Shown here: positions 1 through 64,000 of the stretch, one piece after another
How positions within the stretch are numbered: the first letter of the stretch is position 1
How the letters are laid out: the number at the start of each line of letters is the position of its first letter
Source of the DNA: an uncultured Gemmatimonadaceae bacterium
GTDB lineage: Bacteria; Gemmatimonadota; Gemmatimonadetes; Gemmatimonadales; GWC2-71-9
Direction: 5' to 3'
DNA length: 64,000 bases
NCBI GenBank assembly: GCA_964647615.1
Contig: CAZYIV010000008.1
Location: 910 to 64,909 of the forward strand
The notes under the pieces: model-generated
What the model saw: the letters and a program-made list of their open reading frames with translations, nothing else
Database searches by the model: none
Told to the model about the DNA's origin: nothing
Made by a program: the position numbers and the translations under genes

Positions 1-575
1 TCGCCGGCGTGAGTCTGGAGCTGGAGCGGCTGGGCCTGACGCAGGAGCTGCACACCAGCCGGATGCTCCGGGTGCTGACCGGTGCCCGCTCGGTGCCGGC
101 GCTGGAGCAGCTGCTGGCTGCCACCATGCCGGTGAGTTTCGGGCAGCGGAGCCGGCTGCAGCGCACCACGCAGCGGATGCCGCTCACCAACCTGGTGGAT
201 GCCGCGCGGCCCGATCCGTGGCTCCGGAGCCGGCTCCGCACCCGCGCCACCGAGGTGGTGGCGGGCGGGCCCGCCGCCGCCGCGGCCCGCACCGAACTCA
301 CGGCCGCCTTCGCATCGTGGCAGCCGCTGCCGGCCGCGGTGGCGGCGCTGGCCGACTCGGTGCCGCTTGCAGCCGACGGGCTGCCGGCCGCCCGCGCCCT
401 GGCCGAGCTGGGGGCGCTGGGGAAGGAGGCCCTGGACCGCCGCACCGCGGGGACCGTGGACAGCGCCTGGGCGGCCGCCACGCTGGCGCGGCTGGACACC
501 CTCGAGGCCCCGCAGGGCCTGCTGCGGCTGGCAACCATCGATGCGGTGCGGGTGCTGGTGCGGGGAGCGCGCTAG
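1..575 (+). CDS. C-terminal part of a probable GH20 beta-N-acetylhexosaminidase (5' end outside window)
   Basis: The frame is open from the window edge. SLELERLGL...PLTNLVDAARPD resembles the C-terminal domain of bacterial GH20 enzymes (recall). No catalytic domain is visible. Confidence 0.55.
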   Translation, partial: AGVSLELERLGLTQELHTSRMLRVLTGARSVPALEQLLAATMPVSFGQRSRLQRTTQRMPLTNLVDAARPDPWLRSRLRTRATEVVAGGPAAAAARTELTAAFASWQPLPAAVAALADSVPLAADGLPAARALAELGALGKEALDRRTAGTVDSAWAAATLARLDTLEAPQGLLRLATIDAVRVLVRGAR

Positions 576-1192
576 GCGAGGAGCCGGGCGGCGTACCAGA
601 GGAGCAGCAGGGCCAGCGTAACGTTGATGCCGCGCGCCCAGCGGCGATACCCCGCCTGCACCGGGTCGAGCGAGAAGCCGTACGCCAGGCCGCCGTACCA
701 CAGGAGGCACAGCACCAGCACCCCGCCGGCCGCCGCGAAGCGCAGCCATCCCGGCTCCGCCGGCGCTACCGTCACCCCGAGCAGGCTCAGGTAGAAGGGA
801 AGGGTGTTGGGATTGGTGAGGGCGGTGAGGAATCCCGCCCGGAAGGCGGAGCCGCCGGGCGGCGGCGCGCCTTCCACCCGGGTGAGCAGGTCCCCGCCCT
901 TGATCGCGGCCCGCAGCGCCCGGAGGCCCAGCCAGCCGAGGAATGCCGCCGCCACGTGGCGCAGGGTCACCGCCAGCGCGGGGAACCGCTCGAACAGGAA
1001 GTGCGCCCCCGCCACCGTCACGCCCAGCCAGACCAGGTTCCCGGTGGCGATGCCGAGCACCGCCACCAGCGCCGGCCGCCGTCCGGTCCCGAGCGCCAGG
1101 CGGGTGACGATGAAGGTGTTCGGCCCCGGGCTCGCCACGGCCGTCAGGTACACCCCGAAGATCGAGCCCAGCAGCGCGGCCGTCGGCGCCAT
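572..1192 (-). CDS. LysE/RhtB family exporter
   Basis: SPGPNT motif near the N-terminus, GF...LTNP motif and hydrophobic helices. Start placed at the ATG of MAPTAALL. Confidence 0.9.
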   Translation of the reverse strand: MAPTAALLGSIFGVYLTAVASPGPNTFIVTRLALGTGRRPALVAVLGIATGNLVWLGVTVAGAHFLFERFPALAVTLRHVAAAFLGWLGLRALRAAIKGGDLLTRVEGAPPPGGSAFRAGFLTALTNPNTLPFYLSLLGVTVAPAEPGWLRFAAAGGVLVLCLLWYGGLAYGFSLDPVQAGYRRWARGINVTLALLLLWYAARLLA

Positions 1193-1199
1193 GTGACGA

Positions 1200-2543
1200 T
1201 CAGGCCTCGACAATCGGCCAGGGCTGCCACCGCTGCCACCCGCCACGGCTGAAGTCGGGGACATCCTGCGGCTTGCCCCGCTCCGCCACCGAGCGGATGC
1301 TGAGCGCCACCATGCTGGAGATCGCCGCGGCGTCGTACACCGTGGTGTCGGTCGGTTCCCCGCGGCGCAGGCAGCGGATCAGCCGGTAGTCCTCCAGGAA
1401 GTCCATGCCGCCGTGGCCCCGGTCCATCTCGCGGATCGCCTCCGACTGCCACAGCGGGTGGTCGAACTCCGCGTAGTATGCCTCCGCCTCCTCCCACCGG
1501 TGCGCGGGGCTCCGGCCTTCCAGGTGCACCCGGTAGGGCCAGCCGCTCAGGATCCCCTTCGTCCCCTGCAGCAGCTGCAGCCGGCTGTAGGGCCGCGGAT
1601 TGTTGGTGTTGTGCGCCAGGTAAATCGTGCGGCCCCTCGCGGTCTGGATCAGGCTCACGTTCTGGTCGCCGAGCCGGTAGGTCTCGCGGCGTCGCGGGTC
1701 GTCCGGCGGGAGCTGCTCCGCCTGCCACGCCTGCAGCCCGCGCGAGGGGGAGCTCATCGAGGTGACCCGGAGGAACCGGTCGCCCCGGTTGATGTCCATG
1801 CAGTTGGCGATCGGCCCCAGCCCGTGGGTGGGATACAGGTTGCCGTTGTGGGTGATGGACCACGCCCGGCGCCACAGCCCCTCGCCGTCGGCGGAGAACT
1901 TCACCTCCCGCAGGTCGTGCAGGTAGGCCGCCTCGCCGTGCAGCACCTCGCCCAGCAGCCCCTCCCGCACCATCCGGAGCATCATCAGCTCGAACCGGTC
2001 GTAGTTGCAGTTCTCCATCATCACGCAATGCCGCCGGGCCTTCTCCGCCGCCTCCACCAGCGCCCAGCAGTCCTCCAGCGTCATCGCGGCCGGCACCTCG
2101 GTGGCCGCATGTTTCCCGTGCCGCAGCGCCGCCAGCAGGACCGGGACGTGCCATTCCCACGGCGTCGCGGTGTAGACCAGGTCCAGCTCCGCCTCGGCGC
2201 ACATCCGCTCGAAGTCGCGCGGGCCCCGGGTGTAGAGCGCCGGCGCCGGCTGGCCCGCGGCGACCGCCTTGTCGCTGGCGCGGCGGGCGTGCGCCTCCCG
2301 GATGTCGCACACGGCGCGCAGTTCCACCCCCTCCAGCGAGAGCAGGTTCTCGACATGCACCGTGCCCATCCCGCCGACGCCGACGAAGCCGACGCGCACC
2401 CGGTCGAGCGGGGGCGCCCGGAACGGCTCGCCCGGGCCCGCCGCGGGCGCGGGCCGGGGCGACGACAGCGGCGCCAGGGCGCCCCCGAGCGCGAAGGCGG
2501 CGCCGGCGCGCAGGAGATCGCGGCGGGTGGGATCGTGGGCCAT
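1200..2543 (-). CDS. Tat-exported Gfo/Idh/MocA oxidoreductase, GH109 (alpha-N-acetylgalactosaminidase)-like
   Basis: Twin-arginine signal TRRDLL, VGFVGVGGMG Rossmann motif, VYTATPWEWH, ATEVPAA, YPTHGLGP and GHGGMDF. It is the 3' part of track ORF 1200..4484. Confidence 0.85.
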   Translation of the reverse strand: MAHDPTRRDLLRAGAAFALGGALAPLSSPRPAPAAGPGEPFRAPPLDRVRVGFVGVGGMGTVHVENLLSLEGVELRAVCDIREAHARRASDKAVAAGQPAPALYTRGPRDFERMCAEAELDLVYTATPWEWHVPVLLAALRHGKHAATEVPAAMTLEDCWALVEAAEKARRHCVMMENCNYDRFELMMLRMVREGLLGEVLHGEAAYLHDLREVKFSADGEGLWRRAWSITHNGNLYPTHGLGPIANCMDINRGDRFLRVTSMSSPSRGLQAWQAEQLPPDDPRRRETYRLGDQNVSLIQTARGRTIYLAHNTNNPRPYSRLQLLQGTKGILSGWPYRVHLEGRSPAHRWEEAEAYYAEFDHPLWQSEAIREMDRGHGGMDFLEDYRLIRCLRRGEPTDTTVYDAAAISSMVALSIRSVAERGKPQDVPDFSRGGWQRWQPWPIVEA

Positions 2544-2694
2544 GGGCGGAATCCGGAGGCGAGAAGGTGGAGTAGTAAAGGAAGAGGCCGGGCACCGTCC
2601 GGCGTGCAGCTCGGGCGCTCTTCCGCGTCCGCGAGGAGACCGGTAACTCTGTGCAGTGCCCCGGACCGGGAAATGGCCCCACGCCCCCGGCCCT

Positions 2695-2703
2695 GCTAGT
2701 ATC
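2695..2703 (+). promoter_or_regulatory. Candidate extended -10 (TG-C-TAGTAT) for the kinase gene
   Basis: TGCTAGTAT lies about 56 nt upstream of the ATG at 2760, in a divergent intergenic region. Confidence 0.4.
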
Positions 2704-2759
2704 CCGCAACGCCCGGCGACCCGCGCCGGGCGGCTTGGTCTCCCCTCGCCCGGTGCCGG

Positions 2760-4685
2760 ATGTCCGTGACCACCGTCTGCCTCCGTTGCCACGCACCACT
2801 CGACCCGGGGGCCCGTTTCTGCCAGGCCTGCGGGCTCAGCGTGTCGGGGGAGCAGACCGCTCCCCTTCCCACGCTGACCCAGGTGCTGCAGCAGGCGACC
2901 CTGGGCGAGTATGAAGTGCTGCGGGAAATCGGGCAAGGCGGGATGGCGACGGTCTTCCTGGCGCACGAGATCGCGCTGTCCCGGAAGGTCGCCATCAAGG
3001 TGATGTCGCCCCAGCTGGTGCACGGGGCCGACATGATCGAGCGCTTCAAGCGCGAGGCCCGGACCGCGGCGGGCCTGGACCACCCGCACATCATCCCGAT
3101 CTACGCCGTGCGCGAGTCGCAGCACCTGCTCTACTTCGTGATGAAGTACGTGCAGGGCCGACCGCTCGATGCCATCCTCCGCGACGTGGGGCCCCTGCCC
3201 TTCCCCATGGTCCGCTCGATCCTCACCGACATCGGCACCGCGCTGGACTACGCCCACCGCCAGGGGGTGATCCACCGGGACGTGAAGCCCGGGAACATCC
3301 TCATTGACGAGGAAGGCTACGCGGTCATCACCGACTTCGGCATCGCCAAGGCCGCCGAGGGCGAGGCGCTGACCCGGAGCGGCACCACCGTCGGTACCCC
3401 GAGTTATCTCTCCCCCGAGGCCTGCTCCGGCGAGCCGACGGGCCCCGGCTCGGACCAGTATTCCCTGGGCATCGTGGGTTACGAGATGATCACCGGGCAG
3501 CTGCCGTTCAAGGCGGAGTCGAGCCTCGGCATGATGTACGCCCAGGTGCATTCGCCCCCGCGCCCCAGCGACCAGCTGCGGCCCGACTGCCCTGCCGACC
3601 TGCGCGAATCCATCATGCGGATGCTGGAGAAGGCGCCCGCCGACCGGTTCCCCACCATGAAGGAAGCGGTGGGCGCGATCGCCGGCGGGCGGCTCTCGGG
3701 CCGCACCGGCGAGGGGCTGGTCACCACCGACGAGCATGTGCGGAGCCACATCGGGCTGCTGGCGGTCGCGCGGCCCGGCCGCCCCGCGGGCGAGACCCGC
3801 GCCACCCCGGCCAGCCCCACGCCGCTGGGCAAGGTGCCGCGCAACTCCTCCACCGCGCGGCGCCAGCGGCGGGTGCGGCTCACCCGGATCCTGGCCGGCG
3901 TGTTCCTGGCGGGGCTCGGCGCCCTCGCGGCGATCTTCGCGGTGCGCGGCCAGCTGGGCCGGCCGCTCGAGGTGGTGGACACCCTGCCCCCGCCGCGCGA
4001 CACCCTCGCCGAGCGGCTCGACAGCCTGCTGATCATGGCCCGGGGGCGGGCCGAGTATGCCCGCGACCTCGCCGTGACCAGCGGGGCGGCGCCGGAGGCG
4101 ATGGCCACCGGCGACTCGCTCCGCGCCCTGGCGGAGTCGCTGGCGGCCGGCGGGCACAAGGCGGACGCCGCGGTGCTGCTCGAGCGCGCGGCGGCGCTCT
4201 GGGCCACCGCCACCCCGGCACCGCCCGCCACGGTGGAGACGGTCGCCGCACCGGTCACCCGCCCGCCACGGCCCACGCCGCCGGTGGCCCAGCGCCCGCC
4301 GGTCACCACCACGGCCGATTCCGGCCGTCCCGAGCCGGTCTCCGACTCGGTGGCGGTGGTGCAGTTCTATGTGGAGTTGCAGAAGGCGGTGCAGTCGCGG
4401 CAACTGGGCGAGGTGAGCCGGCTGCTGCCCAACCTCACCGACTCCGACGAGCGGGACTGGCGCAACCTGTTCGACGACGAGCATGTGCGACGCATCGAAG
4501 TGGTGTATGATGTCCAGAGCGTCAGCCGCCAGGAGGAGGACCTGTTCGCCCGGGTACGGGAGCGGCTGATCCTCACCCGCGATAACGGCAAGATCGAGAA
4601 GAAGCGCGACCGCGTGCTGTGGACCCGGCTCACCGTCGGCCCCAGCGGGTTGCGCGAGATCCGATCGGAAAAGGCACCCTCATGA
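2760..4685 (+). CDS. Membrane Ser/Thr protein kinase with N-terminal double zinc ribbon
   Basis: CLRC...FCQAC ribbon, intact kinase motifs ([27 protein letters not shown]), one TM helix, Pro-rich linker and a C-terminal domain. Confidence 0.92.
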
Positions 4686-5101
4686 GCATCCCCCCGTTCC
4701 ATCTGGCCTTCCCGGTGCACGACCTCACCGCCGCGCGGGCCTTCTACGGCGGCCTGCTGGGCTGTCCCGAGGGCCGCAGCTCCGAGGACTGGGTGGACTT
4801 CGACCTGCAGGGCCACCAGGTGGTGGCGCACCTCGCGCCGGCGGAGGCGGTCCGCTCCCCGACCAACCGGGTGGACGGCAAGGACGTGCCGGTGCGGCAC
4901 TTCGGCCTGATCCTGCCGTGGGAGGCGTGGCGGGTGCTCGCCGACCGGCTGCGCGCCGCGGGCGCGCCGTTCGTGATCGAGCCCGGCATCCGCTTCGCCG
5001 GTCAGGTGGGCGAGCAGGCGACGATGTTCCTCCTCGACCCCTCCGGCAACGCCCTGGAGTTCAAGGCCTTCCGCGACCCGTCGCGGATCTTCGCCCGCTA
5101 G
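4682..5101 (+). CDS. VOC/glyoxalase family protein
   Basis: [11 protein letters not shown] and [10 protein letters not shown] motifs. ATGA overlap with the kinase stop. Confidence 0.9.
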
Positions 5102-5123
5102 CCACCGCGCCGGACGCCCCGCC

Positions 5124-6857
5124 CTGGAGACCGCCGCCCTCACCCCGATCAGCGAGCTGCACGCCGCCCTGCTGCAGGCGGGGATCACGCTCGGCCTGGT
5201 CGCCGTCTGCCTGCTGCTCTACGCCCGGTTCCGGAAGCCCTACTTCTTCTGGTGGGCCATCGCGTGGAGCCTCTACGTCGTCCGGCTCGGCGCCATCCTG
5301 ATCTACATCCCGACCGGGCACCCCTTCTGGCTCTACGCCCACCAGGTGGCCACCGGCTGGACCGCAGTGGCGATCCTCTGGAGCGCGCTGGTCTTCTCCC
5401 GCGGGGCACGGGTGCGACCGGTGTTCTGGCTGGCGGTGCTGTTCCCCCCGCTCTGGTCCTACTACGCCATCTTCCACCTGGGTGTGCAGGAGCGGTTCCT
5501 CTACGCCGCGGTGCCCGCGGTGGCCTTCCTCAGCGGGGCGACGCTATGGACCGCCGGCGTGTTCTTCCGCTTCCGGCGCAAGACCGGGTCGCCGGGCGCG
5601 CTGATGCTCGGGTTCGCGTTCCTGTTCTGGGGGGTCCATCACCTCGACTACCCGGTGCTCCGCGCCCGCGGGGCGTGGAACCCGTGGGGCTACTACCTCG
5701 ATATCATCTTCGCCCTGCTGGTGGGCGGCGGGATCCTGATCCTGGTGATCGAGGATCTCGAGCGCGGGCTCCGCGCCCTCTCCACCCTCTCCGGCGACCT
5801 GCAGCCGCGCGAGGACAGCACCGACGAGGCGGGGTCGCTGCTGGCCCGCGCGCTCGACCTCCCCGGGGTCCGCGGCAGCGCGCTGTACGAGCGGGCCGCC
5901 GGCCAGGTGGTCCGCGGCCTTGGCGCGTGCGCCGCATGGGAGGGCCAGCCCCCATCGGCGGAGACGCGGGAGCACATCGAGGCGGTGCTCGCCACCGGTC
6001 GCCCCAGCTCCGGGACCAGCGGGCTGTTCGCCTACATCGCGGCGCTGCCGGTGGTGCGGCGCGGCGACGTCGCCAGCGCCATGGTGATCGTGGGCGACGC
6101 GCGCGACCCCTTCGCGGCGCTCGACGCGCGTTTCCTGCAGGCGCTGGGGCAGCAGGTGGGCGCGGCGCTGGAGAACGCCGACCTCGACCGCGGGTTGCGC
6201 CGGCGCACCGAGGAGCTGGAGCGGCTGGGCCTCCGCATGGTGGAACAGCACGAGGAGGAGCGCCGCCGGCTGTCGCTGGAACTGCACGACGAGACCGCCC
6301 AGGTCTTCTCCGCGGTGAAGCTGCAGCTCGGCATCGTGCGGGAGGAGGTGCCGCCGGCGCAGGCGGAGCGGCTGGCCCGGGTGACCGCGCTGGTGGACGA
6401 GGGGATGGCGAGCATCCGGAGCGTCACCGACCAGCTGCGCCCCTCGCTGCTCGACGACCTGGGCCTGCTGCCGGCGCTCCGCGCGCTGGTGGCCGACTTC
6501 GAGGGCCGCACCGGGATCAGCGTGCTGTACGATGCACCACCCGCCCTGCCGCCGCTCCCGCCCCTCGCCGAACTCGCCATCTTCCGGGCAGTCCAGGAAG
6601 GACTGTCCAATGTCGCCCGCCATGCGGACGCCGCCGCGGCGTGGGTGAGTCTCGAGGCCGGCGACGGCCGCCTCGCGATCCGCATCGAGGACGACGGCCG
6701 CGGGCTCTACGCCGACGGCCCGCGGGTGGAAGAGCACACCGGCCTCGCCGGCATGCGCGAGCGCTTCACGACCCTGGGCGGCACGGTGCGCCTGGGCCCC
6801 CGCCCCGACGGGGGCACGCGGCTCGCGCTGGCGCTGCCGCTGGGCCGGGAGGGCTGA
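5124..6857 (+). CDS. Sensor histidine kinase (HisKA_3 type) with multi-TM N-terminus and GAF-like region
   Basis: ERRRLSLELHDETAQ H-box, EGLSNVARHA N-box, DDGRG and GLAGMRER. The hydrophobic frame continues upstream of the track start 5346 to a CTG at 5124, so the start is uncertain. Confidence 0.85.
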   Translation: METAALTPISELHAALLQAGITLGLVAVCLLLYARFRKPYFFWWAIAWSLYVVRLGAILIYIPTGHPFWLYAHQVATGWTAVAILWSALVFSRGARVRPVFWLAVLFPPLWSYYAIFHLGVQERFLYAAVPAVAFLSGATLWTAGVFFRFRRKTGSPGALMLGFAFLFWGVHHLDYPVLRARGAWNPWGYYLDIIFALLVGGGILILVIEDLERGLRALSTLSGDLQPREDSTDEAGSLLARALDLPGVRGSALYERAAGQVVRGLGACAAWEGQPPSAETREHIEAVLATGRPSSGTSGLFAYIAALPVVRRGDVASAMVIVGDARDPFAALDARFLQALGQQVGAALENADLDRGLRRRTEELERLGLRMVEQHEEERRRLSLELHDETAQVFSAVKLQLGIVREEVPPAQAERLARVTALVDEGMASIRSVTDQLRPSLLDDLGLLPALRALVADFEGRTGISVLYDAPPALPPLPPLAELAIFRAVQEGLSNVARHADAAAAWVSLEAGDGRLAIRIEDDGRGLYADGPRVEEHTGLAGMRERFTTLGGTVRLGPRPDGGTRLALALPLGREG

Positions 6858-6858
6858 G

Positions 6859-7527
6859 ATGACGGGAACCACGCTCCGGGTGATGCTGGTGGATGACCAC
6901 GTGCTGGTGCGCGAGGGGCTGCGTCATGTGCTGGGCGCTACCCCCGGCGTCGAGGTGGTGGCGGAGGCCGGCGACGGCGAGATGGCGCTGACCCTGGCCC
7001 GCGAGGCGGCGCCCGACGTGGTCGTGCTCGACCTCTCGCTCCCCGGCGCCGGCGGGCTGGAGGTGACCACCCGCCTGCGCGAGGCCCTTCCCGCGGTCCG
7101 GGTCCTGATCCTCAGCGTGCACGACCACCCGGAGTACGTCCTCGGCGCGGTGCGCGCCGGCGCGCAGGGCTACCTGCGCAAGGACACCTCGCCCGCCGAG
7201 CTGCGCGAGGCGCTGCGCGCCGTGGCGCGGGGCGAGTCGTACTTCTCGCCGCCGGTGGCCCGGCACCTGAGCGCCGCCCTCCGGGGCGACACCCCCGCCG
7301 ATGATGCCGCCACCCGGCTGGCGCGGCTCACCCCGCGCGAGCGCGAGGTGCTGGCCGGCATCGCCAGCGGCGACACCAGCCGCGCCATCGCCACCCGGCT
7401 CGGGCTCTCCCCCCGGACGGTCGAGACCTACCGGGAAAACCTGGCCCGCAAGCTCGATATCAAGACGGTGGCGGGTCTCACCCGCTTCGCCATCGAGGCG
7501 GGCCTCGCGGCGCCGCCGGAGGAATAA
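6859..7527 (+). CDS. NarL/LuxR family response regulator
   Basis: VDDH, VVVLDLSLP and GYLRK receiver motifs, then LTPREREVL...TVETYR HTH. Directly follows the kinase. Confidence 0.95.
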   Translation: MTGTTLRVMLVDDHVLVREGLRHVLGATPGVEVVAEAGDGEMALTLAREAAPDVVVLDLSLPGAGGLEVTTRLREALPAVRVLILSVHDHPEYVLGAVRAGAQGYLRKDTSPAELREALRAVARGESYFSPPVARHLSAALRGDTPADDAATRLARLTPREREVLAGIASGDTSRAIATRLGLSPRTVETYRENLARKLDIKTVAGLTRFAIEAGLAAPPEE

Positions 7528-7651
7528 GCGGAAGAAGCCCCCGTCCCGCGGGTGAAGATCCACTCACGTTCGAACACGCCGGCCCCGGCCCCAGCCCCCG
7601 CGGCGACCGCCAAGCCATTCCCCTACAACGCGTTGCAAGCACCCCTCCGGT

Positions 7652-7675
7652 CCGCTCCGTAGTTCTACGGAGCGG
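7652..7675. promoter_or_regulatory. Perfect 11-2-11 inverted repeat CCGCTCCGTAG-TT-CTACGGAGCGG
   Basis: Read directly from the sequence, about 100 nt upstream of the TonB receptor ATG. The 2-nt spacer favours a protein-binding site over an RNA hairpin. Confidence 0.55.
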
Positions 7676-7774
7676 GAGCCCCGCAGCTTCACGAATTTCC
7701 CGTCATTCGTCTGATCGCTACCGTGGACGCGCACCACTCCCGGTGCGGAACCCCAACCGCGGCAGGACGACCTG

Positions 7775-9934
7775 ATGCAACGCCCGCTTTCAACCCTCGC
7801 ACTCGCAGTGCTCTTCGCTTCCTCCCTCAGCGCGCAGGCCCAGCCGCAACGCGCTGGCCGGGACACCGTCGTGGAACTGCAGGAGATGACGGTCACGGCC
7901 ACGCGGGACCTGCGCGAAGTCTTCCGCACCCCGGCGCCCGTGAGCGTGGTGGACTCCACCACGCTCGCCCGGCGTGCCCCGGGCAGCGTCACCGACCTCT
8001 TCTTCGAGCTCCCGGGGCTCGATGTCAACGGCATCGGCCCCAGCCAGTCGCGGCCCATCATCCGCGGCCTGCTGGGTCAGCGGATCCTCCTCCTCGAGGA
8101 CGGCATCCGCATGAACAACTCCCGGCGTGAATCGGACTTCGGCGAGATCCCCTCCCTGGTGGGCCTCGAGGCCCTCGGCCGGGTCGAGGTGGTCCGCGGT
8201 CCGAGCTCGGTGCTGTACGGCACCGATGCCATCGGCGGCGCCGTGAACCTCATCACCCGCCAGCCGCCGACCGGGCTGACGGGAAGCAGCATCCGCGGCA
8301 CCCTGGGCTACCGCTACCAGAGCGCCGGCGACCAGCAGCGCCCCTGGGGCTACCTGAGCGGGCACAACGGCCGCTTCAGCTGGATGGCCTTCGGCTCCTA
8401 CCGCGACGCCGGCAACTACACCGCGCCCTCCGGCACCTTCGGCCAGCTGCCGGTCACCAAGGACGTGAAGGTCCGGGACAGCGGCGTGCGGGACCAGAAC
8501 TACGCCGGGCAGGTGGGCTACAGCTTCTCCGAGACCTCGGGCGTGAACCTGCGCTACGAACGCTACACCGCCGACGACGCCGGCTTCGGCTACGTGGACC
8601 CGAACGACATCAACCGACCCAATGACCCGACGATCCAGATCCGCTACCCCACCCAGGGCGTGGACCGGCTCTCGCTCGGCTACAGCAACCGGCTGCTCGG
8701 CTTCGCCCTCGCGGACCGGCTGGACGTCACGACCTACTACAGCAGCAACGCCCGCAAGCTCGACTTCAACATCATCATCCCGATGGGCCCGGGCGCGCAG
8801 GGCACGATCAACAGCCGCAACTACACCGACGTGGACACCTACGGCTTCCGGCTGGAAATGGCCAAGGCGCTGGGCGGCAACGTGCTGCTGACCTACGGCG
8901 CCGACGGCTTCCACGACCGCTCCAACAACACCGACACCAGCACCACCACCGGCTTCGGGCCCACGACGGTGGACCCGGTGTCCAAGACCCCCAACGCCGC
9001 GTTCCGGAGCCTGGGCGGCTTCGTGCAGAGCGACTTCCACCTCACCGACCGCTTCAACGTGATCGCCGGCGCCCGGCTGCAGAACATCAAGGCCGAGACC
9101 CGCACCACGCCGGGCGTCAGCCTGCCGCTGGTCTCGCACCAGAACTCGACCGTGGTCGGCACGCTGAACGCCGAGTACCTGCTGAGCAACAACTTCAGCC
9201 TGGTTAGTTCGGTGGGCCGCGGCTTCCGCTCGCCCAACCTGATCGAGCGCTTCTTCGAGGGCCCGACGCCGGAGGGCTTCGGCTACGAGGTGCGGACCCC
9301 GGGGCTCAAGCCCGAGACCAGCATCAACGTGGACGTGGGCTTCCGCTACCGCGGCCCGCGGGTGACCCTCGAGACCTTCGGCTTCCGCAACGAGATCACC
9401 GATGGCATCGGGCTGGTCCCGACCGGCGACAGCATCCAGGTGGGCCCGGGCCAGTTCCTGCCGACCTACCAGAACGTGAACTTCGGCAAGCTGCGGGTGC
9501 TGGGCGTCGAGGCCAACGGCCGGGTGCAGCTGGGCTACGGCCTCTCCACCCTGGTCAACCTGACCGCGTTCGACTCGAAGGACGTGCGTGACCCGTCGAA
9601 CCCGGTGGCCCAGAGCTACGGCCTGCGCCTCGGCGGCGAGGCGCGCTATGACGCGCCCCAGGGCCGGTTCTGGCTGGCCTATGCGGTGCGCCACAATGGC
9701 GAGCAGAAGGACGTGAGCACCTCGCTGAGCCCGGTGGGCTCGCCGCTGCCGTCCTTCACCGTGATGCAGGCCCGCGCCGGCATGCGGCTCTTCACCGCCG
9801 GCCGCAGCACCCACTCGGTCTCGCTGATCGTGGACAACCTGACCAACAAGCTCTACAGCGAGGCCTCGAACTCGAACTTCTTCCGGCCCGCGCCGGGCCG
9901 GAACATCACCGCGGCCTACCGGGTGGACTTCTAG
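7775..9934 (+). CDS. TonB-dependent receptor
   Basis: Signal peptide, TonB-box-like EMTVTAT, plug (RPIIRGL...LLLEDG, RVEVVRGPSSVLYG..AIGG), GRGFRSPN, LKPETS, PAPGRN and terminal Phe. Substrate unknown. Confidence 0.95.
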   Translation: MQRPLSTLALAVLFASSLSAQAQPQRAGRDTVVELQEMTVTATRDLREVFRTPAPVSVVDSTTLARRAPGSVTDLFFELPGLDVNGIGPSQSRPIIRGLLGQRILLLEDGIRMNNSRRESDFGEIPSLVGLEALGRVEVVRGPSSVLYGTDAIGGAVNLITRQPPTGLTGSSIRGTLGYRYQSAGDQQRPWGYLSGHNGRFSWMAFGSYRDAGNYTAPSGTFGQLPVTKDVKVRDSGVRDQNYAGQVGYSFSETSGVNLRYERYTADDAGFGYVDPNDINRPNDPTIQIRYPTQGVDRLSLGYSNRLLGFALADRLDVTTYYSSNARKLDFNIIIPMGPGAQGTINSRNYTDVDTYGFRLEMAKALGGNVLLTYGADGFHDRSNNTDTSTTTGFGPTTVDPVSKTPNAAFRSLGGFVQSDFHLTDRFNVIAGARLQNIKAETRTTPGVSLPLVSHQNSTVVGTLNAEYLLSNNFSLVSSVGRGFRSPNLIERFFEGPTPEGFGYEVRTPGLKPETSINVDVGFRYRGPRVTLETFGFRNEITDGIGLVPTGDSIQVGPGQFLPTYQNVNFGKLRVLGVEANGRVQLGYGLSTLVNLTAFDSKDVRDPSNPVAQSYGLRLGGEARYDAPQGRFWLAYAVRHNGEQKDVSTSLSPVGSPLPSFTVMQARAGMRLFTAGRSTHSVSLIVDNLTNKLYSEASNSNFFRPAPGRNITAAYRVDF

Positions 9935-10001
9935 CCCCTCACCACGCGCCCCGCGGGGGCCGGCCCGGCGGCCGGCCCCCGCGAGGCGTCGGGACCCGAC
10001 C

Positions 10002-10724
10002 ATGACGCCCTCGCCCGTCCACTACATCCCGATCGCGACCACTGTCCTGGCCCTCGCCTTCGCGGTGGTGCTGTTCCGCCGCTACCAGGTGAAGGGCGGG
10101 CCGCACCTGCTCTGGTGGGGCATCGGGATGCTGACTTACGCGGCCGGCACCATCACCGAGTCGGCCACCACGCTCTTCGGCTGGCACGAGCCGGTGTTCC
10201 GGCTGTGGTACATCACCGGCGCGCTGCTCGGCGGCGCCCCCCTGGCGCAGGGCACGGTGTACCTGATGCTCTCCCGCAAGGCGGCCAACCGGCTCACGGT
10301 GGTGCTGGTGACGGCGATCGTGGTGGGGGCGGCGCTGGTGTGGGCCTCGCCCATCCGCCCGGAGCTGGTCGAGACCCACCGGCTCTCGGGCAAGGTGCTG
10401 GGCTGGCCCTGGGTCCGCCTGATCAGCCCCTTCATCAACACCTATGCGCTGGTCTTCCTGATGGGCGGGGCGATCGTCTCGGCAGTGCGCTACGCGCGGC
10501 GCACCGAGACCCGCCAGCGGGCGCTGGCCAACGTCTGCATCGCGGTGGGGGCGCTCCTGCCGGGGATCGGCGGGACCTTCACCCGGCTGGGGCACGTCGA
10601 GGTGCTCTACGTGACGGAGTTCCTCGGGCTGGTGCTGATCGCGATGGGCTACCGGCTGAGCATCACCTCGCCGGCGGCGGAGCGCAGCATCCACGCGGCC
10701 CAGCAGGCCGCGGCGACCGCCTGA
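10002..10724 (+). CDS. Conserved multi-pass (about 6-7 TM) membrane protein of unknown function
   Basis: 240 aa of alternating hydrophobic helices with GC-typical codon use. No motif recognised. Confidence 0.75.
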   Translation: MTPSPVHYIPIATTVLALAFAVVLFRRYQVKGGPHLLWWGIGMLTYAAGTITESATTLFGWHEPVFRLWYITGALLGGAPLAQGTVYLMLSRKAANRLTVVLVTAIVVGAALVWASPIRPELVETHRLSGKVLGWPWVRLISPFINTYALVFLMGGAIVSAVRYARRTETRQRALANVCIAVGALLPGIGGTFTRLGHVEVLYVTEFLGLVLIAMGYRLSITSPAAERSIHAAQQAAATA

Positions 10725-10734
10725 CCCGGGCGGG

Positions 10735-11412
10735 TCAGCCCATCAACCGGCGCCGCTCATCCTCGGTGAGCGGCGTCGCGCTTTCCGAGGTGAAGTAGAC
10801 CGGCACCTCGAAAGTGACCCCGAAGTCGATCCCCGGGACCACCGCCTTCGCCTCGAGGTCCCAGCGGACCACGTCGCTGGCGTGGCGATTGTCGGTGGGC
10901 GTGGCATCCTCCGGGATCGCGAACGCCACCGGGATCCGCACCCCCGCCCCCTCGCCCAGGGCCCCGGGAAGCTGGCGTTCCGCCTCCCACAGGACCGTGG
11001 TCGTGGTGCTCCGGCTCTTGCCCGAGCCGGTGGTGACCACCCGCACGCACTTGAGCCGGAGCCGGATGTCGGCCTCGGGCTCGAGGCCGCGCTCCACCCG
11101 GATCTCGCCGGCCAGCGCCCGCCCCACCACGCCGGGCCGGGTGGCCAGGACGAACACCGGCGAGCCGTAGCGCCGCCGCCGGAGCAGCACCCGCACCGTC
11201 AGCACCAGCAGCAGGAGGCCCACCAGCGGGAACAGCAGCACGAAGTACCGCCCCGCGCTGTCGTCCTGGAGGAAGACGATGGGGAACGCCACGCCCCAGC
11301 TGATGGCGTTCCACACCAGCGTGAGCCCCACCAGCACGCAGCCGGCGTTCTTGTTGTCCTCCTCGATCCGGCCGGAGGCCCACTTCTCCCCCGCCCACGG
11401 GTCACCCGTCAC
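10735..11412 (-). CDS. Hypothetical protein with two TM helices and an arrestin/Ig-like C-terminal region
   Basis: PW..EKWASGRI, two hydrophobic segments, then a beta-rich region (WDLEAKAVVPGIDFGVTFEVPV). The GTG start overlaps the sseA stop (GTGA). The fold assignment is inference. Confidence 0.65.
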   Translation of the reverse strand: MTGDPWAGEKWASGRIEEDNKNAGCVLVGLTLVWNAISWGVAFPIVFLQDDSAGRYFVLLFPLVGLLLLVLTVRVLLRRRRYGSPVFVLATRPGVVGRALAGEIRVERGLEPEADIRLRLKCVRVVTTGSGKSRSTTTTVLWEAERQLPGALGEGAGVRIPVAFAIPEDATPTDNRHASDVVRWDLEAKAVVPGIDFGVTFEVPVYFTSESATPLTEDERRRLMG

Positions 11413-12269
11413 CGGGCCGGCCCCGTGACCACCGGGCGGCCGCTGCCGGCCCACTCGGTCCACGACCCGTCGAACAGCGCCGCCGGCGCGGCGCCGAGCT
11501 GCTCCAGCGCCAGCAGCAGGCTGCAGGCGGAGGTACCCGAGCCGCAGCTCGCGATGACCGGCCGGGCCGGGTCAACGCCGGCCGCGAGGAGGCGCGCGCG
11601 CAGCGCCGCCGGCGGCAGCAGGGTTCCATCAGGGCCCACCAGGTCCGCATACGGCAGGTTGCGCGCGCCGGGCATGTGCCCGCTCGGGATGCCCTCGCGC
11701 GGCTCCGGGTCCCGACCCTCGAAGCGCCCCGCCGGCCGGCAGTCCACCACCTGCGCCGAGCCATCCGCCAGTGCGGCCGCCACCTCCGCGGCCGCGCGCA
11801 CCTGACCCCGGTCGAGCCGGGCCCCGAACCGCGCCGGCGCCACCACCGGCATCCCCGCCTCGAGCGGGCGGCCTTCCGCCTGCCAGCGGGGCAGCCCGCC
11901 ATCCAGCAGCGCCACGGCGGCGTGCCCATAGGCGCGGAACATCCACCACACCCGCGCCGCGCTCAGGTTGGTGCCGGAGCCGTCGTACACCACCACCGCG
12001 CTCGTGGCCCCCACGCCGAGTGCCCCGGCATAGGCGGCGAAGGCCGCCTCGGTCGGAAGCATGTGCGGCAGTGGCGTGTCGTGGTCGCTGGCGGCGTCGA
12101 GGTCGAAGAACCGTGCCCCGGGCAGGTGCCCGGCAGTGAACTCGGCTCGCGCGTCCCGGCCCGAGGTGGGCAGGTACCAGGAGGTGTCGAGGATCACCAG
12201 TGCCGGGTCGCCCAGGCGCCCGGCGAGCCAGGCAGTGCTGACCACGGCAGGAATTGAGAAGGGAGGCAT
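11409..12269 (-). CDS. sseA: 3-mercaptopyruvate/thiosulfate sulfurtransferase (tandem rhodanese)
   Basis: GHLPGARFFD, HMLP, ARVWWM, LDGGL, GHMPGA, active site CGSGTSAC and FDGSWTEW. Confidence 0.93.
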   Translation of the reverse strand: MPPFSIPAVVSTAWLAGRLGDPALVILDTSWYLPTSGRDARAEFTAGHLPGARFFDLDAASDHDTPLPHMLPTEAAFAAYAGALGVGATSAVVVYDGSGTNLSAARVWWMFRAYGHAAVALLDGGLPRWQAEGRPLEAGMPVVAPARFGARLDRGQVRAAAEVAAALADGSAQVVDCRPAGRFEGRDPEPREGIPSGHMPGARNLPYADLVGPDGTLLPPAALRARLLAAGVDPARPVIASCGSGTSACSLLLALEQLGAAPAALFDGSWTEWAGSGRPVVTGPAR

Positions 12270-12321
12270 GCTGGGGCCGTATCATAGCTGGAACCCGGAC
12301 CCCGAGCGAGAGGAGCCACCG

Positions 12322-12903
12322 ATGTCACCCCGGACCGCCCTGCTGGCCGCAGCCCTCGGCCTGAGCTTGCCGCTCGCCGCGCAGCAGCGGCACGTCGTGG
12401 TGAACCGCGTGGCGCTCACCGATGCCCAGGTCCGTGACATCGAGACCCGCTGGACGGTGCAGGTACGCGATGGACGCTACTGGTACGACCGCCTCTCCGG
12501 GGCGTGGGGGATGGACGGCGGGCCAACTGCGGGATGGATCCTGCCCGGCCTCGAGGTCGGTGGCCCCCTCCCCGCCGACGCCTCGGCCGGCAACACCGGC
12601 GTGTTCATCAACGGCCGCCAGCTGCCCGTGGCCGACGTGGCGGCGCTGATGCAGATCACCCCGGTCTACCGCGGCCGCTGGTGGGTGGACGGGCAGGGGA
12701 ACTTCGGCGCCGAGGGCGGCCCGGTGCTGGGCAACCTCATCGCGCTGGTGCGGCAGCGGACCGGCCGGGCGGGCGGCCCCTGGTCGGTGTACGCCAACAA
12801 GGGGAACGACTTCATCGCCGGCGACGGCAACGGGTGCACCTACTTCAACAGCCGGGACAACGGCACTGGCAGCAGCACCTCCTGGGCGTCGCCCGGCTGC
12901 TGA
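12322..12903 (+). CDS. Secreted hypothetical protein with internal two-fold repeat; resembles the plant XLG/EDR4 domain
   Basis: It reads on the + strand in the sequence (ATG 12322 after a GAGGAG RBS, TGA 12901-12903). Signal peptide MSPRTALLAAALGLSLPLAA. Motifs GRYWYD..SG.WG and GNTGVFINGR. Confidence 0.8.
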   Translation: MSPRTALLAAALGLSLPLAAQQRHVVVNRVALTDAQVRDIETRWTVQVRDGRYWYDRLSGAWGMDGGPTAGWILPGLEVGGPLPADASAGNTGVFINGRQLPVADVAALMQITPVYRGRWWVDGQGNFGAEGGPVLGNLIALVRQRTGRAGGPWSVYANKGNDFIAGDGNGCTYFNSRDNGTGSSTSWASPGC

Positions 12904-12925
12904 AGACTTCTCCCCCGTGCGCCAG

Positions 12926-12957
12926 GGGCCCTGCCACCCGACGGTGACAGGGCCCCT
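12926..12957. terminator. Hairpin between convergent genes
   Basis: GGGGCCCTG...CAGGGCCCC inverted repeat between the stops at 12903 and 12982. Coordinates are approximate. Confidence 0.45.
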
Positions 12958-12981
12958 CGTGCCACTGGCAACCCGCCGCCG

Positions 12982-14358
12982 CTAGTCCCGGCCCAGCCCC
13001 TCGGCCGCGGCCCGCCGGATCTCGGCGTCCCCGTCCTTGAGCGCCCGGACCAGGAAGGGCCTGGCCACCTCACCGTCGAGGCTGCCCAGCGCCTCCACGA
13101 CCGCCAGCCGGACCTGCTTGACCGGATCGTCCATCGCCGCGCCGAGGGCCTGGGCGGTGGCCCGGTCCCCGATCGAGCCGAGCGCCTCCGCCGCCATCGC
13201 CCGGACGTCCGGGTCCTTGTCCCGCAGTGCGTCGGTGAGCCCCGCCGGCGCGCGCTCCAGCTCATCGAGCGAACCGAGAGCCTCGATCGCCTGCACCCGG
13301 ACCCGCTGGTCGGGGTCCTTGAGCAGCCGGGCGAGCGGCCCCGCCGCGGCGGGATCCTCGAGGCTGCCCAACGCACCGGCCGCCGCGGCCCGTACCGCGG
13401 CCTCACTGTCACCCAGCGCGCGGATGAGGCCGGGCACCGCGCGTCGGTCCTCGATGCTGCCGAGGGCCTCCGCCGCCGCGACGCGCACGGCGGGCACCGG
13501 GTCGTTCAGCAGCGCCACCAGGGCCATCGTGGCGTCCGGGTCCTCGATGGAGCCCAGCGCACCGGCCGCCTCCTCCCGCACGCCGGCGTCGCGGTCGCGC
13601 AGCGCGCCGACCAGCGGCTGCGTCGCCTTCCGGTCCTCGATGCTGCCGAGCGCACTCGCCGCGGTGCGGCGGAGCAGCGGATCGGAGCCGCGGAGCAGGT
13701 CCACCAGCGTGCCCACCGCCCGGGCATCCTCGTATTCGCCGAGCGCCCACGCGGCGAGCCGCACCACGCCGCCGTCGCGGTCGTCGGCCGCGCGCAGCAC
13801 GTCGGCAAACGCCTCCGGCCATTCCCCGATCCCCAGTCCAAGCAGCGCGGCCTCACGCACCCGGACATCCGTGCTCTTGAGGGCACCGCGCAGCCCGCTC
13901 AGGGCCTCCGGCAACTGACTGCCGCCCAGCAGCTGCGCCGCCGCCCGGCGCGGACACGGCTCGGTGCCGGCGAGCGCCGCGAGCAACGGCGGGACGGCAT
14001 GCGGGTCGCGCAGCCGGCCCTGGAAGGCCAGGCGCCGATCGTCGGCGGCGGTGTTCTGGTCGCGGAGCGCGGAGTACTCCCTCCCGCCCCGCCACCAGCC
14101 ATTGCCCACCATGTCCACCGCGAGGGCGCAGACCGCCGGCTCCGTGGTACGGAGTGCGGCGAGCAGTCCCACCACCGCCGCCGAGTCCGGCCCGGGGCGA
14201 TCGTCGTCATGCATCAGGGCTCCCCGGAAGTGCATCGCCCGGGGGGGCCGCGGCGGGCGCGGGGCGGCCAGGACCGCCATCGGCGGGTGGGGCGCGCGCG
14301 GCGGCGCCGGCGTCACCACTGCCACCTGCAGCGCGGCGAGGGTCAGGGTAACGATCAT
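12982..14358 (-). CDS. HEAT-repeat protein, probably exported
   Basis: About 9 repeats of D.D..VR.AAA.ALG.IED..A...L and a hydrophobic N-terminus. ATGA overlap with the upstream M56 gene. Confidence 0.9.
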   Translation of the reverse strand: MIVTLTLAALQVAVVTPAPPRAPHPPMAVLAAPRPPRPPRAMHFRGALMHDDDRPGPDSAAVVGLLAALRTTEPAVCALAVDMVGNGWWRGGREYSALRDQNTAADDRRLAFQGRLRDPHAVPPLLAALAGTEPCPRRAAAQLLGGSQLPEALSGLRGALKSTDVRVREAALLGLGIGEWPEAFADVLRAADDRDGGVVRLAAWALGEYEDARAVGTLVDLLRGSDPLLRRTAASALGSIEDRKATQPLVGALRDRDAGVREEAAGALGSIEDPDATMALVALLNDPVPAVRVAAAEALGSIEDRRAVPGLIRALGDSEAAVRAAAAGALGSLEDPAAAGPLARLLKDPDQRVRVQAIEALGSLDELERAPAGLTDALRDKDPDVRAMAAEALGSIGDRATAQALGAAMDDPVKQVRLAVVEALGSLDGEVARPFLVRALKDGDAEIRRAAAEGLGRD

Positions 14359-16613
14359 TGCCAGTCCTCATCGCGCTGGCCCAGGGCCTCGGCCGCCTGC
14401 CGCCGGACCACCGGGTCGGTGGAGCGAAGCGCGCCCACCAGGGTCTCGAGCGCCGCCTGGTCGCGGATCTCGCCCAGGGCGGACACCGCCGACTCGCGCA
14501 CGTCCGCGTTGCTGTCACCGAGGAGCGCCTTCAGCGTAGCGACACCGGCGGGGTCACCGATCTCGCCCAGCGCGTTGGCCAGGGCCTGGCGCACATCGGC
14601 GCTCCGGTCGGTGCGGAGTTCGAGCAGGCGGGGCGGAATCTTCTTGAGGTGCATGCTCGCCACGCCCTCGATCGCGAGCTGCCGCATCTCGGCGGAGGAG
14701 TCGCCCAGCAGGCCCACGAAGGTGGACTCCAATTTCGGGTCGGGGGCGGCATTCTCGTCCCGATCGTTGGCCCGGGAGAGCGCCAGCGACAGGCCGGCCA
14801 GCCGGACCTCAGGATCGGCGTCGGCAATCGCCGCGTAGATCGCCTCCGGGGGCACGCCCCCCTCGAAGTTGGAGAGCGCGCCGAGCGCCTGGCGCCGCAC
14901 CTCGGGCGACTTGTCCTTCAGGAGGCCCACGAGGCCCGGCACCGCGCGGCGGTCCTCCAGCTCACCCAGCGCCTCCGCCGCCGAGGCCCGCACCTCGGTG
15001 TCGGTGTCGCCGAGCGCGGTGATCAGCGCCGGCACGGCCCGCACGTCCGAGAGGTTGGCGAGACTCGCCGCGGCGGCCCGGCGCACCTCCACCACCGGGT
15101 CCTTGAGCGCCGCGATCAGCGCCGGCACCGCGATGTTGGTGGTGTCCCGGCGCCGCTCCGGCCGGGGCCAGTCGCGCGCCCGCCAGGCATCCAGCCGGGC
15201 CGCCACCGCGGCCATGCCCGGCGGCGGTGTCGGGGCCCGCGGGGCCTCCGGCGCGCGCGGAGCCACCACCGCGATATCCGGCATCGGTGCAATGGCCGGC
15301 ATCGGGGCGCGCGGCGGCCGGGGTGGGCGCATCCGGGCAAGGGCCCGCTCGGCGTCGAGCTGGGCGCGGACGCTGCTGCTCCGCATCCGGCTGAGCAGGC
15401 GCCGATAGGCGGAGGTCATCGGACTCCGTGCCTCCACCATCACCGTGTCCTGCCGTTCGGCGGCCACGCTGTCGGGCCGCACCGGCTGCTGCGCCTCGGC
15501 GGTCACGGTGGGAACAGCGAGGGCGGTCACGCCGAGCAGCAGCAGCGCGCCCCCGGCGAGCCAGATCGAGCGGGGCGAAGCGGACATCGTACGACCCTCC
15601 AGGAGGCGGTGAATGCGGGTGACGAGCTGCGAGCGGCGCTCGGCCATGCCGGCAAGCGGCAGCGGCTGCGGCGCGGCGGTGACCCATTCCGCCACCTTGA
15701 GCAGGCAGGTCGCGAGGGACATCCCCGAGCCGGTGCGATGCACCGCCCAGTCGTCGCAGAGATATTCGGCCGCTTCCTGCAGCCGGATGCGGGCCAGCCG
15801 GTTGAGCGGCTGGAAGAAGAAGGCGCGCTCCATCACGCAGCCGAGCGCCAGCCACAGCGGGTCAAGCCGGACCAGGTGCGCCAGCTCGTGCGCCAGCAGG
15901 CCGCGCTGCTGCGCCGGATCCAGCTCGGTGAGCGCCGCGTCCGGCAGCGCAATCTCCCGCCAGCCCAGCGCCACAGGGCTGGCGAGCCCCGGCGCCCGGG
16001 TCAGTCGGATGGGGCGCCGCACCCCGGCGTCGGCGCGGAGGCCGTCGAGCATGGCGAGCAGCGCGGGGTCGGTGACCGGCACCCGCGGCCCCATGCCGCG
16101 GAATGTGTGGAACCGCTGCCCGGCGTAGGCCAGGAGCAGCGCCCCGCCGATGACGCCCCACCCGATCAGCGCGAGCGCCATCCCGGACAGCGGCGCGCGC
16201 GCCGGGGCCGGTGGCTCCGGCGTGGTCGCCTCGAGCCCGGAGACCGGCGCCGATGGAGGCACCGACCTGGCCGGCTCCGCTGCGACAGCGGCGAGCCTCC
16301 GGCTCGCCTCGAGCGCCGGGACCAGTCCCCGCCACGACTCGGCCCCGCCATCCGGGGCCGTGACCGCCGCGTCGGAGGCAGGTGTCGAGCGGGCCAGCGA
16401 GACCACGCCGCCCATCGGTTCGAGGTCGAGCACCGCCTGGGCGCTGGCGGTGATGAGGCCCCCGACCAGCGCGGCCTTCCACAGCCATTCCCGACGCGGC
16501 GCCGTCTCGGGCCGCCACCGGGTGAGCACCCAGGCGAGCCCCAGCAGCAGCGTGCTGTGGAGGGTGTAGGTCAGCAGCCAGCTGCCGGCGAGAAGTTCGA
16601 GGTCAGTCCGCAT
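14355..16613 (-). CDS. BlaR1-like M56 metallopeptidase with C-terminal HEAT repeats
   Basis: LAHELAHL zinc motif, FFQPL, AEYLCDD, TM helices, then HEAT repeats. Start at the ATG of MRTDLELL. Confidence 0.92.
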   Translation of the reverse strand: MRTDLELLAGSWLLTYTLHSTLLLGLAWVLTRWRPETAPRREWLWKAALVGGLITASAQAVLDLEPMGGVVSLARSTPASDAAVTAPDGGAESWRGLVPALEASRRLAAVAAEPARSVPPSAPVSGLEATTPEPPAPARAPLSGMALALIGWGVIGGALLLAYAGQRFHTFRGMGPRVPVTDPALLAMLDGLRADAGVRRPIRLTRAPGLASPVALGWREIALPDAALTELDPAQQRGLLAHELAHLVRLDPLWLALGCVMERAFFFQPLNRLARIRLQEAAEYLCDDWAVHRTGSGMSLATCLLKVAEWVTAAPQPLPLAGMAERRSQLVTRIHRLLEGRTMSASPRSIWLAGGALLLLGVTALAVPTVTAEAQQPVRPDSVAAERQDTVMVEARSPMTSAYRRLLSRMRSSSVRAQLDAERALARMRPPRPPRAPMPAIAPMPDIAVVAPRAPEAPRAPTPPPGMAAVAARLDAWRARDWPRPERRRDTTNIAVPALIAALKDPVVEVRRAAAASLANLSDVRAVPALITALGDTDTEVRASAAEALGELEDRRAVPGLVGLLKDKSPEVRRQALGALSNFEGGVPPEAIYAAIADADPEVRLAGLSLALSRANDRDENAAPDPKLESTFVGLLGDSSAEMRQLAIEGVASMHLKKIPPRLLELRTDRSADVRQALANALGEIGDPAGVATLKALLGDSNADVRESAVSALGEIRDQAALETLVGALRSTDPVVRRQAAEALGQRDEDWQ

Positions 16614-17004
16614 GGTTGGTCCTCCGCCGGGCCTGCTCGGCCCGTTCGACGATCGCCCGCAGCTGGGCGAGGTCACCGGGAGAGACTTCCTCGGTGCTCA
16701 CGAGGTGGGACATCAGGGCGGTCACGTCGCCGCCGAACAGCTGCTCGGTCAGCTCGCTCACCATCGAGTGGCGGACGTCCGCCTCGGTGACCAGGGCCTG
16801 GTACACGTACTGGCGGCTCCGGGTCTCATGGCGGACGACGCCGCGCTTCTCCAGCCGGGAGAGCAGCGTCGCCACCGTGGTGAGGGCCAGCCCGCGCTCG
16901 TCGCGCAGCGCCTCGCAGATCTCGGCCACGGTGGCCTGGCCCCGCTCCCATAACACCCGGAGGAGGGCGATCTGGAGCTCGGTCAATTGATGGATGTCGG
17001 ACAC
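16603..17004 (-). CDS. BlaI/MecI/CopY family repressor
   Basis: LTELQIALLRVLW..GQATV, TTVATLLSRLEKRG and Y.Y.ALVTE. GTG start with a GAGGGAG RBS. Confidence 0.95.
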   Translation of the reverse strand: MSDIHQLTELQIALLRVLWERGQATVAEICEALRDERGLALTTVATLLSRLEKRGVVRHETRSRQYVYQALVTEADVRHSMVSELTEQLFGGDVTALMSHLVSTEEVSPGDLAQLRAIVERAEQARRRTNHAD

Positions 17005-17064
17005 GGCACTCCCTCGGTCCGGGACAGCCAGCCCCCGTCGGGGGGGCCGGCGCGATCGGTTTAA

Positions 17065-17092
17065 ACTACACCTGTAATATTACGCTTGTAGT
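17065..17092. promoter_or_regulatory. Tandem BlaI/CopY-type operator (ACTACA-CC-TGTAAT / ATTACG-CT-TGTAGT)
   Basis: Two adjacent TACA-NN-TGTA boxes (the second with one mismatch) about 60 nt upstream of the repressor start. TACA-NN-TGTA is the established BlaI/MecI/CopY core. Confidence 0.85.
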
Positions 17093-17214
17093 GGTTTGGT
17101 CAAGACGGGACCTGCCGGACCGGGGTTTCAGGGGGCACCGGGGGGGCCGTGGCCGGGCGATTCGTGAAGGGTCTGCGGCGTGGACGCTCGGTCTTGCCGG
17201 ATGGATATTCCGGC

Positions 17215-17694
17215 ATGGCCAACTCACTCGAATCCCCCGGCGCCCGGCTCGCCGCACTCTGGGCCCGGCTCTCCCCGCTCCCCGGCGGCCAGTGGCTGTT
17301 CAGCCGCGTCCTCGGCTGGCTGGTGCCCTACACCGGTTCGATGGGCGCGACCGTGCGGGTGCTGGAGCCGGGCCATGCCCGGGTCGAGCTCCGCGACCAC
17401 CGGTCGGTGCGCAACCATCTCCGCTCGGTCCACGCGGTGGCGCTGGTGAACCTGGCCGAGGTCACCAGCGGCCTGGCGATGCTGGTGGGGCTGCCGCCGG
17501 GGGTGCGCGGCATCGTGGTGGAGCTCACGGTGGAGTACCTCAAGAAGGCCCGCGGCACGCTGGTGGGGGAATCACGGGTGACCATTCCGGTCGTCACCGA
17601 GCCGACCGAGTACCTGGTCACCGCGGACATCACCGACACCGCCGGCGAGGTGGTGGCGCGGGGCCGGATCCGCTGGAAGCTCGCGCCGGTATGA
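17215..17694 (+). CDS. Hotdog-fold thioesterase (PaaI/DUF4442-like)
   Basis: PYTGSM, NHLRSVHAVAL.NLAE and YLKKARG motifs. Confidence 0.85.
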   Translation: MANSLESPGARLAALWARLSPLPGGQWLFSRVLGWLVPYTGSMGATVRVLEPGHARVELRDHRSVRNHLRSVHAVALVNLAEVTSGLAMLVGLPPGVRGIVVELTVEYLKKARGTLVGESRVTIPVVTEPTEYLVTADITDTAGEVVARGRIRWKLAPV

Positions 17695-18671
17695 GCACCC
17701 CGCTCGAGACGCCCCTCACCCGGCATGCGGGGATCGAGTTGCCGGTGATCTGTGGCGCGATGTACCCGTGCAGCAATCCGGAGCTGGTGGCGGCCGTCTC
17801 GGAAGCCGGCGGGATCGGGATCATCCAGCCGATCTCCCTGACCTACGTCCACGGGCACGACTTCCGCGAGGGGATCCGGCTGATGCGCCGGCTCACCACG
17901 AAGCCGATCGGCATGAACGCGCTGATCGAGCAGTCCTCGCGCGCCTACCACGAGCGCATGACCCGCTGGATCGACATCGCGCTGGAGGAGGGGGTGCGGT
18001 TCTTCATCACCTCGCTCGGCAACCCGCGCTGGGTGGTGGACCGGGTCGCCTCGGTCGGCGGGATCGTCTATCACGATGTCACCGAGCGGAAGTGGGCGGA
18101 GAAGGGGCTGGCGGGCGGGGTGCACGGGCTCATCGCGGTGAACCGCCGGGCCGGCGGCCACGCCGGGAGCCGGAGCCAGGAGGAGCTGCTCACCGACCTG
18201 GGCGATCTCGGGGTGCCGGTGGTGTGCGCCGGCGGGATCGGCGATGCGGCGGGATTCGTGGCGGCGCTGCGGCAGGGCTACGCGGGGGTGCAACTCGGCA
18301 CCCGGTTCATCGCCACCACCGAATGCCGGGCCAGCGAGGCCTACAAGCGGGCGATCGTCGCCGCGGGCGAGGCGGACATCGTCCACAGCGAGCGGATCAC
18401 CGGCGTGCCGGTCGCCGTGATCCGGACGCCCTACATCGACCGCATGGGGCTCAAGGCTGGGCCGGCCGCCCGGTGGATGCTGCGCCACCGGCGGACCAAG
18501 CACCTGATGCGGACCATCTATGCCCTGCGCTCGCTGTGGCAGCTCAAGCGGGCCTCGCTGGACGAGCGGGGCGACAAGGACTACTGGCAGGCGGGGAAGA
18601 GCGTGGCCGCCATCCAGCGGGTGGAGCCGGTGGCGGAGATCCTGGGGCGCTTCGCCGCAGCGGCGCGCTAG
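17691..18671 (+). CDS. Nitronate monooxygenase / FabK-like flavoprotein
   Basis: ICGAM, AVSEAGGIG, AGGHAG, AGGIGD, GVQLGTRFIAT.E and AGKSV. ATGA overlap with the thioesterase. Confidence 0.88.
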   Translation: MSTPLETPLTRHAGIELPVICGAMYPCSNPELVAAVSEAGGIGIIQPISLTYVHGHDFREGIRLMRRLTTKPIGMNALIEQSSRAYHERMTRWIDIALEEGVRFFITSLGNPRWVVDRVASVGGIVYHDVTERKWAEKGLAGGVHGLIAVNRRAGGHAGSRSQEELLTDLGDLGVPVVCAGGIGDAAGFVAALRQGYAGVQLGTRFIATTECRASEAYKRAIVAAGEADIVHSERITGVPVAVIRTPYIDRMGLKAGPAARWMLRHRRTKHLMRTIYALRSLWQLKRASLDERGDKDYWQAGKSVAAIQRVEPVAEILGRFAAAAR

Positions 18672-18680
18672 CGCCTCGCG

Positions 18681-19829
18681 TCAGGCGGGCGGGCGGCCCA
18701 CGACCCGCGCCCACCCCGCCGGGTCGGTGGCCCCCTCGGTGCTCAACAGCAGCACGCGGGCACCGGGCCGGACGCCGAGCCGCTCCCGCACGGCCGGCGC
18801 CGCCTCCACCAGCTCCAGCAACCCCGCCAGCCCCGCCGCCCCCGACTCTCCCGCCGTCACTCCCAGCGCCGCCAGTGCCCGCATCGCCTCCTCGGCCCGG
18901 CCGTCGTCCACCGCCACGTAGGCATCAATGCCATGGCGGAGGTCGGGCCACGCGGCGCTGGAGGGTGTGCCGCAGTTGAGTCCAGCCATGATGGAGGCGT
19001 GGGCCCCGACCTCGAGCATCACCGGCGCCCCCACCGCGATGGACCGGAGGGCGCAGGCGGCACCCGTCGGCTCCACCCCGGCCAGGCAGGGTGGCCGCTC
19101 CAGCCCGGGCCGCCGGTAGTGCCGCACCGCAGCGCTGGCCAGCGTCCCCACCCCGATCTGCACCAGCACCAGATCGGGTCCCGGCTCGGCCGTGGCCGCC
19201 AGCGCCTCGTCCACCTCGGCGAAGATGGTCTCGTAGCCCTCCGCCACCCACTCCGGGACCTGCTCGTAGCCCTCCCAGCCGTGATCCTGCAGCAGCAGCG
19301 TGCCCGGCGCCTCTGCCGCCCGGGCCGCCACGGTCACCGCCTCGTCGTAAGTGCCGTCCACTTCGATCACCTGCGCGCCCTCGCTTCGGATCCCCGCCAG
19401 CCGCGCCGCAGCTGACCCGCCCGGCAGGTACACCTCCGCCGGCCAGCCGAGCCAGTGGGCCATCCGCGCCACGCCGCGGCCGTGGTTGCCATCGGTGGCG
19501 GTCACCAGCCGGAGCGGCGGGTGCCCCGCCAGCCGGGCCCGCAGCTCGGCGAGGTCCCGCCACGCACCCAGCGGGCCGTACCGCTGCTCCAGCACCCGGC
19601 AGGTGGCCCACGCCGCCCCGAGGACCTTGTACGCCGGGAGCCCAAGGCGCTGCGATTCATCCTTGAGCCACACCCGACCGAGACCCAACCGAGCCGCGAG
19701 GGGCGCGAGCTCGCGCAGCGGCGTCGGCGCATAGCCCGGCAGGCGGCGATGCACGGAGCGGGGATCGGCAGGGGCTTGGGTGGTCCGGTACTCCGGCCGA
19801 TACCAGGGGTTGAGCAGGAGTTCAGGCAA
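18681..19829 (-). CDS. Diaminopropionate ammonia-lyase family PLP enzyme
   Basis: PGYAPTPL, KDESQRLGLPAYKVLG (PLP Lys), ATDGNHGRG, SIMAGLNCG and GESGAAGL. Confidence 0.85.
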   Translation of the reverse strand: MPELLLNPWYRPEYRTTQAPADPRSVHRRLPGYAPTPLRELAPLAARLGLGRVWLKDESQRLGLPAYKVLGAAWATCRVLEQRYGPLGAWRDLAELRARLAGHPPLRLVTATDGNHGRGVARMAHWLGWPAEVYLPGGSAAARLAGIRSEGAQVIEVDGTYDEAVTVAARAAEAPGTLLLQDHGWEGYEQVPEWVAEGYETIFAEVDEALAATAEPGPDLVLVQIGVGTLASAAVRHYRRPGLERPPCLAGVEPTGAACALRSIAVGAPVMLEVGAHASIMAGLNCGTPSSAAWPDLRHGIDAYVAVDDGRAEEAMRALAALGVTAGESGAAGLAGLLELVEAAPAVRERLGVRPGARVLLLSTEGATDPAGWARVVGRPPA

Positions 19830-20048
19830 GGGCTTTCCTCCGGCCGGCTAGATCCGAGACGCTGAACCGAGGGCACATCCCGGCGCACATCCTCCGCAGA
19901 ATACCGCAGTTACCCCCGCGGCTCGGCACCGGGCCAAAAGTCACAAATTCATGTTGTACAACGAGATACAATATGGGCCCGAGTGTTGCATTAATCTGGC
20001 ACGTCAAGCCAAAGCCCTCACGACTCGCGGCCTGCGGAGGCGAGTGCC

Positions 20049-22187
20049 ATGTATAGGATCCGGTCAGCTTCGGGCGCCGAAGCGGTCTACAACTCCCTGG
20101 AGGAGTTCCACGCGGCTGTGCGCCGCGGGGAAGTCCACCAGGAGGACGAGATCTTTCACACCCGGGCCAATCGCTGGCTGGATGTGAAGAGTCATCCGCA
20201 CTACCGGAGCGCGGTGGGCTGGAATGGTGGCGGAGAGCACCACCCCCTTCCGCCGGCCGCCCCGCCGGCCACGACCGTCCGTCCCGCCAGTGCAGCCCCG
20301 GCGCGGGCCGAGTCCTCGCACGCCGTGCCGCAGCAGACCGTGGTCCGCCCGCAGTTGGTGGCCGATCGTCCGGCTCCGCGCCCCGCAGCCCAGGCGCCCG
20401 CAGCGCCCCAGGCCGCCGCGCCGGCGCCGGCCCCGGCGGGGCCGCCGCGGAAGTCGCGCGAGCTGGTCTTCGTGGACCTGGGCGACCCGAAGCCGGCCGC
20501 CCCGCCCAAGCAGAATGTGACCATCATCGAGGCCCAGAAGCCAGCCGCGGTCACGGTGCAGAAGCCGGCCCCCCCGCAGCCGCTGGCCACGGGAAACACC
20601 GATCGGGGCACCGAGCTGGGGTTCCTGGTGATGGACGGCGGGATCGAGTCCCCGGTGCGGAACTCCGCCGGGCACCGCATCGTGCCCGAGGACCTGAACC
20701 TGCTGTTCGACGCGCCGATGCCGGCTGGTAAGGCGCCGGCGGGCGGCGTGGCCACCGCCGCGCCTCCGGCGCCGCCCGCACCGCCCAAGACCAGCAGCCC
20801 CGCTCGGCCCGCCACGCCGGCCCCGGAGCCGCCCCCGGCCCCGCGGACGCCTGCACCCGCGCCCGCGCCGGTGGCGAAGGTCTCCTCGCCCAGCGTCGAG
20901 CCCGTGAAGCCGGCGGCACCTGCGCCGGCCGTGACGGAGGCCCGGCCCGCGGCGGCGAAGGTCGCGCCCCCCGTGGCCCCGCCGGCCCCGGCGCCGATCC
21001 CGGCCGCTGTTCCTGAGCCGGTGCAGCCCGTCGCCGCGCAGGCAGCACCTGCACCTGCACCTGCACCCGTGGCTCCCGCCCCCGCACCCGCACCGGTCGC
21101 CGCGGTGATCCCGCCGGCACCGGTGGTGGAAGACCTCGATATCCCGGGCGAGGAACTCGTGGCCGCCCACGCCGCGCCGATCGAGGCGCCGGCACTGGAA
21201 GCCGCCCTGCCGGCCCGGCCCTCCGCACCCCGCAGCGCGCGGAAGGGGATGCTGGTCGGCGCGGGCGCCTTCATCATCGTGATGGGCGTGGCGGTCGCGG
21301 CCTGGAAGCCGTGGCTGCGCCGCGCGCCGACGCCGGCGCTCGCCGCACAGCCCGCCGCCGAGTCCGCCGCCCCCGCGCCGGTCAGCGGCGGCCCCGCGCC
21401 GAGCGAGTCCACGCCGCCGGTGACCCGGGGCGGCGCCGCGACGCCGGCCCCCGGTGGCAGCACCCGCCCGACCGAGACCGCCGCCGCGCGCGAGGATTCG
21501 GTGAAGCCTCCGCGGGACGAGATCATCGCCGCGGCCAGGCCGACTTTCCAGGGCGGGGTGGACGTCAACGCCGCGAGCCTGTCCATCGGCGCCGACATTC
21601 CCGGCGTGCCCTCGACCTCGCCGGCCCCGACGGAACTGATCCGCCGGCTGGAGCAGGCGGAGCGGCAGGCGCAACGGGACCTCACCGCGCGCCTGGGCAG
21701 CTTCCGGGCGGTGCTGAGCCCCGAGCTGATCAGCAATTCGGATGGCGCCGGCCGGGCCCGCAGTGCGTGGTCCGGCGGGGCCGAGGCGATCCGGCAGTAC
21801 CGGGCCCGCATCGCCCGGCTGGAGCAGGCCTACCAGGACAGCGTCCTCGCCTCGCAGCGGGCGGAGCGCTGGCCGACGGAGGAGCTCCGCGCCTGGAGCG
21901 CCCGCACCTCGGCCGTGGAGCCGGCGGAGACCACCCAGCTCGCCGACTTGATGATCGCCCAGGTGAACGAGGGCCTGGACCTGCTCGCCGGCCTGGGGGG
22001 CGGCTACAGCATCAAGGGCGCACGGATCAGCTTCAGCAATGCGGGCTCCGCGCCGCGTTACCTGAGCATCCGCAGCTGGGTGGACCAGCGCATGAGCGCC
22101 TGGCGTGCGACGCCCGAGAGCGCGCGGCCGCTCACGCTCTCGCTGCTGCTCACCGCGCTCGGCGACGGGTTCCCCGCGGTGCAGTAG
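20049..22187 (+). CDS. Bitopic membrane protein: GYF-like N-terminal domain, long Pro/Ala linker, TM helix, helical C-terminal domain
   Basis: N-terminal 52 aa ...EEF..AV.RGEV...DEIFH....WL....HP.Y, AP-rich low complexity and TM segment GMLVGAGAFIIVMGVAVAAW. Confidence 0.75.
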   Translation: MYRIRSASGAEAVYNSLEEFHAAVRRGEVHQEDEIFHTRANRWLDVKSHPHYRSAVGWNGGGEHHPLPPAAPPATTVRPASAAPARAESSHAVPQQTVVRPQLVADRPAPRPAAQAPAAPQAAAPAPAPAGPPRKSRELVFVDLGDPKPAAPPKQNVTIIEAQKPAAVTVQKPAPPQPLATGNTDRGTELGFLVMDGGIESPVRNSAGHRIVPEDLNLLFDAPMPAGKAPAGGVATAAPPAPPAPPKTSSPARPATPAPEPPPAPRTPAPAPAPVAKVSSPSVEPVKPAAPAPAVTEARPAAAKVAPPVAPPAPAPIPAAVPEPVQPVAAQAAPAPAPAPVAPAPAPAPVAAVIPPAPVVEDLDIPGEELVAAHAAPIEAPALEAALPARPSAPRSARKGMLVGAGAFIIVMGVAVAAWKPWLRRAPTPALAAQPAAESAAPAPVSGGPAPSESTPPVTRGGAATPAPGGSTRPTETAAAREDSVKPPRDEIIAAARPTFQGGVDVNAASLSIGADIPGVPSTSPAPTELIRRLEQAERQAQRDLTARLGSFRAVLSPELISNSDGAGRARSAWSGGAEAIRQYRARIARLEQAYQDSVLASQRAERWPTEELRAWSARTSAVEPAETTQLADLMIAQVNEGLDLLAGLGGGYSIKGARISFSNAGSAPRYLSIRSWVDQRMSAWRATPESARPLTLSLLLTALGDGFPAVQ

Positions 22188-22194
22188 CGCCGCC

Positions 22195-22232
22195 TTATCC
22201 ACACGTTTCCACAGCGCTCCACAGAGTCCACA
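22195..22232 (+). repeat. Four phased TCCACA units, the first a perfect DnaA box (TTATCCACA)
   Basis: TTATCCACA at 22195, GTTTCCACA at 22205, CGCTCCACA at 22215 and GAGTCCACA at 22224. Spacing is 10, 10 and 9 bp. Confidence 0.6.
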
Positions 22233-22238
22233 ATTCCG

Positions 22239-22280
22239 CTCCGTCAAGCCGCGCCTCCGCGGCTTGACGGAGTTTCCTTT
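22239..22280 (+). terminator. Perfect 15-bp inverted repeat followed by TTTCCTTT
   Basis: CTCCGTCAAGCCGCG-CCTC-CGCGGCTTGACGGAG then a T-rich tail. It also carries TTGACG (-35-like) on both strands. Confidence 0.6.
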
Positions 22281-22341
22281 GCGCGACAAGTTGGGCCCTC
22301 GCTTCGCCGCTGGCCTTCCTCACCGCTCTACCTCGCGAGAC

Positions 22342-22809
22342 ATGCCCGAGTCGCTCGAAGACCTCATCGCCGCCTTCCGCTGCACGTTCTTCCCGGTGCA
22401 GGTGCTCGTCGTGGACGACGACGTCACCAGCCGGGCGGCGATGCGCCGGGTGCTGGAGCGCGCGGGGTTCACCGTCATCGTGGCCGAGGACGGCGAGGAC
22501 GCGCTGCGATTGCTGGAGCGGACCCACGTGCCGGTGGACCTGCTGCTCACCGACGTGACCATGCCCGGCATGAACGGGGACCAGCTCGCGGCTCGCGTCC
22601 GCGAGCGCTGGAGCGAGCTCCCGGTGCTCTTCGTCTCGGGCGAGCCGGCCAACAGCCGACTGGCCACCGCCCTGCCGGGCCGCACCGCCTTCCTCGGCAA
22701 GCCCTTCCTCCCCACGGAGCTGCTCTCGGTGGTGCAGGCGGTGCTCGATCTGCCGCCGTTCGACGCCGAGCAGCTGCTGCCGCACCGGGCGCTGGGCCTG
22801 ACGGTCTAG
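22342..22809 (+). CDS. Stand-alone CheY-like response regulator
   Basis: VLVVDDD, DLLLTDVTMPGMNG, LFVSG and FLGKPF. Confidence 0.9.
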   Translation: MPESLEDLIAAFRCTFFPVQVLVVDDDVTSRAAMRRVLERAGFTVIVAEDGEDALRLLERTHVPVDLLLTDVTMPGMNGDQLAARVRERWSELPVLFVSGEPANSRLATALPGRTAFLGKPFLPTELLSVVQAVLDLPPFDAEQLLPHRALGLTV

Positions 22810-22832
22810 GCCGCCCCGTCGACCCGGATGCG

Positions 22833-22864
22833 ACGAGGGGCACCCCGGACGGGGTGCCCCTCGT
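22833..22864. terminator. 14-bp perfect hairpin between convergent genes
   Basis: ACGAGGGGCACCCC-GGAC-GGGGTGCCCCTCGT. Confidence 0.7.
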
Positions 22865-22885
22865 GCGTTGCGGGAGCGGCGTGGC

Positions 22886-25264
22886 TCAGGGCTTCACGAA
22901 CAGCGTGGCCCAGTCGCGGTCCGCCATCACCACCAGCTTGAGGTGCAGCTGCCCCTGGGCCGCGTCATAGAAGAACTTGTCGCCGGTGGAGGCGGTGAAC
23001 TCCGCCAGGGAGGCGGCGGGGCCCATCGGGTTGCCGGCCCAGTAGTCGCGGACGATCTGGCTGGGACTGGCGGCATAGGGAAGCGTGAGCGTCACCTGGT
23101 CGCCCGGCTGGGCGCTGTTCAGGTAGAAGCGCGGCTGGGTCGGGGTCGCGGCGGTCCAGGTCACCCCGTAGGCGCGCCCGGGCAGGACGGTGAGGGCGGC
23201 GTGGCTGGTGTTGTTGCCGGTGCCGGCCAGGTCCAGCGCCACCTGGTCGTCCCGGGTCATGGTGAGCGGGGCGATGGCCTCGCCCGCCCCGCTGTTCACC
23301 GCGAGGGTGGCGAAGCGGGTGGTGCAGACGTGCGCGTTCCATGCCGCCTGGTAGCTGCACCCCGGCGTCACGAGGATCGGGGTGTTGGCGACCACCCAGC
23401 GGCCGGCGTGGCCGGTGACCGTCCCGTTCTCGTCGAGGAACACCGCCGACTTGTCGCCGTCCTTGTCGGTGTGGGCGTCCTCGAGGTACACCGGGGTCGC
23501 ATTCACGAAGGTGAGGCGTCCGGCGTAGTTCAGCGGGTCGATGGGGAAGGCGTTGGTGCGGTTGTATCCCAGGGCGCTGGCCGGCACCGTGGTGGTGGCG
23601 GTGTAGTTGATGAAGGTCACCCCGTCGGCCCACACCTTCCCGTCGTAGAACTCGAACCCGCGCAGCACCGTCCCCGAGGGGAGCGCGCTGATCGCCCCGG
23701 TCTGGCCGATCAGGGTGCTGTTGAGGATCGAGGTCTCGTCGGCGGCGAAGGTCGCCCCGATGGCGTTGTCGGCCAGCAGGGCGTGCGACAGCACCAGGCT
23801 GCGCCCCCGGAGCCACACCGCGCGGCCATAGTGCTTGTAGGCGGTAAAGCGGGTGAAGTCCGCCGGGACCGGCGCCGAGTTGTTGTCGGCCGGGTCGGCA
23901 CGGGGGGTGTAGTTGGTCACTTCCGTCGTGCCGTCGGGCGTCGGCCCGTTGTCCACGAACAGCCCGCCGTTGTGGTTGGAATGCGCCACGTTGCCCGAGA
24001 ACTCGCGCAGCGGGGTGCTGCGCGGCAGGTCGGGCTGGCCGGTGGACAGTCCGGTCGGAGCCGCGGGGAACGCGCACCAGAACCCGAACCCGGCGGAGCC
24101 GGCCGCGACGTTGTCGCGGATGGTGTTGTCCGGGTTGGTGATCCAGAAGGTGGCGGGGGTGCCGTCGGAGGCGAGCAACCGGTCGCTGCCCTGCGGCACC
24201 CGGCTGGTGAGGCCCAGGTTGTCCTGCACCAGGTTGCCGGTCTCGCCGCCATCCTCCATGAAGTAGCCGTGCCCGGTGTGGTCGTAGCAGACGTTGTCCC
24301 GCACCACGCTGTTGTCGGTGCCGTGGATCGTCACGCAGCGGTTGAACGTCCGCCAGACGCTGTTGTTGCGGAAATACTGGCCGGTGACGTCGCCCGCCAT
24401 GTGCCAGTGCATCGGGTAGCGCGCCAGCTGGCCCCGCTGCCCCATCTGGAACAGTTCCACCCCCTCGATGTGCGCCGTGGCGCCCGCGAGGATGATGATG
24501 TGCCCGCCGTACCCCGGGGTGGTGCCGGTGTCGCCCTGGATGGTGATGTTGCGGGTGAGCAGCGCCACCTCCGCCCGCTCGTCCACGTCCACCCCGCCGG
24601 CGTGGGCCACCTCCCCGAAGTGCTCCCGCTTGAGCCCCGCCTCGAGGGTGAGGGTGCGCCCGCTCACCCCGGTGACCACCGCCTCCTCCGACCGCGACTG
24701 GTTGTAGTCGCTGGAGGCGAGCACGATCCGGTCGCCCACCCGCCAGCCCGGGTTCCGGGCCAGCGTGATGCTGGTGGCACCCTGCGGCGCGGTGCCGTCG
24801 AGGTGGGTCCAGCCCGCCCGCGACTGGCCATGCAGTTCCAGCGTACCACTCACCCCGAGGAGCTTGTTACCGATCCCCGCCACGTCCGGATTCCCGGCCG
24901 TTCCCGTCAGGGTAATGAGCGCCCGGCGGGTGTAGGGGTGGTTCTCAGTCCCCGCCTGCAGGGTGCCCTCGACCAGAATCCAGCCGGTGGTGAGGGTGAT
25001 GTCATTGTCGCCGAAGACCAGGCTGCCCTGGACCGTGAGGCTCTGCAGTGCCGGCGGGCTCAGGTCGAGCCGGACGCTGGTCCCGGCCGGGATCACGACC
25101 GAATCGCCCGGCGCGGGCACCTGCCCACCGGGCCAGGTGGCGGGATCGGACCACGGGCGGGCATTGGACGGGCCGCCGCCGCTGGCGGGGCCGGTGGTTT
25201 CGGCGGTACAGCCCAGCAGGCCGAGCGCGAAGGCGATGGCCAGGCGACCGGGGGCGTGTCGCAT
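22886..25264 (-). CDS. G8-domain / right-handed beta-helix lipoprotein, TMEM2/CEMIP-like
   Basis: Lipobox LLGC, G8 hallmarks (WSDPATWPGG.VP..GDSVVIPAG, LQAGTE..PY...ALITL), DERAEVALLTRNI, RYPMHWH, NRCVTIHGT and GHGYFMEDG.E. Confidence 0.85.
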   Translation of the reverse strand: MRHAPGRLAIAFALGLLGCTAETTGPASGGGPSNARPWSDPATWPGGQVPAPGDSVVIPAGTSVRLDLSPPALQSLTVQGSLVFGDNDITLTTGWILVEGTLQAGTENHPYTRRALITLTGTAGNPDVAGIGNKLLGVSGTLELHGQSRAGWTHLDGTAPQGATSITLARNPGWRVGDRIVLASSDYNQSRSEEAVVTGVSGRTLTLEAGLKREHFGEVAHAGGVDVDERAEVALLTRNITIQGDTGTTPGYGGHIIILAGATAHIEGVELFQMGQRGQLARYPMHWHMAGDVTGQYFRNNSVWRTFNRCVTIHGTDNSVVRDNVCYDHTGHGYFMEDGGETGNLVQDNLGLTSRVPQGSDRLLASDGTPATFWITNPDNTIRDNVAAGSAGFGFWCAFPAAPTGLSTGQPDLPRSTPLREFSGNVAHSNHNGGLFVDNGPTPDGTTEVTNYTPRADPADNNSAPVPADFTRFTAYKHYGRAVWLRGRSLVLSHALLADNAIGATFAADETSILNSTLIGQTGAISALPSGTVLRGFEFYDGKVWADGVTFINYTATTTVPASALGYNRTNAFPIDPLNYAGRLTFVNATPVYLEDAHTDKDGDKSAVFLDENGTVTGHAGRWVVANTPILVTPGCSYQAAWNAHVCTTRFATLAVNSGAGEAIAPLTMTRDDQVALDLAGTGNNTSHAALTVLPGRAYGVTWTAATPTQPRFYLNSAQPGDQVTLTLPYAASPSQIVRDYWAGNPMGPAASLAEFTASTGDKFFYDAAQGQLHLKLVVMADRDWATLFVKP

Positions 25265-25384
25265 GGAGGGGTGCCTCTGGATCGAGTGAGGAACGGGAAT
25301 GCCGGAGTCGAGCCCAATGTTCCGGACCGGAGCGCGCCACACAATTGCGAGAATCTGGACGGTGTGCGATCCCTCGACGCTTCC

Positions 25385-25393
25385 TGATACAAT
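25385..25393 (+). promoter_or_regulatory. Candidate extended -10 (TG-A-TACAAT)
   Basis: TGATACAAT upstream of the pseudokinase-AlaX pair. Confidence 0.45.
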
Positions 25394-25551
25394 GCGGTAC
25401 GGGCCCCGGGGCCGGGGTGACGCCGGTCACCGGGCGGCGCCGGAACGTCCCCCGGCCCCTGGGCGATGGCCCGCCGGTTGCCCCTTCTCCCGCAGAGCCC
25501 GGAATGCGCCGGTACCCTCCCGCGCATCCCGCGTCGCTCACGGGAGAATGC

Positions 25552-26406
25552 ATGGTGTCGCAGACGTTCCACAGCCAGCCGGTCGCGTTTGCCACGGGGA
25601 CGCTGCTCTCCGGCCGGTATCGCCTGTTGCGCGAAATCGGGCGTGGCCCGGCCGCCACGGTCTACCTGGCCCTCGATACCCGGCAGGGGATCGAGGTGGC
25701 GCTCCGGGTGGTGCGGCTGGGGGCGCAGGACCAGGCCCGCCTGCGGCGGGAGGTCTTTGCCGCCTGGGACATCGAGCACGACCACGTGGTGCGGGTGCAG
25801 GGGTGCTTCGAGGAGGGCGAGTTCAGCTGCCTGGTGCTGGACTTCATCCCCGGCCCCGACCTGGGCCGCCGGGTGGCGGAGACGGGCCCGCTCTCCCCCG
25901 ACGAGGCGGCGGCGGTGGGCCGGGGGATCGGGCTCGCGCTCCGGGCGGCGCATCGCCGCGGGATCCTGCACCGCCAGGTCACGCCGGGCAACATCCTGAT
26001 CGCCCCGGAGACCCGCGCCCTGCTGGCCGACTTCGGCGCCGCCGGCCTCGGGGCTCGGCGCGCGAGCAGCCGGGACTTCGCGGCGCCCGAGGTCCTGTCC
26101 GGCCAGCCGGCCGACGCCCGTTCCGACGTCTACAGCCTGGGGCTCTGCCTCTACTTCGCCCTGACCGGCCGGCTGCCCGCACGGCAGCTGCCCGACCGCC
26201 CGCCGCTCCCCGCCGCCGACGGCCACCGTCCGGCGCGGCTGGTGCCTGGGCTGCCCGACTGGCTGGACGAGGCCGTAGCCGCCGCGACGGCGGCCCTCCC
26301 CGCCGACCGCTACCCCTCCGCGGGGCGCTTCGCCGAGGTGCTGACGCCGGTCCGTGGCTCCGGACCTTTCAGGATCGACCCGGCGCCGGTTATCGTCCGG
26401 TCGTGA
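25552..26406 (+). CDS. Ser/Thr kinase-fold protein with degenerate catalytic motifs (pseudokinase)
   Basis: Kinase fold motifs (GRY, DFG, APE, DVYSLG) are present, but VAIK is VALR and HRDxKPxN is HRQVTPGN, checked in the DNA. GGGAG RBS before the ATG at 25552. Confidence 0.8.
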   Translation: MVSQTFHSQPVAFATGTLLSGRYRLLREIGRGPAATVYLALDTRQGIEVALRVVRLGAQDQARLRREVFAAWDIEHDHVVRVQGCFEEGEFSCLVLDFIPGPDLGRRVAETGPLSPDEAAAVGRGIGLALRAAHRRGILHRQVTPGNILIAPETRALLADFGAAGLGARRASSRDFAAPEVLSGQPADARSDVYSLGLCLYFALTGRLPARQLPDRPPLPAADGHRPARLVPGLPDWLDEAVAAATAALPADRYPSAGRFAEVLTPVRGSGPFRIDPAPVIVRS

Positions 26407-27569
26407 CGACCGAACGCCTCTACTACTCCGACAGCTACCGCCTGAAGTTCAGCAGCCCCGTCGTCCGCACCGCGGACGAGGGGCGCGCCGTGGTGCTGGC
26501 CCGGACCGCCTTCTACCCCACCTCGGGCGGCCAGCCGCACGACACCGGGACGCTCGGCGGGATCCCCGTGCTGGACGTGACCGACGAGGGCGACGAGGTG
26601 GTGCACCACCTCGCCGCCCCGCTCCGCGGCACCGAGGCCGAGGGCGAGGTGGACTGGGGCCGCCGCTTCGACCACATGCAGCAGCACACCGCGCAGCACC
26701 TGCTGTCGGCGGTGCTCGAGGATCTCTTCGGCTTTCACACCGTGAGCGTGCACTTCGGGGCCGCCAGCTCCACCCTCGACCTGGACACCGGGGAGGTCAC
26801 GCCGGAACAGGTGCGGGAGGCGGAGGCGCGCGCCAACCGGACCGTCACCGAGAACCGTCCGGTGACCGTGGGCTTCGAGGACGCGGCCACGGCGGAGGGG
26901 CTCCGCAAGGCCAGCGCCCGCGCGGGCGAGCTCCGCATCGTGACCATCGCGGCGCTCGACCGCAGCGCCTGCGGCGGGACCCACGTCCGCGCCACCGGTG
27001 AGATCGGGTCCCTCCTGCTCCGCGGGGTGGAGCGGGTGAAGAAGCAGGTGCGGATCGAGTTCCTGGCCGGCGGGCGGGCGGTGGGGCGGGCGCGGGCGGA
27101 CTATGACCTCCTCGCCGGGCTGGCGGCGCAGTACACCGCGGGGCTCGAGGAGCTGCCGCGGGTCCTGGAGAAGCAGCGGGCGGAGCTGGGCAGCGCGCTG
27201 GCCGACCGGCGGGCGGTGGAGGAGGAGGTGCACGCGTATCGCGCCCGGGAGCTCTACGGCGCGGCGGTGCCCGATGCCCGCGGCCGGCGGCTCATCGTGC
27301 TCTCGGGCCCCAGCCGCTCCTCCGAGCGGCTGCGCGGGCTGGCCCAGGCGCTGATCGCGATGCCCGGCGCGGTGGTGATCGGGACGCTCTCCGACCCGCC
27401 GACGGTGCTCTTCGCCGCCGCCCCCGACACCGGGGTGGATGCCGGCGCCCGGCTCAAGCCGCTGCTCGCCGGGGTGGGGGGACGCGGCGGGGGCAGTGCC
27501 CGGCTTGCCCAGGGCACTGCCCCCTCGGCCGACCTGCTGGCGCAGGTCGTCGCGGCGCTGTCCGCCTAG
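26403..27569 (+). CDS. alaX: Alanyl-tRNA editing protein (AlaX-like) with DHHA1 domain
   Basis: TAFYPTSGGQPHDTG, HMQQHTAQH, CGGTH and GGRGGG...AQG. The GTG overlaps the pseudokinase stop. Confidence 0.9.
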   Translation: MTTERLYYSDSYRLKFSSPVVRTADEGRAVVLARTAFYPTSGGQPHDTGTLGGIPVLDVTDEGDEVVHHLAAPLRGTEAEGEVDWGRRFDHMQQHTAQHLLSAVLEDLFGFHTVSVHFGAASSTLDLDTGEVTPEQVREAEARANRTVTENRPVTVGFEDAATAEGLRKASARAGELRIVTIAALDRSACGGTHVRATGEIGSLLLRGVERVKKQVRIEFLAGGRAVGRARADYDLLAGLAAQYTAGLEELPRVLEKQRAELGSALADRRAVEEEVHAYRARELYGAAVPDARGRRLIVLSGPSRSSERLRGLAQALIAMPGAVVIGTLSDPPTVLFAAAPDTGVDAGARLKPLLAGVGGRGGGSARLAQGTAPSADLLAQVVAALSA

Positions 27570-28225
27570 TTCCGGACCGCCTCCACCGAGACCTCCAGCT
27601 CCACGTCGTCACCCAGCAGGTTGCCGTTGTCCAGCGCCTGGTTCCAGGTGATGCCGAAGTCCCGCCGGTTGATGATCGCGGTGCCGTCGAAGGCGATCCG
27701 CTCCTTCCCGTTCATGTCCGCGCCGATCCCCAGGTACTCCCCCTTGAACACCACCGGGTGGGTGTTGCCCTTGATGGTGAGCAGCCCGCTCATCTCGAAG
27801 CGATTGTTCTCGGCCACGATCCCGGTGCTCTCGAAGGTGATCTCCGGGAAGCTGTCCGCCGAGAAGAACCGGGGGGAGCGCAGGTCGGCGTCGCGCCCGG
27901 AGTTGTTGGTGGTGATGCTGCCGCTCTTGATCTGGATGTTGACGGTCCCCCGGGCCCAGTCCTCGCCCCGGGTCACGATGGTCCCCCGCCACTCGGTGAA
28001 CTGGCCCCGCACCCGGCCCAGCAGGTGGCGGATCCGGAACCCGACCTCGGAGTGGGTGGGATCCACCCGCCAGGCGGTGCCCACCGGCTCGCGGGTGAAG
28101 GTGCGCCCCTGGGTCTTCCCAGCGGCGTTGGCCCGCATCTGGTCCGGCGACTGGGCCAGGACCGCAGCGGGGAGGGCAACGGCCAGGGCGGCCACCAGCA
28201 GGAAGCGGGAACGGGCGCGCATCAT
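27566..28225 (-). CDS. yceI: YceI family periplasmic lipid/quinone-binding protein
   Basis: Signal peptide, WRVDPTHSEVGF, RDADLRS..FF....FPEITF, G.LTIKG.T and INRRDFGI. Confidence 0.92.
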   Translation of the reverse strand: MMRARSRFLLVAALAVALPAAVLAQSPDQMRANAAGKTQGRTFTREPVGTAWRVDPTHSEVGFRIRHLLGRVRGQFTEWRGTIVTRGEDWARGTVNIQIKSGSITTNNSGRDADLRSPRFFSADSFPEITFESTGIVAENNRFEMSGLLTIKGNTHPVVFKGEYLGIGADMNGKERIAFDGTAIINRRDFGITWNQALDNGNLLGDDVELEVSVEAVRN

Positions 28226-28310
28226 CAGGCTCCGGGGCAGTCGAGGGAAATGTCCATCACGTCACCGGGGAATCTGCCGGACCCCCTCGCAAGCCTTCAT
28301 GGACGCCGTA

Positions 28311-28326
28311 TGTGATCCGCCTCACG
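28311..28326. promoter_or_regulatory. CRP/FNR-family-like box TGTGA-N6-TCACG
   Basis: One mismatch to TGTGA-N6-TCACA, in a divergent intergenic region, flanked by two GCCTTCATGGA direct repeats (28293 and 28329). Confidence 0.5.
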
Positions 28327-28591
28327 CCGCCTTCATGGAATCTTGTCATGGAGCCGACGGGCTCCTGTAATCGAATTCGTCAGCCGGCGCCACGTCGGCC
28401 TCCTATGGTGGCGGTGACCCCTTCGCGGAGCACCGCCCCATGCGCTTCCGGTTCCCGCCGGCCACCGGCCCGCCTCCCGCCCCGCCCCATGCGGCGTCCC
28501 TCCCCCGCGGCCCCGAGCCGCCGGGCACCACGCCGGGAAGCGATCGACACCTCGGGCAAGCCCAGCGATTCCACCGAAAGCGAGTACCCCC

Positions 28592-29482
28592 ATGCGTGCC
28601 ATCTACGGCCCCACCACGGGCGGCGCGTGGCTCCTGACCGCGGTCCTGGCCGCGAGCGCCTGCCACCCCACCCCCTCGACCGTCCGCTCCCCCGGCCTCG
28701 ACCGCCAGCTCGAGGCCCTCACCCTCGCGGCCGAGCGCGACAGCCTGATCATGGAAGTGGCGGCGAACGGCCGGCTGCTCAACGACCTCGAGGCGGAGCT
28801 GCGCAAGGCCGCGCCCCGCCCCGCCGCCGGCCAGCCGGAGTCGCCCGAACTGCAGGTGACCACCGACCAGCGGACCTTTGTCCTGGAGCAGGTGCGGAGC
28901 GTCACCAGCCGGCTCAAGGGCGCCGAGCTGCGGCTGTCCCAGAGCGAGCGCCGTGCCCGGCGGCTGGTGCACCAGGTGGACAGTCTCTCCACCGGCCTTA
29001 CCGACGCCCAGGCCAGCCTCGCCGACCTGGTGGCGATTGTCGGGCAGCAGCGGGAGCAGGTGGCCGCGCTCACCCTGCAGCTGGGCGAGCTGACCGGCCT
29101 CACCGAGACCCTGGGCGACAGCGTCCACCAGCTCACCGACGACCGCAACACCGCCTACTTCGTGGTCGGGACCCGGGACGAGCTGATCCGCCAGGGCGTC
29201 CTGGTGCCGGAGGGGCCGCGCAACGTGCCGCTGGTGGGGAAGCGCCAGGCGGTGCCGGCGCGGGCCCTGCCGCTGCAGGCCTTCACCAGCATTGACCGCA
29301 GCGCGATCCACGAGATCCCGCTGCCCGACACCACCCGGCGCTACCGAATCGTGTCGCGGCAGAACCTGGCCTACCTGGCCTCGACCGCGGACCGGAAGGG
29401 AACGGTGCAGGAGCGGATCGCGATCGCGGATGCGGAGGGGTTCTGGGAGCCGAGCAAGTACCTGATCGTCGTGGAGCAGTAG
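28592..29482 (+). CDS. Coiled-coil lipoprotein, similar to Bacteroidota Cbp1-type adhesins
   Basis: Lipobox LAASAC, long heptad region, then NTAYFVVGTRDEL...GV and FWEPSKYLIV. The family resemblance is from recall. Confidence 0.7.
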   Translation: MRAIYGPTTGGAWLLTAVLAASACHPTPSTVRSPGLDRQLEALTLAAERDSLIMEVAANGRLLNDLEAELRKAAPRPAAGQPESPELQVTTDQRTFVLEQVRSVTSRLKGAELRLSQSERRARRLVHQVDSLSTGLTDAQASLADLVAIVGQQREQVAALTLQLGELTGLTETLGDSVHQLTDDRNTAYFVVGTRDELIRQGVLVPEGPRNVPLVGKRQAVPARALPLQAFTSIDRSAIHEIPLPDTTRRYRIVSRQNLAYLASTADRKGTVQERIAIADAEGFWEPSKYLIVVEQ

Positions 29483-29488
29483 GGTGGA

Positions 29489-29577
29489 GACGGTAGGACG
29501 GTAGGACGGTAAGACGGTAGGACGGTCGGGCGGTGGGCGAGCTGCCTACCGTCCGACCGTCTGTCCGTCCTACCGTC
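29489..29577. repeat. Inverted array of 8-bp GACGGTAG units
   Basis: Six forward units (29489-29536, last two degenerate), an 8-nt spacer, then four reverse-complement units (29545-29577), between convergent genes. Confidence 0.85.
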
Positions 29578-32071
29578 GCTTGGCCTTCCGGGTCGGCTCC
29601 GCCACCAGCGGGTCATCCGGCCAGTGATGCTTCGGGTAGCGCCCCTTCATCTCCTTCTGCACATCGAAGTAGCTGGTGCGCCAGAAGCCGGCCAGGTCCC
29701 GGGTGACCTGCACCGGCCGCTGGGCCGGTGAGAGGAGGTGCATCGTCACCGGCACCCGGCCACCGGCCACCCGCGGCGTCTCGGTGAGGCCGAAGACCTC
29801 CTGCAGTCGCACCGCGAGCACCGGCGCAGCGGGGTCGGTGTAGTCCACCCGGATGCGGGAGCCGGTCGGCACGCCAAGGTGCGTCGGCGCCAGGTCGTCG
29901 AGCTTTGCGCGGAGGTCCCACGGCAGCAGCCGGAGCAGCGCCCCGGCCAGCGGCAGCCGGTCGAGGTCGGCGCGGCGGCGGACGCCGGCGAGGTCGGGAC
30001 CGAGCCACGCCTCCAGCCGCTCGAGCAGCACCGCATCGTCCATCGCGGGCCAGGGGTCACCGAGGTGGTGGCGGCAGAAGGCCAGCCGGGCGCGGAGCGC
30101 AGACGCGCCGTCGTCCCAGGGGAGCCGCGAGAGACTCTCGCGCCGGAGCTGCGCCGCCACCGCCGCCGCAAGCCCGGCGGGATCGGGGTCGCGCAGCGGC
30201 TTCTCCTCCAGGATGATCGCGCCGAGCATCCGCCGCCGCGCGGCGCGGAGCAGATCGGCCTGGGCATCCCAGGCCACCACTTCCTCGGTGGTGACCTGGT
30301 CGTCGAACAGCGCCTCGACTTCCTCGCGGGTAAGCGGCGCGCCCAGCCAGATCCGGCTCTCGCGCGGGTCGCCGTCCAGCTCCGCCGCCACCACGAACTC
30401 GCTCAGCGCCAGCGAGGCCGCCCCGGTGAACGCGCCCTGCCCGTTCCGGAGCAGGAAGCGCCCGCCCTGCCCCGCGCGCCGCAGCCCGACACGGTCGGGG
30501 TACGCCAGCGCCAGCAGTGCCCCGGGGGACGGTGCCTCGCCGGCCGTCTCACGCACTGCGCGCTGCCACGCCCGCGCCGCCTCCCGAGCCCGCTGCAGGC
30601 CACCTCGATCCACCGTGAGCCCCTGGTGCACCGGCGGCGTGTCGCGCCGGGCGAGCAGGTCGAGCCGCAGGCCCAGGTCGGGATCGCCCTCGCCCGCGGG
30701 CGCGCGGAGGAAATCCCGCTCCTCGAGCAGCGCCGCCAGCCGGGCCGCCCCCGCGGCGCCGCCGCGCTCCGCTCCCGCCAGCAGCAGGTGCGCCAGCCGC
30801 GGATGGGTTCCCAGCTCCGCCATCCGGCGGCCGTGGGGGGTGATGGCGCCCGTTGCATCGAGGGCACCGAGTTCCGCGAGCAGCGTCCGCCCGGTGGCGA
30901 GCGCCGCGGCGGGCGGCGCATCGAGCCAGGCGAGGCTGCCGGGCTCGGGGATGCCCGCCGCCGCCAGCTCCAGCGCCAGCGGGGCGAGGTCCGCTTCCAG
31001 GATCTCCGGCGTGGCCCGGGGCAGCAGTGCCGCGGTCTCCGCCTCGGCCCAGAGCCGATAGCAGCGGCCCGGCGCGGTGCGGCCCGCCCGCCCGGCGCGC
31101 TGGTCGGCGCCGGCGCGCGAGACCCGCCCCGTCACCAGCCGGGTCATCCCCGAGCGAGGCACATACCGCGGCACCCGGGCGAGCCCGCTGTCCACCACCA
31201 CCCGCACCCCCTCGATGGTCAGGCTGGTCTCCGCGATGGACGTGGCCAGCACCACCTTGCGCCGGCCGGGCGGTGCCGGGCGGATGGCCGCGTCCTGGGC
31301 CTCGGCGGCGAGCATGCCGTGCAGCGGGTGGACCTCGCAGCCAGCGGGGAGCGGCACCCCCTCGGCAAGCAGGTCGGCGGTGCGGCGGATCTCTCCCTGC
31401 CCCGGGAGGAAGGCGAGGATATCGCCGTCCGACTCCGTGAGTGCCTGCCGGATCGCGGCGGCGGTGGCGCCTTCCACCCGAACCTCGGTCCGGCGCGGCA
31501 GGTAGCGCAGCTCCACCGGATGCGCCCGTCCCTCGCTGGTGAGCACGGGGGCGCCGTCCAGCAGCGCCGCCACCGCGGCCCCGTCCAGCGTGGCGGACAT
31601 CACCAGCAGCCGCAGGTCGGGGCGGAGCACCGCGCGCGACTGCAGCACCAGCGCCAGCCCCAGGTCGGCGTGCAGGCTCCGCTCGTGGAACTCGTCGAAG
31701 ACCACGATCCCGACGCCGGGGAGGTCGGGGTCGTGCTGCACCATGCGGGTGAGGATGCCCTCGGTGACGACCTCGATGCGGGTGCGCGGGCCCACCACTG
31801 AGTCCCGCCGGATGCGGTAGCCCACCGTCTCCCCCACCCGTTCCCCGAGGAGCGAGGCCATCCGGCGGGCGGCGGCCCGGGCGGCCAGGCGGCGCGGCTC
31901 CAGCAGCAGCAGCTTGCGCCCCGCGAGCCACGGTACATCGAGCAGTGCCAGCGGCACCAGGGTCGTCTTGCCGGCCCCGGGCGGCGCCTGGAGCACCGCC
32001 CGCCCGGCCGTGTCCAGGGTCCGGGCCAGCTCCGGGAGGAGCGGCGTGATGGGAAGGGAAGGCAGGCTCAC
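29570..32071 (-). CDS. hrpB: ATP-dependent RNA helicase HrpB
   Basis: APPGAGKTT, EPRRLAARA, DEFHERS, MSAT, ATSIAETSLTI, QRAGRAGR, and C-terminal LAVRLQEVFG...LLSPAQRPVQVT.DLAGFW...Y..V.KEMKGRYPKH.WP. Confidence 0.97.
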   Translation of the reverse strand: MSLPSLPITPLLPELARTLDTAGRAVLQAPPGAGKTTLVPLALLDVPWLAGRKLLLLEPRRLAARAAARRMASLLGERVGETVGYRIRRDSVVGPRTRIEVVTEGILTRMVQHDPDLPGVGIVVFDEFHERSLHADLGLALVLQSRAVLRPDLRLLVMSATLDGAAVAALLDGAPVLTSEGRAHPVELRYLPRRTEVRVEGATAAAIRQALTESDGDILAFLPGQGEIRRTADLLAEGVPLPAGCEVHPLHGMLAAEAQDAAIRPAPPGRRKVVLATSIAETSLTIEGVRVVVDSGLARVPRYVPRSGMTRLVTGRVSRAGADQRAGRAGRTAPGRCYRLWAEAETAALLPRATPEILEADLAPLALELAAAGIPEPGSLAWLDAPPAAALATGRTLLAELGALDATGAITPHGRRMAELGTHPRLAHLLLAGAERGGAAGAARLAALLEERDFLRAPAGEGDPDLGLRLDLLARRDTPPVHQGLTVDRGGLQRAREAARAWQRAVRETAGEAPSPGALLALAYPDRVGLRRAGQGGRFLLRNGQGAFTGAASLALSEFVVAAELDGDPRESRIWLGAPLTREEVEALFDDQVTTEEVVAWDAQADLLRAARRRMLGAIILEEKPLRDPDPAGLAAAVAAQLRRESLSRLPWDDGASALRARLAFCRHHLGDPWPAMDDAVLLERLEAWLGPDLAGVRRRADLDRLPLAGALLRLLPWDLRAKLDDLAPTHLGVPTGSRIRVDYTDPAAPVLAVRLQEVFGLTETPRVAGGRVPVTMHLLSPAQRPVQVTRDLAGFWRTSYFDVQKEMKGRYPKHHWPDDPLVAEPTRKAKRR

Positions 32072-32163
32072 GCGTTGAAGGATAGCCCCGGCCGCCGTGA
32101 TGCGGCCCCGGCCCGGGGTGGGTAGCTTCCTTCCACCCCCGACCCGACCACCGGGAGAACCAC

Positions 32164-33030
32164 GTGACCGCAGGACCGGCACCGGAGCGTCCCCAGGGCG
32201 ACCAGATCGACGTGTTCGGTCTCACCCATCAGGGGAACGTCCGCACCGAGAACCAGGACCACTTCCTGGTGGGCAGCATCCACAAGTCCATGAGCATCCG
32301 GCAGACCAGCCTGCCGGAGGAATCGCTCGGCGACCTGCGGAGCCCCAGCCGCGGCTACGTCTTCCTGGTGGCGGACGGCGTCGGCGGCGTCCCCGGCGGG
32401 CGCGAGGCCAGCCGCACGGCGCTCGGCGCGATCGTGGACTACGTGCTGCAGACCATGGATCTCTACGTCCAGATGGATCCGGACGTGGAGCCGGTTTTCC
32501 TGGCGGACCTGGTCCGCTCGGTCGAGCGGAGCCACGAGGCGGTGCGCGCGGCGGGATTGATCGACGAGGAACACGCCGGGATGGCCACCACCCTCACGAT
32601 GGTGTGCATCCGCTGGCCCCGCGGGTACCTGGTCCACGTGGGCGACAGCCGCTGCTACCGGCTGCGCCAGGGAAAGCTGGAGCTGCTCACCCGGGACCAG
32701 ACCATGGCCCAGGCCATGATCGACGCCGGGGCGCTCTCCGCCGACCAGGCCGAGCGCTCCAGCCTCAAGCATGTGCTCTACAGCGCGCTGGGCGCCACCC
32801 GGGCCGAGCCGTTCACGCTCTCCACCGACGTGCGGTGGGACGACGTGATGCTGCTCTGCAGCGACGGCCTGACCAAGCATGTCTCCGACGACGAGATCCG
32901 CGAGGCGCTGCTGATCCAGGAGAGCGCCGAGGATACCGCGCGCCGGCTGCTGGCGCTGGCGCTGGCGCGCGGGGGCAGCGACAACACCACCCTGATCGTG
33001 GGGCGGCTCCGCCGCCCCGCCGGCGCCTAG
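32164..33030 (+). CDS. PP2C/PPM family Ser/Thr phosphatase
   Basis: GLTHQG.VR..NQD, VADGVGG, HVGDSRCY, LLCSDGL and GGSDNTT. Confidence 0.95.
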   Translation: MTAGPAPERPQGDQIDVFGLTHQGNVRTENQDHFLVGSIHKSMSIRQTSLPEESLGDLRSPSRGYVFLVADGVGGVPGGREASRTALGAIVDYVLQTMDLYVQMDPDVEPVFLADLVRSVERSHEAVRAAGLIDEEHAGMATTLTMVCIRWPRGYLVHVGDSRCYRLRQGKLELLTRDQTMAQAMIDAGALSADQAERSSLKHVLYSALGATRAEPFTLSTDVRWDDVMLLCSDGLTKHVSDDEIREALLIQESAEDTARRLLALALARGGSDNTTLIVGRLRRPAGA

Positions 33031-33071
33031 CGGGGGCACCGCGGCCCGGATCCCGGCACCGCCGACCGACC

Positions 33072-34496
33072 ATGCGCACCGTCACCATCCTGCGGGAACT
33101 GCTCCCCCTCACCCTCAGCCTCATCCGCGACCAGCGCCGCTGGCTCTGGTTCGGCGGCCCGGTCCGGCGCACTCCTGCCTTCCACGCGCGCCGGGCGGAA
33201 CGGATGGTGGCGGCGCTGGGACGCCTCGGCCCCACGTTCGTGAAGATGGGACAGGTCTTCGCCGGTCGGAACGACCTGCTGCCCGAGCCCTACGCGAAGG
33301 CCTTCGCCACCCTGACCGACCAGGTGCCGCCGATCCCGCTGGCCGAGATCGAGCGGGTAATCCTCGAGAGCTACGGCAGGCCGGCGGTGGAGCTGTTCGA
33401 GCAGTTCGACCCGGTGCCGATCGCCGCCGCCTCGCTGGGCCAGGTGCACCGGGCCCGGTACAAGGACCAGGACGTGGTGGTGAAGGTGCTGCGCCCCGGC
33501 GTGCCGGCCCTGGTGGACGAGGACATCGTCTCCGCACGGAGCATCCTGCGCGTGGCGACGAAGTGGTTCGACCACCCCCACATCCGCGGGCTGCGCACGG
33601 CGGTGGAGGAGTTCGCGCTCCGGATCCACGAGGAGATGGATTTCCGGCTCGAGGGCGCGAACGCCACCGAGTTCGGGCGCCGGTTCTCCGGCCTCCGCGG
33701 CATCCGGATCCCGACGGTGGTGGAGGAGATGACCCGGGAGCAGGTGCTGGTGCTGGAGTACTGTCCCGGGACCCGGGTGGACCAGCTGGACGACCGGATC
33801 GCGCGTGGGGAACTGCAGCCCGACACGGTGGTGCGCCGGGTGCTCGAGCTCTACATGCGCATGATGCTCATGGACGGGTTGTTCCACGCCGACCCGCACG
33901 CCGGCAACCTGCTGCTGGCCCCGGACGGCGCGCTGGTACTGGTGGACTTCGGCATGGTGGTGAAGGTGAGCCGGGAGCGACGGCGCCAGATCCTCGACAC
34001 GGCGCTGGCCTCCATCCGGCGCGACCCGGAGGGCGTGGTGGACGGGTTCTTCGCGCTCGGCATGGTGGAACCGGGCACCGACCGGATAAAGATCCGCGCC
34101 CTCGCCGACGCGATGCTCGCGCTGGCCGACCAGCGCACCACCAGCATCGAGCGGCTGGAATACCTCAGCTCCCAGCTCATGGCGGCGATGTACGACTGGC
34201 CGATCGTCCTCCCCGGCGACCTGGTCTACTTCGCCCGCACCGCCGCGCTGATCGAAGGGCTCGGCGTCCGCTACGATGCCCGCTTCAACCCGCTCCTGGT
34301 CGCCACGCCGATCCTGTTCGAGCTCCGGCCCCAGATCCTCGCCGCCCTCTCCGACGGGGAGGCACCGGCCCCCGCCGACTGGACGCGCGAGGTCCTCGAT
34401 TTCGTCAGCCGGGCCGGCGGCATCCTGCGCAAGGCGGGCGAGGAACTGAAGCTGCTCATCGGCGAGAAGGTCTTCCTCGGCATGAAGCAGCGCTGA
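33072..34496 (+). CDS. ABC1/UbiB (AarF) family atypical kinase
   Basis: LGPTFVKMGQ, PIAAASLGQVHRA, VVVKV.RP, FHADPHAGN and VDFGM. Confidence 0.93.
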   Translation: MRTVTILRELLPLTLSLIRDQRRWLWFGGPVRRTPAFHARRAERMVAALGRLGPTFVKMGQVFAGRNDLLPEPYAKAFATLTDQVPPIPLAEIERVILESYGRPAVELFEQFDPVPIAAASLGQVHRARYKDQDVVVKVLRPGVPALVDEDIVSARSILRVATKWFDHPHIRGLRTAVEEFALRIHEEMDFRLEGANATEFGRRFSGLRGIRIPTVVEEMTREQVLVLEYCPGTRVDQLDDRIARGELQPDTVVRRVLELYMRMMLMDGLFHADPHAGNLLLAPDGALVLVDFGMVVKVSRERRRQILDTALASIRRDPEGVVDGFFALGMVEPGTDRIKIRALADAMLALADQRTTSIERLEYLSSQLMAAMYDWPIVLPGDLVYFARTAALIEGLGVRYDARFNPLLVATPILFELRPQILAALSDGEAPAPADWTREVLDFVSRAGGILRKAGEELKLLIGEKVFLGMKQR

Positions 34497-34538
34497 AGAA
34501 ACTCTCAGGGTCGCTCCACCCTCCAGTCAGGTGGCCGG

Positions 34539-34547
34539 TGGTATGCT
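34539..34547 (+). promoter_or_regulatory. Candidate extended -10 (TG-G-TATGCT)
   Basis: About 26 nt upstream of the tonB ATG, which has a GGAGG RBS. Confidence 0.45.
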
Positions 34548-34573
34548 GCGGCCGGAACCCGCTGGAGGGCGCC

Positions 34574-35338
34574 ATGCTGGATCTGCTGGTCGCCTCGAAC
34601 CCCCGCCGGCACGCCACCTGGGCTGAATTCAGCACCTCGGCCACCATGCACGTGGGGCTCTTCTTCCTCGTCGTCCTCGCCACCCGCACCACCGTGGAAG
34701 CCGTCCGGCCGATCGTGGCGGACACCACCCTGGTCTTCCTGCCGCGCCTCGCGGCCCCGGCGGTAGACCGTCCGGCGCCGGTCCACGCCGGCGGCGGGGG
34801 CGGCGGCGACGGGGGCGCGCTGATCATCTCGGCCAATCCCCCGCCGCGGGGCTTCCAGGTGATCAACGCCATCGCCTCGATCCCGACCGAGATCCCGCCG
34901 GTGGACCTCTCGATGAAGTCGCTCGACCCGCGCGACTTCACCGGCCGCGGCGTCGAGGGCGGCGTCGGGTGGGGGATCGAAGGCGGGACTGGGCCGGCCG
35001 ACCAGCCGCCGGGCGAGATCAAGGAGATGCTGTACCGGGCCGAGACGGTGGACGCGCGCTTCACCCCGGCGGTACTGGTGGTGCGGCCGGTCTTCACCTA
35101 TCCGGAGCTGCAGCTCGCCGCCGGGGTGCCGGGGAAGGTGGTGCTCCAGTTCGTCATCGATACGGTGGGCCGGATCGAGCCCACCACGATCGAGGTCCTG
35201 GAGCGGACCAACGAGGCCTTCGCCAACTCGGCGAAGCGCGGGGTGCTCGACGCCCGGTTCGAGCCGGCCACCTTCGGCGGCCACCGGGTGCGCCAGCTGA
35301 GCAAGTGGCCGGTGAAGTTCGAGCTCGCCACCCGCTGA
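34574..35338 (+). CDS. tonB: Energy transducer TonB family protein
   Basis: S..MHVG TM anchor, Pro/Gly linker and C-terminal YP.....G..GKVVLQFVIDT.GRIE...F.PA. Confidence 0.85.
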   Translation: MLDLLVASNPRRHATWAEFSTSATMHVGLFFLVVLATRTTVEAVRPIVADTTLVFLPRLAAPAVDRPAPVHAGGGGGGDGGALIISANPPPRGFQVINAIASIPTEIPPVDLSMKSLDPRDFTGRGVEGGVGWGIEGGTGPADQPPGEIKEMLYRAETVDARFTPAVLVVRPVFTYPELQLAAGVPGKVVLQFVIDTVGRIEPTTIEVLERTNEAFANSAKRGVLDARFEPATFGGHRVRQLSKWPVKFELATR

Positions 35339-35357
35339 CCCGCCCGCCCCGGAGACG

Positions 35358-35387
35358 CGACGGCCCGCACCGAGGTGCGGGCCGTCG
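35358..35387. terminator. 13-bp hairpin between convergent genes
   Basis: CGACGGCCCGCAC-CGAG-GTGCGGGCCGTCG. Confidence 0.65.
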
Positions 35388-35413
35388 TGCTTCGCTCAGG
35401 GGGGAGGGTTCGC

Positions 35414-36319
35414 TCAGCTGCGCTCCACCCGCACCCGCTCCGGCTGGCCGTCCACCTTCCAGCGGAACTCGCGGTTCCGCTCCGGGGCGGTCCAGGTGAT
35501 GGTCATCTTCTTCTGCTTCCGCATGATCTCCAGCCTGGCGGTGTCGCCCTTGTCGTAGGTGCCGAGGATCCGGCGCGCCTGGTCCACCGACGAGGGGTGG
35601 CGGCCATCGATGCTCAGGATCACGTCGCCGGCCCGGAGGTCGCTGCCGTCGCGCTTCTCGGCCTTGAGCACCAGCAGCCCGTCCTTGGTCCCGAAGTACT
35701 CGCCGAGGTCGGGGGAGAGTTCCGTCAGCTGCAGGCCGTCGGGCGCGGCCGAGAAGAGCCGGAAGGTGTTACCGTCGCCCTCGATCATCGGCATGCGGGG
35801 CATGCCCTCCGGCCCGGTCCGCATGCGCGGCATGTCGGGCATCGAGAACTGGAAGCCCCGGCCCATGCTCATCCCCCCGAGATTGGCGGCGACCAGGGTG
35901 GCGGTCCGGGTGGCGCCATCTCGCCGGTATTCGAGCTTGACGGTGTCGCCGGCGGACAGCTCGCCGGCCAGCTTCACCAGCTTCTGCGCCGGGCCGGAGG
36001 TGTCGTCGTCGTCCGCGTCCTCCGGCTTGGCGCCGCCGAGGGCCGTGCCGTTGAAGCGGGTGATGATGTCGCCCGCCTGGATCCCCGCCTTGTCGGCGGG
36101 ACCGTCGGGGGTGACGCTGTTGACGCGGGCGCCGACCTTGTCTTTCTCCGCGTCGGCGCGGTAGTCCACCACCACCCCGATGCGGGGGCGGTTGGTGTTG
36201 AAGGAGAAGACGCGCATCGGGCCGTCCTCCTTCATCTCCTGCGCCTGCAGCGCCACCGGCACGGCGGCCGGGGCGAGGGTGCAGAGCAGGGCCAGTGTTC
36301 CAGACCAGCGGCGTGACAT
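35414..36319 (-). CDS. Secreted tandem PDZ-domain protein without a protease domain
   Basis: Signal peptide, two PDZ units (RIGV...VNSV.PDGPADKAGIQAGDIIT; LRAGDVILSIDG) and a Met/Pro-rich linker. Confidence 0.85.
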   Translation of the reverse strand: MSRRWSGTLALLCTLAPAAVPVALQAQEMKEDGPMRVFSFNTNRPRIGVVVDYRADAEKDKVGARVNSVTPDGPADKAGIQAGDIITRFNGTALGGAKPEDADDDDTSGPAQKLVKLAGELSAGDTVKLEYRRDGATRTATLVAANLGGMSMGRGFQFSMPDMPRMRTGPEGMPRMPMIEGDGNTFRLFSAAPDGLQLTELSPDLGEYFGTKDGLLVLKAEKRDGSDLRAGDVILSIDGRHPSSVDQARRILGTYDKGDTARLEIMRKQKKMTITWTAPERNREFRWKVDGQPERVRVERS

Positions 36320-36456
36320 GATGGCTCCGAGGCGTTGGGGGTCACCGGCATGGATGCCCGGTGCCCCCGGGAGGGTCGCACGGGGACGCCCGGCGGTTCC
36401 CCCCTCCCGCCGTGGGCCGTACCTTCCGGGCGCCCCTCTCGCCACCCCGGGAACGC

Positions 36457-37443
36457 ATGCTCAACTACATCTGGGCCGGGCTCATCATCCTGAGTCTCGG
36501 CTTCGCGCTGGTGACCGACATCGGCGCCCTCTCCCGCGACACCTACCGCAACGGGCAGCCGGTGCCGGTGACGCTCGCCTTCGAGCACGGCTACGACCCC
36601 GCCGCCGGCAGCGCGCCGGTGGCCGTGCGCCTGGACAGCGCCGCCTGGGCCGGGCACTACGGCCAGCCGCTGGCGCTGGCGCCGGCCTACACCGGCGAGC
36701 TGGTCCAGGCGCGCGACGGACGCGAGCTGCACTTCGCGAAGGACGTGGACCTGCCGGAGCCGCTGGCCACGGTACGGGCCATGACCTCCACCCGCGACAA
36801 CGACCTCCGCGGCCCGCTCACGCTCGGCCCGCTGGCCGCGGGGGACACCGTGGCCCCGGGGACGGTCACCTTCGCGCCGGTGCGGTTCGTGAAGCTGGTG
36901 GCCATCAGCCAGGCGGCGATCGATTTCGCCAAGACCGCGGTGACGCTGGCGCTGGGCCTGATCGGGGTGATGGCGCTGTGGCTCGGGATGCTGCGCATCG
37001 CGGAGAAGGCCGGGCTCATCGGCGTGATCGTCCGGGTGGCGGAGCCGGTGCTCCGGCCGCTCTTCCCCGAGATCCCGAAGGGGCACCCGGCGCTGGGGCA
37101 CATCGTGCTCAACCTCTCCGCCAACGTGCTGGGGCTGGGCAACGCCGCGACGCCGATGGGCATCAAGGCGATGGAGGAGCTGCAGAAGCTCAACCCCCGC
37201 CCCGACACCGCCACCAATTCCATGGTCATGCTGCTGGCGCTCAACACCGCGAGCGTGCAGGTGGTGCCGCCGGTGCTGCTGGTGGCGATCATGGGGCTGC
37301 AGATCAACCAGCTCTTCTTCTCCATCCTGATCTGCACCGCCCTCTCGCTGGTGGTGGGGATCGCCTCGGCCAAGCTGCTGGGCCGGCTCCGGACCTACCG
37401 GGAGTCGGACCCGATGCAGGCCGGCGCGCCGGTGGAGGGCTGA
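36457..37443 (+). CDS. spmA: SpmA-like nucleoside-recognition (Gate) membrane protein with an extra periplasmic insert
   Basis: MLNYIW, MALWLGM, NLSANVLGLGNAATPMGIKAM.ELQ and LALNTAS. Confidence 0.88.
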   Translation: MLNYIWAGLIILSLGFALVTDIGALSRDTYRNGQPVPVTLAFEHGYDPAAGSAPVAVRLDSAAWAGHYGQPLALAPAYTGELVQARDGRELHFAKDVDLPEPLATVRAMTSTRDNDLRGPLTLGPLAAGDTVAPGTVTFAPVRFVKLVAISQAAIDFAKTAVTLALGLIGVMALWLGMLRIAEKAGLIGVIVRVAEPVLRPLFPEIPKGHPALGHIVLNLSANVLGLGNAATPMGIKAMEELQKLNPRPDTATNSMVMLLALNTASVQVVPPVLLVAIMGLQINQLFFSILICTALSLVVGIASAKLLGRLRTYRESDPMQAGAPVEG

Positions 37444-37446
37444 GCC

Positions 37447-37989
37447 ATGGAATCGCTGCGCACGGGGCTCGATCTGCTGGCGGTGTTCGTGGTGCCGGCC
37501 ATCATCATCGGCTTCCCGCTGGTGGGCCTCCTCAAGCGGGTGCCGGTGTACGAGGAGTTCGTGGCGGGCGCGAAGGAAGGCTTCCAGGTGGCGGTGAACA
37601 TCATCCCCTACCTGGTCGCAATCCTCTTCGCGGTGGGGATGTTCCGCGCCTCGGGGGCGATGGACTTCCTGGTGGAGGGGCTGCGGCCGCTGCTGGCGCC
37701 GCTCGGCGTGCCTCCGGAGACCCTGCCGATGTGGATCGTCCGGCCGCTCACCGGTTCCGGCTCGGCGGGGATCATGCTGGACCTGATCCGGCAGTACGGC
37801 CCCGACTCGATCATCGTCAAGATCGCGGCGACGATGTTCGGCTCGACGGAGACCACGTTCTATGTGGTGGCGGTGTACTTCGGGGCGGTGAACATCAAGA
37901 AGACCCGGCACGCGGTGCCCGCCGGGCTCATCGCCGACATCTCGGCGATGTTCTTCGCGGTGTACGTGGTGCGGTGGCTGTTCGGCTGA
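37447..37989 (+). CDS. spmB: SpmB-like membrane protein
   Basis: VYEEFV.GAKEGF, PYLVAIL, RPLTGSG and GSTETTFYV..VYFG. Confidence 0.92.
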   Translation: MESLRTGLDLLAVFVVPAIIIGFPLVGLLKRVPVYEEFVAGAKEGFQVAVNIIPYLVAILFAVGMFRASGAMDFLVEGLRPLLAPLGVPPETLPMWIVRPLTGSGSAGIMLDLIRQYGPDSIIVKIAATMFGSTETTFYVVAVYFGAVNIKKTRHAVPAGLIADISAMFFAVYVVRWLFG

Positions 37990-37992
37990 GCC

Positions 37993-39717
37993 CTACACGC
38001 CGGCCACCTCGGCGGGCAGCACGAACCAGCGCAGCCGCTCGGCCGCAGCGGGCAGCTCCTCCCCCCCCGGGCCCGGCGGTTCCCGGGTCGCGACCCCGAG
38101 CAGGTGCCGCGCCTCCTCCAGGTAGTCCGCCAGCCGCTCGATCGGCTCCCGGTGGTGCCGCCCCTCGAAGCGGAGCCGCCCCTCGGCGTAGCTGATCCCC
38201 GCCAGGGACATCGGCGGCTCCGGCGTGACGCTCGCATGGCGCCACACGCCGGTGACCGGATCGAAGCGGTACTGCGGCAGCAGCCGCCACCCCTCCCGGG
38301 CCACCAGGTCCACCGCCTCCAGCAGGAAGCGGAACTCCTCCTCCGCCACGAAGTAGTTGAAGCTCACCCGCACCCAGCCGGGCTTGATCCCCTCGCATCC
38401 CTGGGTGATCACCGCCTCGAACTGGTGGCTGGTGGCGAGGTCGATCCCCAGCAGCCGGTGGCCGTAGGGGCCGGCGCAGGAACACCCGCCCCGCGCCTGG
38501 ATGCCGAAGAGATCGTTGAGCAGCGCCACCACGAAGTTGTGGTGCAGGTAGCGGGCGGAACCGCTGGCCAGCTCCGGCGGGGCATGCACCACGAACGAGA
38601 CGATCGACAGCCGCTCCGCCTCCGGGTGCCCCAGGATCTGCATCCGCGGGTTGCCCTGCCACGCGGCGATCGCGCGGCGGATGAAGCCCTCCTCCCGCCG
38701 CCGGATCTCCTCGATCCCCACCGCCTCCTTGAGCTGGAACACCAGCCCCGCACGGATGGACTCGACGATCGCCGGCGTGCCGCCCTCCTCCCGGTGCTCC
38801 GGCTCCTCCACGTAGCGGTGCCCCTCGGGGTTCACGTAGCTCACGGTGCCGCCGCCCGGCACGCCGGGCACCCGGTTCCGCAGGATGTCGCGCCGGAGCA
38901 CCAGGATCCCCGGTGTGCCGGGCCCGCCGATGAACTTGTGGGGGGAGAGGAACACCGCGTCCTTGTAGTCCTCGCCCTCGGTGGCCGGGGAGCGCACCTC
39001 GATCTGCACGTACGGCGCGGAAGCCGCGAAGTCCCAGAACGAGAGCGCGCCGTGCCGGTGCAGCAGCGCGGAGATGGCCGAGGTGTCCGAGATGATCCCG
39101 GTGACGTTGGAGGCGGCGGAGAAACTGCCGATGCGGAGCGGCCGGTCCCGGAACTCGACCAGCCGCCGCTCCAGCTCGGCCAGGTCGATGGCGCCGTTGG
39201 CGTCCTCGCCGATCTCCACCACGTCGGCGATGGACTCGCGCCAGGGCAGCTCGTTGGAGTGGTGTTCGTACGGGCCCACGAACACCACCGGCCGCTCCGC
39301 CCGGGGAATCCGTGCCAGCAGGTCGTGCCGCTCGGCCAGCTCGGCGGGCAGCCGGAGGCCCAGGATGTTCACCAGCCGGTCCACCGCCCCGGTGGAGCCG
39401 GATCCCACGAAGATCACCGCATGTTCCGCCCGGGTGGCACCCACCGCGGCGCGGATGATCTCCCGCGACTCCTCGCGGAAGCGGGAGGTCTGCCGCCCGG
39501 TGCCGGAGGTCTCGGTGTGGGTGTTGGCGTAGAGCGGGAGGACGTGCTCCCGGAGGAAGTCCTCGACGAAGCCGAGCGCCCGGCCCGACGCGGTGTAATC
39601 GGCGTAGGTCACCCGGCGGAGGCCGAACGGCGTCTGGACGGCGGTGTCCGCACCGACCACGGAGGCCCGGATGGTGTCGATGAGGGGGTGGGGCGGCAGG
39701 GGGGCGGTCCGGGGCAC
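37993..39717 (-). CDS. Class V PLP aminotransferase / cysteine desulfurase-like protein
   Basis: YADYTASGR, YANTHT, EHHSNELPW, SAASNVTG, SPHKF.GGPG, GGTP and GIQARGGCSCAGPYGH. It is the 3' part of track ORF 37993..42564. Confidence 0.9.
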   Translation of the reverse strand: MPRTAPLPPHPLIDTIRASVVGADTAVQTPFGLRRVTYADYTASGRALGFVEDFLREHVLPLYANTHTETSGTGRQTSRFREESREIIRAAVGATRAEHAVIFVGSGSTGAVDRLVNILGLRLPAELAERHDLLARIPRAERPVVFVGPYEHHSNELPWRESIADVVEIGEDANGAIDLAELERRLVEFRDRPLRIGSFSAASNVTGIISDTSAISALLHRHGALSFWDFAASAPYVQIEVRSPATEGEDYKDAVFLSPHKFIGGPGTPGILVLRRDILRNRVPGVPGGGTVSYVNPEGHRYVEEPEHREEGGTPAIVESIRAGLVFQLKEAVGIEEIRRREEGFIRRAIAAWQGNPRMQILGHPEAERLSIVSFVVHAPPELASGSARYLHHNFVVALLNDLFGIQARGGCSCAGPYGHRLLGIDLATSHQFEAVITQGCEGIKPGWVRVSFNYFVAEEEFRFLLEAVDLVAREGWRLLPQYRFDPVTGVWRHASVTPEPPMSLAGISYAEGRLRFEGRHHREPIERLADYLEEARHLLGVATREPPGPGGEELPAAAERLRWFVLPAEVAGV

Positions 39718-39815
39718 GAGGCGTCCGTTCGTCGGGGTGTGCCGAAGGTACCGACGGGGCCCCCGGGGCAGAAGTGCGGTGCCGGGGGCTGCTGGCCCCG
39801 CCTTCCGGCGTGACC

Positions 39816-39821
39816 TATAAT
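39816..39821 (+). promoter_or_regulatory. Consensus -10 TATAAT
   Basis: About 46 nt upstream of the kinase GTG in GC-rich DNA. The -35 match is weak. Confidence 0.5.
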
Positions 39822-39867
39822 TGGGCTGCTTTTCGCCGGCCCTCACCCCCCACGCCCTCGTGGTGCC

Positions 39868-42426
<2,559 letters not shown>

Positions 42427-42540
42427 GCGACCTGCCGGGCGCTCGCCCCCCCTGCTGTGGCGCCGCAGCAGGTCCCTCGCCCACCCGGCCGAATGTCCAG
42501 CCCGGGTGCAATGCCGTAAATCAATACCAAACAACATGTT

Positions 42541-42585
42541 GGGTGACGGACCGAATTCCGTCACCCGGTTGTGATTTTGCGCACA
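42541..42585. promoter_or_regulatory. 10-bp inverted repeat plus CRP-like box
   Basis: GGGTGACGGA-N6-TCCGTCACCC (42541-42566), then TGTGA-N6-GCACA (42570-42585). Confidence 0.45.
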
Positions 42586-42635
42586 TATCCTGCAGCGAGC
42601 TGGGATTCCTTCCTTCTATAGCTGAGGCCCCTCGG

Positions 42636-43829
42636 ATGCGCCCCCTCGCCCTATCGGCGGCCACTGGCCTGTTGCTGGTGCTTGCCTGTTCCTCTGACGC
42701 CCCGACCGCCCAGGCGCCCACCGCGCCGATGGCGAGTGTCTCCGCCGACGCCTGCCCGACAGTGGACGGCCTGCGGGACCAGATCACTGCCCTCTTTCCC
42801 GCCGGGCTCTACCAGCGCGAGGCCACCAGCGCACTGGTCGCAATGCGGAATTTCGTGAAGGCCGGCGACTTCGCCTCGGCCCAGGCGGTGATGTTCAAGC
42901 TGGTGAACTACACCCTGACGGGCTACTACGGCCACCAGCTGGTGGGCGACCAGTCGGCCAGCACCCAGCAGGCGGTGGTGACGCTGATCAACGGTCTCTA
43001 CTGCTACGTCGGGCTCGCGGCGCCCAACATTCCGCTCGGCGCCCTGGGCGATGACGGTGTCGTCGCGGTCATTGATCCCACCATGGGGCAGACCACCGTG
43101 GTGACCCCGAGCGCGCAGGCCGGCGTGGACATCCCCGCCGCCGCCACGCCGACCACGACGGTGCTCGCGGTCTACCGCCTGCCCGACACGCCCCACCCGC
43201 TCAACACCGCCCTGGACCAGTATCCGGCGTTCTACGAGTTCCAGGTCTCGCCGGTGGTGACCTTCAACCAGAATGTGCTGGTGGGTGCCTGCCAGCTGGG
43301 GAGCTTTGCCCCGGCCGACTACGGCCGGCTCAAGATCGGCCACAACCTTGGTGGCACCGGGTTCGAGCTGCTGCCGAAGCAGTCGCCGGCCTTCCTCGAC
43401 TGCACCGGGCTCGCCTCGATCACCGCCGACCCGTCCATCAACAGCACCTGCTGCCTCGGCGGGACCACCAAGAGCTTCAGCCCCTTCGGCGCGGTGGATA
43501 CCAGCACCACGATGGACGCCGCCTCGCTGCGGCGCATCACCGGCGCCGCCAACAGCCCGGTGCCCTCGAACCTGCTCCCGGCGGTCCAGATCCTCACCCC
43601 GCAGGGGCACCCGGTGCCGGGCATCACGGTGACCTTCAGCGTCCCGCAGGGCAGCGAGGGGAGCATCACCGGCGCCACCCAGGTGACCGATCAGAATGGC
43701 ATCGCCCGGGTCGGGTCCTGGACCCTCGGGTCGGGCCAGCTGTCGGACAAGGTGATCGCGACCGGCGTGCCGTTCCCCGGCAGCGGCCTCGAGCGCAACG
43801 GGCTCGACTTCACCGCCACGGTGCAGTAG
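42636..43829 (+). CDS. Lipoprotein with ZU5-like and bacterial Ig-like (Big_1-like) regions
   Basis: Lipobox VLAC, C-terminal P.VQIL...G.PVPGITVTF.....GSITG....TD.NGIA....WTLG. The middle domain assignment is tentative. Confidence 0.75.
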   Translation: MRPLALSAATGLLLVLACSSDAPTAQAPTAPMASVSADACPTVDGLRDQITALFPAGLYQREATSALVAMRNFVKAGDFASAQAVMFKLVNYTLTGYYGHQLVGDQSASTQQAVVTLINGLYCYVGLAAPNIPLGALGDDGVVAVIDPTMGQTTVVTPSAQAGVDIPAAATPTTTVLAVYRLPDTPHPLNTALDQYPAFYEFQVSPVVTFNQNVLVGACQLGSFAPADYGRLKIGHNLGGTGFELLPKQSPAFLDCTGLASITADPSINSTCCLGGTTKSFSPFGAVDTSTTMDAASLRRITGAANSPVPSNLLPAVQILTPQGHPVPGITVTFSVPQGSEGSITGATQVTDQNGIARVGSWTLGSGQLSDKVIATGVPFPGSGLERNGLDFTATVQ

Positions 43830-43940
43830 CGCCGCCCGCACACGCCACCGCCCCCGGCACCTCGACCTCGAGGCGTCGGGGGCGGTGCGCGTTCCGGCCC
43901 CCGGCCGGGCCCCGGCCCGGGGTGGCGGCGGTGCGGGCGC

Positions 43941-44282
43941 CTAGTCCCGCGGCTGGAGGCGGCGCAGTACCTCCCAGACCTCGTGGTACGTGGCGGCGCG
44001 GTCGTGGCCCCGCACCCGGGCCACCTCCGCCTTGAAATTCTGGTAGTCGATCCCGCGCGCCATCGCCGCCAGGGCCACCGCCACCGCCTCGCGCGGGGCC
44101 TGGGCCCGGAAGCGATAGTCGGCACCGGGATCCTCACTGATGGGGCCCATCGTGGGCAGGAAGCGGTCGCGGAGCCCCTCGAGATCCTCACGCCTGCGCG
44201 CGCGGACCGTCAGGGTCTTTCCGTCACGGTCCCAGGGCTTCTCGACCACGCTGAAGAACCCGACTGCACTCACCACCCACAT
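43941..44282 (-). CDS. Small conserved hypothetical protein
   Basis: Strong RBS GGAGGAG before MWVVSAVGFFSVV. Motifs VRARRREDL, DYRFRA and IDYQNFK recall a widespread uncharacterised family. Confidence 0.7.
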   Translation of the reverse strand: MWVVSAVGFFSVVEKPWDRDGKTLTVRARRREDLEGLRDRFLPTMGPISEDPGADYRFRAQAPREAVAVALAAMARGIDYQNFKAEVARVRGHDRAATYHEVWEVLRRLQPRD

Positions 44283-44518
44283 CCACCCCTCCTCCCCGGC
44301 GGCGAGGGGGGTCATCGCCGCGCCTGACACATCGGTGTATCGCATCCTTCGGGAGCGGTGTCAACTACCGGCCCGGCCTCGAGCGCGTGGCGAATTGCGA
44401 GGCGCGGGCTGCCGCACTCTGCAAGGGCCCGTCCGGGACTCAAGTCCGAGTGGATCCCGACCGATGGTGCCTGAACGGGGCCATGGAGGGCCCGACACCG
44501 TATGCATGGGAGCAGGCC

Positions 44519-45220
44519 ATGACCTTCTCAGGGATTTCCTTCAGCAACACCCGCTTCGCCGTCTCGGTGCGGGGGGACGAGGGCCAGCATCGCGGGCGGC
44601 AGCACGGCCTGCGCGGGCTGGCGAATGCGCTCGAGTCGGGGGACCTGGAGGCGGCGACCCGCCGCTTCACCGAACTCGCGGCACGGGGCCCGGGCCGCCG
44701 GCTGCAGGGCACCGACGCCGTGTCCACCGACCTGGCGAGCAAGTTCGCCGCGGTCGGGACCGCGCTCGCCTCCGGCGACGTGGCCGCGGCCAAGGACGCC
44801 TTCGTGGCGTTCCGGACCGCGCTCCGCTCCGCGGGCGAGGGCCCGGGCAGCTCCGACGTGAGCACCCAGCCGGTCCCGGGTGACTCGTCCGGGCTCCTGC
44901 CGGTGGACAGCCCGGTGGTGGTGACGCCGCCGAGCCTCCAGCCGGTGAACGGCACGGCCCCGGTCGTGCCGCAGATCGGCGCGCCGGCCGCCGCCCCCAC
45001 CGGGGGCACGGCGGTGCCGCAGATCGGTGCCCCGGCCACGCCGGTGCCCGCGGGCTCCGTCCCCGGGGCGGACCCGGCAACCACCCCCGCGGCCGCGCCC
45101 GCCGGCTCCACGCCCGCCAGCTACAGCCTGACCTACACCTACGTGCAGCTCAGCTGGAGCTACGGGCCGAACAGCGGCAGCCTTACCCAGACCGGCCTCA
45201 CGCTCAACGTGACCGGCTGA
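44519..45220 (+). CDS. Hypothetical protein with repeated AL.SGD..AA...F helices and a Pro/Ala tail
   Basis: Two AL(E/A)SGD(L/V)xAA units, a duplicated VPQIGAP and no Sec signal. Confidence 0.65.
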   Translation: MTFSGISFSNTRFAVSVRGDEGQHRGRQHGLRGLANALESGDLEAATRRFTELAARGPGRRLQGTDAVSTDLASKFAAVGTALASGDVAAAKDAFVAFRTALRSAGEGPGSSDVSTQPVPGDSSGLLPVDSPVVVTPPSLQPVNGTAPVVPQIGAPAAAPTGGTAVPQIGAPATPVPAGSVPGADPATTPAAAPAGSTPASYSLTYTYVQLSWSYGPNSGSLTQTGLTLNVTG

Positions 45221-45480
45221 GCCGCCCCGGCGGCACCCGCGCGCCCCGGCCCCTGGGCCGGGGCGCGCCGTGCGTCCGGCAGTGTGATCTCACCTCTTGC
45301 GGGAACCCGGCAATCGCCCAAGTGCCAATTCTGCTGCTGCGTCGCCACAACAAACGGGCCGGATCGAGCCGGGTTCCGGGCACCAGAAAACACCGCAAGT
45401 CGTTATTTGACAACATTGTACGCATCTGGCCCATCGGTTGCCATATTCGGCGGCACCCAGACCCCAAGGGCCGCAGACCG

Positions 45481-45921
45481 ATGCTTCCAATCCTGCTCCG
45501 GACCCCTGCCGGCGAGCGCCACTCCTACCCCACCCGGGAGGAGTTTGCGCTGGCCGTGCTCAAGGGCGACGTGCGGGATTTCTGGGAGGTCTATCACGCG
45601 GCCGGCGACTGCTGGCTGCCGGTCACCGAGCACCCGGTCTTCCGCATGCCCCGGCCCAGCGGCCGGAAACGGGTCTCGGACGCCGAGCGGACCCAGGACC
45701 TGGTGCTGGTTCATCCGGACGGCAGCGTGACGGTCGAGCCCTGGGCCCCGTCCGAGGAGCCCGAGCCGATCCCGCCCGCCCCGGCGGCGCGCCGCACCTC
45801 CGGCCCCCAGCGCCAGCCCGGCGCCCGGCCCTCGAATCCGTTGCTCGAGTCGGCCATCCGCGCCGTCCCGACCTTCTCCCGCGCCATCCTCGGCGCCGCC
45901 GCGCTGGTCCACCAGCGCTGA
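45481..45921 (+). CDS. Small protein with the same N-terminal domain as 20049..22187
   Basis: RT..G....Y.T.EEF..AV..G.V....E.YH.....WL.V..HP.F aligns by eye with the N-terminus of the 712-aa protein. Confidence 0.7.
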   Translation: MLPILLRTPAGERHSYPTREEFALAVLKGDVRDFWEVYHAAGDCWLPVTEHPVFRMPRPSGRKRVSDAERTQDLVLVHPDGSVTVEPWAPSEEPEPIPPAPAARRTSGPQRQPGARPSNPLLESAIRAVPTFSRAILGAAALVHQR

Positions 45922-46025
45922 ATCCCCCGGGGCCACCGCCCCGTCCGCTCCAGTTGCCCCGCCCGTCCGGACCGCGCACCTTCCCTGCGTCCTGGTCCAC
46001 CCCTGGCCCTCCTGGAGCCTTCCGC

Positions 46026-47675
46026 ATGCGTGCCCGCCTGTTCGCGGTCCTCTCATTCGCCTTGCTCGCCACCCCGCTCGCCGGCCAGGCCGATGCCGCC
46101 CAGCAGCGCGCCGACAGCCTGCGGGGCTTCATCACCCCCGAGCGGGCCTGGTGGGACGTGGCGTTCTATGACCTCGCGGTGCGGATCCAGCCGGCCGACA
46201 GCTCCATCCGGGGCGTGAACCGGATCACCTACCGGGTGCTCGCCGCGGGGCAGGTGCTGCAGGTGGACCTGCAGGAGCCGCTCGCGGCCGACAGCTTCGT
46301 CCAGGACGGGCGGGTGCTTCCCGCCCGGCGCGACGGCAACGCCTACTTCGTGACCCTGCCGGCCCCGCTCGCCGCCGGTGCCACCGCCACGCTCGCGGTG
46401 TACTACGGCGGCAAGCCCCACGTCGCCAAGCGGGCGCCGTGGGACGGCGGCTTCGTGTGGACGGCGGACAGCCTGGGCCGCACCGTCATCGCCACCGCCT
46501 GCCAGGGCACCGGCGCGAGCATCTGGTGGCCCAACAAGGACACCCAGGCCGACGAGCCGGACAGCCAACGGGTCGCGATCACCCTGCCGGACCCGATCAC
46601 GAACGTCTCCAACGGCCGGCTCCGGAGCCGCACCGCCAACCCGGACGGCACCACCACCTGGACCTGGTTCGTCAGCGAGCCGATCAACAACTACGATATC
46701 GCCGTCAACGCCGCGAACTACGCCCACTTCGAGGACACCTACGCGGGTGAGGCCGGCACCCTGACGCTCAACTACTGGCCGCTCGACTATCACCTCGAGG
46801 CGGCGAAGCGCCAGTTCACCCAGGTCAAGCCGATGCTGGCCTGCTTCGAGCACTGGTTCGGGCCCTACCCCTGGTACGCCGACGGCTACCAGCTGGTCGA
46901 GACCCCGCACCTGGGGATGGAGCACCAGAGCGGCATCGCGTACGGCAACCACTACGGCAACGGCTACCTGGGCCGCGACCTGAGCGGCACCGGCCGGGGC
47001 CTGAGCTGGGACTTCATCATCGTGCACGAGAGTGCCCACGAGTGGTTCGGCAACAACCTGACCACCGCCGACCTCGCGGACATGTGGGTGCACGAGAGCT
47101 TCGCCAACTATGCCGAGGGGCTGTTCGTCGAGTGCCAGCAGGGGAAGGAGGCGGGGGCCGAGTACAATCGCGGCAACCGGAAGGGCATCCGCAATGACCG
47201 GCCGATCGTGCCGGTGTTCGGCCGGAACCAGGAGGGCTCGGGCGACATGTACCCGAAGGGCGGGAACATGCTGCACACCATCCGGCAGGTGATCGGGGAC
47301 GACGACGCCTGGCGCCGCATCCTCCGCGGACTGAACCAGACCTACCGGCACCAGATCGTGACCGGCAAGCTGGTGCAGGACTACATCAGCTGGCAGTCAG
47401 GGCACGACTTCAGCCGCGTCTTCGCCCAGTACCTCACCACCACGAAGATTCCCGCCTTCGAGTACCGCCTCGCGGGCGACAAACTGTGGTACCGCTGGGC
47501 CGACGTGGTGCCGGGCTTCGACCTGCCGCTGCCGGTGCGGCTGGGCGCCGCGGGGTACACCACGCTGCGCCCCACCGAGGCGTGGCAGGTGACCCGCACC
47601 GACTTCACCACCGCCGACAGCATCGCCGTCAACCCGGACTACTACGTCCGCGCGGTGGCGGTCCCCGCGGAGTAG
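46026..47675 (+). CDS. Secreted M1 family aminopeptidase
   Basis: Signal peptide, GMEHQS, HESAHEWFGN, WVHESFANY and MYPKG. Confidence 0.93.
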   Translation: MRARLFAVLSFALLATPLAGQADAAQQRADSLRGFITPERAWWDVAFYDLAVRIQPADSSIRGVNRITYRVLAAGQVLQVDLQEPLAADSFVQDGRVLPARRDGNAYFVTLPAPLAAGATATLAVYYGGKPHVAKRAPWDGGFVWTADSLGRTVIATACQGTGASIWWPNKDTQADEPDSQRVAITLPDPITNVSNGRLRSRTANPDGTTTWTWFVSEPINNYDIAVNAANYAHFEDTYAGEAGTLTLNYWPLDYHLEAAKRQFTQVKPMLACFEHWFGPYPWYADGYQLVETPHLGMEHQSGIAYGNHYGNGYLGRDLSGTGRGLSWDFIIVHESAHEWFGNNLTTADLADMWVHESFANYAEGLFVECQQGKEAGAEYNRGNRKGIRNDRPIVPVFGRNQEGSGDMYPKGGNMLHTIRQVIGDDDAWRRILRGLNQTYRHQIVTGKLVQDYISWQSGHDFSRVFAQYLTTTKIPAFEYRLAGDKLWYRWADVVPGFDLPLPVRLGAAGYTTLRPTEAWQVTRTDFTTADSIAVNPDYYVRAVAVPAE

Positions 47676-47781
47676 GCCCGCCGCAACCCGCGCCCCCGGC
47701 GCCGCGTAGGGCGGCAGAGCCGGGGCCGCGGGGGTCGCCGGGATTCCACCGCCGCCCGGGAGCCGGTTTCTTTCCACTGCC

Positions 47782-49074
47782 ATGACCACGCCCGCGCTCC
47801 CCGCCACCCCCGCCCCGCCGGCGCTCCCGCCGCGCAAGGACGACGCCACCCGGCGCGCCGACCTGGCACGCATGAAGCGCATCGCCACCGGGTTCCTGGT
47901 GGTGGCGGCGGCCGTCTTCGTGGTGACCCGCTGGTTCGAGCCGGCGTACCCCTGGCTCGGCTTCGTCCGCGCGACGGCGGAGGCGGCACTGGTGGGCGGT
48001 CTCGCCGACTGGTTCGCCGTGACGGCGCTGTTCCGCCGGCCCCTCGGCCTCCCCATCCCACACACCGCCATCATCCAGACCCAGCAGGCGCGCATCGGCC
48101 GGGTGCTGGGGAACTTCGTGCAGAATCACTTCCTCTCCCACGACGTGCTGGCCGAGCGGCTCGCCAGCATGCGGGTGGCGGAGCGGGCCGCGCGCTGGCT
48201 GGGGGAGGAGGAGAACAGCCGCCGGCTGGCGCGGCACCTGGCGGTGGGCGTCGCGCAGGCCATGCAGACCGTGGAGGAGGAGCAGGCCCGGGCGCTGATC
48301 CAGGAGAGCGCCGTGGCCCGGCTCCGCACCATGCAGCTGGCGCCGCTGCTCGGCAGCGTGCTCTCGGTGGTGGCCACCGACCAGCGGCACCAGGTGCTGC
48401 TGGACGAGGCGCTCCGGCTGGCGGGCGAGACGCTGGAGAAGAACCGGGATGAACTGGCCCGGCGCATCAAGGAGGAAAGCCCATGGTGGGTGCCCACCGC
48501 GGTGGACCAGGCCTTCCAGAAAAAGATCGAGACCGCGAGCCTGCGGCTGATCCAGGAGGTCCGCGCCGACCCGTTCCACCCGCTCCGGCTCAAGTTCGAC
48601 ATCGCGGTGCGGCAGTTCATCGAGCGGCTGCGCTCCTCGGAGGAGGTGCAGCAGCGGGCCGAGACGATGAAGGCGGAGCTGCTGGAGCACCCGGCGGTGG
48701 GGGAGTTCGCCGCGTCGCTGTGGGACCGGGCCCGCGGGGCGGCCGAGCGGTTCAGCGCGGACGCGAGCGACGAGACGCTCGCGCCGCTCTCCCGCGGCAT
48801 CGGCGCGGTGGGCCGGTCGCTGCTGGACAAGCCGGAACGGCTGTCGGAGCTGGACCAGGTGCTCACCGCCTTCGCCGCCTCGGTGGTGGAGCGGCACCGG
48901 CACGAGGTGGCGGACCTCATTGCCGAGACGGTCCGGCGCTGGGACCCGGACTACGCCGTGGAGCGGCTGGAGCTGGCCGTGGGACAGGACCTGCAGTTCA
49001 TCCGGCTCAACGGCACCCTGGTGGGCGGGCTGGCCGGGCTCATCATCTACAGCCTCTCGCTGCTCTTCCGCTGA
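47782..49074 (+). CDS. DUF445 family membrane protein
   Basis: MKRIATG, AEAALVGGLADWFAVTALFR.PLGLPIPHTAII and DLQFIRLNGTLVGG. Confidence 0.93.
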   Translation: MTTPALPATPAPPALPPRKDDATRRADLARMKRIATGFLVVAAAVFVVTRWFEPAYPWLGFVRATAEAALVGGLADWFAVTALFRRPLGLPIPHTAIIQTQQARIGRVLGNFVQNHFLSHDVLAERLASMRVAERAARWLGEEENSRRLARHLAVGVAQAMQTVEEEQARALIQESAVARLRTMQLAPLLGSVLSVVATDQRHQVLLDEALRLAGETLEKNRDELARRIKEESPWWVPTAVDQAFQKKIETASLRLIQEVRADPFHPLRLKFDIAVRQFIERLRSSEEVQQRAETMKAELLEHPAVGEFAASLWDRARGAAERFSADASDETLAPLSRGIGAVGRSLLDKPERLSELDQVLTAFAASVVERHRHEVADLIAETVRRWDPDYAVERLELAVGQDLQFIRLNGTLVGGLAGLIIYSLSLLFR

Positions 49075-49089
49075 CCCCGGCAGGCGCGG

Positions 49090-49125
49090 CACGGCCCCCG
49101 CACGCCGATGCGTGCGGGGGCCGTG
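49090..49125. terminator. 16-bp hairpin after lipoprotein paralog A (convergent with DUF445)
   Basis: CACGGCCCCCGCACGC-CGAT-GCGTGCGGGGGCCGTG. Homologous to the hairpin at 54548. Confidence 0.7.
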
Positions 49126-49139
49126 TGGCGTCCCCGGCA

Positions 49140-51578
49140 TCAGTTGATCGTGATCAGCTGGACCCGGGCATTGTTGAGCAGGTTGCTGTCGGCCTGGATG
49201 GAGCTCAGGCTGAAGGTCGTGGAGTAGCTCCCCGCCGCGACAGCCACCAGGGTCACGGTGAAGTCGGTCTTGCCACCGTTCACCAGGCTCGGCAGCTGGC
49301 AGCTGGTGCCCGTCACCGCGTCGTAGCTGCAGCCCAGGGTCCCGGTGTTCGCGGCGTAGGTGAAGCCCGCACTCGCCGGGATGGTGAAGGTCGCGCCGGG
49401 TGAGTCGTCGGGACCGAGATTCTCGTTCTGCAGCGTGACGGTGAAGGTATCGCCCACCGCCACGACCGGCGCGGCACTGAAGACGTGCAGCTCCAGGTTG
49501 GCGCTGCCGTCGTTGTCGATGATCGTCACCGTCACCGACGCCGGGGTGGCGCCGCTGTAGGCGGGGTCAGTGCTGCTGACGGTGTGGGTGATGGTCGCCG
49601 TCTGCGGCGGCGGTTCGAGCAGGGCGTCGTCCACCGCGCTCACCGGCACCGACAGGGGCAGGGCCCACGCCGCCGTGGTGAAGCTCACGGGCGCCAGGGC
49701 CGCGAGCTGACCGCCGGCGGAGGCGGGCGTCACGTCCACGGTGGCGGTGGGGGCGCTCCGCAGGCAGACATCATAACTGGCACCGGCCCCGCCTTCGGTG
49801 ACGGTCAGTGACGAGCGGTACACGCTGACGGGCGCCAGGGGACTGTACCCGACCAGCTCCAGAGCCCCGCTGGGATTGTAGGTGCGCCAGGCGCGGCTGG
49901 GCGCCGGCACCAGCCCGGTGACGGTCGCGAAGCTGCCGCGGTTGAGGGTGCCGGAACCGTCGGTGATGACCGGAATGACCTCACCGCAATGCCCACCCAG
50001 ATACAGCGGTCCCGGGAGTACTCGCAGCGTCCCGCCGTACACCACGAGTCCACTCACCGCCAGCAGGTCGTGACGGCCGGCGGCGCTGCCCGTCAGGTCG
50101 ATCACCACCGTGCTCGCCGGGTCGAGGTAGAGCCCGGTCGCGCTGAGGGTGCCCACGCCGGGGAGCACCGGAATGCTGGACACGGGTCCGGGCGCAATGG
50201 TGCCACCGGCCGAGAGCACCCCGCCGACCTGTCCCGTGCCACTCAGGGTCCCGCCCGACAGCCCGAGCAGTCCCGACTGCACACTTCCGGAATCGGCCTG
50301 GAAGTCTGCGCTGCCGAGGGAAAGGGTCTGGCCCGCGGCCACGGTGATCGTGCCGGCATTCTCCACATTCGAAAGCCAGGGAAGACTGGCCGGCCCGGCG
50401 AACGTGACCGTGCCGGTGTTCACCAGGCTGTCGAGCTTCAGGCTCAGCGTGCCCGTTCCCGCGTTGACCAGCAGGGTGCCGCTGTTGTGGACCACGGCCA
50501 GGGAGCCCCCGGAGAACTCAACGGTGACCACGTCCGTGGCTGCGGTATCCTGGGGCGTGACGCTGAGGGTGCCGCGACTGTCACTGGGCAGGTGCACCAG
50601 TCCGGCCCCGATGACGTTCACCCGGACGCCGGCCGGCAGCCCACCTGCAGGGGCCCCCACCCAGGGCTGGTCATACGGGTGGTACCAGCTGGCGAGCTGG
50701 TACAGGTCGAGTTCGATCGTCCCCGTCAGCGTGGAGTCGAGAACGTCGATCGAGACACCCTGGACCCGGACGCGGGCCGTGGTCGTCCCGAGCCGTGCCG
50801 GCAGGTCGCCACCCGTCCAGACGAACCTGGGGACGATGTACGGCTGCGTCGGCGGCGGGTACATCAGTGGAGGGACGATGGGCCAGAACTCCACCGCCCC
50901 GGCGCCCAGCACCGTGCCACCCTCCATCCGGAAGTCGACCGCCTCGACGGCATACTGCCGCAGCCGGCCCTCGGCGCCGGTGACCTGCAGCGTTCCCGCG
51001 TTCCGGAAGTACTGCGCGGGGTAGAGGTCCAGGGTGTCGCGCTGGGCCTCGAGGTAGCCGAGGTTGACGATCGAATCCGCCCCGATGTAGCCGGAGCGCC
51101 CGGGGTAGGCGGCGACCAGGCTGCCCTCGTTCACCACCCACGCGGCGGTGACGCTGAGTGCGGTGGTCATGGAGACGGTGCCGCCCGACTTCACGTACAG
51201 CCCGCCGGTCATGGACCAGGGGGCGTTGGCGGTGGTGGCGGAGACCGTGAGGGTCGGATTCGCACCGGCGCCACCGACCACCAGGAAGTCCACCGTGTCC
51301 GGGTTGGACAGGGTCACGGTGTACGTCCCGGCGGCATCGAGGCACACCGTCGCCAGTCTCCGCGGCACGCCGGTGGGGATCCAGTTGGTGCCCACCGACC
51401 AGTCGCCGCTCACCCCGGTCTTCCAGCGCTTGGTGCACGCCGGCGTCGTGACCAGTGCGGCCGGGGCACGGGGGGCGCTGACCGCCGGGCCGACATCGGC
51501 CGGGGCGGTGGGGTCGTCGGTGCAGGCAGCCAGGGAGAGCGCCGCCAGCGCCAGGAGGGGGAGCGTCGGGCACCGCAT
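49140..51578 (-). CDS. Surface lipoprotein paralog A (812 aa): beta-rich passenger-like region, Calx-beta/cadherin-like domain, C-terminal DUF11
   Basis: Lipobox LAAC, W..G..GDWS...NW.P.GVP, G.HD.L.VSG....GGTL, VTEGG....Y.VCL.S.P...AVDD and NLGPDDS...D.N..NN. Confidence 0.85.
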   Translation of the reverse strand: MRCPTLPLLALAALSLAACTDDPTAPADVGPAVSAPRAPAALVTTPACTKRWKTGVSGDWSVGTNWIPTGVPRRLATVCLDAAGTYTVTLSNPDTVDFLVVGGAGANPTLTVSATTANAPWSMTGGLYVKSGGTVSMTTALSVTAAWVVNEGSLVAAYPGRSGYIGADSIVNLGYLEAQRDTLDLYPAQYFRNAGTLQVTGAEGRLRQYAVEAVDFRMEGGTVLGAGAVEFWPIVPPLMYPPPTQPYIVPRFVWTGGDLPARLGTTTARVRVQGVSIDVLDSTLTGTIELDLYQLASWYHPYDQPWVGAPAGGLPAGVRVNVIGAGLVHLPSDSRGTLSVTPQDTAATDVVTVEFSGGSLAVVHNSGTLLVNAGTGTLSLKLDSLVNTGTVTFAGPASLPWLSNVENAGTITVAAGQTLSLGSADFQADSGSVQSGLLGLSGGTLSGTGQVGGVLSAGGTIAPGPVSSIPVLPGVGTLSATGLYLDPASTVVIDLTGSAAGRHDLLAVSGLVVYGGTLRVLPGPLYLGGHCGEVIPVITDGSGTLNRGSFATVTGLVPAPSRAWRTYNPSGALELVGYSPLAPVSVYRSSLTVTEGGAGASYDVCLRSAPTATVDVTPASAGGQLAALAPVSFTTAAWALPLSVPVSAVDDALLEPPPQTATITHTVSSTDPAYSGATPASVTVTIIDNDGSANLELHVFSAAPVVAVGDTFTVTLQNENLGPDDSPGATFTIPASAGFTYAANTGTLGCSYDAVTGTSCQLPSLVNGGKTDFTVTLVAVAAGSYSTTFSLSSIQADSNLLNNARVQLITIN

Positions 51579-51606
51579 GAACGGTCTCCAGAGAGGGTCA
51601 TCTTCC

Positions 51607-51636
51607 ATGGCGTCGAACCCCCGCCGGCCGGGACAT
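51607..51636 (-). promoter_or_regulatory. Putative ECF promoter ATGTCC-N18-CGCCAT (copy 1)
   Basis: On the + strand, ATGGCG at 51607-51612 and GGACAT at 51631-51636. It lies 28 nt from the paralog A ATG. Confidence 0.7.
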
Positions 51637-51650
51637 CCTGCGGAGCGCAC

Positions 51651-51688
51651 CACGCCCCCGGCGGCCGGGCCGGCCACCGGGGGCGTGT
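51651..51688. terminator. Hairpin after the GT2 gene
   Basis: CACGCCCCCGG...CCGGGGGCGTG. Confidence 0.55.
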
Positions 51689-51702
51689 GCCCGCCTGCCC
51701 TC

Positions 51703-53475
51703 CTAGAAGTGGAATCCGTAGCCGAAGAACACCGGCTGCATGCCCAGCAGCCCCAGCCCGCCGATCGCCAGCCCGCCCAGGATCAGCACGAACGGCAGGT
51801 ACACCAGGCGCTGCACCAGCGGATGCTCCCACGGCACGTGGTGCAGCAGCGGCAGCATCACGAACGCCACCGCCAGGCCCAGGAAGCTGAGCTGCACCAG
51901 CTGCAGGCAGGCCACCCCGAAGACCAGCCCGCAGGCCATCTCGAATCCCTGCACCAGCGGGTGATCCGGGTGGCTGCCGGCGATGGCCCGGCGCACCGAG
52001 GCCCACGCCCGCCCCCACGGCGTCCCGCTCGTGCGTTCGGCGACCGCCCGGCTCTTGTCGCCGGTGACGAGGAAGGTGGCCTTGCCGGTCAACAGGTAGC
52101 CCACCACCCCGAGGGATGACATCGGCCCCAGCGCGGCATACATCACCGTGCTCTGGCACAGGAAGCGGAACAGCTGGCGGGGTTTCCCCAGGAGCTCGAT
52201 CACGAAGCACAGGATCGGCGCGATGAACGTGAGCAGGGTGATCAGGAAGAAGTCCCAGCTCTGCACCACCGCGAAGCGCGGGTCCAGCGCGCGGGTCGGC
52301 AGCACCAGCGCGGTGCCGCCCAGTTCCAGCGTCATCGGGTGCGGCTGGGTGAACAGGAAGCCGAACACCAGGTTGGCATCCACCACGAACAGGAAGTACA
52401 CCAGCGCGAGCGGCAGGCTGAGCGCCGGGAAGAGCACGTCCAGCTTCTCCACCAGCGGGATGCGCCGGGCCCGCAGGGCAGGCCACATCTCCCGGGCGAA
52501 GAACTCGCAGGTGCCGCGGGTCCACTTCATGTGCCGCACCCGGAAGGCGCGGATGGTCTCCGGGAACTCCTCGTAGCAGATGACGTCCTCGGCGAAGCGG
52601 CCATGCCAGCCGTGCTGCCGGGCCCGGAGCGAGAAGGCCAGGTCCTCGGAGACGATCTCGGGGAAGCCGCCGATCTCCTGCCACACCTGCCGCCGGATGA
52701 CTGCCCCGTGACCCAGCAGCATCACGAAGCCCCAGCGGTTGCGGAGCGGGTGGTACCAGCGCCAGTGGATATCAATGCCGACCCCCACCGCCGACTGCAG
52801 TGCCCCCCGGCCCTCGGGGTTGGCCCGGTGGTTGGCCTGGACGAAGCCGCAGCGATCGTCCGCCAGCAGCATCGGCACCATCCGCCGCAGGAAGTTGGGC
52901 GGCAGGATCTCGTCGGCGTCCACCAGGGCGAACAGCGGCTCCGTCACGGCCGCGGTGCGGAGGCCGTGATTGGTGTTCCCCGCCTTGAAGCCGGACCGGT
53001 CGGGGCGCCGCACCACCCGCACCCGCTCGCCGTGCCGCGCCGCGAAGGCGTCCACCCGGGCCCGCGCCTCGGGATCGCTGCTGTCGTCGAGCAGGTACAG
53101 GGTCCAGTGCGGGTAGTCCTGGTGGAGGCAGGAGACCGCGCTCTCCTCCACGAAGTCGTTGCAGGTGAGGTAGAGCAGCGCCACCGCCGGCGGGTCCGCC
53201 GGAAGCGGCGGGGGCAGCCGCACTCCATGCACCCGGCGCCGCCGCTGGTGCACCCAGGCGAAGAGCACCACGCCGACGTTGTAGAACCCGTACAGCCACG
53301 CCAGTTCCGTGAACAGGATGAAGAACAGCACCGCACCGGTGGCGAACGCGCCGTGAGCCAGGCCCAGCAGGCTGAGCAGCCGGGGATGGAACCAGGCGAG
53401 GCTCGCGCCCCACGCCGCGAAGATCGCGAGGTACAGCGTGGGCCGGGCGCCCGGAGAAGGAGTGGCGGTGGTCAT
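51703..53475 (-). CDS. Processive membrane GT2 glycosyltransferase (cellulose-synthase-like)
   Basis: N- and C-terminal TM helices, LLDDS, GFKAGN, VDADE, VSED and RHMKW (QxxRW variant). No PilZ domain visible. Confidence 0.92.
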   Translation of the reverse strand: MTTATPSPGARPTLYLAIFAAWGASLAWFHPRLLSLLGLAHGAFATGAVLFFILFTELAWLYGFYNVGVVLFAWVHQRRRRVHGVRLPPPLPADPPAVALLYLTCNDFVEESAVSCLHQDYPHWTLYLLDDSSDPEARARVDAFAARHGERVRVVRRPDRSGFKAGNTNHGLRTAAVTEPLFALVDADEILPPNFLRRMVPMLLADDRCGFVQANHRANPEGRGALQSAVGVGIDIHWRWYHPLRNRWGFVMLLGHGAVIRRQVWQEIGGFPEIVSEDLAFSLRARQHGWHGRFAEDVICYEEFPETIRAFRVRHMKWTRGTCEFFAREMWPALRARRIPLVEKLDVLFPALSLPLALVYFLFVVDANLVFGFLFTQPHPMTLELGGTALVLPTRALDPRFAVVQSWDFFLITLLTFIAPILCFVIELLGKPRQLFRFLCQSTVMYAALGPMSSLGVVGYLLTGKATFLVTGDKSRAVAERTSGTPWGRAWASVRRAIAGSHPDHPLVQGFEMACGLVFGVACLQLVQLSFLGLAVAFVMLPLLHHVPWEHPLVQRLVYLPFVLILGGLAIGGLGLLGMQPVFFGYGFHF

Positions 53476-54314
53476 GGCTGGCGCACCTGCAGGGCCAGCC
53501 CCGCGGCCACAGAGGTGAGGTCGCTGGTGCCCGGCGCCCGCTCGTGCCGCACCATGAAGTGGACCTGCTGCGCGGCACCGAGGCCCAGCGTCAACCGGCC
53601 GTAGGCATCCCACACCGTGCCGTCGAACCCGGCAGGCGACCCGGAGATCCGCCCGGTGGCGACGCCGCCACCCACCCCGATGCCGGCCCCGGGATGCAGC
53701 TCCGCCGCCAGCAGCACCCGCCACTGGGCTTCCTGGCCCACACCGCTCCGGGCGTAGAACACAATCGGCTCCACCCGGAGCGCCGGGCCCACCGGCGTGT
53801 TGAACCCGGCGTGCGCCACCCACTCGGTGCGGTGGTCGGCCCGCGGGCCGGCTTCGACCCCTGCCTTGAGTGCTGTCGCACCGCGGTAGACCACCTGCTC
53901 CGCGCCGAGCAGCGTCTGCCCGATGCCGCCGGGGAGGGTCCGCCGGCCCGCCTGCAGCACCGTGGTGTAGTGCCCGCCCCAGTTGAGCAGCGCGCCGCCG
54001 CTCCAGGTCGGCACCCGCCGCCCGGCGCGAAGCAGCGTGAGGTTGTCGAGGCTCAGGCTGTTGTCGTACCGCCCGAAGAGGCGCATGGCCCCGGACGGCC
54101 AGACCGCCACTTCCAGGGAGCGGAGCCCGAGCCCGGTGGCCTTGTCACCGGCCGGCGTGGTGGGCGCGTTCGCAAAGCTCGAGTACGCGCCCCAGGCCGA
54201 GAGCTCGAGCACGGGGCGGGACGGCGCGGACTGGGCGGCGACCGGGACCCCCGCGGCGAGGGACAGTGTTGCCAGCAGGGCAGGAGCGCGGAGAGGTCGT
54301 GGGGGGAGTGGCAT
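53472..54314 (-). CDS. YaiO-like outer-membrane beta-barrel protein
   Basis: Signal peptide and alternating amphipathic beta-strands, about 280 aa. ATGA overlap with the GT2 start. The family call is from recall and context. Confidence 0.7.
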   Translation of the reverse strand: MPLPPRPLRAPALLATLSLAAGVPVAAQSAPSRPVLELSAWGAYSSFANAPTTPAGDKATGLGLRSLEVAVWPSGAMRLFGRYDNSLSLDNLTLLRAGRRVPTWSGGALLNWGGHYTTVLQAGRRTLPGGIGQTLLGAEQVVYRGATALKAGVEAGPRADHRTEWVAHAGFNTPVGPALRVEPIVFYARSGVGQEAQWRVLLAAELHPGAGIGVGGGVATGRISGSPAGFDGTVWDAYGRLTLGLGAAQQVHFMVRHERAPGTSDLTSVAAGLALQVRQP

Positions 54315-54547
54315 GGCTCGCTCCGGGACAGGGACGCCCGCAGCCACCATGGTGCGGGGATGCCCCGGAGAAGGCAGATGATGCGCCACACCACCGCCGC
54401 TCCGCGTGAGGCGTGCAGCGCGTTGTCCGGCAACGAGATGCGGCGCGGACCCGGAGGCCGCGCGGCGGCGGCGCACTCGACCGAATCGGCGCAGCCTCGC
54501 TCGAATCGGGACAGTGCACCGGATGGGCGGCCGGCCGCGCACGACAT

Positions 54548-54579
54548 GGCCCCCCGCACGCAGCCGCGTGCGGGGGGCC
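54548..54579. terminator. 14-bp hairpin after lipoprotein paralog B
   Basis: GGCCCCCCGCACGC-AGCC-GCGTGCGGGGGGCC. Confidence 0.7.
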
Positions 54580-54596
54580 GTCTCGCCTCCCCGGCT

Positions 54597-56918
54597 TCAG
54601 TTGACCGTGATCAGCTGGACCCGCGCGTTGTTGAGCGGGTTGCTGTCGGGCTGGGTGGAACTCAGGCTGTAGGTCGTCGAGTAACTCCCCGTCGCGACGG
54701 CCACCAGGGTCACGGTGAAGTCGGTCTTGCCACCGTTCACCAGGCTCGGCAGCTGGCAGGTGGTGCCCGTCACCGCGTCGTAGCTGCAGCCGAGGGTCCC
54801 GGTGTTCGCGGCGTAGCTGAAGCCCGTGCTCGCCGGGATGGTGAAGGTCGCGCCGGGCGAGTCGTCGGGACCCAGGTTCTCGTTCTGCAGCGTGATGGTG
54901 AAGCTGTCGCCCACCGCCACTACCGGCGGCGCGCTGACCACGTGCAGCTCCAGGTTGGCGCTGCCGTCGTTGTCCACGATCGTCACCGTGATGCTGCCGA
55001 GCGGGGCGTTCAGGTACGGCGGCGTGGTGCTGGTCACCGTGTGCTGGAGGTCCTCGAGCTGCGGCGGCGGCTCCCGCACGGAGTCATCCACCGCCCCGAC
55101 GGTGAGGGTGCGGGGGAGCCCCCAGTCGGTGCTGGTGAACGTGACGGCAGCGGGCGGTACCAGCTGGCCCAGGGGCGAGCTGGCACTCACGGTGACCGGC
55201 GTGACCGGCTGGCTCCGGAGACACACGCTGTAGCTGGCCCCGGCCCCGCCCTCCGTGACCGTCAGCGAATCCGGCGCGCGGGTCACGGCGAGCAACGGGT
55301 TGTGGCCGACGAGGTAGAGCGAGTCGGCCGGGTTGTGGAGGCGCCAGCCCCGGCCCGGGCCCGGCGTCAGGCCCAGGAACTTGGTGAACGCCCCGCGCGG
55401 CCCGGAGCTGTGGTCCCGGATGATGGGGATCGCCTGGCCGCATACCGCGCTCACGAACGGCGCAATCTCGGTGACCGAGAGGGTCCCGGCGTACGTCACC
55501 CCCCAGGAGACGAACACCTGGTCGTACTCCCCCTTCGCGGTGCCGGCGACGTCGATATCCACGCTGCTGGAGCCATCCATCACCAGGCTGGCCAGGCCGA
55601 GCTGGCCGATCGGCAGCCCCGGCTGGACCTGCGTCCCCGTGAGGACCACGTCGCCGACGCTGCCCACGCCGATGAGGCGGCCGCCGGTCATGTTGAGCCT
55701 CCCGTTATGGTAGGACCCCGCTTCCGCGATGAAGTCGGCGTAGGTGGTGGTCAGGGACGCACCGTAGGCCATCAGCTTGCCCCGATTCCGGACCAGCATG
55801 CCCGCCCGCCCGAACGTGGCCGAGTCCCCGACGGTCGTCACGCTGTCATTCACCAGGCTGTCGGCGAGGAGCACCATGCCGGGCCGGCCAATGAGCGCGA
55901 ACACACCGGCATTCATCACGGCGGTGGCGGACACGGTGTCTTCCATGCTGTCCCCGACTTCGCCGGCGATGGTCAGGTACCCGTCGTTGACGAAGGGCCG
56001 GCTGCCGACCCCGTGGAGCTGCAGGGACCCCCGCACGGTGGCGACGATGGCGGCGCCCGCCGGGAGGTGACCGATGATGCTCGACGGGCGGGTCAGGTAG
56101 AGGACCCCGCTGTCGGCGCCCGAGACCTTGATGGTCTGGGCATAGGCCGAGAATCCGAGCGAACTCACGCTGCCACCCGCCCACACCAACGTGCCGGCCT
56201 GAGCTCCCCCATACCCCGTGAAGGACAGGTACCCGCTCCCCGTCACGGCGCCGCCCTCCATCCGCAACTCGCCCGGGACGACGGCAATGTCCTGCATGCT
56301 GAGGTGCGAGGCCCCGTTGACTTCGATGGTCCCCGTGTTCCGGAAGCCGACGGGGCCGAGAGAACTGACCAGGACGGTGCCCGAGTCGGTCCGCAGCGTC
56401 CCGTAGTTCACCAGGGAATCGAGCACGAGGTCGCTCGGCGCCTGCCAGTGGAGCGTGCCACTCACCTCGACGTAGCCGGTCGAGACCGTCACCGTCTTGG
56501 CGGCGTTGAGGATGAGCCTGCCGCTCTGGACATCGATGCCGGTCGGCACCCGCCAGGTCCCCGCGGCCGCGGGCACGAAGCGGAGCGTGGGTGTGGCACT
56601 GCCGCCGCCGATCACGATCGCCTCCACCGTATCCAGCTTGGCCAGGGTGACGGTATAGCTGCCGGCCGCGTCGAGGCAGGCGATGTCGGTGGCCGTCGGC
56701 ACCCCGGAGGGTGTCCAGCTGGCGGCCGCGCCCCACTGCCCGTTGCTGCCGTTCTTCCAGTGCTTGGTGCAGGCGGGAAAGGCGGCGGTGGAGGTGTGCA
56801 CCGCGGGGCGCACGGCCGCCGAGTCAACCAGCGGCTGCCGTGGAGAGGTGGCGTCCTCGCCGCAGGCGGCCAGGGTCAGGGCCGCCAGCGCCAGGAGGGG
56901 GAGAGTCGGGCAGCGCAT
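54597..56918 (-). CDS. Surface lipoprotein paralog B (773 aa), same architecture as A
   Basis: Near-identical signal peptide (MRCPTLPLLALAAL.LAAC) and DUF11 tail, with a divergent middle. Confidence 0.85.
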   Translation of the reverse strand: MRCPTLPLLALAALTLAACGEDATSPRQPLVDSAAVRPAVHTSTAAFPACTKHWKNGSNGQWGAAASWTPSGVPTATDIACLDAAGSYTVTLAKLDTVEAIVIGGGSATPTLRFVPAAAGTWRVPTGIDVQSGRLILNAAKTVTVSTGYVEVSGTLHWQAPSDLVLDSLVNYGTLRTDSGTVLVSSLGPVGFRNTGTIEVNGASHLSMQDIAVVPGELRMEGGAVTGSGYLSFTGYGGAQAGTLVWAGGSVSSLGFSAYAQTIKVSGADSGVLYLTRPSSIIGHLPAGAAIVATVRGSLQLHGVGSRPFVNDGYLTIAGEVGDSMEDTVSATAVMNAGVFALIGRPGMVLLADSLVNDSVTTVGDSATFGRAGMLVRNRGKLMAYGASLTTTYADFIAEAGSYHNGRLNMTGGRLIGVGSVGDVVLTGTQVQPGLPIGQLGLASLVMDGSSSVDIDVAGTAKGEYDQVFVSWGVTYAGTLSVTEIAPFVSAVCGQAIPIIRDHSSGPRGAFTKFLGLTPGPGRGWRLHNPADSLYLVGHNPLLAVTRAPDSLTVTEGGAGASYSVCLRSQPVTPVTVSASSPLGQLVPPAAVTFTSTDWGLPRTLTVGAVDDSVREPPPQLEDLQHTVTSTTPPYLNAPLGSITVTIVDNDGSANLELHVVSAPPVVAVGDSFTITLQNENLGPDDSPGATFTIPASTGFSYAANTGTLGCSYDAVTGTTCQLPSLVNGGKTDFTVTLVAVATGSYSTTYSLSSTQPDSNPLNNARVQLITVN

Positions 56919-56946
56919 CGAAGGGCTCCAGGTGTGGTCACCTTCA

Positions 56947-56976
56947 ATGGCGATGGACCTGCGTCGCGCGGGACAT
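56947..56976 (-). promoter_or_regulatory. Putative ECF promoter ATGTCC-N18-CGCCAT (copy 2)
   Basis: On the + strand, ATGGCG at 56947-56952 and GGACAT at 56971-56976. It lies 28 nt from the paralog B ATG. Confidence 0.7.
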
Positions 56977-57036
56977 GCTGGAGATTGCCCCACGCCCCCG
57001 GCGGCCGGGGCGGCGGGCGGGACCGGTCGGAGCCCT

Positions 57037-59766
57037 TCAGGGATGGGCGAGTCGCTGGCGCGCCTCGCGGCCCCACTTGAGGATGAGCGGGTCGGCGAGG
57101 CCCCAGGCTTCCATCGCGTTGCAGCCTTCGTCCAGCTGCAGCCGGGCCTCCGCGGTGCGTCCGGCCCCGGCGAGGGCCACCCCGAGCAGGCACTCGAGCT
57201 GGGCGCTCGCGAAGCGGATCGGCGCGCCGGGCTGGCGCGTTCCCTCATACGCGGCGCTCGCGCGGATGACCGCGGCGTCGAATCGCCGCTGCGCGATGGC
57301 CACCATGGCGCCCCAGCGATCCAGGTCGTTGTGCTTGGGCGAGCCCGGCGGGTGCACCGTCGGCAGGACGCTGTCGGCGAACGCCAGCGAGGTCACCGCC
57401 TCGGGCAGCCGGCCCTGCCTGAGCAGCAGCGGGATCCGCTGCCCTCCCAGGTAGGCGAGGTAGGGCGGCGACACGGGGGTGGCCCGCCGGACCATGCGCA
57501 TCGCGGAGTCGAGCAGCGCGAGCCCCTCGTCGGTCCGTCCCCGTGCGGCCCGGAGCAGCGCGAGGTTCCGCACCGCGCTCGCCACCAGCCCGTGGTTCGG
57601 GGCGAGTCCCTCGGCGTAGTACGAGACGGCCAGGGCCTCCAGCGAATCCGCCTCCGCGAGCTTGCCCAGGGCGGCGATGGTGAGCGCCAGCCGCTCATAG
57701 ACCCCGGCCCGGTCCGCGGCGCCGACCGGCTTGCCGGTGACCGCCGCCAGCGTGGCCCGCTGCAGCGACTCCGCGGCAGCGAGCTGCCCGGACTGCCCCA
57801 GGGCAACGCTCAGGTTGTTGGTGATGGTCTGGAGCACCGGATTGTCAGGCGGCAGCTGTTCGCCCAGCATGGTGAGCGTCTGCTCGAACAGTGCCGCGGC
57901 TTCCAGCGACCGCCCCTGCCCCAGCAGCTCGATCGCCTGGGTATGCATCCGGTTGGCGATCGACAGCGTGTCGAGGCCGGAATCGGCGGACTCCAGCGCG
58001 ACCAGCTCCGCGAAGAGGGCCTGCCGCCGGCGCCGGTCCGGGGTGACGGCCGCCAGGTCGTTGATCGCGACCCGCAGGTCCGGGGCGCCGGGCGGTTCGA
58101 TCCGCCGGAGGGTCGCCAGGGACGAGTCGAACATGGGGCGCGCCGCCTCGGCGCCGCGGTAGCTGAGCACCGCCACCGCCAGCTCGTGGTACATGATCGC
58201 CGCCTGCTCGTCGTCGGCGCCGGCCAGGGCCACCCGCAGGTCCACTGCCCGCCGCAGCAGCGACTCGGCGCGGGCGTACTCGCCCCGCGCTCCGCGCATC
58301 TCACCCACGGTCTTGAGCAGCGCCGCCTGCCGGGCCGAGTCCTCCGCCAGCTGCGCGATCCGCTGCTCCGCCTCGTCCAGCAGGGCCACCACCCGCACGG
58401 TGTCGCCCCCGGCCACCTTGCGCGGGTTGGCCCGGTCGAACAGGCCGGTGAGGATCTGCACCATGTCGGTGGCGACGGCGCGCTCCTGCTCGGCCCGGTC
58501 CCGCTCCCGCGCGGCGCGGCGGGCCTGCAGCGTGGCGGTGACGGCGGTGCCCACCAGCAGGGCACCCGTGACCACGCCCGCCACCACCAGCGCACGGTTG
58601 CGGGCCAGGAACTTTTCCGCCCGGTACCCGAACCGGTCCGGCTGGGCCCGCACCGGCAGCCCCGCGAGGTACCGTTCCACGTCGTCGGCCAGGGCGGTGG
58701 CGGAGCCGTAGCGCCGGTCCGGTTCCTTGCGCAGCGCCGCTTGCACGATCACATCCAGGTCGCCTCGCAGCCGCCGGGCCAGCGCCCGGTCGGTCACGCT
58801 GGCGCTCGCGAGCGGCGCCGGCGCCTCGAGGATGGCGCGCTCCAGCTCCAGCAGGGTGCGGTGTGCCGCGGGGAACGGCGTGCGTTCGGTCAGCAGCTGG
58901 AAGAGCAGCACCCCGAGCCCGTACACATCGGTGCGGGTGTCGCACGGCTCGCCGCGGAGCTGTTCCGGGGCGGCATGCTCCGGGGTGAGCAGGCGGCTCT
59001 CCGGCCGGGTGGGATGCACCAGCGAGGCATCGGCATCGGGGTCGAGCAGCCGCGCGATGCCGAAGTCGAGCAGCCGCGGCGTGCCGTCGGCCTCGACCAG
59101 GATGTTGGACGGCTTGAGGTCCCGGTGGATCACCAGCTGCGCGTGGGCGAACTCCACCACCCGCGCCACCCGCACGAACAGCCGGAGCCGCGCCTCGAGG
59201 TCGAGCCCCCGGTCCCGCACGAACCGGGTGATCGGGCTCCCATCCACATACTGCAGCACCAGGTAGGGCCGCCCGTCGGCGAGCGAGCCGCCGTCCACGA
59301 TGGCCGCGATCCCCGGGTGCACCAGCCGCGCCAGCGCCTGCCGCTCCACCCGGAATCGGCGCACCGTCTCCGCGGTGCGGTACCCTGGCCGGAGCACCTT
59401 GAGCGCCACCACCTGGCGGTAGGCACCGTCCACCCGCTCCGCCCGGTAGACCTCGCCCATGCCGCCCTGCCCGACCAGCGCCTCGACCCGCCACGGCCCC
59501 ACCCGGCTGCCCGCAGGGAGGTCGTGCGCCCGGAGCAGCGGATCCGAGGGCCGCAGCCGGCGTTCCTCCTCGAACAGCAGCGGGGTGCCGTCCTCGTGGG
59601 CGGCGAGCATGGCCAGCAGCTCGCGCAGGAGCTCAGGGTCGTTGGGGGTGGCGTGCAGCAGGTAGGGACGGCGGTCGGGTCCGGGCAGCTCCAGCGCCGC
59701 CGCGAACAAGTCCGACAGCCGGCTCCAGCGTTCCTGGGGGCTCGAGGGGCGGGGATCCGGGGACAT
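57037..59766 (-). CDS. Membrane Ser/Thr kinase with TPR region, cognate of the ECF sigma factor
   Basis: N-terminal W.RL..LF.AALEL....R..YL helix typical of TIGR02999-linked kinases, GQGGMGEVY, VALK, HRDLKPSN, DFG, APEQ, RRLRGDLD.I...AL.KEPDRRY, TM helix and TPRs. Confidence 0.93.
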   Translation of the reverse strand: MSPDPRPSSPQERWSRLSDLFAAALELPGPDRRPYLLHATPNDPELLRELLAMLAAHEDGTPLLFEEERRLRPSDPLLRAHDLPAGSRVGPWRVEALVGQGGMGEVYRAERVDGAYRQVVALKVLRPGYRTAETVRRFRVERQALARLVHPGIAAIVDGGSLADGRPYLVLQYVDGSPITRFVRDRGLDLEARLRLFVRVARVVEFAHAQLVIHRDLKPSNILVEADGTPRLLDFGIARLLDPDADASLVHPTRPESRLLTPEHAAPEQLRGEPCDTRTDVYGLGVLLFQLLTERTPFPAAHRTLLELERAILEAPAPLASASVTDRALARRLRGDLDVIVQAALRKEPDRRYGSATALADDVERYLAGLPVRAQPDRFGYRAEKFLARNRALVVAGVVTGALLVGTAVTATLQARRAARERDRAEQERAVATDMVQILTGLFDRANPRKVAGGDTVRVVALLDEAEQRIAQLAEDSARQAALLKTVGEMRGARGEYARAESLLRRAVDLRVALAGADDEQAAIMYHELAVAVLSYRGAEAARPMFDSSLATLRRIEPPGAPDLRVAINDLAAVTPDRRRRQALFAELVALESADSGLDTLSIANRMHTQAIELLGQGRSLEAAALFEQTLTMLGEQLPPDNPVLQTITNNLSVALGQSGQLAAAESLQRATLAAVTGKPVGAADRAGVYERLALTIAALGKLAEADSLEALAVSYYAEGLAPNHGLVASAVRNLALLRAARGRTDEGLALLDSAMRMVRRATPVSPPYLAYLGGQRIPLLLRQGRLPEAVTSLAFADSVLPTVHPPGSPKHNDLDRWGAMVAIAQRRFDAAVIRASAAYEGTRQPGAPIRFASAQLECLLGVALAGAGRTAEARLQLDEGCNAMEAWGLADPLILKWGREARQRLAHP

Positions 59767-59777
59767 TCTGCTCCTGA

Positions 59778-59807
59778 ATGGCGACGGTCGCCGCCCCGGC
59801 CGGACAT
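59778..59807 (-). promoter_or_regulatory. Putative ECF promoter ATGTCC-N18-CGCCAT (copy 3)
   Basis: On the + strand, ATGGCG at 59778-59783 and GGACAT at 59802-59807, in the 58-nt gap between the sigma and kinase genes. Confidence 0.7.
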
Positions 59808-59824
59808 CCCCGGCCGGCGGAGGG

Positions 59825-60355
59825 CTACTCCGGCAGGTCGAGCGCCTGGGCGACTTCCTTCCGCAGCCAGGCCCGGGCGGCGAGCCAGTCGCGCTGGACG
59901 GTCTTGCCGGAGACGCCCAGCAGGTCGCCGGTCTCCTCCAGCGACAATCCCCCGAAGAACCGGTACCGCACCACCTCGGCGCCGCGGGGACTCACCTCCT
60001 CCAGCCGCTCCAGCGCCTCGTCCAGCACCACGAGGTGGTCGGCCTCCTCGGTGGTGAGGAGCATCTCCGCGTCCTCCAGCGGGACCGGCGTCGCGCCGCC
60101 TCCGCGCTTCTGCCGCAACCGGGTCCGGGCGTAGTCCACCAGGATCCGGCGCATGGTGGTGACCGCGATGGCGAAGAACCGGGGCCGCTCCGGCTCGTCC
60201 AGGCCGCTCTGCGCCGCGAGCCGAAGCCAGGCCTCGTTCACCAGCCCGCTGGTATCGAGGGTGTGGCCCACCCGCTCCCGGCGCAGCAGCCCCCGCGCGA
60301 TCTGGCGCAGTTCGTCGTAGTGCTGGGCAATCAGGTCGGCAGCGGTATCGGGCAT
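59825..60355 (-). CDS. ECF sigma factor, TIGR02999/Sigma70_ECF (ECF43/EcfK-like)
   Basis: Y.ELRQIAR.LL.RER.GHTL...LV.EAWLRL, FFAIA...MRRILVDYAR...QKRGG and FFGGLS.EE....L.VS..TV.RDW..ARAWL. Confidence 0.93.
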   Translation of the reverse strand: MPDTAADLIAQHYDELRQIARGLLRRERVGHTLDTSGLVNEAWLRLAAQSGLDEPERPRFFAIAVTTMRRILVDYARTRLRQKRGGGATPVPLEDAEMLLTTEEADHLVVLDEALERLEEVSPRGAEVVRYRFFGGLSLEETGDLLGVSGKTVQRDWLAARAWLRKEVAQALDLPE

Positions 60356-60474
60356 GTCGCCAAGATGCAGGGCGGGTCGCGAGGGCGGAAGGCGGCCCCC
60401 GGAGACCCGAAGTCAGAGTGACGTGGATCACGGGCGGTGCTATCCTACGACCGACCCGTCACAGTGATAAGACG

Positions 60475-62211
60475 ATGGAATTCCGGTTCCTGCTCACTCT
60501 CGCCCTGCCCACCGCGCTGCTGGCCCAGCGCCCCGCCGAGTGGGCCCTCCACGGGCACGACCTGGGCGGGCAGCGCTACTCCCCGCTCCGGACGATCGAC
60601 ACCCTGACCGTGGCGCGTCTCGCCCCCGCGTGGACCTGGCACAGCGGGATCAAGGCCACCTTCCAGGCCACGCCCATCGTGGTGGACGGCGTGATGTATG
60701 TGTCGCTGCCGAGGAGCGGGGTCGCCGCCCTCGACGCGGCGACCGGCCGCGAACGGTGGCGCTACACCCACCAGTCGCGCAGCGAGCAGCTGTGCTGCGG
60801 ACCGGCCAACCGGGGCGTCGCGGTGGCGGGCGGCCTGGTGTATGTCGGCACGGTGGACGGTCGCCTGCTGGCCCTCGATGCCCGCACCGGCGCGGTGCGC
60901 TGGGACGTCACGGTGGCGGAGTATGCCGGCACCACCGAGGCCACCGGCCAGCTCACGGCGGACGATCCGCTCTCGCGGGTCGGCAAGGTCGGCTCGACCG
61001 GCGTCGGCATCAGCGCCGCGCCCCTGGTGCACGATGGCCGGGTCTTCGTCGGCATCGCGGGGGTGGGCTACGGCCTCCACCCCGACACCGGCCTCGCGGT
61101 GGTGGGGGTCGCGGGCCAGTACGGCCGGCCGGGACTGATGGCGGCCTTCGACGCGCGGACCGGCAAGCGGCTCTGGGGCTTCAACGTCACGGGGCCCGGC
61201 TGGGAGGGCGAGATCCGGGACAGCACCGCGTACGGCGTGCCGATGCACCGCGACGTCGGGGCGGAGCGCGCGGCGGTGGCGGAACATCGCGCGGCGTGGC
61301 GCTACGGCGGCGGATCGATCTACACCACGCCGGTGGTGGATGCCGCGCGGCACCTGCTCATCTTCGGGACCGGCAACCCCTCACCCCAGATGGCCGACGC
61401 CTCCCGCCCCGGCGACAACCTGCACACTTCCTCGCTGGTGGCGCTGGACGAACGCACCGGGCGCCTGGTCTGGGCCTACCAGCAGACGCCGCACGACCAG
61501 TGGGGCTACGACGTCGCGAGCTCCCCGGTGCTGCTCGACCTCACGCTCGACGGGCGCACCGTCCCCGCGGTGGCGCAGGCGAGCAAGCTCGGCTGGGTCT
61601 TCGTCCACGACCGGCGCGACGGCCGGCTGCTCTTCCGCTCCGACGCCTTCGTGCCGCAGCGCAACCTCTTCACCCCGCCGCAGCCGGGGGAAGGTGTGGT
61701 GATCGCGCCCGGAATCGGCGGCGGGGCCAACTGGTCACCCTCCGCGTACGATCCGGGCCGGGCACTCTTCCTGGTGGGAGCGCTGCACCTCCCCACCCGC
61801 TATATCGCGCACGAGGCACCCCGCCCCGACGGCACCGTGCTGCAGTATGCCTCCACCCAGAACACCGGCGAGGCCTGGGGCACGCTCACCGCGCTGGACC
61901 TGGCGCGGGGCGGCCGCATCGCCTGGCAGGTACGGACCGAGCAGCCGCTGCTCGGCGGGGTGCTGGCGACGGCGGGCGGCCTGCTGTTCGCCGGCGCGGG
62001 CCATGAGCGCCTGGCGGCGTTCGACGTGGCCAGCGGAAAGGAACTCTGGTCCTGGCAGGCGGAAGCGGGCGTGAACGCGCCGCCAGTCACCTACGCGGTG
62101 CGGGGGCGGCAGTACGTGGCGGTGGCGGCAGGCGGGAACTCGCTGTTCGGGTTCCCGGTGGGCGATGCGGTGGTGGCCTTCACGCTCGACGGGGCCGGCG
62201 CGCAACGCTAG
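60475..62211 (+). CDS. PQQ-dependent dehydrogenase-like beta-propeller protein
   Basis: Signal peptide, G...QRYSPL..ID, QATPIV.DG.MY, vicinal CC (LCCGPANRG), GGG..Y, GTGNP, PG..GGANW and G.NA.PVTY...GRQYVAV..GG. Confidence 0.88.
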   Translation: MEFRFLLTLALPTALLAQRPAEWALHGHDLGGQRYSPLRTIDTLTVARLAPAWTWHSGIKATFQATPIVVDGVMYVSLPRSGVAALDAATGRERWRYTHQSRSEQLCCGPANRGVAVAGGLVYVGTVDGRLLALDARTGAVRWDVTVAEYAGTTEATGQLTADDPLSRVGKVGSTGVGISAAPLVHDGRVFVGIAGVGYGLHPDTGLAVVGVAGQYGRPGLMAAFDARTGKRLWGFNVTGPGWEGEIRDSTAYGVPMHRDVGAERAAVAEHRAAWRYGGGSIYTTPVVDAARHLLIFGTGNPSPQMADASRPGDNLHTSSLVALDERTGRLVWAYQQTPHDQWGYDVASSPVLLDLTLDGRTVPAVAQASKLGWVFVHDRRDGRLLFRSDAFVPQRNLFTPPQPGEGVVIAPGIGGGANWSPSAYDPGRALFLVGALHLPTRYIAHEAPRPDGTVLQYASTQNTGEAWGTLTALDLARGGRIAWQVRTEQPLLGGVLATAGGLLFAGAGHERLAAFDVASGKELWSWQAEAGVNAPPVTYAVRGRQYVAVAAGGNSLFGFPVGDAVVAFTLDGAGAQR

Positions 62212-62270
62212 CCGGCGCCCCGGAACGGCCGATCGCGGGTCACTCCAGTGACGGTCGCCGGGCCGGAGCG

Positions 62271-62858
62271 TCAGCCGCGGAGGGCGACGGGCGTCGCCGG
62301 CCCATGATCCACGACCTGCGAGCGTGCCAGCTCGGCGACCTCTTCCGCCAGCCGGTCCACGGCCTCCCAGTCGGTGCAGTCCCAGTCCCGGCTGGTGTCG
62401 GTCGGCCCGCCCTTCCGCCAGTTGATCAGCTTCATCACCCAGCGCGTGATCCAGTCGTACCGGGTGTAGACGATTGCCCCCGGCAAGGAGCGGTTGAGGC
62501 TCGGGTTCCACCCGGTCTCGCGGGCGAACAGCGCCTCGTACTTGTGCGCCTCCGCCCGGCCCAGCGGCGTGTCCCCGATCATCGCGCCGCAGACCGACAC
62601 GAAGACGCCGGGCATCGCATTGAGCCGGTCCGCGTTGGCCCGGGCAAACGCCACCAGTCGCCGGTGGTACTTTCCGAAGCGCACCGACCCCGCGAGGAGG
62701 TACCCGTCGTAGCCGGCGAGCACCGGGCGCGGCGGCAGGTGGGTCGCCGACCACACCGTGACCTGGTGCCCCGCCACCCGCAGGCGGTCGGCCAGGCGAA
62801 CGACGATCCGCTCGGTCTGGCCGTGGGTGCTGGCATACACGAAGAGCAGGCTGGACAT
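62271..62858 (-). CDS. Flavodoxin-domain protein (HemG-like)
   Basis: YASTHGQT..I, GSVRFGKY, FVSVC, GAIVYTRY and TDWEAV. Confidence 0.85.
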   Translation of the reverse strand: MSSLLFVYASTHGQTERIVVRLADRLRVAGHQVTVWSATHLPPRPVLAGYDGYLLAGSVRFGKYHRRLVAFARANADRLNAMPGVFVSVCGAMIGDTPLGRAEAHKYEALFARETGWNPSLNRSLPGAIVYTRYDWITRWVMKLINWRKGGPTDTSRDWDCTDWEAVDRLAEEVAELARSQVVDHGPATPVALRG

Positions 62859-62927
62859 CGGTTCCTCCCGGTGCTGGACCCGTGTCGAAGCCTAACCCGG
62901 TGGCGGTGAAGGGAGGTAGAAGCGGCC

Positions 62928-64000
62928 ATGACAGTCGGGAAACCTGCCGTGGCGGGATTCATGACCCTCGCGGTGGGGATGCTGCTGCTGCCGCCGGGTA
63001 CCGCCCGGTCCGGGGCCTGGTTCGCCCTGGGACACCGACTGGTGGCCCGGATCGCGGAGGCACGCCTCACCCCGGCCGCCCGCGCCGCGGTGGCAGACCT
63101 GCTGGGCGGGCAGTCGCTGGCGGACGCCTCCAATTGGGCCGACCAGGTGCGCGGCAGCCGCCCCGCGACGGCGCCCTACCACTTCGTGAACATCCCGCTC
63201 GACGCCTCCCGCTACGACCCGGCGCGCGACTGCGGCCCTTCCGGCTGCCTCCTCTCCGCCCTGGCGGAGTTCCGCGCCACGCTCGCCGACCCCGACGCCC
63301 CGGCCCCCGCCCGGGAAGAGGCGCTGCGGTTCCTGGTGCACCTCGTGGCGGACCTCTCGCAGCCGCTCCATGTCTCCGACCACAACGACAAGGGCGGCAA
63401 CCAGACCGCCGTGCGCCTGCTCGGCCGTGCCATGAACCTGCACCAGGCGTGGGACGGGGGACTGCTCGAAGCGGCGGGGGCCGAGGAGGGGTCCTACCTG
63501 AAGCACCTCGAGAAGGTCATGGCCGGGATGGAGCTGGAACGGCTCACCGAGGGCACGATCGAGGACTGGGCGCTGGAAGCACACCGGATCGCGGCGGAAC
63601 ACGCCTATGACTTCCCCGCCTCGGGCGAGCTGGGGCGGCCCTACCTCGACGAGAACCTCCCCCGGGTGGACCGGCAGCTGATCGCGGCGGGCGTCCACCT
63701 GGCCCGGGTGCTCAACGAGGCGCTGGCCGGCTATCGCCCCGGGCGCGCCGCCGAGGGAGCGCTGCCTCCCGGCGCCATCAGCGATCGGGAGGCCGCCGCG
63801 CACGTCGGCGAGCAGGCCACCGTCGCGGGCACCGTGGTCACCGTGCACCGCTCGCGGGCGGGCAACATCTTCCTCAACTTCGGCGCCGACTATCCGCAGC
63901 AGCGCTTCACCGGCGCCGTCCGCACCACCACCGGCGGCTGGACCGATGGACTCGAGTCACTCGCCGGGCGGCGCGTGGCGATCACCGGCCTGATCCGGAC
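62928..64000 (+). CDS. S1/P1 nuclease fused to a C-terminal OB-fold-like domain (runs off the window end; absent from the ORF track)
   Basis: Translated by hand from the ATG at 62928: signal peptide, W...GH, WAD.VR, HFVNIP, FLVH.VADL.QPLH, DKGGN, NLH.AWD, then HVGEQATVAG.V..V..S..GNIFLNFG..YP. Confidence 0.88.
   Translation, partial: MTVGKPAVAGFMTLAVGMLLLPPGTARSGAWFALGHRLVARIAEARLTPAARAAVADLLGGQSLADASNWADQVRGSRPATAPYHFVNIPLDASRYDPARDCGPSGCLLSALAEFRATLADPDAPAPAREEALRFLVHLVADLSQPLHVSDHNDKGGNQTAVRLLGRAMNLHQAWDGGLLEAAGAEEGSYLKHLEKVMAGMELERLTEGTIEDWALEAHRIAAEHAYDFPASGELGRPYLDENLPRVDRQLIAAGVHLARVLNEALAGYRPGRAAEGALPPGAISDREAAAHVGEQATVAGTVVTVHRSRAGNIFLNFGADYPQQRFTGAVRTTTGGWTDGLESLAGRRVAITGLIR

What the first reader, a model, noticed from the sequence alone, without database searches (positions are those of the whole stretch)
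12322..12903. Secreted bacterial protein resembling the 'plant-specific' N-terminal domain of extra-large G proteins (XLG) and EDR4
Seen: VVVNRVAL...DGRYWYDRLSGAWGMDG...ILPGLEVGGPLPADASAGNTGVFINGRQL...RWWVDGQGNFGAEG, an internal two-fold repeat, a signal peptide and two C-terminal Cys. From recall, plant XLGs contain a collinear block like VYVNG.PL...PG.YWYDKVSGLWGKEG...ISPHLNVGGPI..EASNGNTQVFINGREI...FWVNEDGSYQEEG. If confirmed, this is a stand-alone bacterial version of a eukaryotic signalling domain of unclear function and origin. The comparison is from memory, not a search.
Basis: inference. Interest (0 to 1): 0.75.

Follow-up and report, generated by a model that had tools for sequence, protein, structure and literature searches.

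The report
Bacterial relative of plant XLG domain
A small secreted protein of a soil-type Gemmatimonadales bacterium belongs to a very large, unnamed bacterial family. That family is clearly related to the uncharacterised conserved domain of the plant immune-signalling proteins XLG and EDR4, so this "plant-specific" domain most likely came from bacteria.

Summary
Window 12322..12903 (+) is a real 193-aa gene with a Shine-Dalgarno site, an N-terminal signal peptide, an internal two-fold repeat (profile-profile E 3e-14) and two co-varying C-terminal Cys.

- A profile built only from bacterial homologues hits genuine plant XLG and EDR4 / "extra-large G-like" fragments at E 1e-14 to 1e-20, calculated for a 5.8-billion-sequence database.
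- Direct BLASTP gives 36-44% identity over 60-125 residues.
- Invariant across bacteria and plants: VNG, YWYD-x3-G-x-WG, a Gly, and NGR.

What changes is the framing:
- The bacterial family is huge: 1,996 clusters at 50% identity in at least 15 phyla, mostly secreted, with no Pfam or NCBIfam model.
- The domain is also fused to a WW domain in Mortierellaceae fungi.
- XLG-type, EDR4-type and fungal copies do not group together in a rough tree.

Bacteria are therefore the likely source, possibly more than once.

A confident AlphaFold model of the core (pLDDT 94) has no PDB neighbour. No conserved operon partner exists, so the biochemical function is inferred only: a non-catalytic extracytoplasmic binding module. 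No prior report of the bacterial link was found in the library searched.

The parts
12308..12315 (+). Shine-Dalgarno-like GAGAGGAG, 6 nt upstream of the ATG
   Evidence: Read directly from the sequence.
12322..12903 (+). Coding sequence: 193 aa plus a TGA stop
   Evidence: ORF and translation. In-frame GC3 is 0.93. 417 homologues at E <= 1e-3. It is the only copy in the window.
12322..12384 (+). Predicted Sec signal peptide (residues 1-21; the exact cleavage site is uncertain)
   Evidence: Basic n-region, hydrophobic core and A-A-Q c-region, conserved in orthologues. Judged by eye only. This stretch has low pLDDT in the full-length model.
12391..12597 (+). Repeat 1 plus linker (residues 24-92): VVVN, helix, GRYWYD, SGAWG, GGP, then LGGPLPADASAGN
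   Evidence: hhalign of the repeat-1 profile against the repeat-2 profile: probability 98.2%, E 3e-14. Strand-helix-strand-strand in the AF2 models. N28, Y53-W54-Y55-D56, G60, W62-G63 and G90 are invariant across bacteria and plants.
12598..12771 (+). Repeat 2 plus closing helix (residues 93-150): TGVFINGRQL, helix, GRWWVD, NFGAEGGP, helix
   Evidence: N97-G98-R99 is invariant across bacteria and plants.
12772..12900 (+). C-terminal beta-rich tail (residues 151-193) with C173 (12838-12840) and C193 (12898-12900)
   Evidence: Four short strands, pLDDT 59-74. The Cys pair co-occurs 150/0. The tail is kept in fungal homologues and replaced in plant proteins.
12917..12965 (.). GC-rich hairpin in the 78-nt gap between this gene and the convergent HEAT-repeat gene; likely a bidirectional terminator without a U-tract
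   Evidence: RNA fold -41.1 kcal/mol, z = -3.66, 0 of 200 shuffles fold as well. The consensus terminator scan found nothing.

Best explanation
Window 12322..12903 encodes a small protein exported by the Sec pathway. Its core, residues ~22-150, is one compact alpha/beta domain made of two tandem copies of a strand-(strand)-helix-strand-strand unit of about 50 residues. A short beta tail follows and is probably pinned by a C173-C193 disulfide.

Shown:
- The core belongs to a very large bacterial family that has no database model.
- It is homologous to the conserved domain found (a) between the Cys-rich region and the G-alpha domain of plant extra-large G proteins, (b) at the C-terminus of EDR4 / 'extra-large G-like' (PF11331) proteins of land plants and the streptophyte alga Closterium, and (c) behind a WW domain in Mortierellaceae fungi.

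Inferred:
- The eukaryotic copies descend from bacterial genes acquired by horizontal transfer, possibly on separate occasions, and were then fused to eukaryotic signalling modules.
- The bacterial protein works in the periplasm or cell envelope as a non-catalytic binding or adaptor module. The ligand-contacting surface would be formed by the residues conserved from bacteria to plants: YWYD, G-x-WG and NGR (invariant), and S-x-G-x-T (nearly so). The ligand is unknown.
For: Gene reality and export.

Family size and spread:
- 1,996 clusters at 50% identity with E <= 1e-3, of which 580 reach E <= 1e-30.
- Members occur in Gemmatimonadota, Acidobacteriota, Bacteroidota, Pseudomonadota, Verrucomicrobiota, Planctomycetota, Myxococcota, Bdellovibrionota, Thermodesulfobacteriota, Omnitrophota, Sumerlaeota, Eisenbacteria and Aminicenantes, and in Nitrospira.
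- Cultured carriers are Sulfidibacter corallicola M133 and Gemmatirosa kalamazoonensis KBS708.
- No Pfam or NCBIfam model covers the bacterial or the plant region.

Homology to plants:
- The bacterial-only HMM hits XLG-type fragments at 1e-19 to 1e-15 and EDR4-type fragments at 2.5e-20 to 1e-13, calculated for 5.77e9 sequences.
- Each of nine plant-side queries (XLG-type and EDR4-type, two from Closterium, some from unnamed metagenome contigs) hits about 330 of the bacterial sequences at E < 1e-3, with up to 52% identity.
- Motifs are collinear and invariant across bacteria and plants.
- Plant fusion partners: the G-alpha start and PF00503 in P0126, P0131 and P0135; PF11331 in Closterium P0391; the Cys-rich region in P0121, P0133 and P0203.

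Fungal WW fusion: found in at least five Linnemannia and Podila species, on scaffolds up to 4.3 Mb.

Polarity:
- The bacterial family is much the larger and more diverse.
- XLG-type and EDR4-type domains are each closer to bacterial sequences (80-102 bits) than to each other (40-73 bits).
- The eukaryotic groups are not monophyletic in neighbour-joining trees.

Fold and binding-module reading:
- The core AF2 model has pLDDT 94.3 and pTM 0.84.
- Members carry varied N-terminal partners (lipocalin-like DUF5640, SHOCT, TPR, GYF_2, extra repeat copies), as adaptor domains typically do.
- Most invariant residues are Gly, aromatic or turn residues rather than a catalytic set.
Against: - Function is not shown by anything here.
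  - No operon partner is conserved outside close Gemmatimonadales relatives.
  - There is no PDB sequence or fold neighbour, and no PHROG or PADLOC match.
- D56, S88 and R99 are invariant or nearly invariant polar residues, so a catalytic role is not excluded.
- The direction and number of transfers rest on a crude distance tree of 114 columns with long plant branches.
- Plant sequences were available only as exon-level fragments.
- The databases are dominated by prokaryotic data, so the domain's absence from other eukaryotes is not established.
- The signal peptide was judged by eye.
- About a third of the family representatives lack an obvious N-terminal hydrophobic stretch, so not all members need be exported.
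Confidence: 0.75

Rival explanations
1. The resemblance to XLG/EDR4 is a chance or compositional match between Gly/Trp-rich segments, not homology.
For: The shared motifs are short and rich in Gly and aromatic residues.
Against: - Profile E-values are 1e-14 to 1e-20 when calculated for 5.77e9 sequences.
- Pairwise hits reach 102 bits.
- The match is collinear over about 110 residues and spans both repeats.
- An intermediate sequence (P0136) is 47-52% identical to XLG-type fragments (P0126, P0129) and 38% identical to the window protein.
Confidence: 0.01
2. The domain arose in streptophytes or another eukaryote, was captured by bacteria and then spread among them. On this reading the window gene is a bacterial copy of a eukaryotic domain.
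For: - In neighbour-joining trees the XLG-type group pairs with one low-GC bacterial sequence (L001/P0136) in 65-80% of bootstraps, which could be read as a plant-to-bacterium transfer for that lineage.
- The tree is unrooted.
Against: - There are 1,996 bacterial clusters at 50% identity across at least 15 phyla.
- Mean bacterial-bacterial distances are small, and the plant groups sit on long separate branches.
- Bacterial proteins have the complete module with its beta tail, as do the fungal ones, whereas plants have only the core fused to other domains.
Confidence: 0.08
3. The protein is an enzyme of the cell envelope, for example one acting on a glycan or peptide. Catalytic residues would be D56, S88, R99 and the bacterial-only E41, D86 and E131.
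For: - These polar residues are conserved or invariant within the bacterial family.
- The protein is exported.
- Aromatic clusters like YWY/WW are common in carbohydrate-active proteins (established knowledge).
Against: - E41 and D86 are not kept in plant homologues.
- There is no similarity to any catalytic family in Pfam, NCBIfam or the PDB.
- The domain is small and internally duplicated.
- The plant homologues sit in cytosolic or nuclear signalling proteins where no enzymatic role for this segment has been described (PMC13185490).
Confidence: 0.12
4. The protein is a secreted toxin, bacteriocin or effector, or the targeting part of one, used against competitors or hosts.
For: - It is a small secreted stand-alone gene with a patchy, multi-copy distribution; Gemmatimonadales MAGs carry at least two paralogues.
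- One member ends in a phage-tail-fibre-type Peptidase_S74 chaperone domain.
Against: - No adjacent immunity-like gene is conserved.
- The orthologue keeps stable synteny with housekeeping-type neighbours in Gemmatimonadales.
- There are no matches in phage records, and the only plasmid match is a 1-Mb non-mobilizable replicon.
- No PADLOC hit.
Confidence: 0.05

Closest known systems
Plant extra-large G proteins (XLG1-3): the conserved segment between the Cys-rich region and the G-alpha domain
   Same: Both tandem repeats are present and collinear: VNG..L, G-YWYD-x2-SG-x-WG-x-EG, AS-x-GNT-x-[VI]-x-INGRE[IL], then FWV..DG.Y.EEG. The bacterial-only profile hits at E 1e-15 to 1e-19, and identity to the window protein is 39-44%.
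   Different: - The plant segment is embedded in a protein reported to be about twice the size of a canonical G-alpha, cytosolic or nuclear, with an NLS, a Cys-rich region and a G-alpha domain.
- The window protein is a 193-aa exported stand-alone protein with a disulfide-linked beta tail that plants lack.
- The literature treats the XLG N-terminal half as uncharacterised and plant-specific (PMC13185490; bioRxiv 10.1101/2025.06.18.660248).
EDR4 / 'extra-large G-like' proteins (PF11331 zinc_ribbon_12, formerly DUF3133): the C-terminal domain
   Same: Repeat 1 and the linker are very similar to the bacterial consensus: G-YWYD-x2-AG-FWG-x2-GGPCLGII, then GGNTGVFVNGRELH. The bacterial-only profile hits at E 2.5e-20 to 1e-13. 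The domain is already present in the streptophyte alga Closterium, fused to PF11331.
   Different: - Repeat 2 has diverged strongly (SYIIEISGRVLDEDTGEEL..LGKLAP).
- The bacterial beta tail is absent.
- The protein is cytosolic and fused to a zinc ribbon.
Mortierellaceae (Linnemannia, Podila) 'WW domain-containing protein' (e.g. OAQ29353.1)
   Same: It carries the full bacterial-type module, including the GGDGQGFTYF..KD beta tail. Identity to the window protein is 41% in the MAFFT alignment. In the distance tree it sits next to Gemmatimonadota paralogues.
   Different: It has no signal peptide and has an N-terminal eukaryotic WW domain plus a Pro-rich linker. It is an intronless fungal nuclear gene.
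Small XLGs (SXLG1/2) of Lotus japonicus
   Same: These are plant proteins consisting only of the XLG N-terminal part, which shows that this part can exist without G-alpha (bioRxiv 10.1101/2025.06.18.660248).
   Different: They are defined by the NLS and the Cys-rich region. Whether they include the domain studied here was not tested. The authors report BLAST homologues only in plants and some algae.
RHS/YD repeats and other aromatic-Gly repeats (MORN, choline-binding)
   Same: A superficially similar Y-x-YD-x2-G motif.
   Different: No Pfam match even at E 10. Each unit contains a helix, and there are only two units forming one globular domain. This is not the same kind of repeat.

Membership tests
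XLG/EDR4 conserved domain (unnamed; no Pfam model) | Significant profile or sequence similarity to the conserved XLG segment | tested here: met
   Bacterial-only HMM against P0126 (1.2e-19), P0129 (4.7e-17, named XLG1-like) and P0121 (1.7e-15), calculated for 5.77e9 sequences. BLASTP E 3e-19 and 6e-14.
XLG/EDR4 conserved domain (unnamed; no Pfam model) | Significant similarity to the C-terminal domain of EDR4-type proteins | tested here: met
   P0354 (1.5e-15, 'protein ENHANCED DISEASE RESISTANCE'), P0356 (1.1e-16), P0366 (6.4e-14, EDR4), and Closterium P0438 (4.5e-16) and P0391 (2.2e-14).
XLG/EDR4 conserved domain (unnamed; no Pfam model) | Collinear motif set across two tandem repeats | tested here: met
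   Joint alignment A4: N28, Y53-W54-Y55-D56, G60, W62-G63, G90 and N97-G98-R99 are invariant in 51 bacterial and plant sequences. The repeat is supported by hhalign E 3e-14.
XLG/EDR4 conserved domain (unnamed; no Pfam model) | Same three-dimensional fold as the plant domain | not testable with these tools
   No AlphaFold DB library and no pairwise superposition tool were available. The bacterial core model is confident (pLDDT 94.3).
Extra-large G protein (XLG) proper | [quoted passage not shown] | tested here: not met
   No Pfam hit at all for the 193-aa protein. The ORF ends at 12903.
Extra-large G protein (XLG) proper | N-terminal NLS and Cys-rich (CxxC) region | tested here: not met
   The sequence starts with a signal peptide, and the only Cys residues are C173 and C193.
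EDR4 family (PF11331 zinc_ribbon_12) | PF11331 zinc ribbon upstream of the domain | tested here: not met
   No Pfam hit.
Unnamed bacterial family defined here (profile A2) | Full-length match to the family profile: two repeats plus the beta tail | tested here: met
   The window protein is a founding member of the profile, so its own match is not an independent test. The independent evidence is the 417 close homologues and the 1,996 clusters at 50% identity.
Unnamed bacterial family defined here (profile A2) | Export signal or extracytoplasmic location | tested here: inconclusive
   The signal-peptide-like N-terminus is conserved in orthologues. 96 of 145 representatives have a hydrophobic N-terminal stretch. 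The Cys pair co-varies. No predictor or experiment was available.
RHS/YD repeat proteins | Match to the RHS_repeat / YD models | tested here: not met
   0 Pfam families at E <= 10.

The most novel reading that the evidence does not exclude
The conserved, functionally unexplained domain shared by plant XLG and EDR4 immune-signalling proteins is a novel-fold binding module that arose in bacteria. It entered the streptophyte lineage by horizontal transfer, possibly twice: once giving the EDR4 type, already present in Zygnematophyceae, and once giving the XLG type. It entered Mortierellaceae fungi independently. Each time it was fused to a eukaryotic signalling module (zinc ribbon, G-alpha or WW). 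The small soluble bacterial proteins would then be a tractable route to the ligand and mechanism of the XLG N-terminal half.
Probability: 0.5. Interest if true: 0.8.

Novelty: new variant of a known kind. Interest (0 to 1): 0.66.

Why it matters
XLGs are central to plant immunity and development. Their N-terminal half is repeatedly described as uncharacterised and plant-specific (PMC13185490; bioRxiv 10.1101/2025.06.18.660248).

This result matters for three reasons:
1. It splits that half into a Cys-rich part and a separate globular domain with an ancestry outside plants.
2. It links XLG and EDR4 mechanistically through a shared module.
3. It gives a likely origin by horizontal transfer from soil-type bacteria, alongside a parallel acquisition in soil fungi.

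In practice it supplies thousands of small bacterial homologues. Two occur in cultured organisms, Gemmatirosa kalamazoonensis and Sulfidibacter corallicola. These homologues make a confident structure prediction possible and make crystallography, ligand screening and domain-swap complementation of xlg and edr4 mutants feasible. It also identifies a large bacterial family that lacks any Pfam or NCBIfam model.

Tried and rejected
- **Family libraries.** Pfam and NCBIfam scans of the window protein returned nothing even at E 10. Pfam on the plant fragments and on the bridging bacterial protein gave nothing significant. PHROGs gave only a sub-threshold hit (E 0.037) and PADLOC gave nothing.
- **Solved structures.** The PDB sequence profile search gave 0 hits at E <= 10. 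Foldseek of the full-length model against the PDB (best E 0.72) and BFVD (best E 0.32), and of the high-confidence core against the PDB (best E 3.9, TM about 0.2), found no neighbour. Beta-grasp, double-psi barrel and YD-repeat ideas, raised from the strand-helix-strand pattern and the Y-x-YD motif, were dropped for lack of any hit.
- **Gene neighbourhood.** Across 63 of the 87 loci fetched (those where the rough gene calling recovered the family member), only close Gemmatimonadales orthologues share neighbours: rhodanese upstream and divergent, and HEAT / BlaR1-HEAT / BlaI downstream and convergent. No partner recurs across phyla. A second Gemmatimonadota paralogue lies near an ECF sigma / anti-sigma pair, but in convergent orientation.
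- **Other scans.** Rfam on the whole window gave nothing. The consensus promoter and terminator scan gave nothing. Phage records had no match.
- **Phylogeny.** The first bootstrap attempt timed out and was replaced by a custom neighbour-joining script. No maximum-likelihood tool was available.
- **Literature.** Searches for a prior bacterial link found none.
- **Probe sequences.** They served only to fish out real database sequences. No conclusion rests on the probes themselves.
Full report
**1. The observation**

Window 12322..12903 (+) is an ORF of 193 codons ending in TGA. A GAGAGGAG Shine-Dalgarno lies 6 nt before the ATG, and in-frame GC3 is 0.93 against 0.73 for the whole window. The longer ORF from 12061 listed by the ORF tool is an upstream extension that orthologues do not share.

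The N-terminus (MSPRTALLAAALGLSLPLAAQ) looks like a Sec signal peptide and is conserved as such in orthologues. This was judged by eye because no predictor was available.

The two halves of the core are related. BLASTP gives E 7e-4. hhalign of the two half-profiles, built from about 100 bacterial sequences, gives probability 98.2% and E 3.1e-14 over 48 columns.

The two Cys residues (C173 and the C-terminal C193) co-occur. Of 330 bacterial members, 150 have both, 167 have neither, and none has C173 alone. That fits a disulfide and an extracytoplasmic location. A strong GC-rich hairpin (12917-12965, z = -3.7) sits between this gene and the convergent downstream gene.

**2. The bacterial family**

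The protein has no Pfam or NCBIfam match even at E 10. It nevertheless has 417 homologues at 90% clustering, and the best 120 are nearly all Gemmatimonadota-type proteins of about 190 aa.

An exhaustive HMMER search of 1.84 billion cluster representatives with a 28-sequence profile found 1,996 clusters at E <= 1e-3, 1,424 at <= 1e-10 and 580 at <= 1e-30.

A scan of GTDB species representatives places members in Gemmatimonadota, Acidobacteriota, Bacteroidota, Pseudomonadota, Verrucomicrobiota, Planctomycetota, Myxococcota, Bdellovibrionota, Thermodesulfobacteriota, Omnitrophota, Sumerlaeota, Eisenbacteria and Aminicenantes. This includes the cultured Sulfidibacter corallicola M133. A Nitrospira member turned up. 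Cultured Gemmatirosa kalamazoonensis KBS708 carries one on its 1.04-Mb plasmid 2.

About half of the representatives have N-terminal extensions of more than 60 residues. These are mostly unmodelled. A few are lipocalin-like DUF5640, SHOCT, TPR or GYF_2, some are extra copies of the repeat unit, and one member has a C-terminal Peptidase_S74 chaperone. Several Gemmatimonadales MAGs carry two paralogues.

**3. The link to plant XLG and EDR4**

The protein databases here hold plant genes mainly as exon-level fragments.

The XLG-type probe retrieved fragments on plant chromosomes from Malus, Gypsophila, Tagetes and Camellia. It also retrieved one fragment named 'extra-large guanine nucleotide-binding protein 1-like' (Trifolium medium, P0129). 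Some fragments continue into the G-alpha domain: P0131 has PF00503, and P0126 and P0135 run into the G-alpha P-loop region. Others are preceded by the Cys-rich region (P0121, P0133, P0203).

The EDR4-type probe retrieved fragments named 'protein ENHANCED DISEASE RESISTANCE' (Trifolium repens), 'putative protein enhanced disease resistance 4' (Helianthus) and 'Extra-large G-like protein' (Quillaja, Salix). It also retrieved Closterium proteins, one of which carries the PF11331 zinc ribbon.

An HMM built only from Gemmatimonadota-type bacterial sequences (A1), with E-values calculated for 5.77e9 sequences, scores as follows:
- XLG-type fragments: 1.2e-19 (P0126), 4.7e-17 (P0129) and 1.7e-15 (P0121).
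- EDR4-type fragments: 2.5e-20 to 1e-13.

The window protein alone gives BLASTP E 3e-19 (39% identity over 88 aa) against P0126 and 6e-14 against P0121. Each of nine plant-side queries (XLG-type and EDR4-type, two from Closterium, some from unnamed metagenome contigs) hits essentially all 330 bacterial sequences in hand, at up to 52% identity.

In a joint alignment of 51 bacterial and plant sequences the invariant residues are N28, Y53-W54-Y55-D56, G60, W62-G63, G90 and N97-G98-R99. The homology is therefore established.

**4.

(a) Position. In XLG the domain lies between the Cys-rich region and G-alpha. In EDR4-type proteins it is C-terminal.

(b) Not plant-only. One family representative (P0342) is the 'WW domain-containing protein' of the Mortierellaceae fungi Linnemannia gamsii, L. 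elongata and L. hyalina and Podila horticola and P. verticillata. It sits on scaffolds up to 4.3 Mb. It has a canonical WW domain, then a Pro-rich linker, then the complete bacterial-type module including the beta tail. A Leptophrys vorax EukProt hit is nearly identical to Closterium and is probably prey-derived (the prey explanation is my inference).

(c) Polarity. The bacterial family is far larger and more widespread than the eukaryotic one.
- XLG-type and EDR4-type domains resemble bacterial sequences (80-102 bits) more than they resemble each other (40-73 bits).
- In neighbour-joining trees on 114 core columns, XLG-type and EDR4-type are each monophyletic in 100% of bootstraps but join as one plant clade in only about 1%.
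- XLG-type pairs with a low-GC bacterial sequence (L001/P0136, on a contig with an NHL-repeat-like neighbour) in 65-80% of bootstraps.
- The fungal group sits near Gemmatimonadota paralogues.

These trees are crude and prone to long-branch artefacts. They suggest multiple bacterial-to-eukaryote transfers but do not prove them.

**5. Structure**

AlphaFold2 on the full protein with 28 sequences gave pLDDT 79. On the core (residues 22-150) with 51 bacterial and plant sequences it gave pLDDT 94.3 and pTM 0.84.

The core shows two tandem strand-(strand)-helix-strand-strand units plus a closing helix. The tail is a four-strand meander of lower confidence.

Foldseek found no PDB neighbour for either model (best E 0.72 and 3.9, TM about 0.2) and none in BFVD. 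A profile search of PDB sequences found nothing. So the fold is not represented in the PDB as far as Foldseek can tell. AFDB could not be searched.

**6. Context and function**

In Gemmatimonadales the orthologue has stable synteny:
- a TonB-dependent receptor, then two unmodelled proteins;
- a rhodanese, divergent, with 52 bp between the two genes;
- this gene;
- then, convergent, a HEAT-repeat protein, a BlaR1-type M56 peptidase fused to HEAT repeats, and BlaI.

Outside this order no neighbour recurs. The gene therefore behaves as a stand-alone unit, and context gives no functional lead. There are no matches to phage records, PHROGs or PADLOC.

My best mechanistic reading is inference, not demonstration. 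I take the protein to be an exported, disulfide-stabilised, non-catalytic binding or adaptor domain whose conserved aromatic/Gly and NGR motifs form the interaction surface. This would be consistent with three things:
- its fusion to many different N-terminal modules in bacteria;
- its recruitment next to protein-interaction or signalling modules in eukaryotes (WW, zinc ribbon, G-alpha);
- the lack of a catalytic residue set conserved between bacteria and plants (E41 and D86 are bacterial-only).

An enzymatic role built around D56, S88 and R99 cannot be excluded.

**7. Novelty**

A 2026 review and a 2025 preprint describe the XLG N-terminal half as uncharacterised. [quoted passage not shown] Seven full-text searches found no report of bacterial or fungal homologues. 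The library is not exhaustive.

The XLG-EDR4 similarity itself is implicit in database names such as 'extra-large G-like protein'. I therefore class the finding as a new variant of a known but uncharacterised domain. It also reveals a large unmodelled bacterial family and a probable horizontal-transfer origin.

**8. Verdict**

- Observation: confirmed.
- Interpretation: supported, with the polarity reversed and the 'plant-specific' label weakened.
- Confidence, by claim:
  - homology: above 0.95;
  - bacterial origin of the eukaryotic copies: about 0.7;
  - multiple transfers: about 0.4;
  - binding-module function: about 0.4.
- Interest: 0.66.

Noticed in passing
window 12982-17004 (- strand): A BlaI-like repressor (16603..17004) is followed by a BlaR1-type M56 peptidase whose C-terminal half is HEAT repeats instead of a penicillin-binding sensor (14355..16676), and then by a separate 458-aa HEAT-repeat protein (12982..14358). 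The trio is conserved in Gemmatimonadales relatives. The signal it senses is unknown.
   Followed up: partly
P0342 cluster; L085 2579-3268 (Linnemannia gamsii contig): Mortierellaceae fungi (Linnemannia and Podila species) encode an intronless 228-229-aa protein made of a WW domain plus the complete bacterial-type module. This looks like an independent bacterial-to-fungus transfer of the family.
   Followed up: partly
P0340 (407 aa, metagenomic): One family member combines an N-terminal lipocalin-like region, the XLG-like module and a C-terminal Peptidase_S74 intramolecular chaperone domain typical of phage tail fibres and tailspikes (Pfam 1.7e-16; PHROG tail families to 5e-28). This hints that the module can be part of a trimeric fibre.
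   Followed up: no
L035, L038, L066, L068, L077 (Gemmatimonadota) and L041: A second paralogue group of the family lies next to a convergently oriented gene pair. By sequence inspection these look like an ECF sigma factor and a zf-HC2-type anti-sigma factor; no Pfam scan was run on them.
   Followed up: partly
P0091 and P0120: Some homologues carry one to three extra N-terminal copies of the ~50-residue repeat unit (V.[IL]NG, then DG.Y.YD..SGA). The unit can therefore be duplicated further.
   Followed up: no
window 10002-11463: Two conserved neighbours have no Pfam match: a 240-aa polytopic membrane protein (10002..10724, +) and a 242-aa protein with predicted transmembrane segments (10735..11463, -). 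As listed, the second ORF overlaps the 3' end of the rhodanese gene by 55 nt, so its true start is probably further downstream.
   Followed up: no
L087 2818-3495 (Gemmatirosa kalamazoonensis KBS708 plasmid 2, NZ_CP007130.1 ~503000): A cultured Gemmatimonadaceae strain encodes a 225-aa homologue with an N-terminal membrane anchor or signal, on a 1.04-Mb replicon that carries no gene annotation in the plasmid collection used here (PLSDB, whose gene table is incomplete). It is a usable experimental system.
   Followed up: partly
P0118: One orthologue carries an exact 7-residue tandem duplication (NGRQLHM NGRQLHM) inside the most conserved NGR motif. This could be an assembly artefact or a tolerated insertion.
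   Followed up: no

What the first reader, a model, noticed from the sequence alone, without database searches (positions are those of the whole stretch)
25552..27569. Pseudokinase translationally coupled to an AlaX tRNA-editing protein
Seen: the beta-3 Lys is Arg (VALR), the catalytic Asp is Gln and the loop Lys is Thr (HRQVTPGN), the Gly-loop is altered and the activation loop is short, while DFG and APE are kept. There is no TM or sensor domain. The ORF is intact and its stop overlaps the alaX GTG. Inference: a catalytically dead scaffold or nucleotide sensor possibly linked to translation quality control, or an early-decay pseudogene.
Basis: partly seen in the sequence, partly recalled or inferred. 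Interest (0 to 1): 0.55.

Follow-up and report, generated by a model that had tools for sequence, protein, structure and literature searches.

The report
Selected pseudokinase gene upstream of alaX
A small soluble protein with a kinase fold but no catalytic residue is kept intact by selection next to the tRNA-proofreading gene alaX in one group of Gemmatimonadales; it is the cut-down descendant of a membrane signalling kinase, and whether it works with AlaX is still unproven.

Summary
Window 25552-26406 (+) encodes a 284-aa protein that is only a Hanks-type kinase domain. It has beta3 Lys->Arg, HRD->HRQ, catalytic-loop Lys->Thr and an activation loop of 15 residues against 23; DFG and APE are kept. 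Its TGA overlaps the GTG of an intact AlaX-L gene (26403-27569) as GTGA.

It is not a decaying pseudogene. Every truncated ortholog examined lacks the HRD Asp: 0 of 47 metagenome proteins, 0 of 25 full short forms in genomes. All frames are open, and dN/dS is 0.05-0.23, as low as alaX and active kinases.

Trees place all truncated forms in one clade (100/95). Its sister is a group of canonical, roughly 600-620-aa kinases with a zinc ribbon, TM hairpin and coiled coil. Those kinases also sit upstream of alaX and are preceded by a small TPR membrane protein.

The same locus occurs in four states: a three-gene operon, pseudokinase plus alaX, a C-lobe-only ORF plus alaX, and alaX alone.

The alaX pairing is conserved only in this genus-level clade plus one neighbouring genus, not across the phylum. 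AlaX often occurs without the kinase.

A working partnership with AlaX is plausible (about 0.35-0.45) but untested. The scan had already noted the long kinase-alaX operon in another genome.

The parts
25542..25547 (+). Shine-Dalgarno-like GGGAGA, 4 nt before the pseudokinase ATG
   Evidence: Read directly from the sequence. The start is supported by the conserved MVSQ/MVSH N-terminus in 8 orthologs.
25552..26406 (+). Pseudokinase CDS of 284 aa: kinase domain only, soluble
   Evidence: Translation. Pkinase 1.1e-32. AF2 pLDDT 89 and pTM 0.86. Best PDB matches are PknB, PknA, PknI and Stk1. dN/dS 0.05-0.23.
25639..25656 (+). Gly-rich loop GRGPAA (canonical relatives have GRGGYS)
   Evidence: The first two Gly are kept; the fourth position is Pro.
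25705..25707 (+). Codon for Arg52 at the beta3 Lys position (VALR)
   Evidence: R in 8 of 47 short homologs (the window's subclade), K in 39 of 47.
25969..25992 (+). Catalytic loop HRQVTPGN: catalytic Asp -> Gln, loop Lys -> Thr, Asn kept
   Evidence: Asp occurs at this position in 0 of 47 short homologs (H 28, Q 8, G 6, N 5).
26029..26091 (+). DFG, a shortened activation loop of 15 residues with none of the Thr-rich stretch seen in the long forms, then APE
   Evidence: DFG Asp in 47 of 47; loop length 9-19 in short forms against 23 in long forms.
26403..26406 (+). GTGA overlap: the alaX start GTG and the pseudokinase stop TGA
   Evidence: The same -4 overlap is present in L001-L007.
26403..27569 (+). 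alaX: AlaX-L type trans-editing protein of 388 aa, with an editing domain and a C-terminal DHHA1-like domain
   Evidence: tRNA_SAD 34.2 bits against a cut-off of 24; AlaXM model 1.8e-50; archaeal AlaRS model 7.5e-57 over its editing and C-terminal parts. PDB 3kew 1.1e-41.
26685..26699 (+). AlaX zinc motif HxxxH (H95...H99)
   Evidence: Alignment to 3kew.
26970..26984 (+). AlaX zinc motif CxxxH (C190...H194)
   Evidence: Alignment to 3kew.
22886..25342 (-). Divergent upstream neighbour: G8 + CEMIP beta-helix protein (bounds the unit)
   Evidence: Pfam G8 1.3e-33 and CEMIP_beta-hel 9.7e-70.
27566..28225 (-). Convergent downstream neighbour: YceI-like protein, whose 3' end overlaps the alaX stop (bounds the unit)
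   Evidence: Pfam YceI 1.4e-43; coordinates.

Best explanation
Shown. The gene encodes a soluble, non-catalytic kinase-fold protein (a pseudokinase) that is kept by purifying selection. It descends from a membrane-anchored Hanks Ser/Thr kinase made of a kinase domain, zinc ribbon, TM hairpin and coiled coil. That kinase formed an operon with a small TPR membrane protein upstream and alaX downstream. One truncation removed the TPR gene and the kinase's C-terminal half. Different sublineages then lost catalysis in different ways: HRD -> HRH/HRQ/HRG/HRA; HGN; or deletion of the whole N-lobe with DFG -> AFG.

Inferred. Most of the family keeps the nucleotide-binding residues (beta3 Lys, alphaC Glu, loop Asn, DFG Asp). 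N-lobe-less versions also persist under selection. The common function therefore most likely lies in a C-lobe protein-binding surface, with nucleotide binding as an optional modulator. The most likely partner is AlaX, which is made from the same transcript. In the window's subclade the 4-nt overlap suggests that alaX translation restarts where the pseudokinase frame ends. The pseudokinase would then act as a non-essential accessory subunit that tunes or localises AlaX deacylation of mischarged tRNA-Ala. It would be a remnant of an ancestral kinase-to-AlaX regulatory link.

Confidence by step: about 0.9 for the shown part, about 0.35-0.45 for the AlaX partnership.
For: Pseudokinase state and selection:
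- Pkinase fold.
- HRD Asp absent in 0 of 47 metagenome homologs and in all 25 full short forms from genomes; the 4 C-lobe-only forms keep HRD but have AFG.
- dN/dS 0.05-0.23, against 0.11-0.36 for alaX in the same genome pairs and 0.12-0.23 for canonical long kinases.
- Both lobes are constrained.

Origin:
- Short and C-lobe-only forms make one clade (UFBoot 100, SH-aLRT 95), sister to the alaX-linked long kinases (89/93).
- Architecture of the long form.
- The TPR gene is upstream of every long form and of no short form.
- No TPR homolog and no long paralog were found in this genome.

C-lobe as the core:
- 189-210-aa C-lobe-only ORFs sit directly upstream of alaX in 4 species, with dN/dS 0.10-0.15.
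- Their AF2 model has pLDDT 83.5.

Link to alaX:
- alaX is directly downstream at every stage wherever the contig allows.
- The -4 overlap is present in 7 species.
- The flanking G8 and YceI genes are replaced in several lineages while the pair persists.
- No short form was found without alaX, except one cut by a contig end.
- A different kinase paralog lies 7 nt upstream of alaX in genus g26.
Against: - alaX exists without any such kinase in most genera that have it (about 64 loci) and in three species of the same genus. One of these has a clean deletion that leaves the G8 gene and alaX 160 nt apart.
- In two species an opposite-strand gene sits between the pseudokinase and alaX.
- No kinase-AlaX fusion protein was found.
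- The count of flank rearrangements against junction rearrangements is too small to be significant. Retention of gene order within one clade can be plain inheritance, or dependence of alaX on the upstream promoter.
- No interaction, nucleotide-binding or activity data exist.
Confidence: 0.45

Rival explanations
1. The pseudokinase is functional, but its job has nothing to do with AlaX. It could be, for example, a soluble decoy, scaffold or allosteric partner for some of the roughly 50 other Hanks kinases, PP2C phosphatases or their substrates in this genome. The adjacency to alaX would then be inherited gene order, frozen because alaX uses the upstream promoter.
For: - Linkage is confined to one genus-level clade plus g39.
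- alaX does without the kinase in most genera and in 3 species of g1.
- An inserted opposite-strand gene separates the pair in L014 and L016.
- The genome holds 52 kinase-domain matches.
- Known pseudokinases commonly regulate active kinases (PMC12599244; general knowledge).
Against: - The closest active paralogs (types A and B) and the TPR partner were not found in this genome, so the obvious kinase partner is missing.
- The pair stays together through several flank rearrangements, and even after reduction to a C-lobe.
- No short form was seen away from alaX.
Confidence: 0.35
2. The protein keeps a weak or unusual enzymatic activity, such as slow autophosphorylation, ATPase activity or another nucleotide-dependent reaction. 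Most of the family keeps the ATP- and metal-binding residues.
For: Across 47 short homologs: beta3 Lys 39, DFG Asp 47, catalytic-loop Asn 42, alphaC Glu/Asp 42. The N-lobe is under purifying selection where present. Some eukaryotic proteins with a substituted HRD Asp keep trace activity (for example HER3; recalled knowledge, not tested here).
Against: - The catalytic-base position holds H, Q, G, A or N with no single replacement. Gly and Ala cannot act as a base.
- The window's copy also has Lys->Arg and loop Lys->Thr.
- The Thr-rich stretch of the activation loop seen in the long forms is deleted.
- A sublineage has no N-lobe at all and so cannot bind ATP, yet it is retained.
Confidence: 0.12
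3. It is a pseudogene in early decay. Alternatively, the ORF is kept only as a translated leader so that ribosomes reach the alaX start.
For: The locus shows stepwise reduction across species, ending in complete loss. alaX has no obvious Shine-Dalgarno sequence, and its start overlaps the upstream stop.
Against: - dN/dS is 0.05-0.23 at the amino-acid level.
- No frameshift or internal stop occurs in about 29 genomic and 47 metagenomic copies.
- The AF2 fold is confident.
- The C-lobe sequence is strongly conserved.
- A leader-only role would not constrain the protein sequence.
Confidence: 0.03

Closest known systems
PknB/StkP/PknA-type bacterial Hanks Ser/Thr kinases (PDB 9ruk, 1mru, 1o6y, 4ow8)
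   Same: Same fold and about 30-35% identity over the whole kinase domain. DFG, APE, alphaC Glu and catalytic-loop Asn are kept.
   Different: - No catalytic Asp.
- Lys->Arg in this copy.
- The activation loop is 8 residues shorter and lacks the Thr-rich stretch of the long forms.
- No TM segment and no PASTA or other sensor domain.
- It scores 160 bits against the 450-bit cut-off of the Stk1 PASTA-kinase model.
Its own long relatives in Gemmatimonadales: the TPR membrane protein + kinase/zinc-ribbon/TM-hairpin/coiled-coil module, type A (with alaX downstream) and type B (without)
   Same: 45-53% identity in the kinase domain. Shared C-lobe signature (DGHRPS ... WLD ... ATAALPADRF). Same position upstream of alaX for type A.
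   Different: The long forms are canonical (GRGGxS, VAxK, HRDVKPxN, 23-residue activation loop), membrane-anchored and preceded by the TPR gene. The window's protein has lost all of these.
Described bacterial pseudokinase families ActPs1-3 (including the M. tuberculosis MviN pseudokinase domain), GLW, CP1, DYD and DLHK (PMC12599244; bioRxiv 10.1101/2025.01.12.632604)
   Same: Hanks-type fold with catalytic motifs lost but conserved as a family. A scaffolding role is proposed for them, as here.
   Different: - Those papers report loss of the VAIK Lys, at least in part, in all seven families, and loss of the DFG Asp in several. This family keeps Lys in 39 of 47 and the DFG Asp in 47 of 47, and loses only the HRD Asp.
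- Neither paper mentions Gemmatimonadota or tRNA.
- Membership could not be tested because their models are not available here.
Eukaryotic nucleotide-binding pseudokinases such as HER3/ErbB3 and STRAD-alpha (recalled knowledge, not tested here)
   Same: Catalytic Asp substituted while ATP-binding residues are kept. They act by protein-protein contacts, not by phosphotransfer.
   Different: No evolutionary relationship beyond the superfamily. No partner is demonstrated here.
AlaX trans-editing proteins (AlaX-S/M/L; PDB 3kew, 2e1b, 1v4p; AlaRS editing domain)
   Same: The downstream gene has the tRNA_SAD editing domain with HxxxH and CxxxH, plus a DHHA1-like C-terminal domain.
   Different: No kinase association is mentioned in the AlaX neighbourhood survey PMC13149037 ('kinase' occurs 0 times). 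No paper in the library holds both 'pseudokinase' and 'AlaX'.

Membership tests
Protein kinase superfamily (Pfam PF00069 Pkinase) | Sequence match above the gathering score and a bilobal kinase fold | tested here: met
   114 bits against 31.7. AF2 pLDDT 89; Foldseek matches to PknB/PknA at E about 1e-21.
Catalytically competent Hanks-type Ser/Thr kinase | Catalytic Asp of the HRD motif | tested here: not met
   HRQ in the window. 0 of 47 short homologs have Asp.
Catalytically competent Hanks-type Ser/Thr kinase | Beta3 (VAIK) Lys | tested here: not met
   VALR in the window. Kept as Lys in 39 of 47 family members.
Catalytically competent Hanks-type Ser/Thr kinase | DFG Asp, catalytic-loop Asn and alphaC Glu | tested here: met
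   D160, N147 and E67 are present.
Catalytically competent Hanks-type Ser/Thr kinase | Full-length activation loop with the Thr-rich stretch of canonical relatives | tested here: not met
   15 residues against 23. The TGxLxGT stretch of the long forms is deleted.
Pseudokinase (sequence definition: kinase fold lacking at least one of VAIK Lys, HRD Asp or DFG Asp) | At least one of the three residues is missing and the loss is conserved in orthologs | tested here: met
   HRD Asp lost in all full short orthologs; Lys also lost in this copy.
Pseudokinase (biochemical definition) | No phosphotransfer activity | not testable with these tools
   Needs an in vitro kinase assay.
Stk1/PknB PASTA kinases (NF033483) | Score above the equivalog cut-off; TM segment and PASTA repeats | tested here: not met
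   160.5 bits against 450. No TM or PASTA domain.
Named bacterial pseudokinase families (ActPs1-3, GLW, CP1, DYD, DLHK) | Family-specific constraint patterns | tested here: inconclusive
   The motif pattern (Lys and DFG Asp kept, only HRD Asp lost) differs from the published descriptions. The family models are not available here.
AlaX trans-editing protein (downstream gene) | tRNA_SAD editing domain with HxxxH and CxxxH zinc ligands | tested here: met
   PF07973 34.2 bits against 24. H95/H99 and C190/H194 align to 3kew.
AlaX-M equivalog (NF040865) | Score above the cut-off | tested here: not met
   171.9 bits against 300. The protein is the longer AlaX-L type with a DHHA1-like C-terminal domain (25 bits against 25.9).
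Translationally coupled operon | Overlapping stop and start codons on one strand, with no terminator between | tested here: met
   GTGA at 26403-26406. No terminator-like site. Actual coupling and co-transcription are not testable here.
Conserved functional gene pair (pseudokinase-alaX) | Adjacency conserved beyond what shared descent explains, or occurrence as a fusion | tested here: inconclusive
   Conserved in g1 and g39 through flank changes. Not seen in other genera. No fusion found. One independent adjacency with another kinase paralog.

The most novel reading that the evidence does not exclude
The pseudokinase, and in related species its bare C-lobe, is a regulatory or targeting subunit of the AlaX trans-editing enzyme. 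It would be inherited from an ancestral circuit in which an envelope-sensing TPR/Ser-Thr kinase module controlled tRNA-Ala proofreading. That would be a direct, previously undescribed link between Hanks-type signalling and aminoacyl-tRNA quality control.
Probability: 0.3. Interest if true: 0.7.

Novelty: new member of a known kind. Interest (0 to 1): 0.45.

Why it matters
Bacterial pseudokinases are recognised but almost none has a known partner or role. This family offers an unusually clean natural series at one locus: an active membrane kinase with its TPR partner, then a soluble pseudokinase, then a C-lobe alone, then nothing. The same downstream gene, alaX, is present throughout. That gives a concrete, cheap hypothesis to test (binding to and modulation of AlaX). 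It also shows which part of a kinase fold selection keeps once catalysis is gone. If the AlaX link is real, it would connect Ser/Thr signalling to tRNA proofreading. If not, this is still a well-documented example of how a pseudokinase arises.

Tried and rejected
- Pseudogene or neutral evolution: rejected by dN/dS and intact frames.
- Phylum-wide kinase-alaX linkage: rejected. alaX was found in 64 of 201 genomes sampled. About 64 alaX loci outside g1 and g39 lack the clade's kinase. Two other kinase hits near alaX (L115, L116) lie on the other strand, downstream, and fit chance given about 50 kinases per genome.
- Natural kinase-AlaX fusions: none among the 120 best longer homologs.
- Partner kinase in the same genome: the type A and type B long paralogs and the TPR protein were not found in G000, which is 96% complete.
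- The G097 kinase next to alaX is not the same lineage. It falls outside the clade, and its 29 closest homologs elsewhere have no alaX nearby.
- The promoter and terminator consensus scan found nothing in 25200-27800. This is uninformative at 73% GC in a phylum with other promoter types.
- Residues conserved in short forms but different from those conserved in long forms: none at the 0.8 threshold.
- The AlaX tree used as a species proxy is poorly resolved at depth. It shows only that the kinase-less L149 is nested among kinase-linked AlaX.
I did not try to force an artificial frameshift fusion through the single-chain tool.
- Unpublished genomes contribute only L048 (G106), one of the kinase-less alaX loci, and L142 (G222), one of the 29 P0243 homologs. 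G249 and G321 appear only in the tally. No conclusion depends on them.
Full report
**1. What is in the window**

The ORF at 25552-26406 (+) translates to 284 aa. A GGGAGA motif lies 4 nt before its ATG. The N-terminus MVSQ/MVSH recurs in eight orthologs.

The ORF's TGA (26404-26406) overlaps the GTG (26403) of a 388-aa ORF that ends at 27569. The pair is bounded by two genes on the other strand:
- upstream, a divergent G8 + CEMIP beta-helix gene (22886-25342, -)
- downstream, a convergent YceI gene (27566-28225, -).

It is therefore a self-contained two-gene unit. A consensus scan found no terminator between the two genes, and no sigma-70-type promoter anywhere in the region. That is weak evidence in a 73% GC genome.

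**2. The first gene is a kinase domain without a catalytic centre**

Pfam Pkinase scores 114 bits against a cut-off of 31.7. The best solved relatives are StkP, PknE, PknA and PknB.

The StkP alignment shows VAVK -> VALR and HRDLKPQN -> HRQVTPGN. DFG and APE are kept, and about 8 residues are missing from the activation loop.

It is GRGPAA against GRGGxS/A, and the first two Gly are kept.

An AF2 model built on a 53-sequence alignment is confident (pLDDT 89, pTM 0.86). It gives a compact kinase fold with disordered ends. Its closest structures are PknB, PknA, PknI and Stk1. There is no TM segment and no further domain.

**3. The second gene is a normal-looking AlaX**

- tRNA_SAD lies above its cut-off.
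- The AlaXM model matches at 1.8e-50, and the archaeal AlaRS model at 7.5e-57 over its editing and C-terminal parts.
- There is a borderline DHHA1 C-terminal domain.
- Both zinc motifs, HxxxH and CxxxH, align to PDB 3kew.

It is the long (AlaX-L) type.

**4. Conservation of the dead state**

A search of the large protein collection gave a sharply bounded family of 244-332-aa proteins at 47-88% identity. Beyond it, identity drops to generic kinases at about 40%.

Motif states in the 47 family members aligned:

| Position | State |
|---|---|
| HRD Asp | never Asp (H 28, Q 8, G 6, N 5) |
| Beta3 Lys | K 39, R 8 (the window's subclade) |
| DFG Asp | present in 47 |
| Catalytic-loop Asn | present in 42 |
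| AlphaC acidic residue | present in 42 |
| Activation loop | 9-19 residues, against 23 in canonical relatives |

The same picture holds in the genomes of the genus. The loss of catalysis is therefore old and shared. K->R and the particular Gln are local details.

**5. Selection**

Nei-Gojobori dN/dS for close species pairs:

| Gene set | dN/dS |
|---|---|
| Pseudokinase | 0.05-0.23 |
| alaX, same genome pairs | 0.11-0.36 |
| Canonical long kinases | 0.12-0.23 |

Both lobes of the pseudokinase are constrained. No copy carries a frameshift or an internal stop. The pseudogene reading, and a leader-ORF-only reading, are rejected.

**6. Origin**

In 61 genomes of the order, the best relatives fall into four classes.

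(a) Short forms of about 246-299 aa lie directly upstream of alaX.

(b) C-lobe-only ORFs of 189-210 aa are found in four species, also directly upstream of alaX.
- They start at the alphaD helix.
- They keep HRD but have AFG.
- The intergenic space leaves no room for an N-lobe.
- Their dN/dS is 0.10-0.15, and their AF2 model has pLDDT 83.5.

(c) Long type A kinases have ORFs of about 600-620 aa.
- All motifs are canonical.
- After the kinase domain come a CxxC...CxxC ribbon, a TM hairpin and a coiled-coil tail.
- They too lie upstream of alaX, at roughly 40-330 nt in g1.
- In genus g39 (L074) the long kinase abuts alaX.

(d) Long type B paralogs have no alaX within about 3.5 kb.

A careful ML tree puts all short and C-lobe-only forms in one clade (UFBoot 100, SH-aLRT 95). 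That clade is sister to type A (89/93), and type B lies outside both.

Every long-form locus, type A or B, has a gene for a 195-aa TPR membrane protein immediately upstream of the kinase. No short-form locus has one, and neither does the window.

This genome has neither the TPR protein nor a long paralog with these queries (the genome is 96% complete). No genome shows both a type A long form and a short form, so the two are positional orthologs.

The simplest history is one truncation of a TPR-kinase-alaX operon. That event removed the membrane and sensor parts. Independent erosion of catalytic elements in the sublineages followed.

The end point also exists. In one species of the genus (L149) the G8 gene and alaX are 160 nt apart with no kinase, and its AlaX nests among kinase-linked AlaX. 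Genus g20 has the same arrangement.

Earlier notes of this scan describe the long module in other genomes. One of them (e1-2340066) describes it with alaX downstream. I confirmed both features independently here.

**7. How far the alaX linkage goes**

alaX was found in 64 of 201 genomes sampled across the phylum.

Within g1 and g39 the kinase or pseudokinase is directly upstream wherever the contig allows:
- the -4 overlap is present in 7 species
- most others have gaps of 3-74 nt
- in L014 and L016 an opposite-strand gene, weakly M48-like, has been inserted between the pair.

The pair persists while the upstream G8 and downstream YceI neighbours are replaced in several lineages. The number of events is too small for a meaningful test.

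Outside g1 and g39, about 64 alaX loci lack the clade's kinase. Three g1 species have alaX without it.

One genus (g26, G097) has a different, canonical, multi-TM kinase paralog ending 7 nt before alaX. That kinase lies outside the clade, and none of its 29 nearest homologs elsewhere is near alaX. With about 50 kinases per genome, a single such case could be chance.

No kinase-AlaX fusion was found. No short pseudokinase was seen without alaX.

The dependence, if there is one, runs one way. AlaX does not need the pseudokinase.

**8. Mechanism**

Shown: a non-catalytic kinase fold, selected, soluble, derived by truncation, and adjacent to alaX on the same strand.

Inferred:
- Nucleotide-binding residues are mostly kept, and the N-lobe is constrained where present. 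Nucleotide binding is therefore likely in most members, and less so in this copy with Lys->Arg.
- A lineage without any N-lobe is still retained. The shared function therefore most likely lies in the C-lobe (alphaD-alphaI), which is the best-conserved part. That points to a protein-binding role.
- AlaX is the best candidate partner on gene-order grounds alone. I put this at about 0.35-0.45.
- The main rival is a role unrelated to AlaX, with the adjacency merely inherited (about 0.35). Residual or atypical enzymatic activity is about 0.12, and pseudogene about 0.03.

**9. Comparison with what is known**

Bacterial Hanks-type pseudokinases are a recognised kind. Seven families have been defined: ActPs1-3, GLW, CP1, DYD and DLHK (PMC12599244; bioRxiv 10.1101/2025.01.12.632604).

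Their published motif patterns differ from this family, which keeps the Lys and the DFG Asp and loses only the HRD Asp. Neither paper mentions Gemmatimonadota or tRNA genes. Membership could not be tested without their models.

A genome-neighbourhood survey of AlaX (PMC13149037) does not mention kinases. No paper in the library holds both 'pseudokinase' and 'AlaX'.

I file this as a new member, a lineage-specific family, of a known kind. It has an undescribed but unproven association with alaX.

**10. Caveats**

- Gene order within one clade is weak functional evidence.
- NG86 in a 73% GC genome is approximate, although the bias would not create values near 0.1.
- Genome samples are draws, not complete sets.
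- Several assemblies are incomplete.
- Unpublished genomes (G106/L048 and G222/L142; G249 and G321 only in the tally) add only to counts that do not depend on them.

Noticed in passing
L102:4670-6598 (-) and L102:3493-4662 (-) (G097, genus g26): A canonical multi-TM Hanks kinase of 642 aa, from a different paralog group, ends 7 nt before the GTG of a divergent alaX (42% identical to the window's AlaX). This is an independent kinase-alaX adjacency. Its 29 closest homologs in other genomes have no alaX nearby.
   Followed up: partly
L072:3680-4249 (+); L068:981-1613 (-); L069:3407-4030 (-); L073: In four species of the genus the gene upstream of alaX is only the kinase C-lobe (189-210 aa; HRDVQPAN, with AFG in place of DFG). 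dN/dS is 0.10-0.15 and the AF2 fold is confident. A half-kinase kept by selection is unusual.
   Followed up: partly
L023:920-1507 (+), and the equivalent position in L018, L019, L021, L022, L074, L024-L029 and L061-L066: A gene for a 195-aa single-pass TPR protein sits directly upstream of, and touching, every long zinc-ribbon/TM kinase of this clade, in both the alaX-linked and unlinked paralogs. This looks like a conserved two-gene sensor-kinase module.
   Followed up: partly
L014:2264-2899 (-), and the same position in L016: A small opposite-strand gene with a HExxH motif (weak Peptidase_M48 match, E 0.0036) is inserted between the pseudokinase and alaX in two species. This breaks the operon there.
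   Followed up: no
L149:1-1500 (G012), and L054 and L057 (genus g20): The G8/CEMIP-like gene and alaX are direct divergent neighbours with no kinase gene between them (160-280 nt apart). The kinase gene was either deleted or never present.
   Followed up: partly
window 22886-25342 (-): An 818-aa protein with a G8 domain and a CEMIP-type beta-helix (Pfam 1.3e-33 and 9.7e-70). It is a conserved upstream neighbour of the locus in many species of the genus.
   Followed up: no
whole genome G000: A type B kinase query gave 52 kinase-domain matches in a 4.1-Mb genome. Most lie in open frames of 600-1100 aa, so this is a very kinase-rich bacterium.
   Followed up: no
window 27566-27569: The 3' ends of alaX (+) and the YceI gene (-) overlap by 4 nt. 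No terminator-like hairpin was found by the simple scan.
   Followed up: no

What the first reader, a model, noticed from the sequence alone, without database searches (positions are those of the whole stretch)
49140..60355. Candidate phosphorylation-switched ECF regulon for surface adhesins plus an exopolysaccharide synthase/export pair
Seen: six co-oriented genes - ECF sigma, TPR Ser/Thr kinase, lipoprotein B, OM barrel, GT2 synthase, lipoprotein A - with one shared promoter-like element before the kinase and both lipoproteins. Established: TIGR02999/ECF43 sigmas (Xanthomonas EcfK/PknS, Vibrio EcfP/PknT) are switched on by their cognate kinase. Inference: here the switch controls a cell-surface/attachment module rather than T6SS or polymyxin resistance. 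I do not know of this architecture being described in Gemmatimonadota.
Basis: partly seen in the sequence, partly recalled or inferred. Interest (0 to 1): 0.85.

Follow-up and report, generated by a model that had tools for sequence, protein, structure and literature searches.

The report
Kinase-linked sigma factor controlling surface lipoproteins
A Gemmatimonadota gene cluster holds an alternative sigma factor, its partner membrane kinase and two lipoprotein genes that share a conserved promoter, while the neighbouring sugar-polymer synthase and outer-membrane barrel pair looks like a separate unit that is merely adjacent.

Summary
Six co-oriented minus-strand genes lie at 49140-60355. ATGTCC-N18-CGCCAT occurs exactly three times in the 64 kb window: before the kinase and before each lipoprotein gene.

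- **Conserved core.** The unit is a triad: TIGR02999/ECF43-type sigma, transmembrane Hanks kinase with a periplasmic TPR domain, and one or two lipoproteins with a C-terminal DUF11 (CLIPPER) domain. It recurs in every related Gemmatimonadota locus with enough sequence, including one with inverted gene order and a lineage with 62% sigma identity.
- **Promoter.** TGTCC-N18-CGCCA precedes every kinase and every lipoprotein gene (19 distinct instances, spacer not conserved) and nothing else.
- **Barrel/GT2 pair.** It has no such element. A strong hairpin separates it from lipoprotein B, and it has its own conserved sigma-54-like block. It is missing from some triads and occurs without any triad elsewhere. 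In other phyla the GT2 gene pairs with a TPR-barrel gene.
- **YaiO.** Membership is not supported.
- **Phospho-site.** The canonical phospho-threonine is Ser here and Gly in the nearest orthologues, so the site of the switch is uncertain.

Verdict: a new member of a known kind, with a well-supported predicted mini-regulon and moderate interest.

The parts
59825..60355 (-). ECF sigma factor (176 aa), TIGR02999 / PF07638, ECF43-like. Region 2.2 reads HTLDTSGLVNEAW; the linker carries T100-T101-E-E.
   Evidence: 176.4 bits against a cut-off of 126.15; alignment with orthologues and family members
59778..59807 (-). Promoter-like element P(kinase), ATGTCC-N18-CGCCAT, in the 58-nt sigma-kinase spacer. 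It ends 11 nt before the kinase ATG.
   Evidence: conserved before every orthologous kinase gene
57037..59766 (-). Hanks-type Ser/Thr kinase (909 aa): ~90-aa N-terminal region, catalytic domain 93-360, one TM helix 391-413, ~495-aa periplasmic TPR domain.
   Evidence: GQGGMG, VALK, HRDLKPSN, DFG and APE motifs present
56947..56976 (-). Promoter-like element P(lipoB), ATGTCC-N18-CGCCAT, 28 nt upstream of the ATG with a GGAG Shine-Dalgarno between.
54597..56918 (-). Lipoprotein B (773 aa): lipobox LAAC, all-beta family-specific N-terminal module, Calx-beta-like Ig domain, C-terminal DUF11 (CLIPPER) domain.
   Evidence: a 95%-identical orthologue in the same gene order in L110
54548..54579 (-). 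14-bp GC-rich hairpin starting 18 nt after the lipoprotein B stop codon (terminator-like, no U tract).
54373..54388 (-). Sigma-54-like -24/-12 block TGGCGCATCATCTGCC (GG-N10-GC), about 60 nt upstream of the barrel gene.
   Evidence: Conserved in all 7 aligned barrel upstream regions, including loci without sigma or kinase; coordinates. A single occurrence is not significant on its own.
53472..54314 (-). Outer-membrane beta-barrel protein (280 aa, signal peptide plus 14 strands). It is homologous to the C-terminal barrel of TPR-barrel proteins coupled to GT2 orthologues in other phyla.
   Evidence: (best structural match the PgaA barrel 4Y25)
51703..53475 (-). Membrane-embedded family-2 glycosyltransferase (590 aa; two N-terminal and four to six C-terminal TM segments; DxD, SED and RHMKW motifs), translationally coupled to the barrel gene.
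51651..51687 (-). 17-bp GC hairpin after the GT2 stop codon, just upstream of P(lipoA).
51607..51636 (-). Promoter-like element P(lipoA), ATGTCC-N18-CGCCAT, 28 nt upstream of the ATG.
49140..51578 (-). Lipoprotein A (812 aa), paralogue of B (45% identity overall). The last ~420 nt of the coding sequence are 88-97% identical to B, which indicates gene conversion.
49092..49123 (-). GC hairpin after the lipoprotein A stop codon, between it and the convergent DUF445 gene.

Best explanation
The functional unit is a three-part module: an ECF43-type sigma factor, its cognate transmembrane Hanks kinase, and one or more lipoproteins carrying a CLIPPER domain.

1. The kinase senses a periplasmic or envelope cue through its ~495-aa TPR domain. 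This step is inferred.
2. It phosphorylates the sigma factor so that sigma can bind core RNA polymerase. This is inferred from the EcfP/PknT and EcfK/PknS precedents. The acceptor here is probably Thr35/Ser36 in region 2.2 and/or Thr100/Thr101 in the linker.
3. The holoenzyme then starts transcription at TGTCC-N18-CGCCA(T) promoters. That this element is a conserved, position-specific bipartite motif is shown. That this sigma reads it is inferred.
4. One promoter sits in the sigma-kinase spacer. It would give positive feedback on the kinase alone, through a nearly leaderless transcript.
5. One promoter precedes each lipoprotein gene. Each of these genes is a monocistronic output unit closed by a GC hairpin.
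6. The lipoproteins are extracytoplasmic, lipid-anchored, all-beta proteins ending in Calx-beta-like and CLIPPER Ig domains. They are likely cell-surface or adhesin-like proteins.

The barrel-GT2 pair between the two lipoprotein genes is a separate, widely distributed two-gene cassette for making and exporting a polysaccharide. It has its own promoter, probably sigma-54 type. It is a neighbour of the ECF regulon, not a member.
For: **Family and pairing**
- The sigma passes the TIGR02999 cut-off, and a catalytically complete kinase lies 58 nt downstream.
- ECF43 sigma factors are activated by their cognate kinases (PMC8999054, PMC13147305).

**Synteny**
- The triad is present in L081, L084, L086, L090-L094, L105 and L110 (sigma ~88% identical where the gene is on the contig). 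L110 carries kinase, lipoprotein B and barrel, but not the sigma gene.
- It is also present in L082, where sigma-kinase is divergent from two tandem lipoprotein genes.
- It is present in L102, L103 and L107, a distant lineage (sigma 62%, kinase 46%, lipoprotein 32% identity).

**Motif**
- There are 19 distinct instances, one before every kinase gene and one before every lipoprotein gene. The spacing is always N18 and the spacer sequence is not conserved.
- The distant lineage uses CGCCAG at both its kinase and its lipoprotein gene.
- No exact TGTCC-N18-CGCCAT match lies anywhere else in 351 kb of these loci. One exact hit to the shorter TGTCC-N18-CGCCA core lies inside the L082 kinase gene. 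Only 2 hits (N17-19) occur in 1.35 Mb of ECF43-kinase loci from other phyla.
- A paralogous lipoprotein gene 5.5 kb from the sigma gene in L100 keeps the motif.

**Output units**
- Hairpins follow lipoprotein B, GT2 and lipoprotein A.
- Lipoproteins: invariant lipobox Cys and conserved Cys pairs; all-beta AlphaFold model with pLDDT 82, whose C-terminus matches tandem Ig, Calx-beta and AgI/II adhesin domains; DUF11 is the CLIPPER adhesin-stalk domain (PMC12617251).

**Independence of the cassette:**
Against: - No transcript, transcription-start or phosphorylation data exist for this organism.
- The canonical ECF43 phospho-threonine (QxTA) is Ser in this sigma and Gly in its closest orthologues (DTGG). 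The first acidic residue of the DAED position is retained. The switch may therefore work differently, or may be partly constitutive.
- The 18-nt spacing and the CGCCA -10 element are not the classic ECF GGAAC/CGTC pattern.
- No motif precedes the sigma gene itself, which is unusual for ECF sigma factors.
- The barrel-GT2 pair is adjacent to the triad in the window and in at least three further distinct related sequences (the L081, L090 and L098 groups). Read-through or a functional link is therefore not excluded.
- A degenerate TGTCC-N17-CGCCGA lies at 54486-54513, upstream of the barrel gene. It is not conserved in orthologues, which have TGTTT there.
- Only 64 kb of the genome is visible, so the full regulon is unknown.
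Confidence: 0.6

Rival explanations
1. One reading: all six genes form one phospho-ECF regulon, and the barrel/GT2 export pair is co-induced with the lipoproteins, for example by read-through from P(lipoB).
For: - All six genes are co-oriented, and the pair is adjacent to the triad in the window, L110, L081/L086, L090-L094, L098 and L104.
- GC hairpins without U tracts can be leaky terminators.
- A degenerate TGTCC-N17-CGCCGA lies at 54486-54513.
Against: - No conserved ECF motif lies before the barrel gene in any locus. Orthologues have TGTTT at the degenerate site.
- A 14-bp hairpin follows lipoprotein B, and 285 nt separate it from the barrel gene.
- A separate sigma-54-like block is conserved even in loci that lack the triad.
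- Triads occur without the pair (L084, L082, L107), and the pair occurs without the triad (L095-L097, L108, L109).
Confidence: 0.15
2. The conserved TGTCC-N18-CGCCA element is not read by this sigma. It is the target of another ECF sigma or of a DNA-binding regulator, and the local sigma's real targets lie elsewhere.
For: - The assignment rests only on co-localisation.
- The motif is absent from the sigma gene's own upstream region.
- The hexamers differ from typical ECF consensus sequences.
Against: - The motif follows the sigma-kinase-lipoprotein set through three different gene arrangements.
- It changes in step (CGCCAT to CGCCAG at both promoters) in the lineage where the sigma has diverged to 62% identity.
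- It is bipartite, non-palindromic and fixed in spacing.
- It sits 9-45 nt upstream of start codons, with a Shine-Dalgarno downstream at the lipoprotein genes, as expected for a promoter.
Confidence: 0.1
3. The sigma and kinase are partners, but the canonical region-2.2 phospho-threonine switch does not apply in this clade. Activation would use only the linker site, or the sigma would be largely constitutive while the kinase acts on other substrates or by binding.
For: - The position equivalent to EcfP Thr63 / EcfK Thr51 is Ser36 here and Gly in five close orthologues. Asp is retained at the first DAED position.
- EcfK T51A is still functional, and linker Thr106 can substitute for it (PMC13147305).
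- The linker here carries T100-T101-E-E.
Against: - Thr35, next to the canonical site, is invariant in all orthologues.
- Two of the three acidic DAED positions are still uncharged (Ser/Gly and Gly).
- The distant lineage keeps the canonical GTTA.
- The strict sigma-kinase adjacency is maintained.
Confidence: 0.15

Closest known systems
EcfK/PknS of Xanthomonas citri (ECF43 sigma plus transmembrane Hanks kinase; PMC13147305)
   Same: - The sigma family is the same (TIGR02999/PF07638, HTLxxxxLVxEA region 2.2).
- The kinase gene is adjacent.
- The kinase has an N-terminal pre-kinase region of about 80-90 aa, a single TM helix and a large extracytoplasmic domain.
- Ser/Thr and acidic residues in the sigma2-sigma4 linker could serve as a second activation site.
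   Different: - The output is T6SS genes in X. citri and lipoprotein genes here.
- Region 2.2 reads DTSG (DTGG in orthologues) instead of QTTA, so the canonical Thr51 equivalent is not conserved.
- Here a sigma-type promoter lies between the sigma and kinase genes, giving feedback on the kinase only.
- Nothing is experimentally tested here.
EcfP/PknT of Vibrio parahaemolyticus (PMC8999054, reviewing Iyer et al. 2020)
   Same: The sigma is intrinsically inactive because the acidic DAED patch is missing, and kinase phosphorylation restores it. The sigma and kinase genes are paired, and no anti-sigma factor is present.
   Different: - The EcfP regulon confers polymyxin resistance.
- EcfP has STTA, and the second Thr is phosphorylated. 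Here the equivalent residue is Ser, and it is Gly in the nearest relatives.
- One acidic residue is retained here.
Synthase-dependent polysaccharide systems with a TPR-porin (PgaA/PgaC, BcsC/BcsA)
   Same: - A membrane-embedded GT2 is encoded next to, and translationally coupled with, an outer-membrane beta-barrel.
- The barrel model's best structural match is the PgaA barrel.
- Homologues in Myxococcota and another phylum carry the TPR-plus-barrel fusion typical of PgaA and BcsC.
   Different: - GT2 scores far below the PgaC and BcsA cut-offs (63 bits against 422 and 699).
- The QxxRW motif reads RHMKW.
- No PilZ or other c-di-GMP module is found.
- The Gemmatimonadota barrel lacks the TPR part.
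- The product is unknown, and no deacetylase or periplasmic partner is present.
CLIPPER (DUF11) fibrillar adhesins (PMC12617251)
   Same: The C-terminal domain passes the PF01345 cut-off. The protein is secreted and all-beta, with Ig-like stalk-type domains.
   Different: - It has a single CLIPPER domain rather than a tandem stalk.
- It is anchored by an N-terminal lipid rather than by a sortase or OmpA-type anchor.
- The ~550-aa N-terminal module has no known family.
- Isopeptide-forming residues were not verified.

Membership tests
ECF43 / TIGR02999 kinase-regulated ECF sigma factors | Sequence passes the TIGR02999 (Sig-70_X6) and PF07638 profiles | tested here: met
   176.4 bits against a cut-off of 126.15; PF07638 at 152 bits
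ECF43 / TIGR02999 kinase-regulated ECF sigma factors | Gene adjacent to a Hanks-type Ser/Thr kinase gene, with no anti-sigma factor gene | tested here: met
   The kinase gene is 58 nt downstream. The pairing is kept in every related locus that includes the sigma gene. The other neighbour is a PQQ dehydrogenase gene.
ECF43 / TIGR02999 kinase-regulated ECF sigma factors | The acidic DAED patch of region 2.2 is replaced by an uncharged motif with a conserved phospho-acceptor Thr (QTTA/STTA) | tested here: inconclusive
   The window has DTSG, with Ser at the acceptor position. Five close orthologues have DTGG (Gly). The distant lineage has GTTA. Family members from other phyla have Q-x-T-A. Two of three acidic positions are lost, and the neighbouring Thr35 is invariant.
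ECF43 / TIGR02999 kinase-regulated ECF sigma factors | Direct phosphorylation by the cognate kinase activates transcription | not testable with these tools
   Needs a kinase assay with mass spectrometry and reporter assays
Hanks-type (eukaryote-like) Ser/Thr kinases | Complete catalytic motifs: Gly-rich loop, VAxK lysine, HRDxKxxN, DFG, APE | tested here: met
   GQGGMG, VALK, HRDLKPSN, DFG and APE are seen in the sequence. Pkinase scores 130.8 bits.
YaiO family outer-membrane beta-barrel | Match to the YaiO family profiles of Pfam or NCBIfam | tested here: not met
   No hit at E<=10 for the protein or for 15 homologues, and none for two TPR-barrel homologues from other phyla. Only the generic beta-barrel fold is supported.
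Synthase-dependent exopolysaccharide systems (Pga/Bcs-like) | Inner-membrane multi-TM GT2 synthase with the processive-type catalytic motifs (D, DxD, [ST]ED, QxxRW) | tested here: inconclusive
   The GT2 domain and 6-8 TM segments are present, as are DDS, DAD and SED. QxxRW reads RHMKW. Scores are far below the PgaC and CelA cut-offs. The nearest solved relative is ceramide glucosyltransferase at E=5e-5.
Synthase-dependent exopolysaccharide systems (Pga/Bcs-like) | Dedicated outer-membrane beta-barrel porin, usually fused to periplasmic TPR repeats, encoded with the synthase | tested here: met
   The barrel and GT2 genes overlap by 4 nt in every locus. The barrel profile matches the C-terminus of TPR-barrel proteins encoded upstream of GT2 orthologues (hhalign E=3e-32 and 3e-35). 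The top structural match is the PgaA barrel. The TPR part is missing in Gemmatimonadota.
Synthase-dependent exopolysaccharide systems (Pga/Bcs-like) | c-di-GMP receptor module (PilZ or similar) on or beside the synthase | tested here: not met
   No such Pfam or NCBIfam domain is found in GT2 or its neighbours.
Bacterial lipoproteins | Signal peptide ending in a lipobox L-[AS]-[GA]-C with an invariant Cys | tested here: met
   ...LSLAAC / ...LTLAAC. Cys19 is invariant across 10 family members.
CLIPPER/DUF11 fibrillar adhesins | CLIPPER domains, typically as a tandem stalk, with an intramolecular isopeptide bond | tested here: inconclusive
   A single C-terminal PF01345 domain is present (45 bits against a cut-off of 24.6). 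There is no tandem array. The isopeptide triad was not verified.

The most novel reading that the evidence does not exclude
The lipoprotein may be both the output of the circuit and the envelope partner that the kinase's periplasmic TPR domain monitors. That would make a closed loop reporting on the state of the cell's own surface protein. In addition, this Gemmatimonadota clade may have abandoned the canonical region-2.2 phospho-threonine, which is Gly in the nearest orthologues. Activation would then run through a shifted site (Thr35) or through the linker only (Thr100/Thr101). Together these would define a mechanistically distinct subtype of phospho-regulated ECF sigma, with a kinase-only feedback promoter.
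Probability: 0.15. Interest if true: 0.6.

Novelty: new member of a known kind. Interest (0 to 1): 0.4.

Why it matters
Only a few kinase-activated ECF sigma factors have a known regulon: T6SS for EcfK and polymyxin resistance for EcfP. Gemmatimonadota regulation is almost unstudied.

This locus gives a compact prediction backed by comparative genomics:
- a defined promoter motif;
- feedback on the kinase alone;
- one or two lipoprotein outputs.

The prediction can be tested directly in a heterologous host. The natural variation at the phospho-acceptor position (Thr, Ser or Gly) bears on the open question of whether region 2.2 or the linker is the decisive phosphorylation site in ECF43 sigma factors.

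Separately, the work exposes a widely conserved but uncharacterised cassette of a barrel (or TPR-barrel) gene plus a GT2 gene, found in several phyla.

Tried and rejected
- **Genome-contig scan with the kinase.** It returned only distant kinases (39% identity or less over the long matches) from other phyla and no orthologue. The loci were reused as a negative control for the motif and for the family's region-2.2 consensus.
- **YaiO assignment.** No Pfam or NCBIfam hit at E<=10 for the barrel, for 15 homologues, or for the two TPR-barrel relatives from other phyla. Rejected.
- **PDB sequence searches with GT2.** The single sequence found nothing. The profile found only weak GT-A hits: ceramide glucosyltransferase, heparosan synthase and SpsA. 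The product cannot be named.
- **Foldseek with the whole lipoprotein model.** It matched only the C-terminal Ig domains. The fold class of the N-terminal module (possibly a beta-solenoid) remains unverified.
- **HMMER search of the 1.8-billion-protein library with the lipoprotein profile.** Results were dominated by giant proteins that repeat the Calx-beta-like domain (profile positions ~556-666). Only about 18 full-length relatives appeared among the top 150.
- **Rfam scan of 48900-60600.** No RNA family, so no riboswitch before the GT2 operon.
- **Search for a sigma-54 activator (GAFTGA) or an RpoN box in the window and loci.** Only chance hits, so the sigma-54 idea remains a lead.
- **Generic sigma-70 promoter and U-tract terminator scan.** Uninformative at 72% GC.

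Full report
**1. What is in the sequence.** The window has about 72% G+C, so long spurious ORFs abound. Third-position GC periodicity singles out six consecutive minus-strand genes between 49140 and 60355. They are bounded by a divergent PQQ-dehydrogenase gene (from about 60418, plus strand) and a convergent DUF445 gene (47782-49074, plus strand). With starts refined at signal peptides or conserved N-termini, the genes are:
- sigma, 59825-60355
- kinase, 57037-59766
- lipoprotein B, 54597-56918
- a 280-aa secreted protein, 53472-54314
- a GT2 enzyme, 51703-53475, overlapping the previous gene by 4 nt
- lipoprotein A, 49140-51578

**2. What the proteins are.**
- The sigma scores 176 bits on TIGR02999 (cut-off 126) and 152 bits on PF07638.
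- The kinase has a complete Hanks catalytic core, one TM helix (391-413) and a TPR-rich C-terminal half of about 495 aa, which must be periplasmic.
- Lipoproteins A and B are paralogues (45% identity) with a lipobox and a C-terminal DUF11 domain.
- The 280-aa protein has no family hit. AlphaFold models it with confidence (pLDDT 85) as a signal peptide plus a 14-strand beta-barrel.

**3. The shared element.** ATGTCC-N18-CGCCAT occurs exactly three times in 64 kb. It lies 11 nt before the kinase ATG and 28 nt before each lipoprotein ATG. With one mismatch allowed, 0.25 matches are expected, and no shuffle reached three. The A and B copies are not independent. A and B DNA is 73-82% identical from about -80 to +40, and 88-97% identical over the last ~420 nt of the coding sequence plus the downstream hairpin, against about 50% in between. 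That pattern indicates gene conversion at the 3' end. The case therefore rests on the kinase copy and on other genomes.

**4. Relatives.** A scan of species-representative genomes with the kinase found only distant kinases. Homologues of the lipoprotein and the barrel led to the orthologous loci.
- *Triad conserved.* Sigma-kinase-lipoprotein is present wherever the contig is long enough: L081/L086, L084, L090-L094 and L105 (sigma ~88% identical), and L110, a near-identical strain with the same order as the window (its contig holds kinase, B and barrel but not sigma).
- *Inverted order.* In L082 the sigma-kinase pair is divergent from two tandem lipoprotein genes.
- *Distant lineage.* In L102/L103/L107/L089 the identities are sigma 62%, kinase 46% and lipoprotein 32%.
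- *Motif.* In all of these loci TGTCC-N18-CGCCA(T/G/C) lies directly upstream of every kinase gene and every lipoprotein gene. That gives 19 distinct sequences, always with N18 spacing and an unconserved spacer.
- *Co-variation.* The distant lineage uses CGCCAG at both its promoters.
- *Unlinked copy.* In L100 an extra lipoprotein paralogue 5.5 kb from the sigma gene, beyond two PQQ-type genes, still carries the element.
- *Background.* No exact TGTCC-N18-CGCCAT match lies anywhere else in 351 kb, and three distinct one-mismatch hits fall inside genes. One of these (inside the L082 kinase gene) is an exact hit to the shorter TGTCC-N18-CGCCA core. In 1.35 Mb of ECF43-kinase loci from other phyla there are two hits.
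- *Promoter-like position.* The element sits 20-45 nt upstream of lipoprotein start codons, with a GGAG in between, and 9-13 nt upstream of kinase start codons.
This is phylogenetic-footprint evidence for a promoter that travels with this sigma. It does not occur upstream of the sigma gene itself.

**5. The barrel/GT2 pair is a separate unit.**
- No ECF-type element precedes the barrel gene in any locus.
- A 14-bp GC hairpin follows the lipoprotein B stop codon, and 285 nt separate B from the barrel gene. Similar hairpins close the GT2 gene and lipoprotein A.
- In an alignment of seven barrel upstream regions, the conserved features are a GG-N10-GC block (window TGGCGCATCATCTGCC, 54373-54388), which resembles a sigma-54 -24/-12 promoter, and the Shine-Dalgarno. 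The block is kept in loci that have no sigma, kinase or lipoprotein.
- The pair is always translationally coupled, but its context varies. It follows the triad in the window's close relatives. It is absent from the triad in L084, where the lipoprotein gene abuts the same DUF445 gene, and in L082 and L107. It stands next to a two-component system (L095/L096) or unrelated genes (L097).
- The GT2 family is large and strongly conserved across phyla (more than 771 hits; 55-65% identity in Myxococcota, Nitrospirota and Acidobacteriota).
- In Anaeromyxobacter oryzae and one other genome, the gene overlapping its start encodes a 499-547-aa protein with N-terminal TPR repeats. The C-terminal 240 residues of that protein are homologous to the Gemmatimonadota barrel (hhalign E=3e-32 and 3e-35).
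- The barrel model's best structural match is the PgaA porin domain.
The 'synthase plus export porin' reading is therefore reasonable. Membership of the ECF regulon is not supported, and YaiO membership fails every profile test.

**6. The lipoproteins.** Ten family members share an invariant lipobox Cys, a CT[KH]xW...VC[IL] N-terminal motif and further conserved Cys pairs, as expected for extracytoplasmic proteins. The AlphaFold model (pLDDT 82) is all-beta. Structural matches cover only the C-terminal tandem Ig region: integrin leg, Calx-beta and AgI/II adhesin C-domains. DUF11 has recently been renamed CLIPPER and described as a CnaA-like stalk domain of surface adhesins (PMC12617251). A full HMMER search shows that the Calx-beta-like segment is shared with thousands of giant repeat proteins. 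Full-length relatives are few, about 18 clusters among the top 150. 'Surface or adhesin-like lipoprotein' is an inference, not a demonstrated function.

**7. The switch.** ECF43 sigma factors lack the acidic DAED patch of region 2.2 and are activated when their kinase phosphorylates the Thr in Q/S-T-T-A. EcfK also uses a linker Thr (PMC8999054, PMC13147305).
- Sigma genes next to the 80 distant kinases read HTLQxTALVHEAY.
- This sigma reads HTLDTSGLVNEAW, with Ser at the acceptor position.
- Its five close orthologues read DTGG, with Gly at that position.
- The distant lineage reads GTTA.
- Thr35 is invariant, and the linker carries T100-T101-E-E.
The family-level mechanism probably holds, but the acceptor residue is uncertain in this clade.

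**8. Model and verdict.**
- *Shown:* the gene content; the conserved triad; the conserved, position-specific bipartite element; the independence of the barrel/GT2 cassette.
- *Inferred:* the sigma reads that element; the kinase activates the sigma by phosphorylation; the kinase promoter gives positive feedback; the lipoproteins are surface proteins; the barrel/GT2 pair makes and exports a polysaccharide under sigma-54 control.

This is a new, well-delimited member of the known class of kinase-regulated ECF systems, in a little-studied phylum, with a natural variant at the phospho-acceptor position. It is not a new architecture, and the six-gene 'regulon' shrinks to a triad with one or more paralogous outputs.

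Noticed in passing
window 54373-54388 (-); L081, L090, L095, L097, L098, L104 upstream of the barrel gene: A conserved GG-N10-GC block (TGGCGCATCATCTGCC) lies about 60 nt upstream of the barrel-GT2 operon and looks like a sigma-54 -24/-12 promoter. It is kept in loci that lack the ECF triad. No activator gene or rpoN was found in the sequence available.
   Followed up: partly
window 49140-49560 versus 54597-55017 (3' ends of lipoproteins A and B plus the downstream hairpins): The last ~420 nt of the two paralogues are 88-97% identical at the DNA level, against about 50% for the rest. This indicates recent gene conversion of the CLIPPER domain and terminator region.
   Followed up: yes
L108:4505-7851 (Anaeromyxobacter oryzae AP025591.1) and L109:4361-7863: A two-gene cassette of a TPR-beta-barrel protein and a GT2 enzyme (4-nt overlap) is conserved across phyla. 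The Gemmatimonadota version has lost the TPR half. The GT2 enzyme is 55-65% identical between phyla, yet no curated family names it.
   Followed up: partly
sigma residues 33-36 (window about 60250-60261, minus strand); L081, L082, L084, L090, L105, L102, L107: The canonical ECF43 phospho-acceptor position varies within this clade: Thr in the distant lineage, Ser in the window and Gly in the five closest orthologues. The preceding Thr is invariant.
   Followed up: partly
window 59780-59815 (-); L081, L084, L090 sigma-kinase spacers: In the window and three close relatives, a 7-9-bp GC hairpin brackets or overlaps the TGTCC box in the sigma-kinase spacer. It may limit read-through from the sigma gene into the kinase gene. 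It is absent in L082, L105 and L102.
   Followed up: partly
L090:7348-9749 (GCA_016702955.1): The lipoprotein gene is split into two ORFs (283 + 517 aa) in this MAG, but is intact (800 aa) in near-identical metagenome contigs L091-L094. The cause is a frameshift, an assembly error or a pseudogene.
   Followed up: no
window 2700-4682 (+), 25039-26403 (+), 39814-42423 (+): Three further ORFs resemble Ser/Thr kinases (phmmer E=8e-30, 9e-12 and 4e-26). The window holds no second TIGR02999-like sigma.
   Followed up: no
window 54486-54513 (-): A degenerate TGTCC-N17-CGCCGA lies about 170 nt upstream of the barrel gene. Orthologues instead have a palindrome, CTGTTTCGAAACAG, at this position. That could be a regulator or enhancer site for the barrel-GT2 operon.
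   Followed up: partly
L100:5881-8307 with 13847-14302: An additional lipoprotein paralogue with the ECF-type promoter lies 5.5 kb upstream of the sigma gene, beyond the PQQ_2 and PQQ genes. The regulon can therefore include unlinked copies. The window ends at 64000, before the equivalent position.
   Followed up: partly
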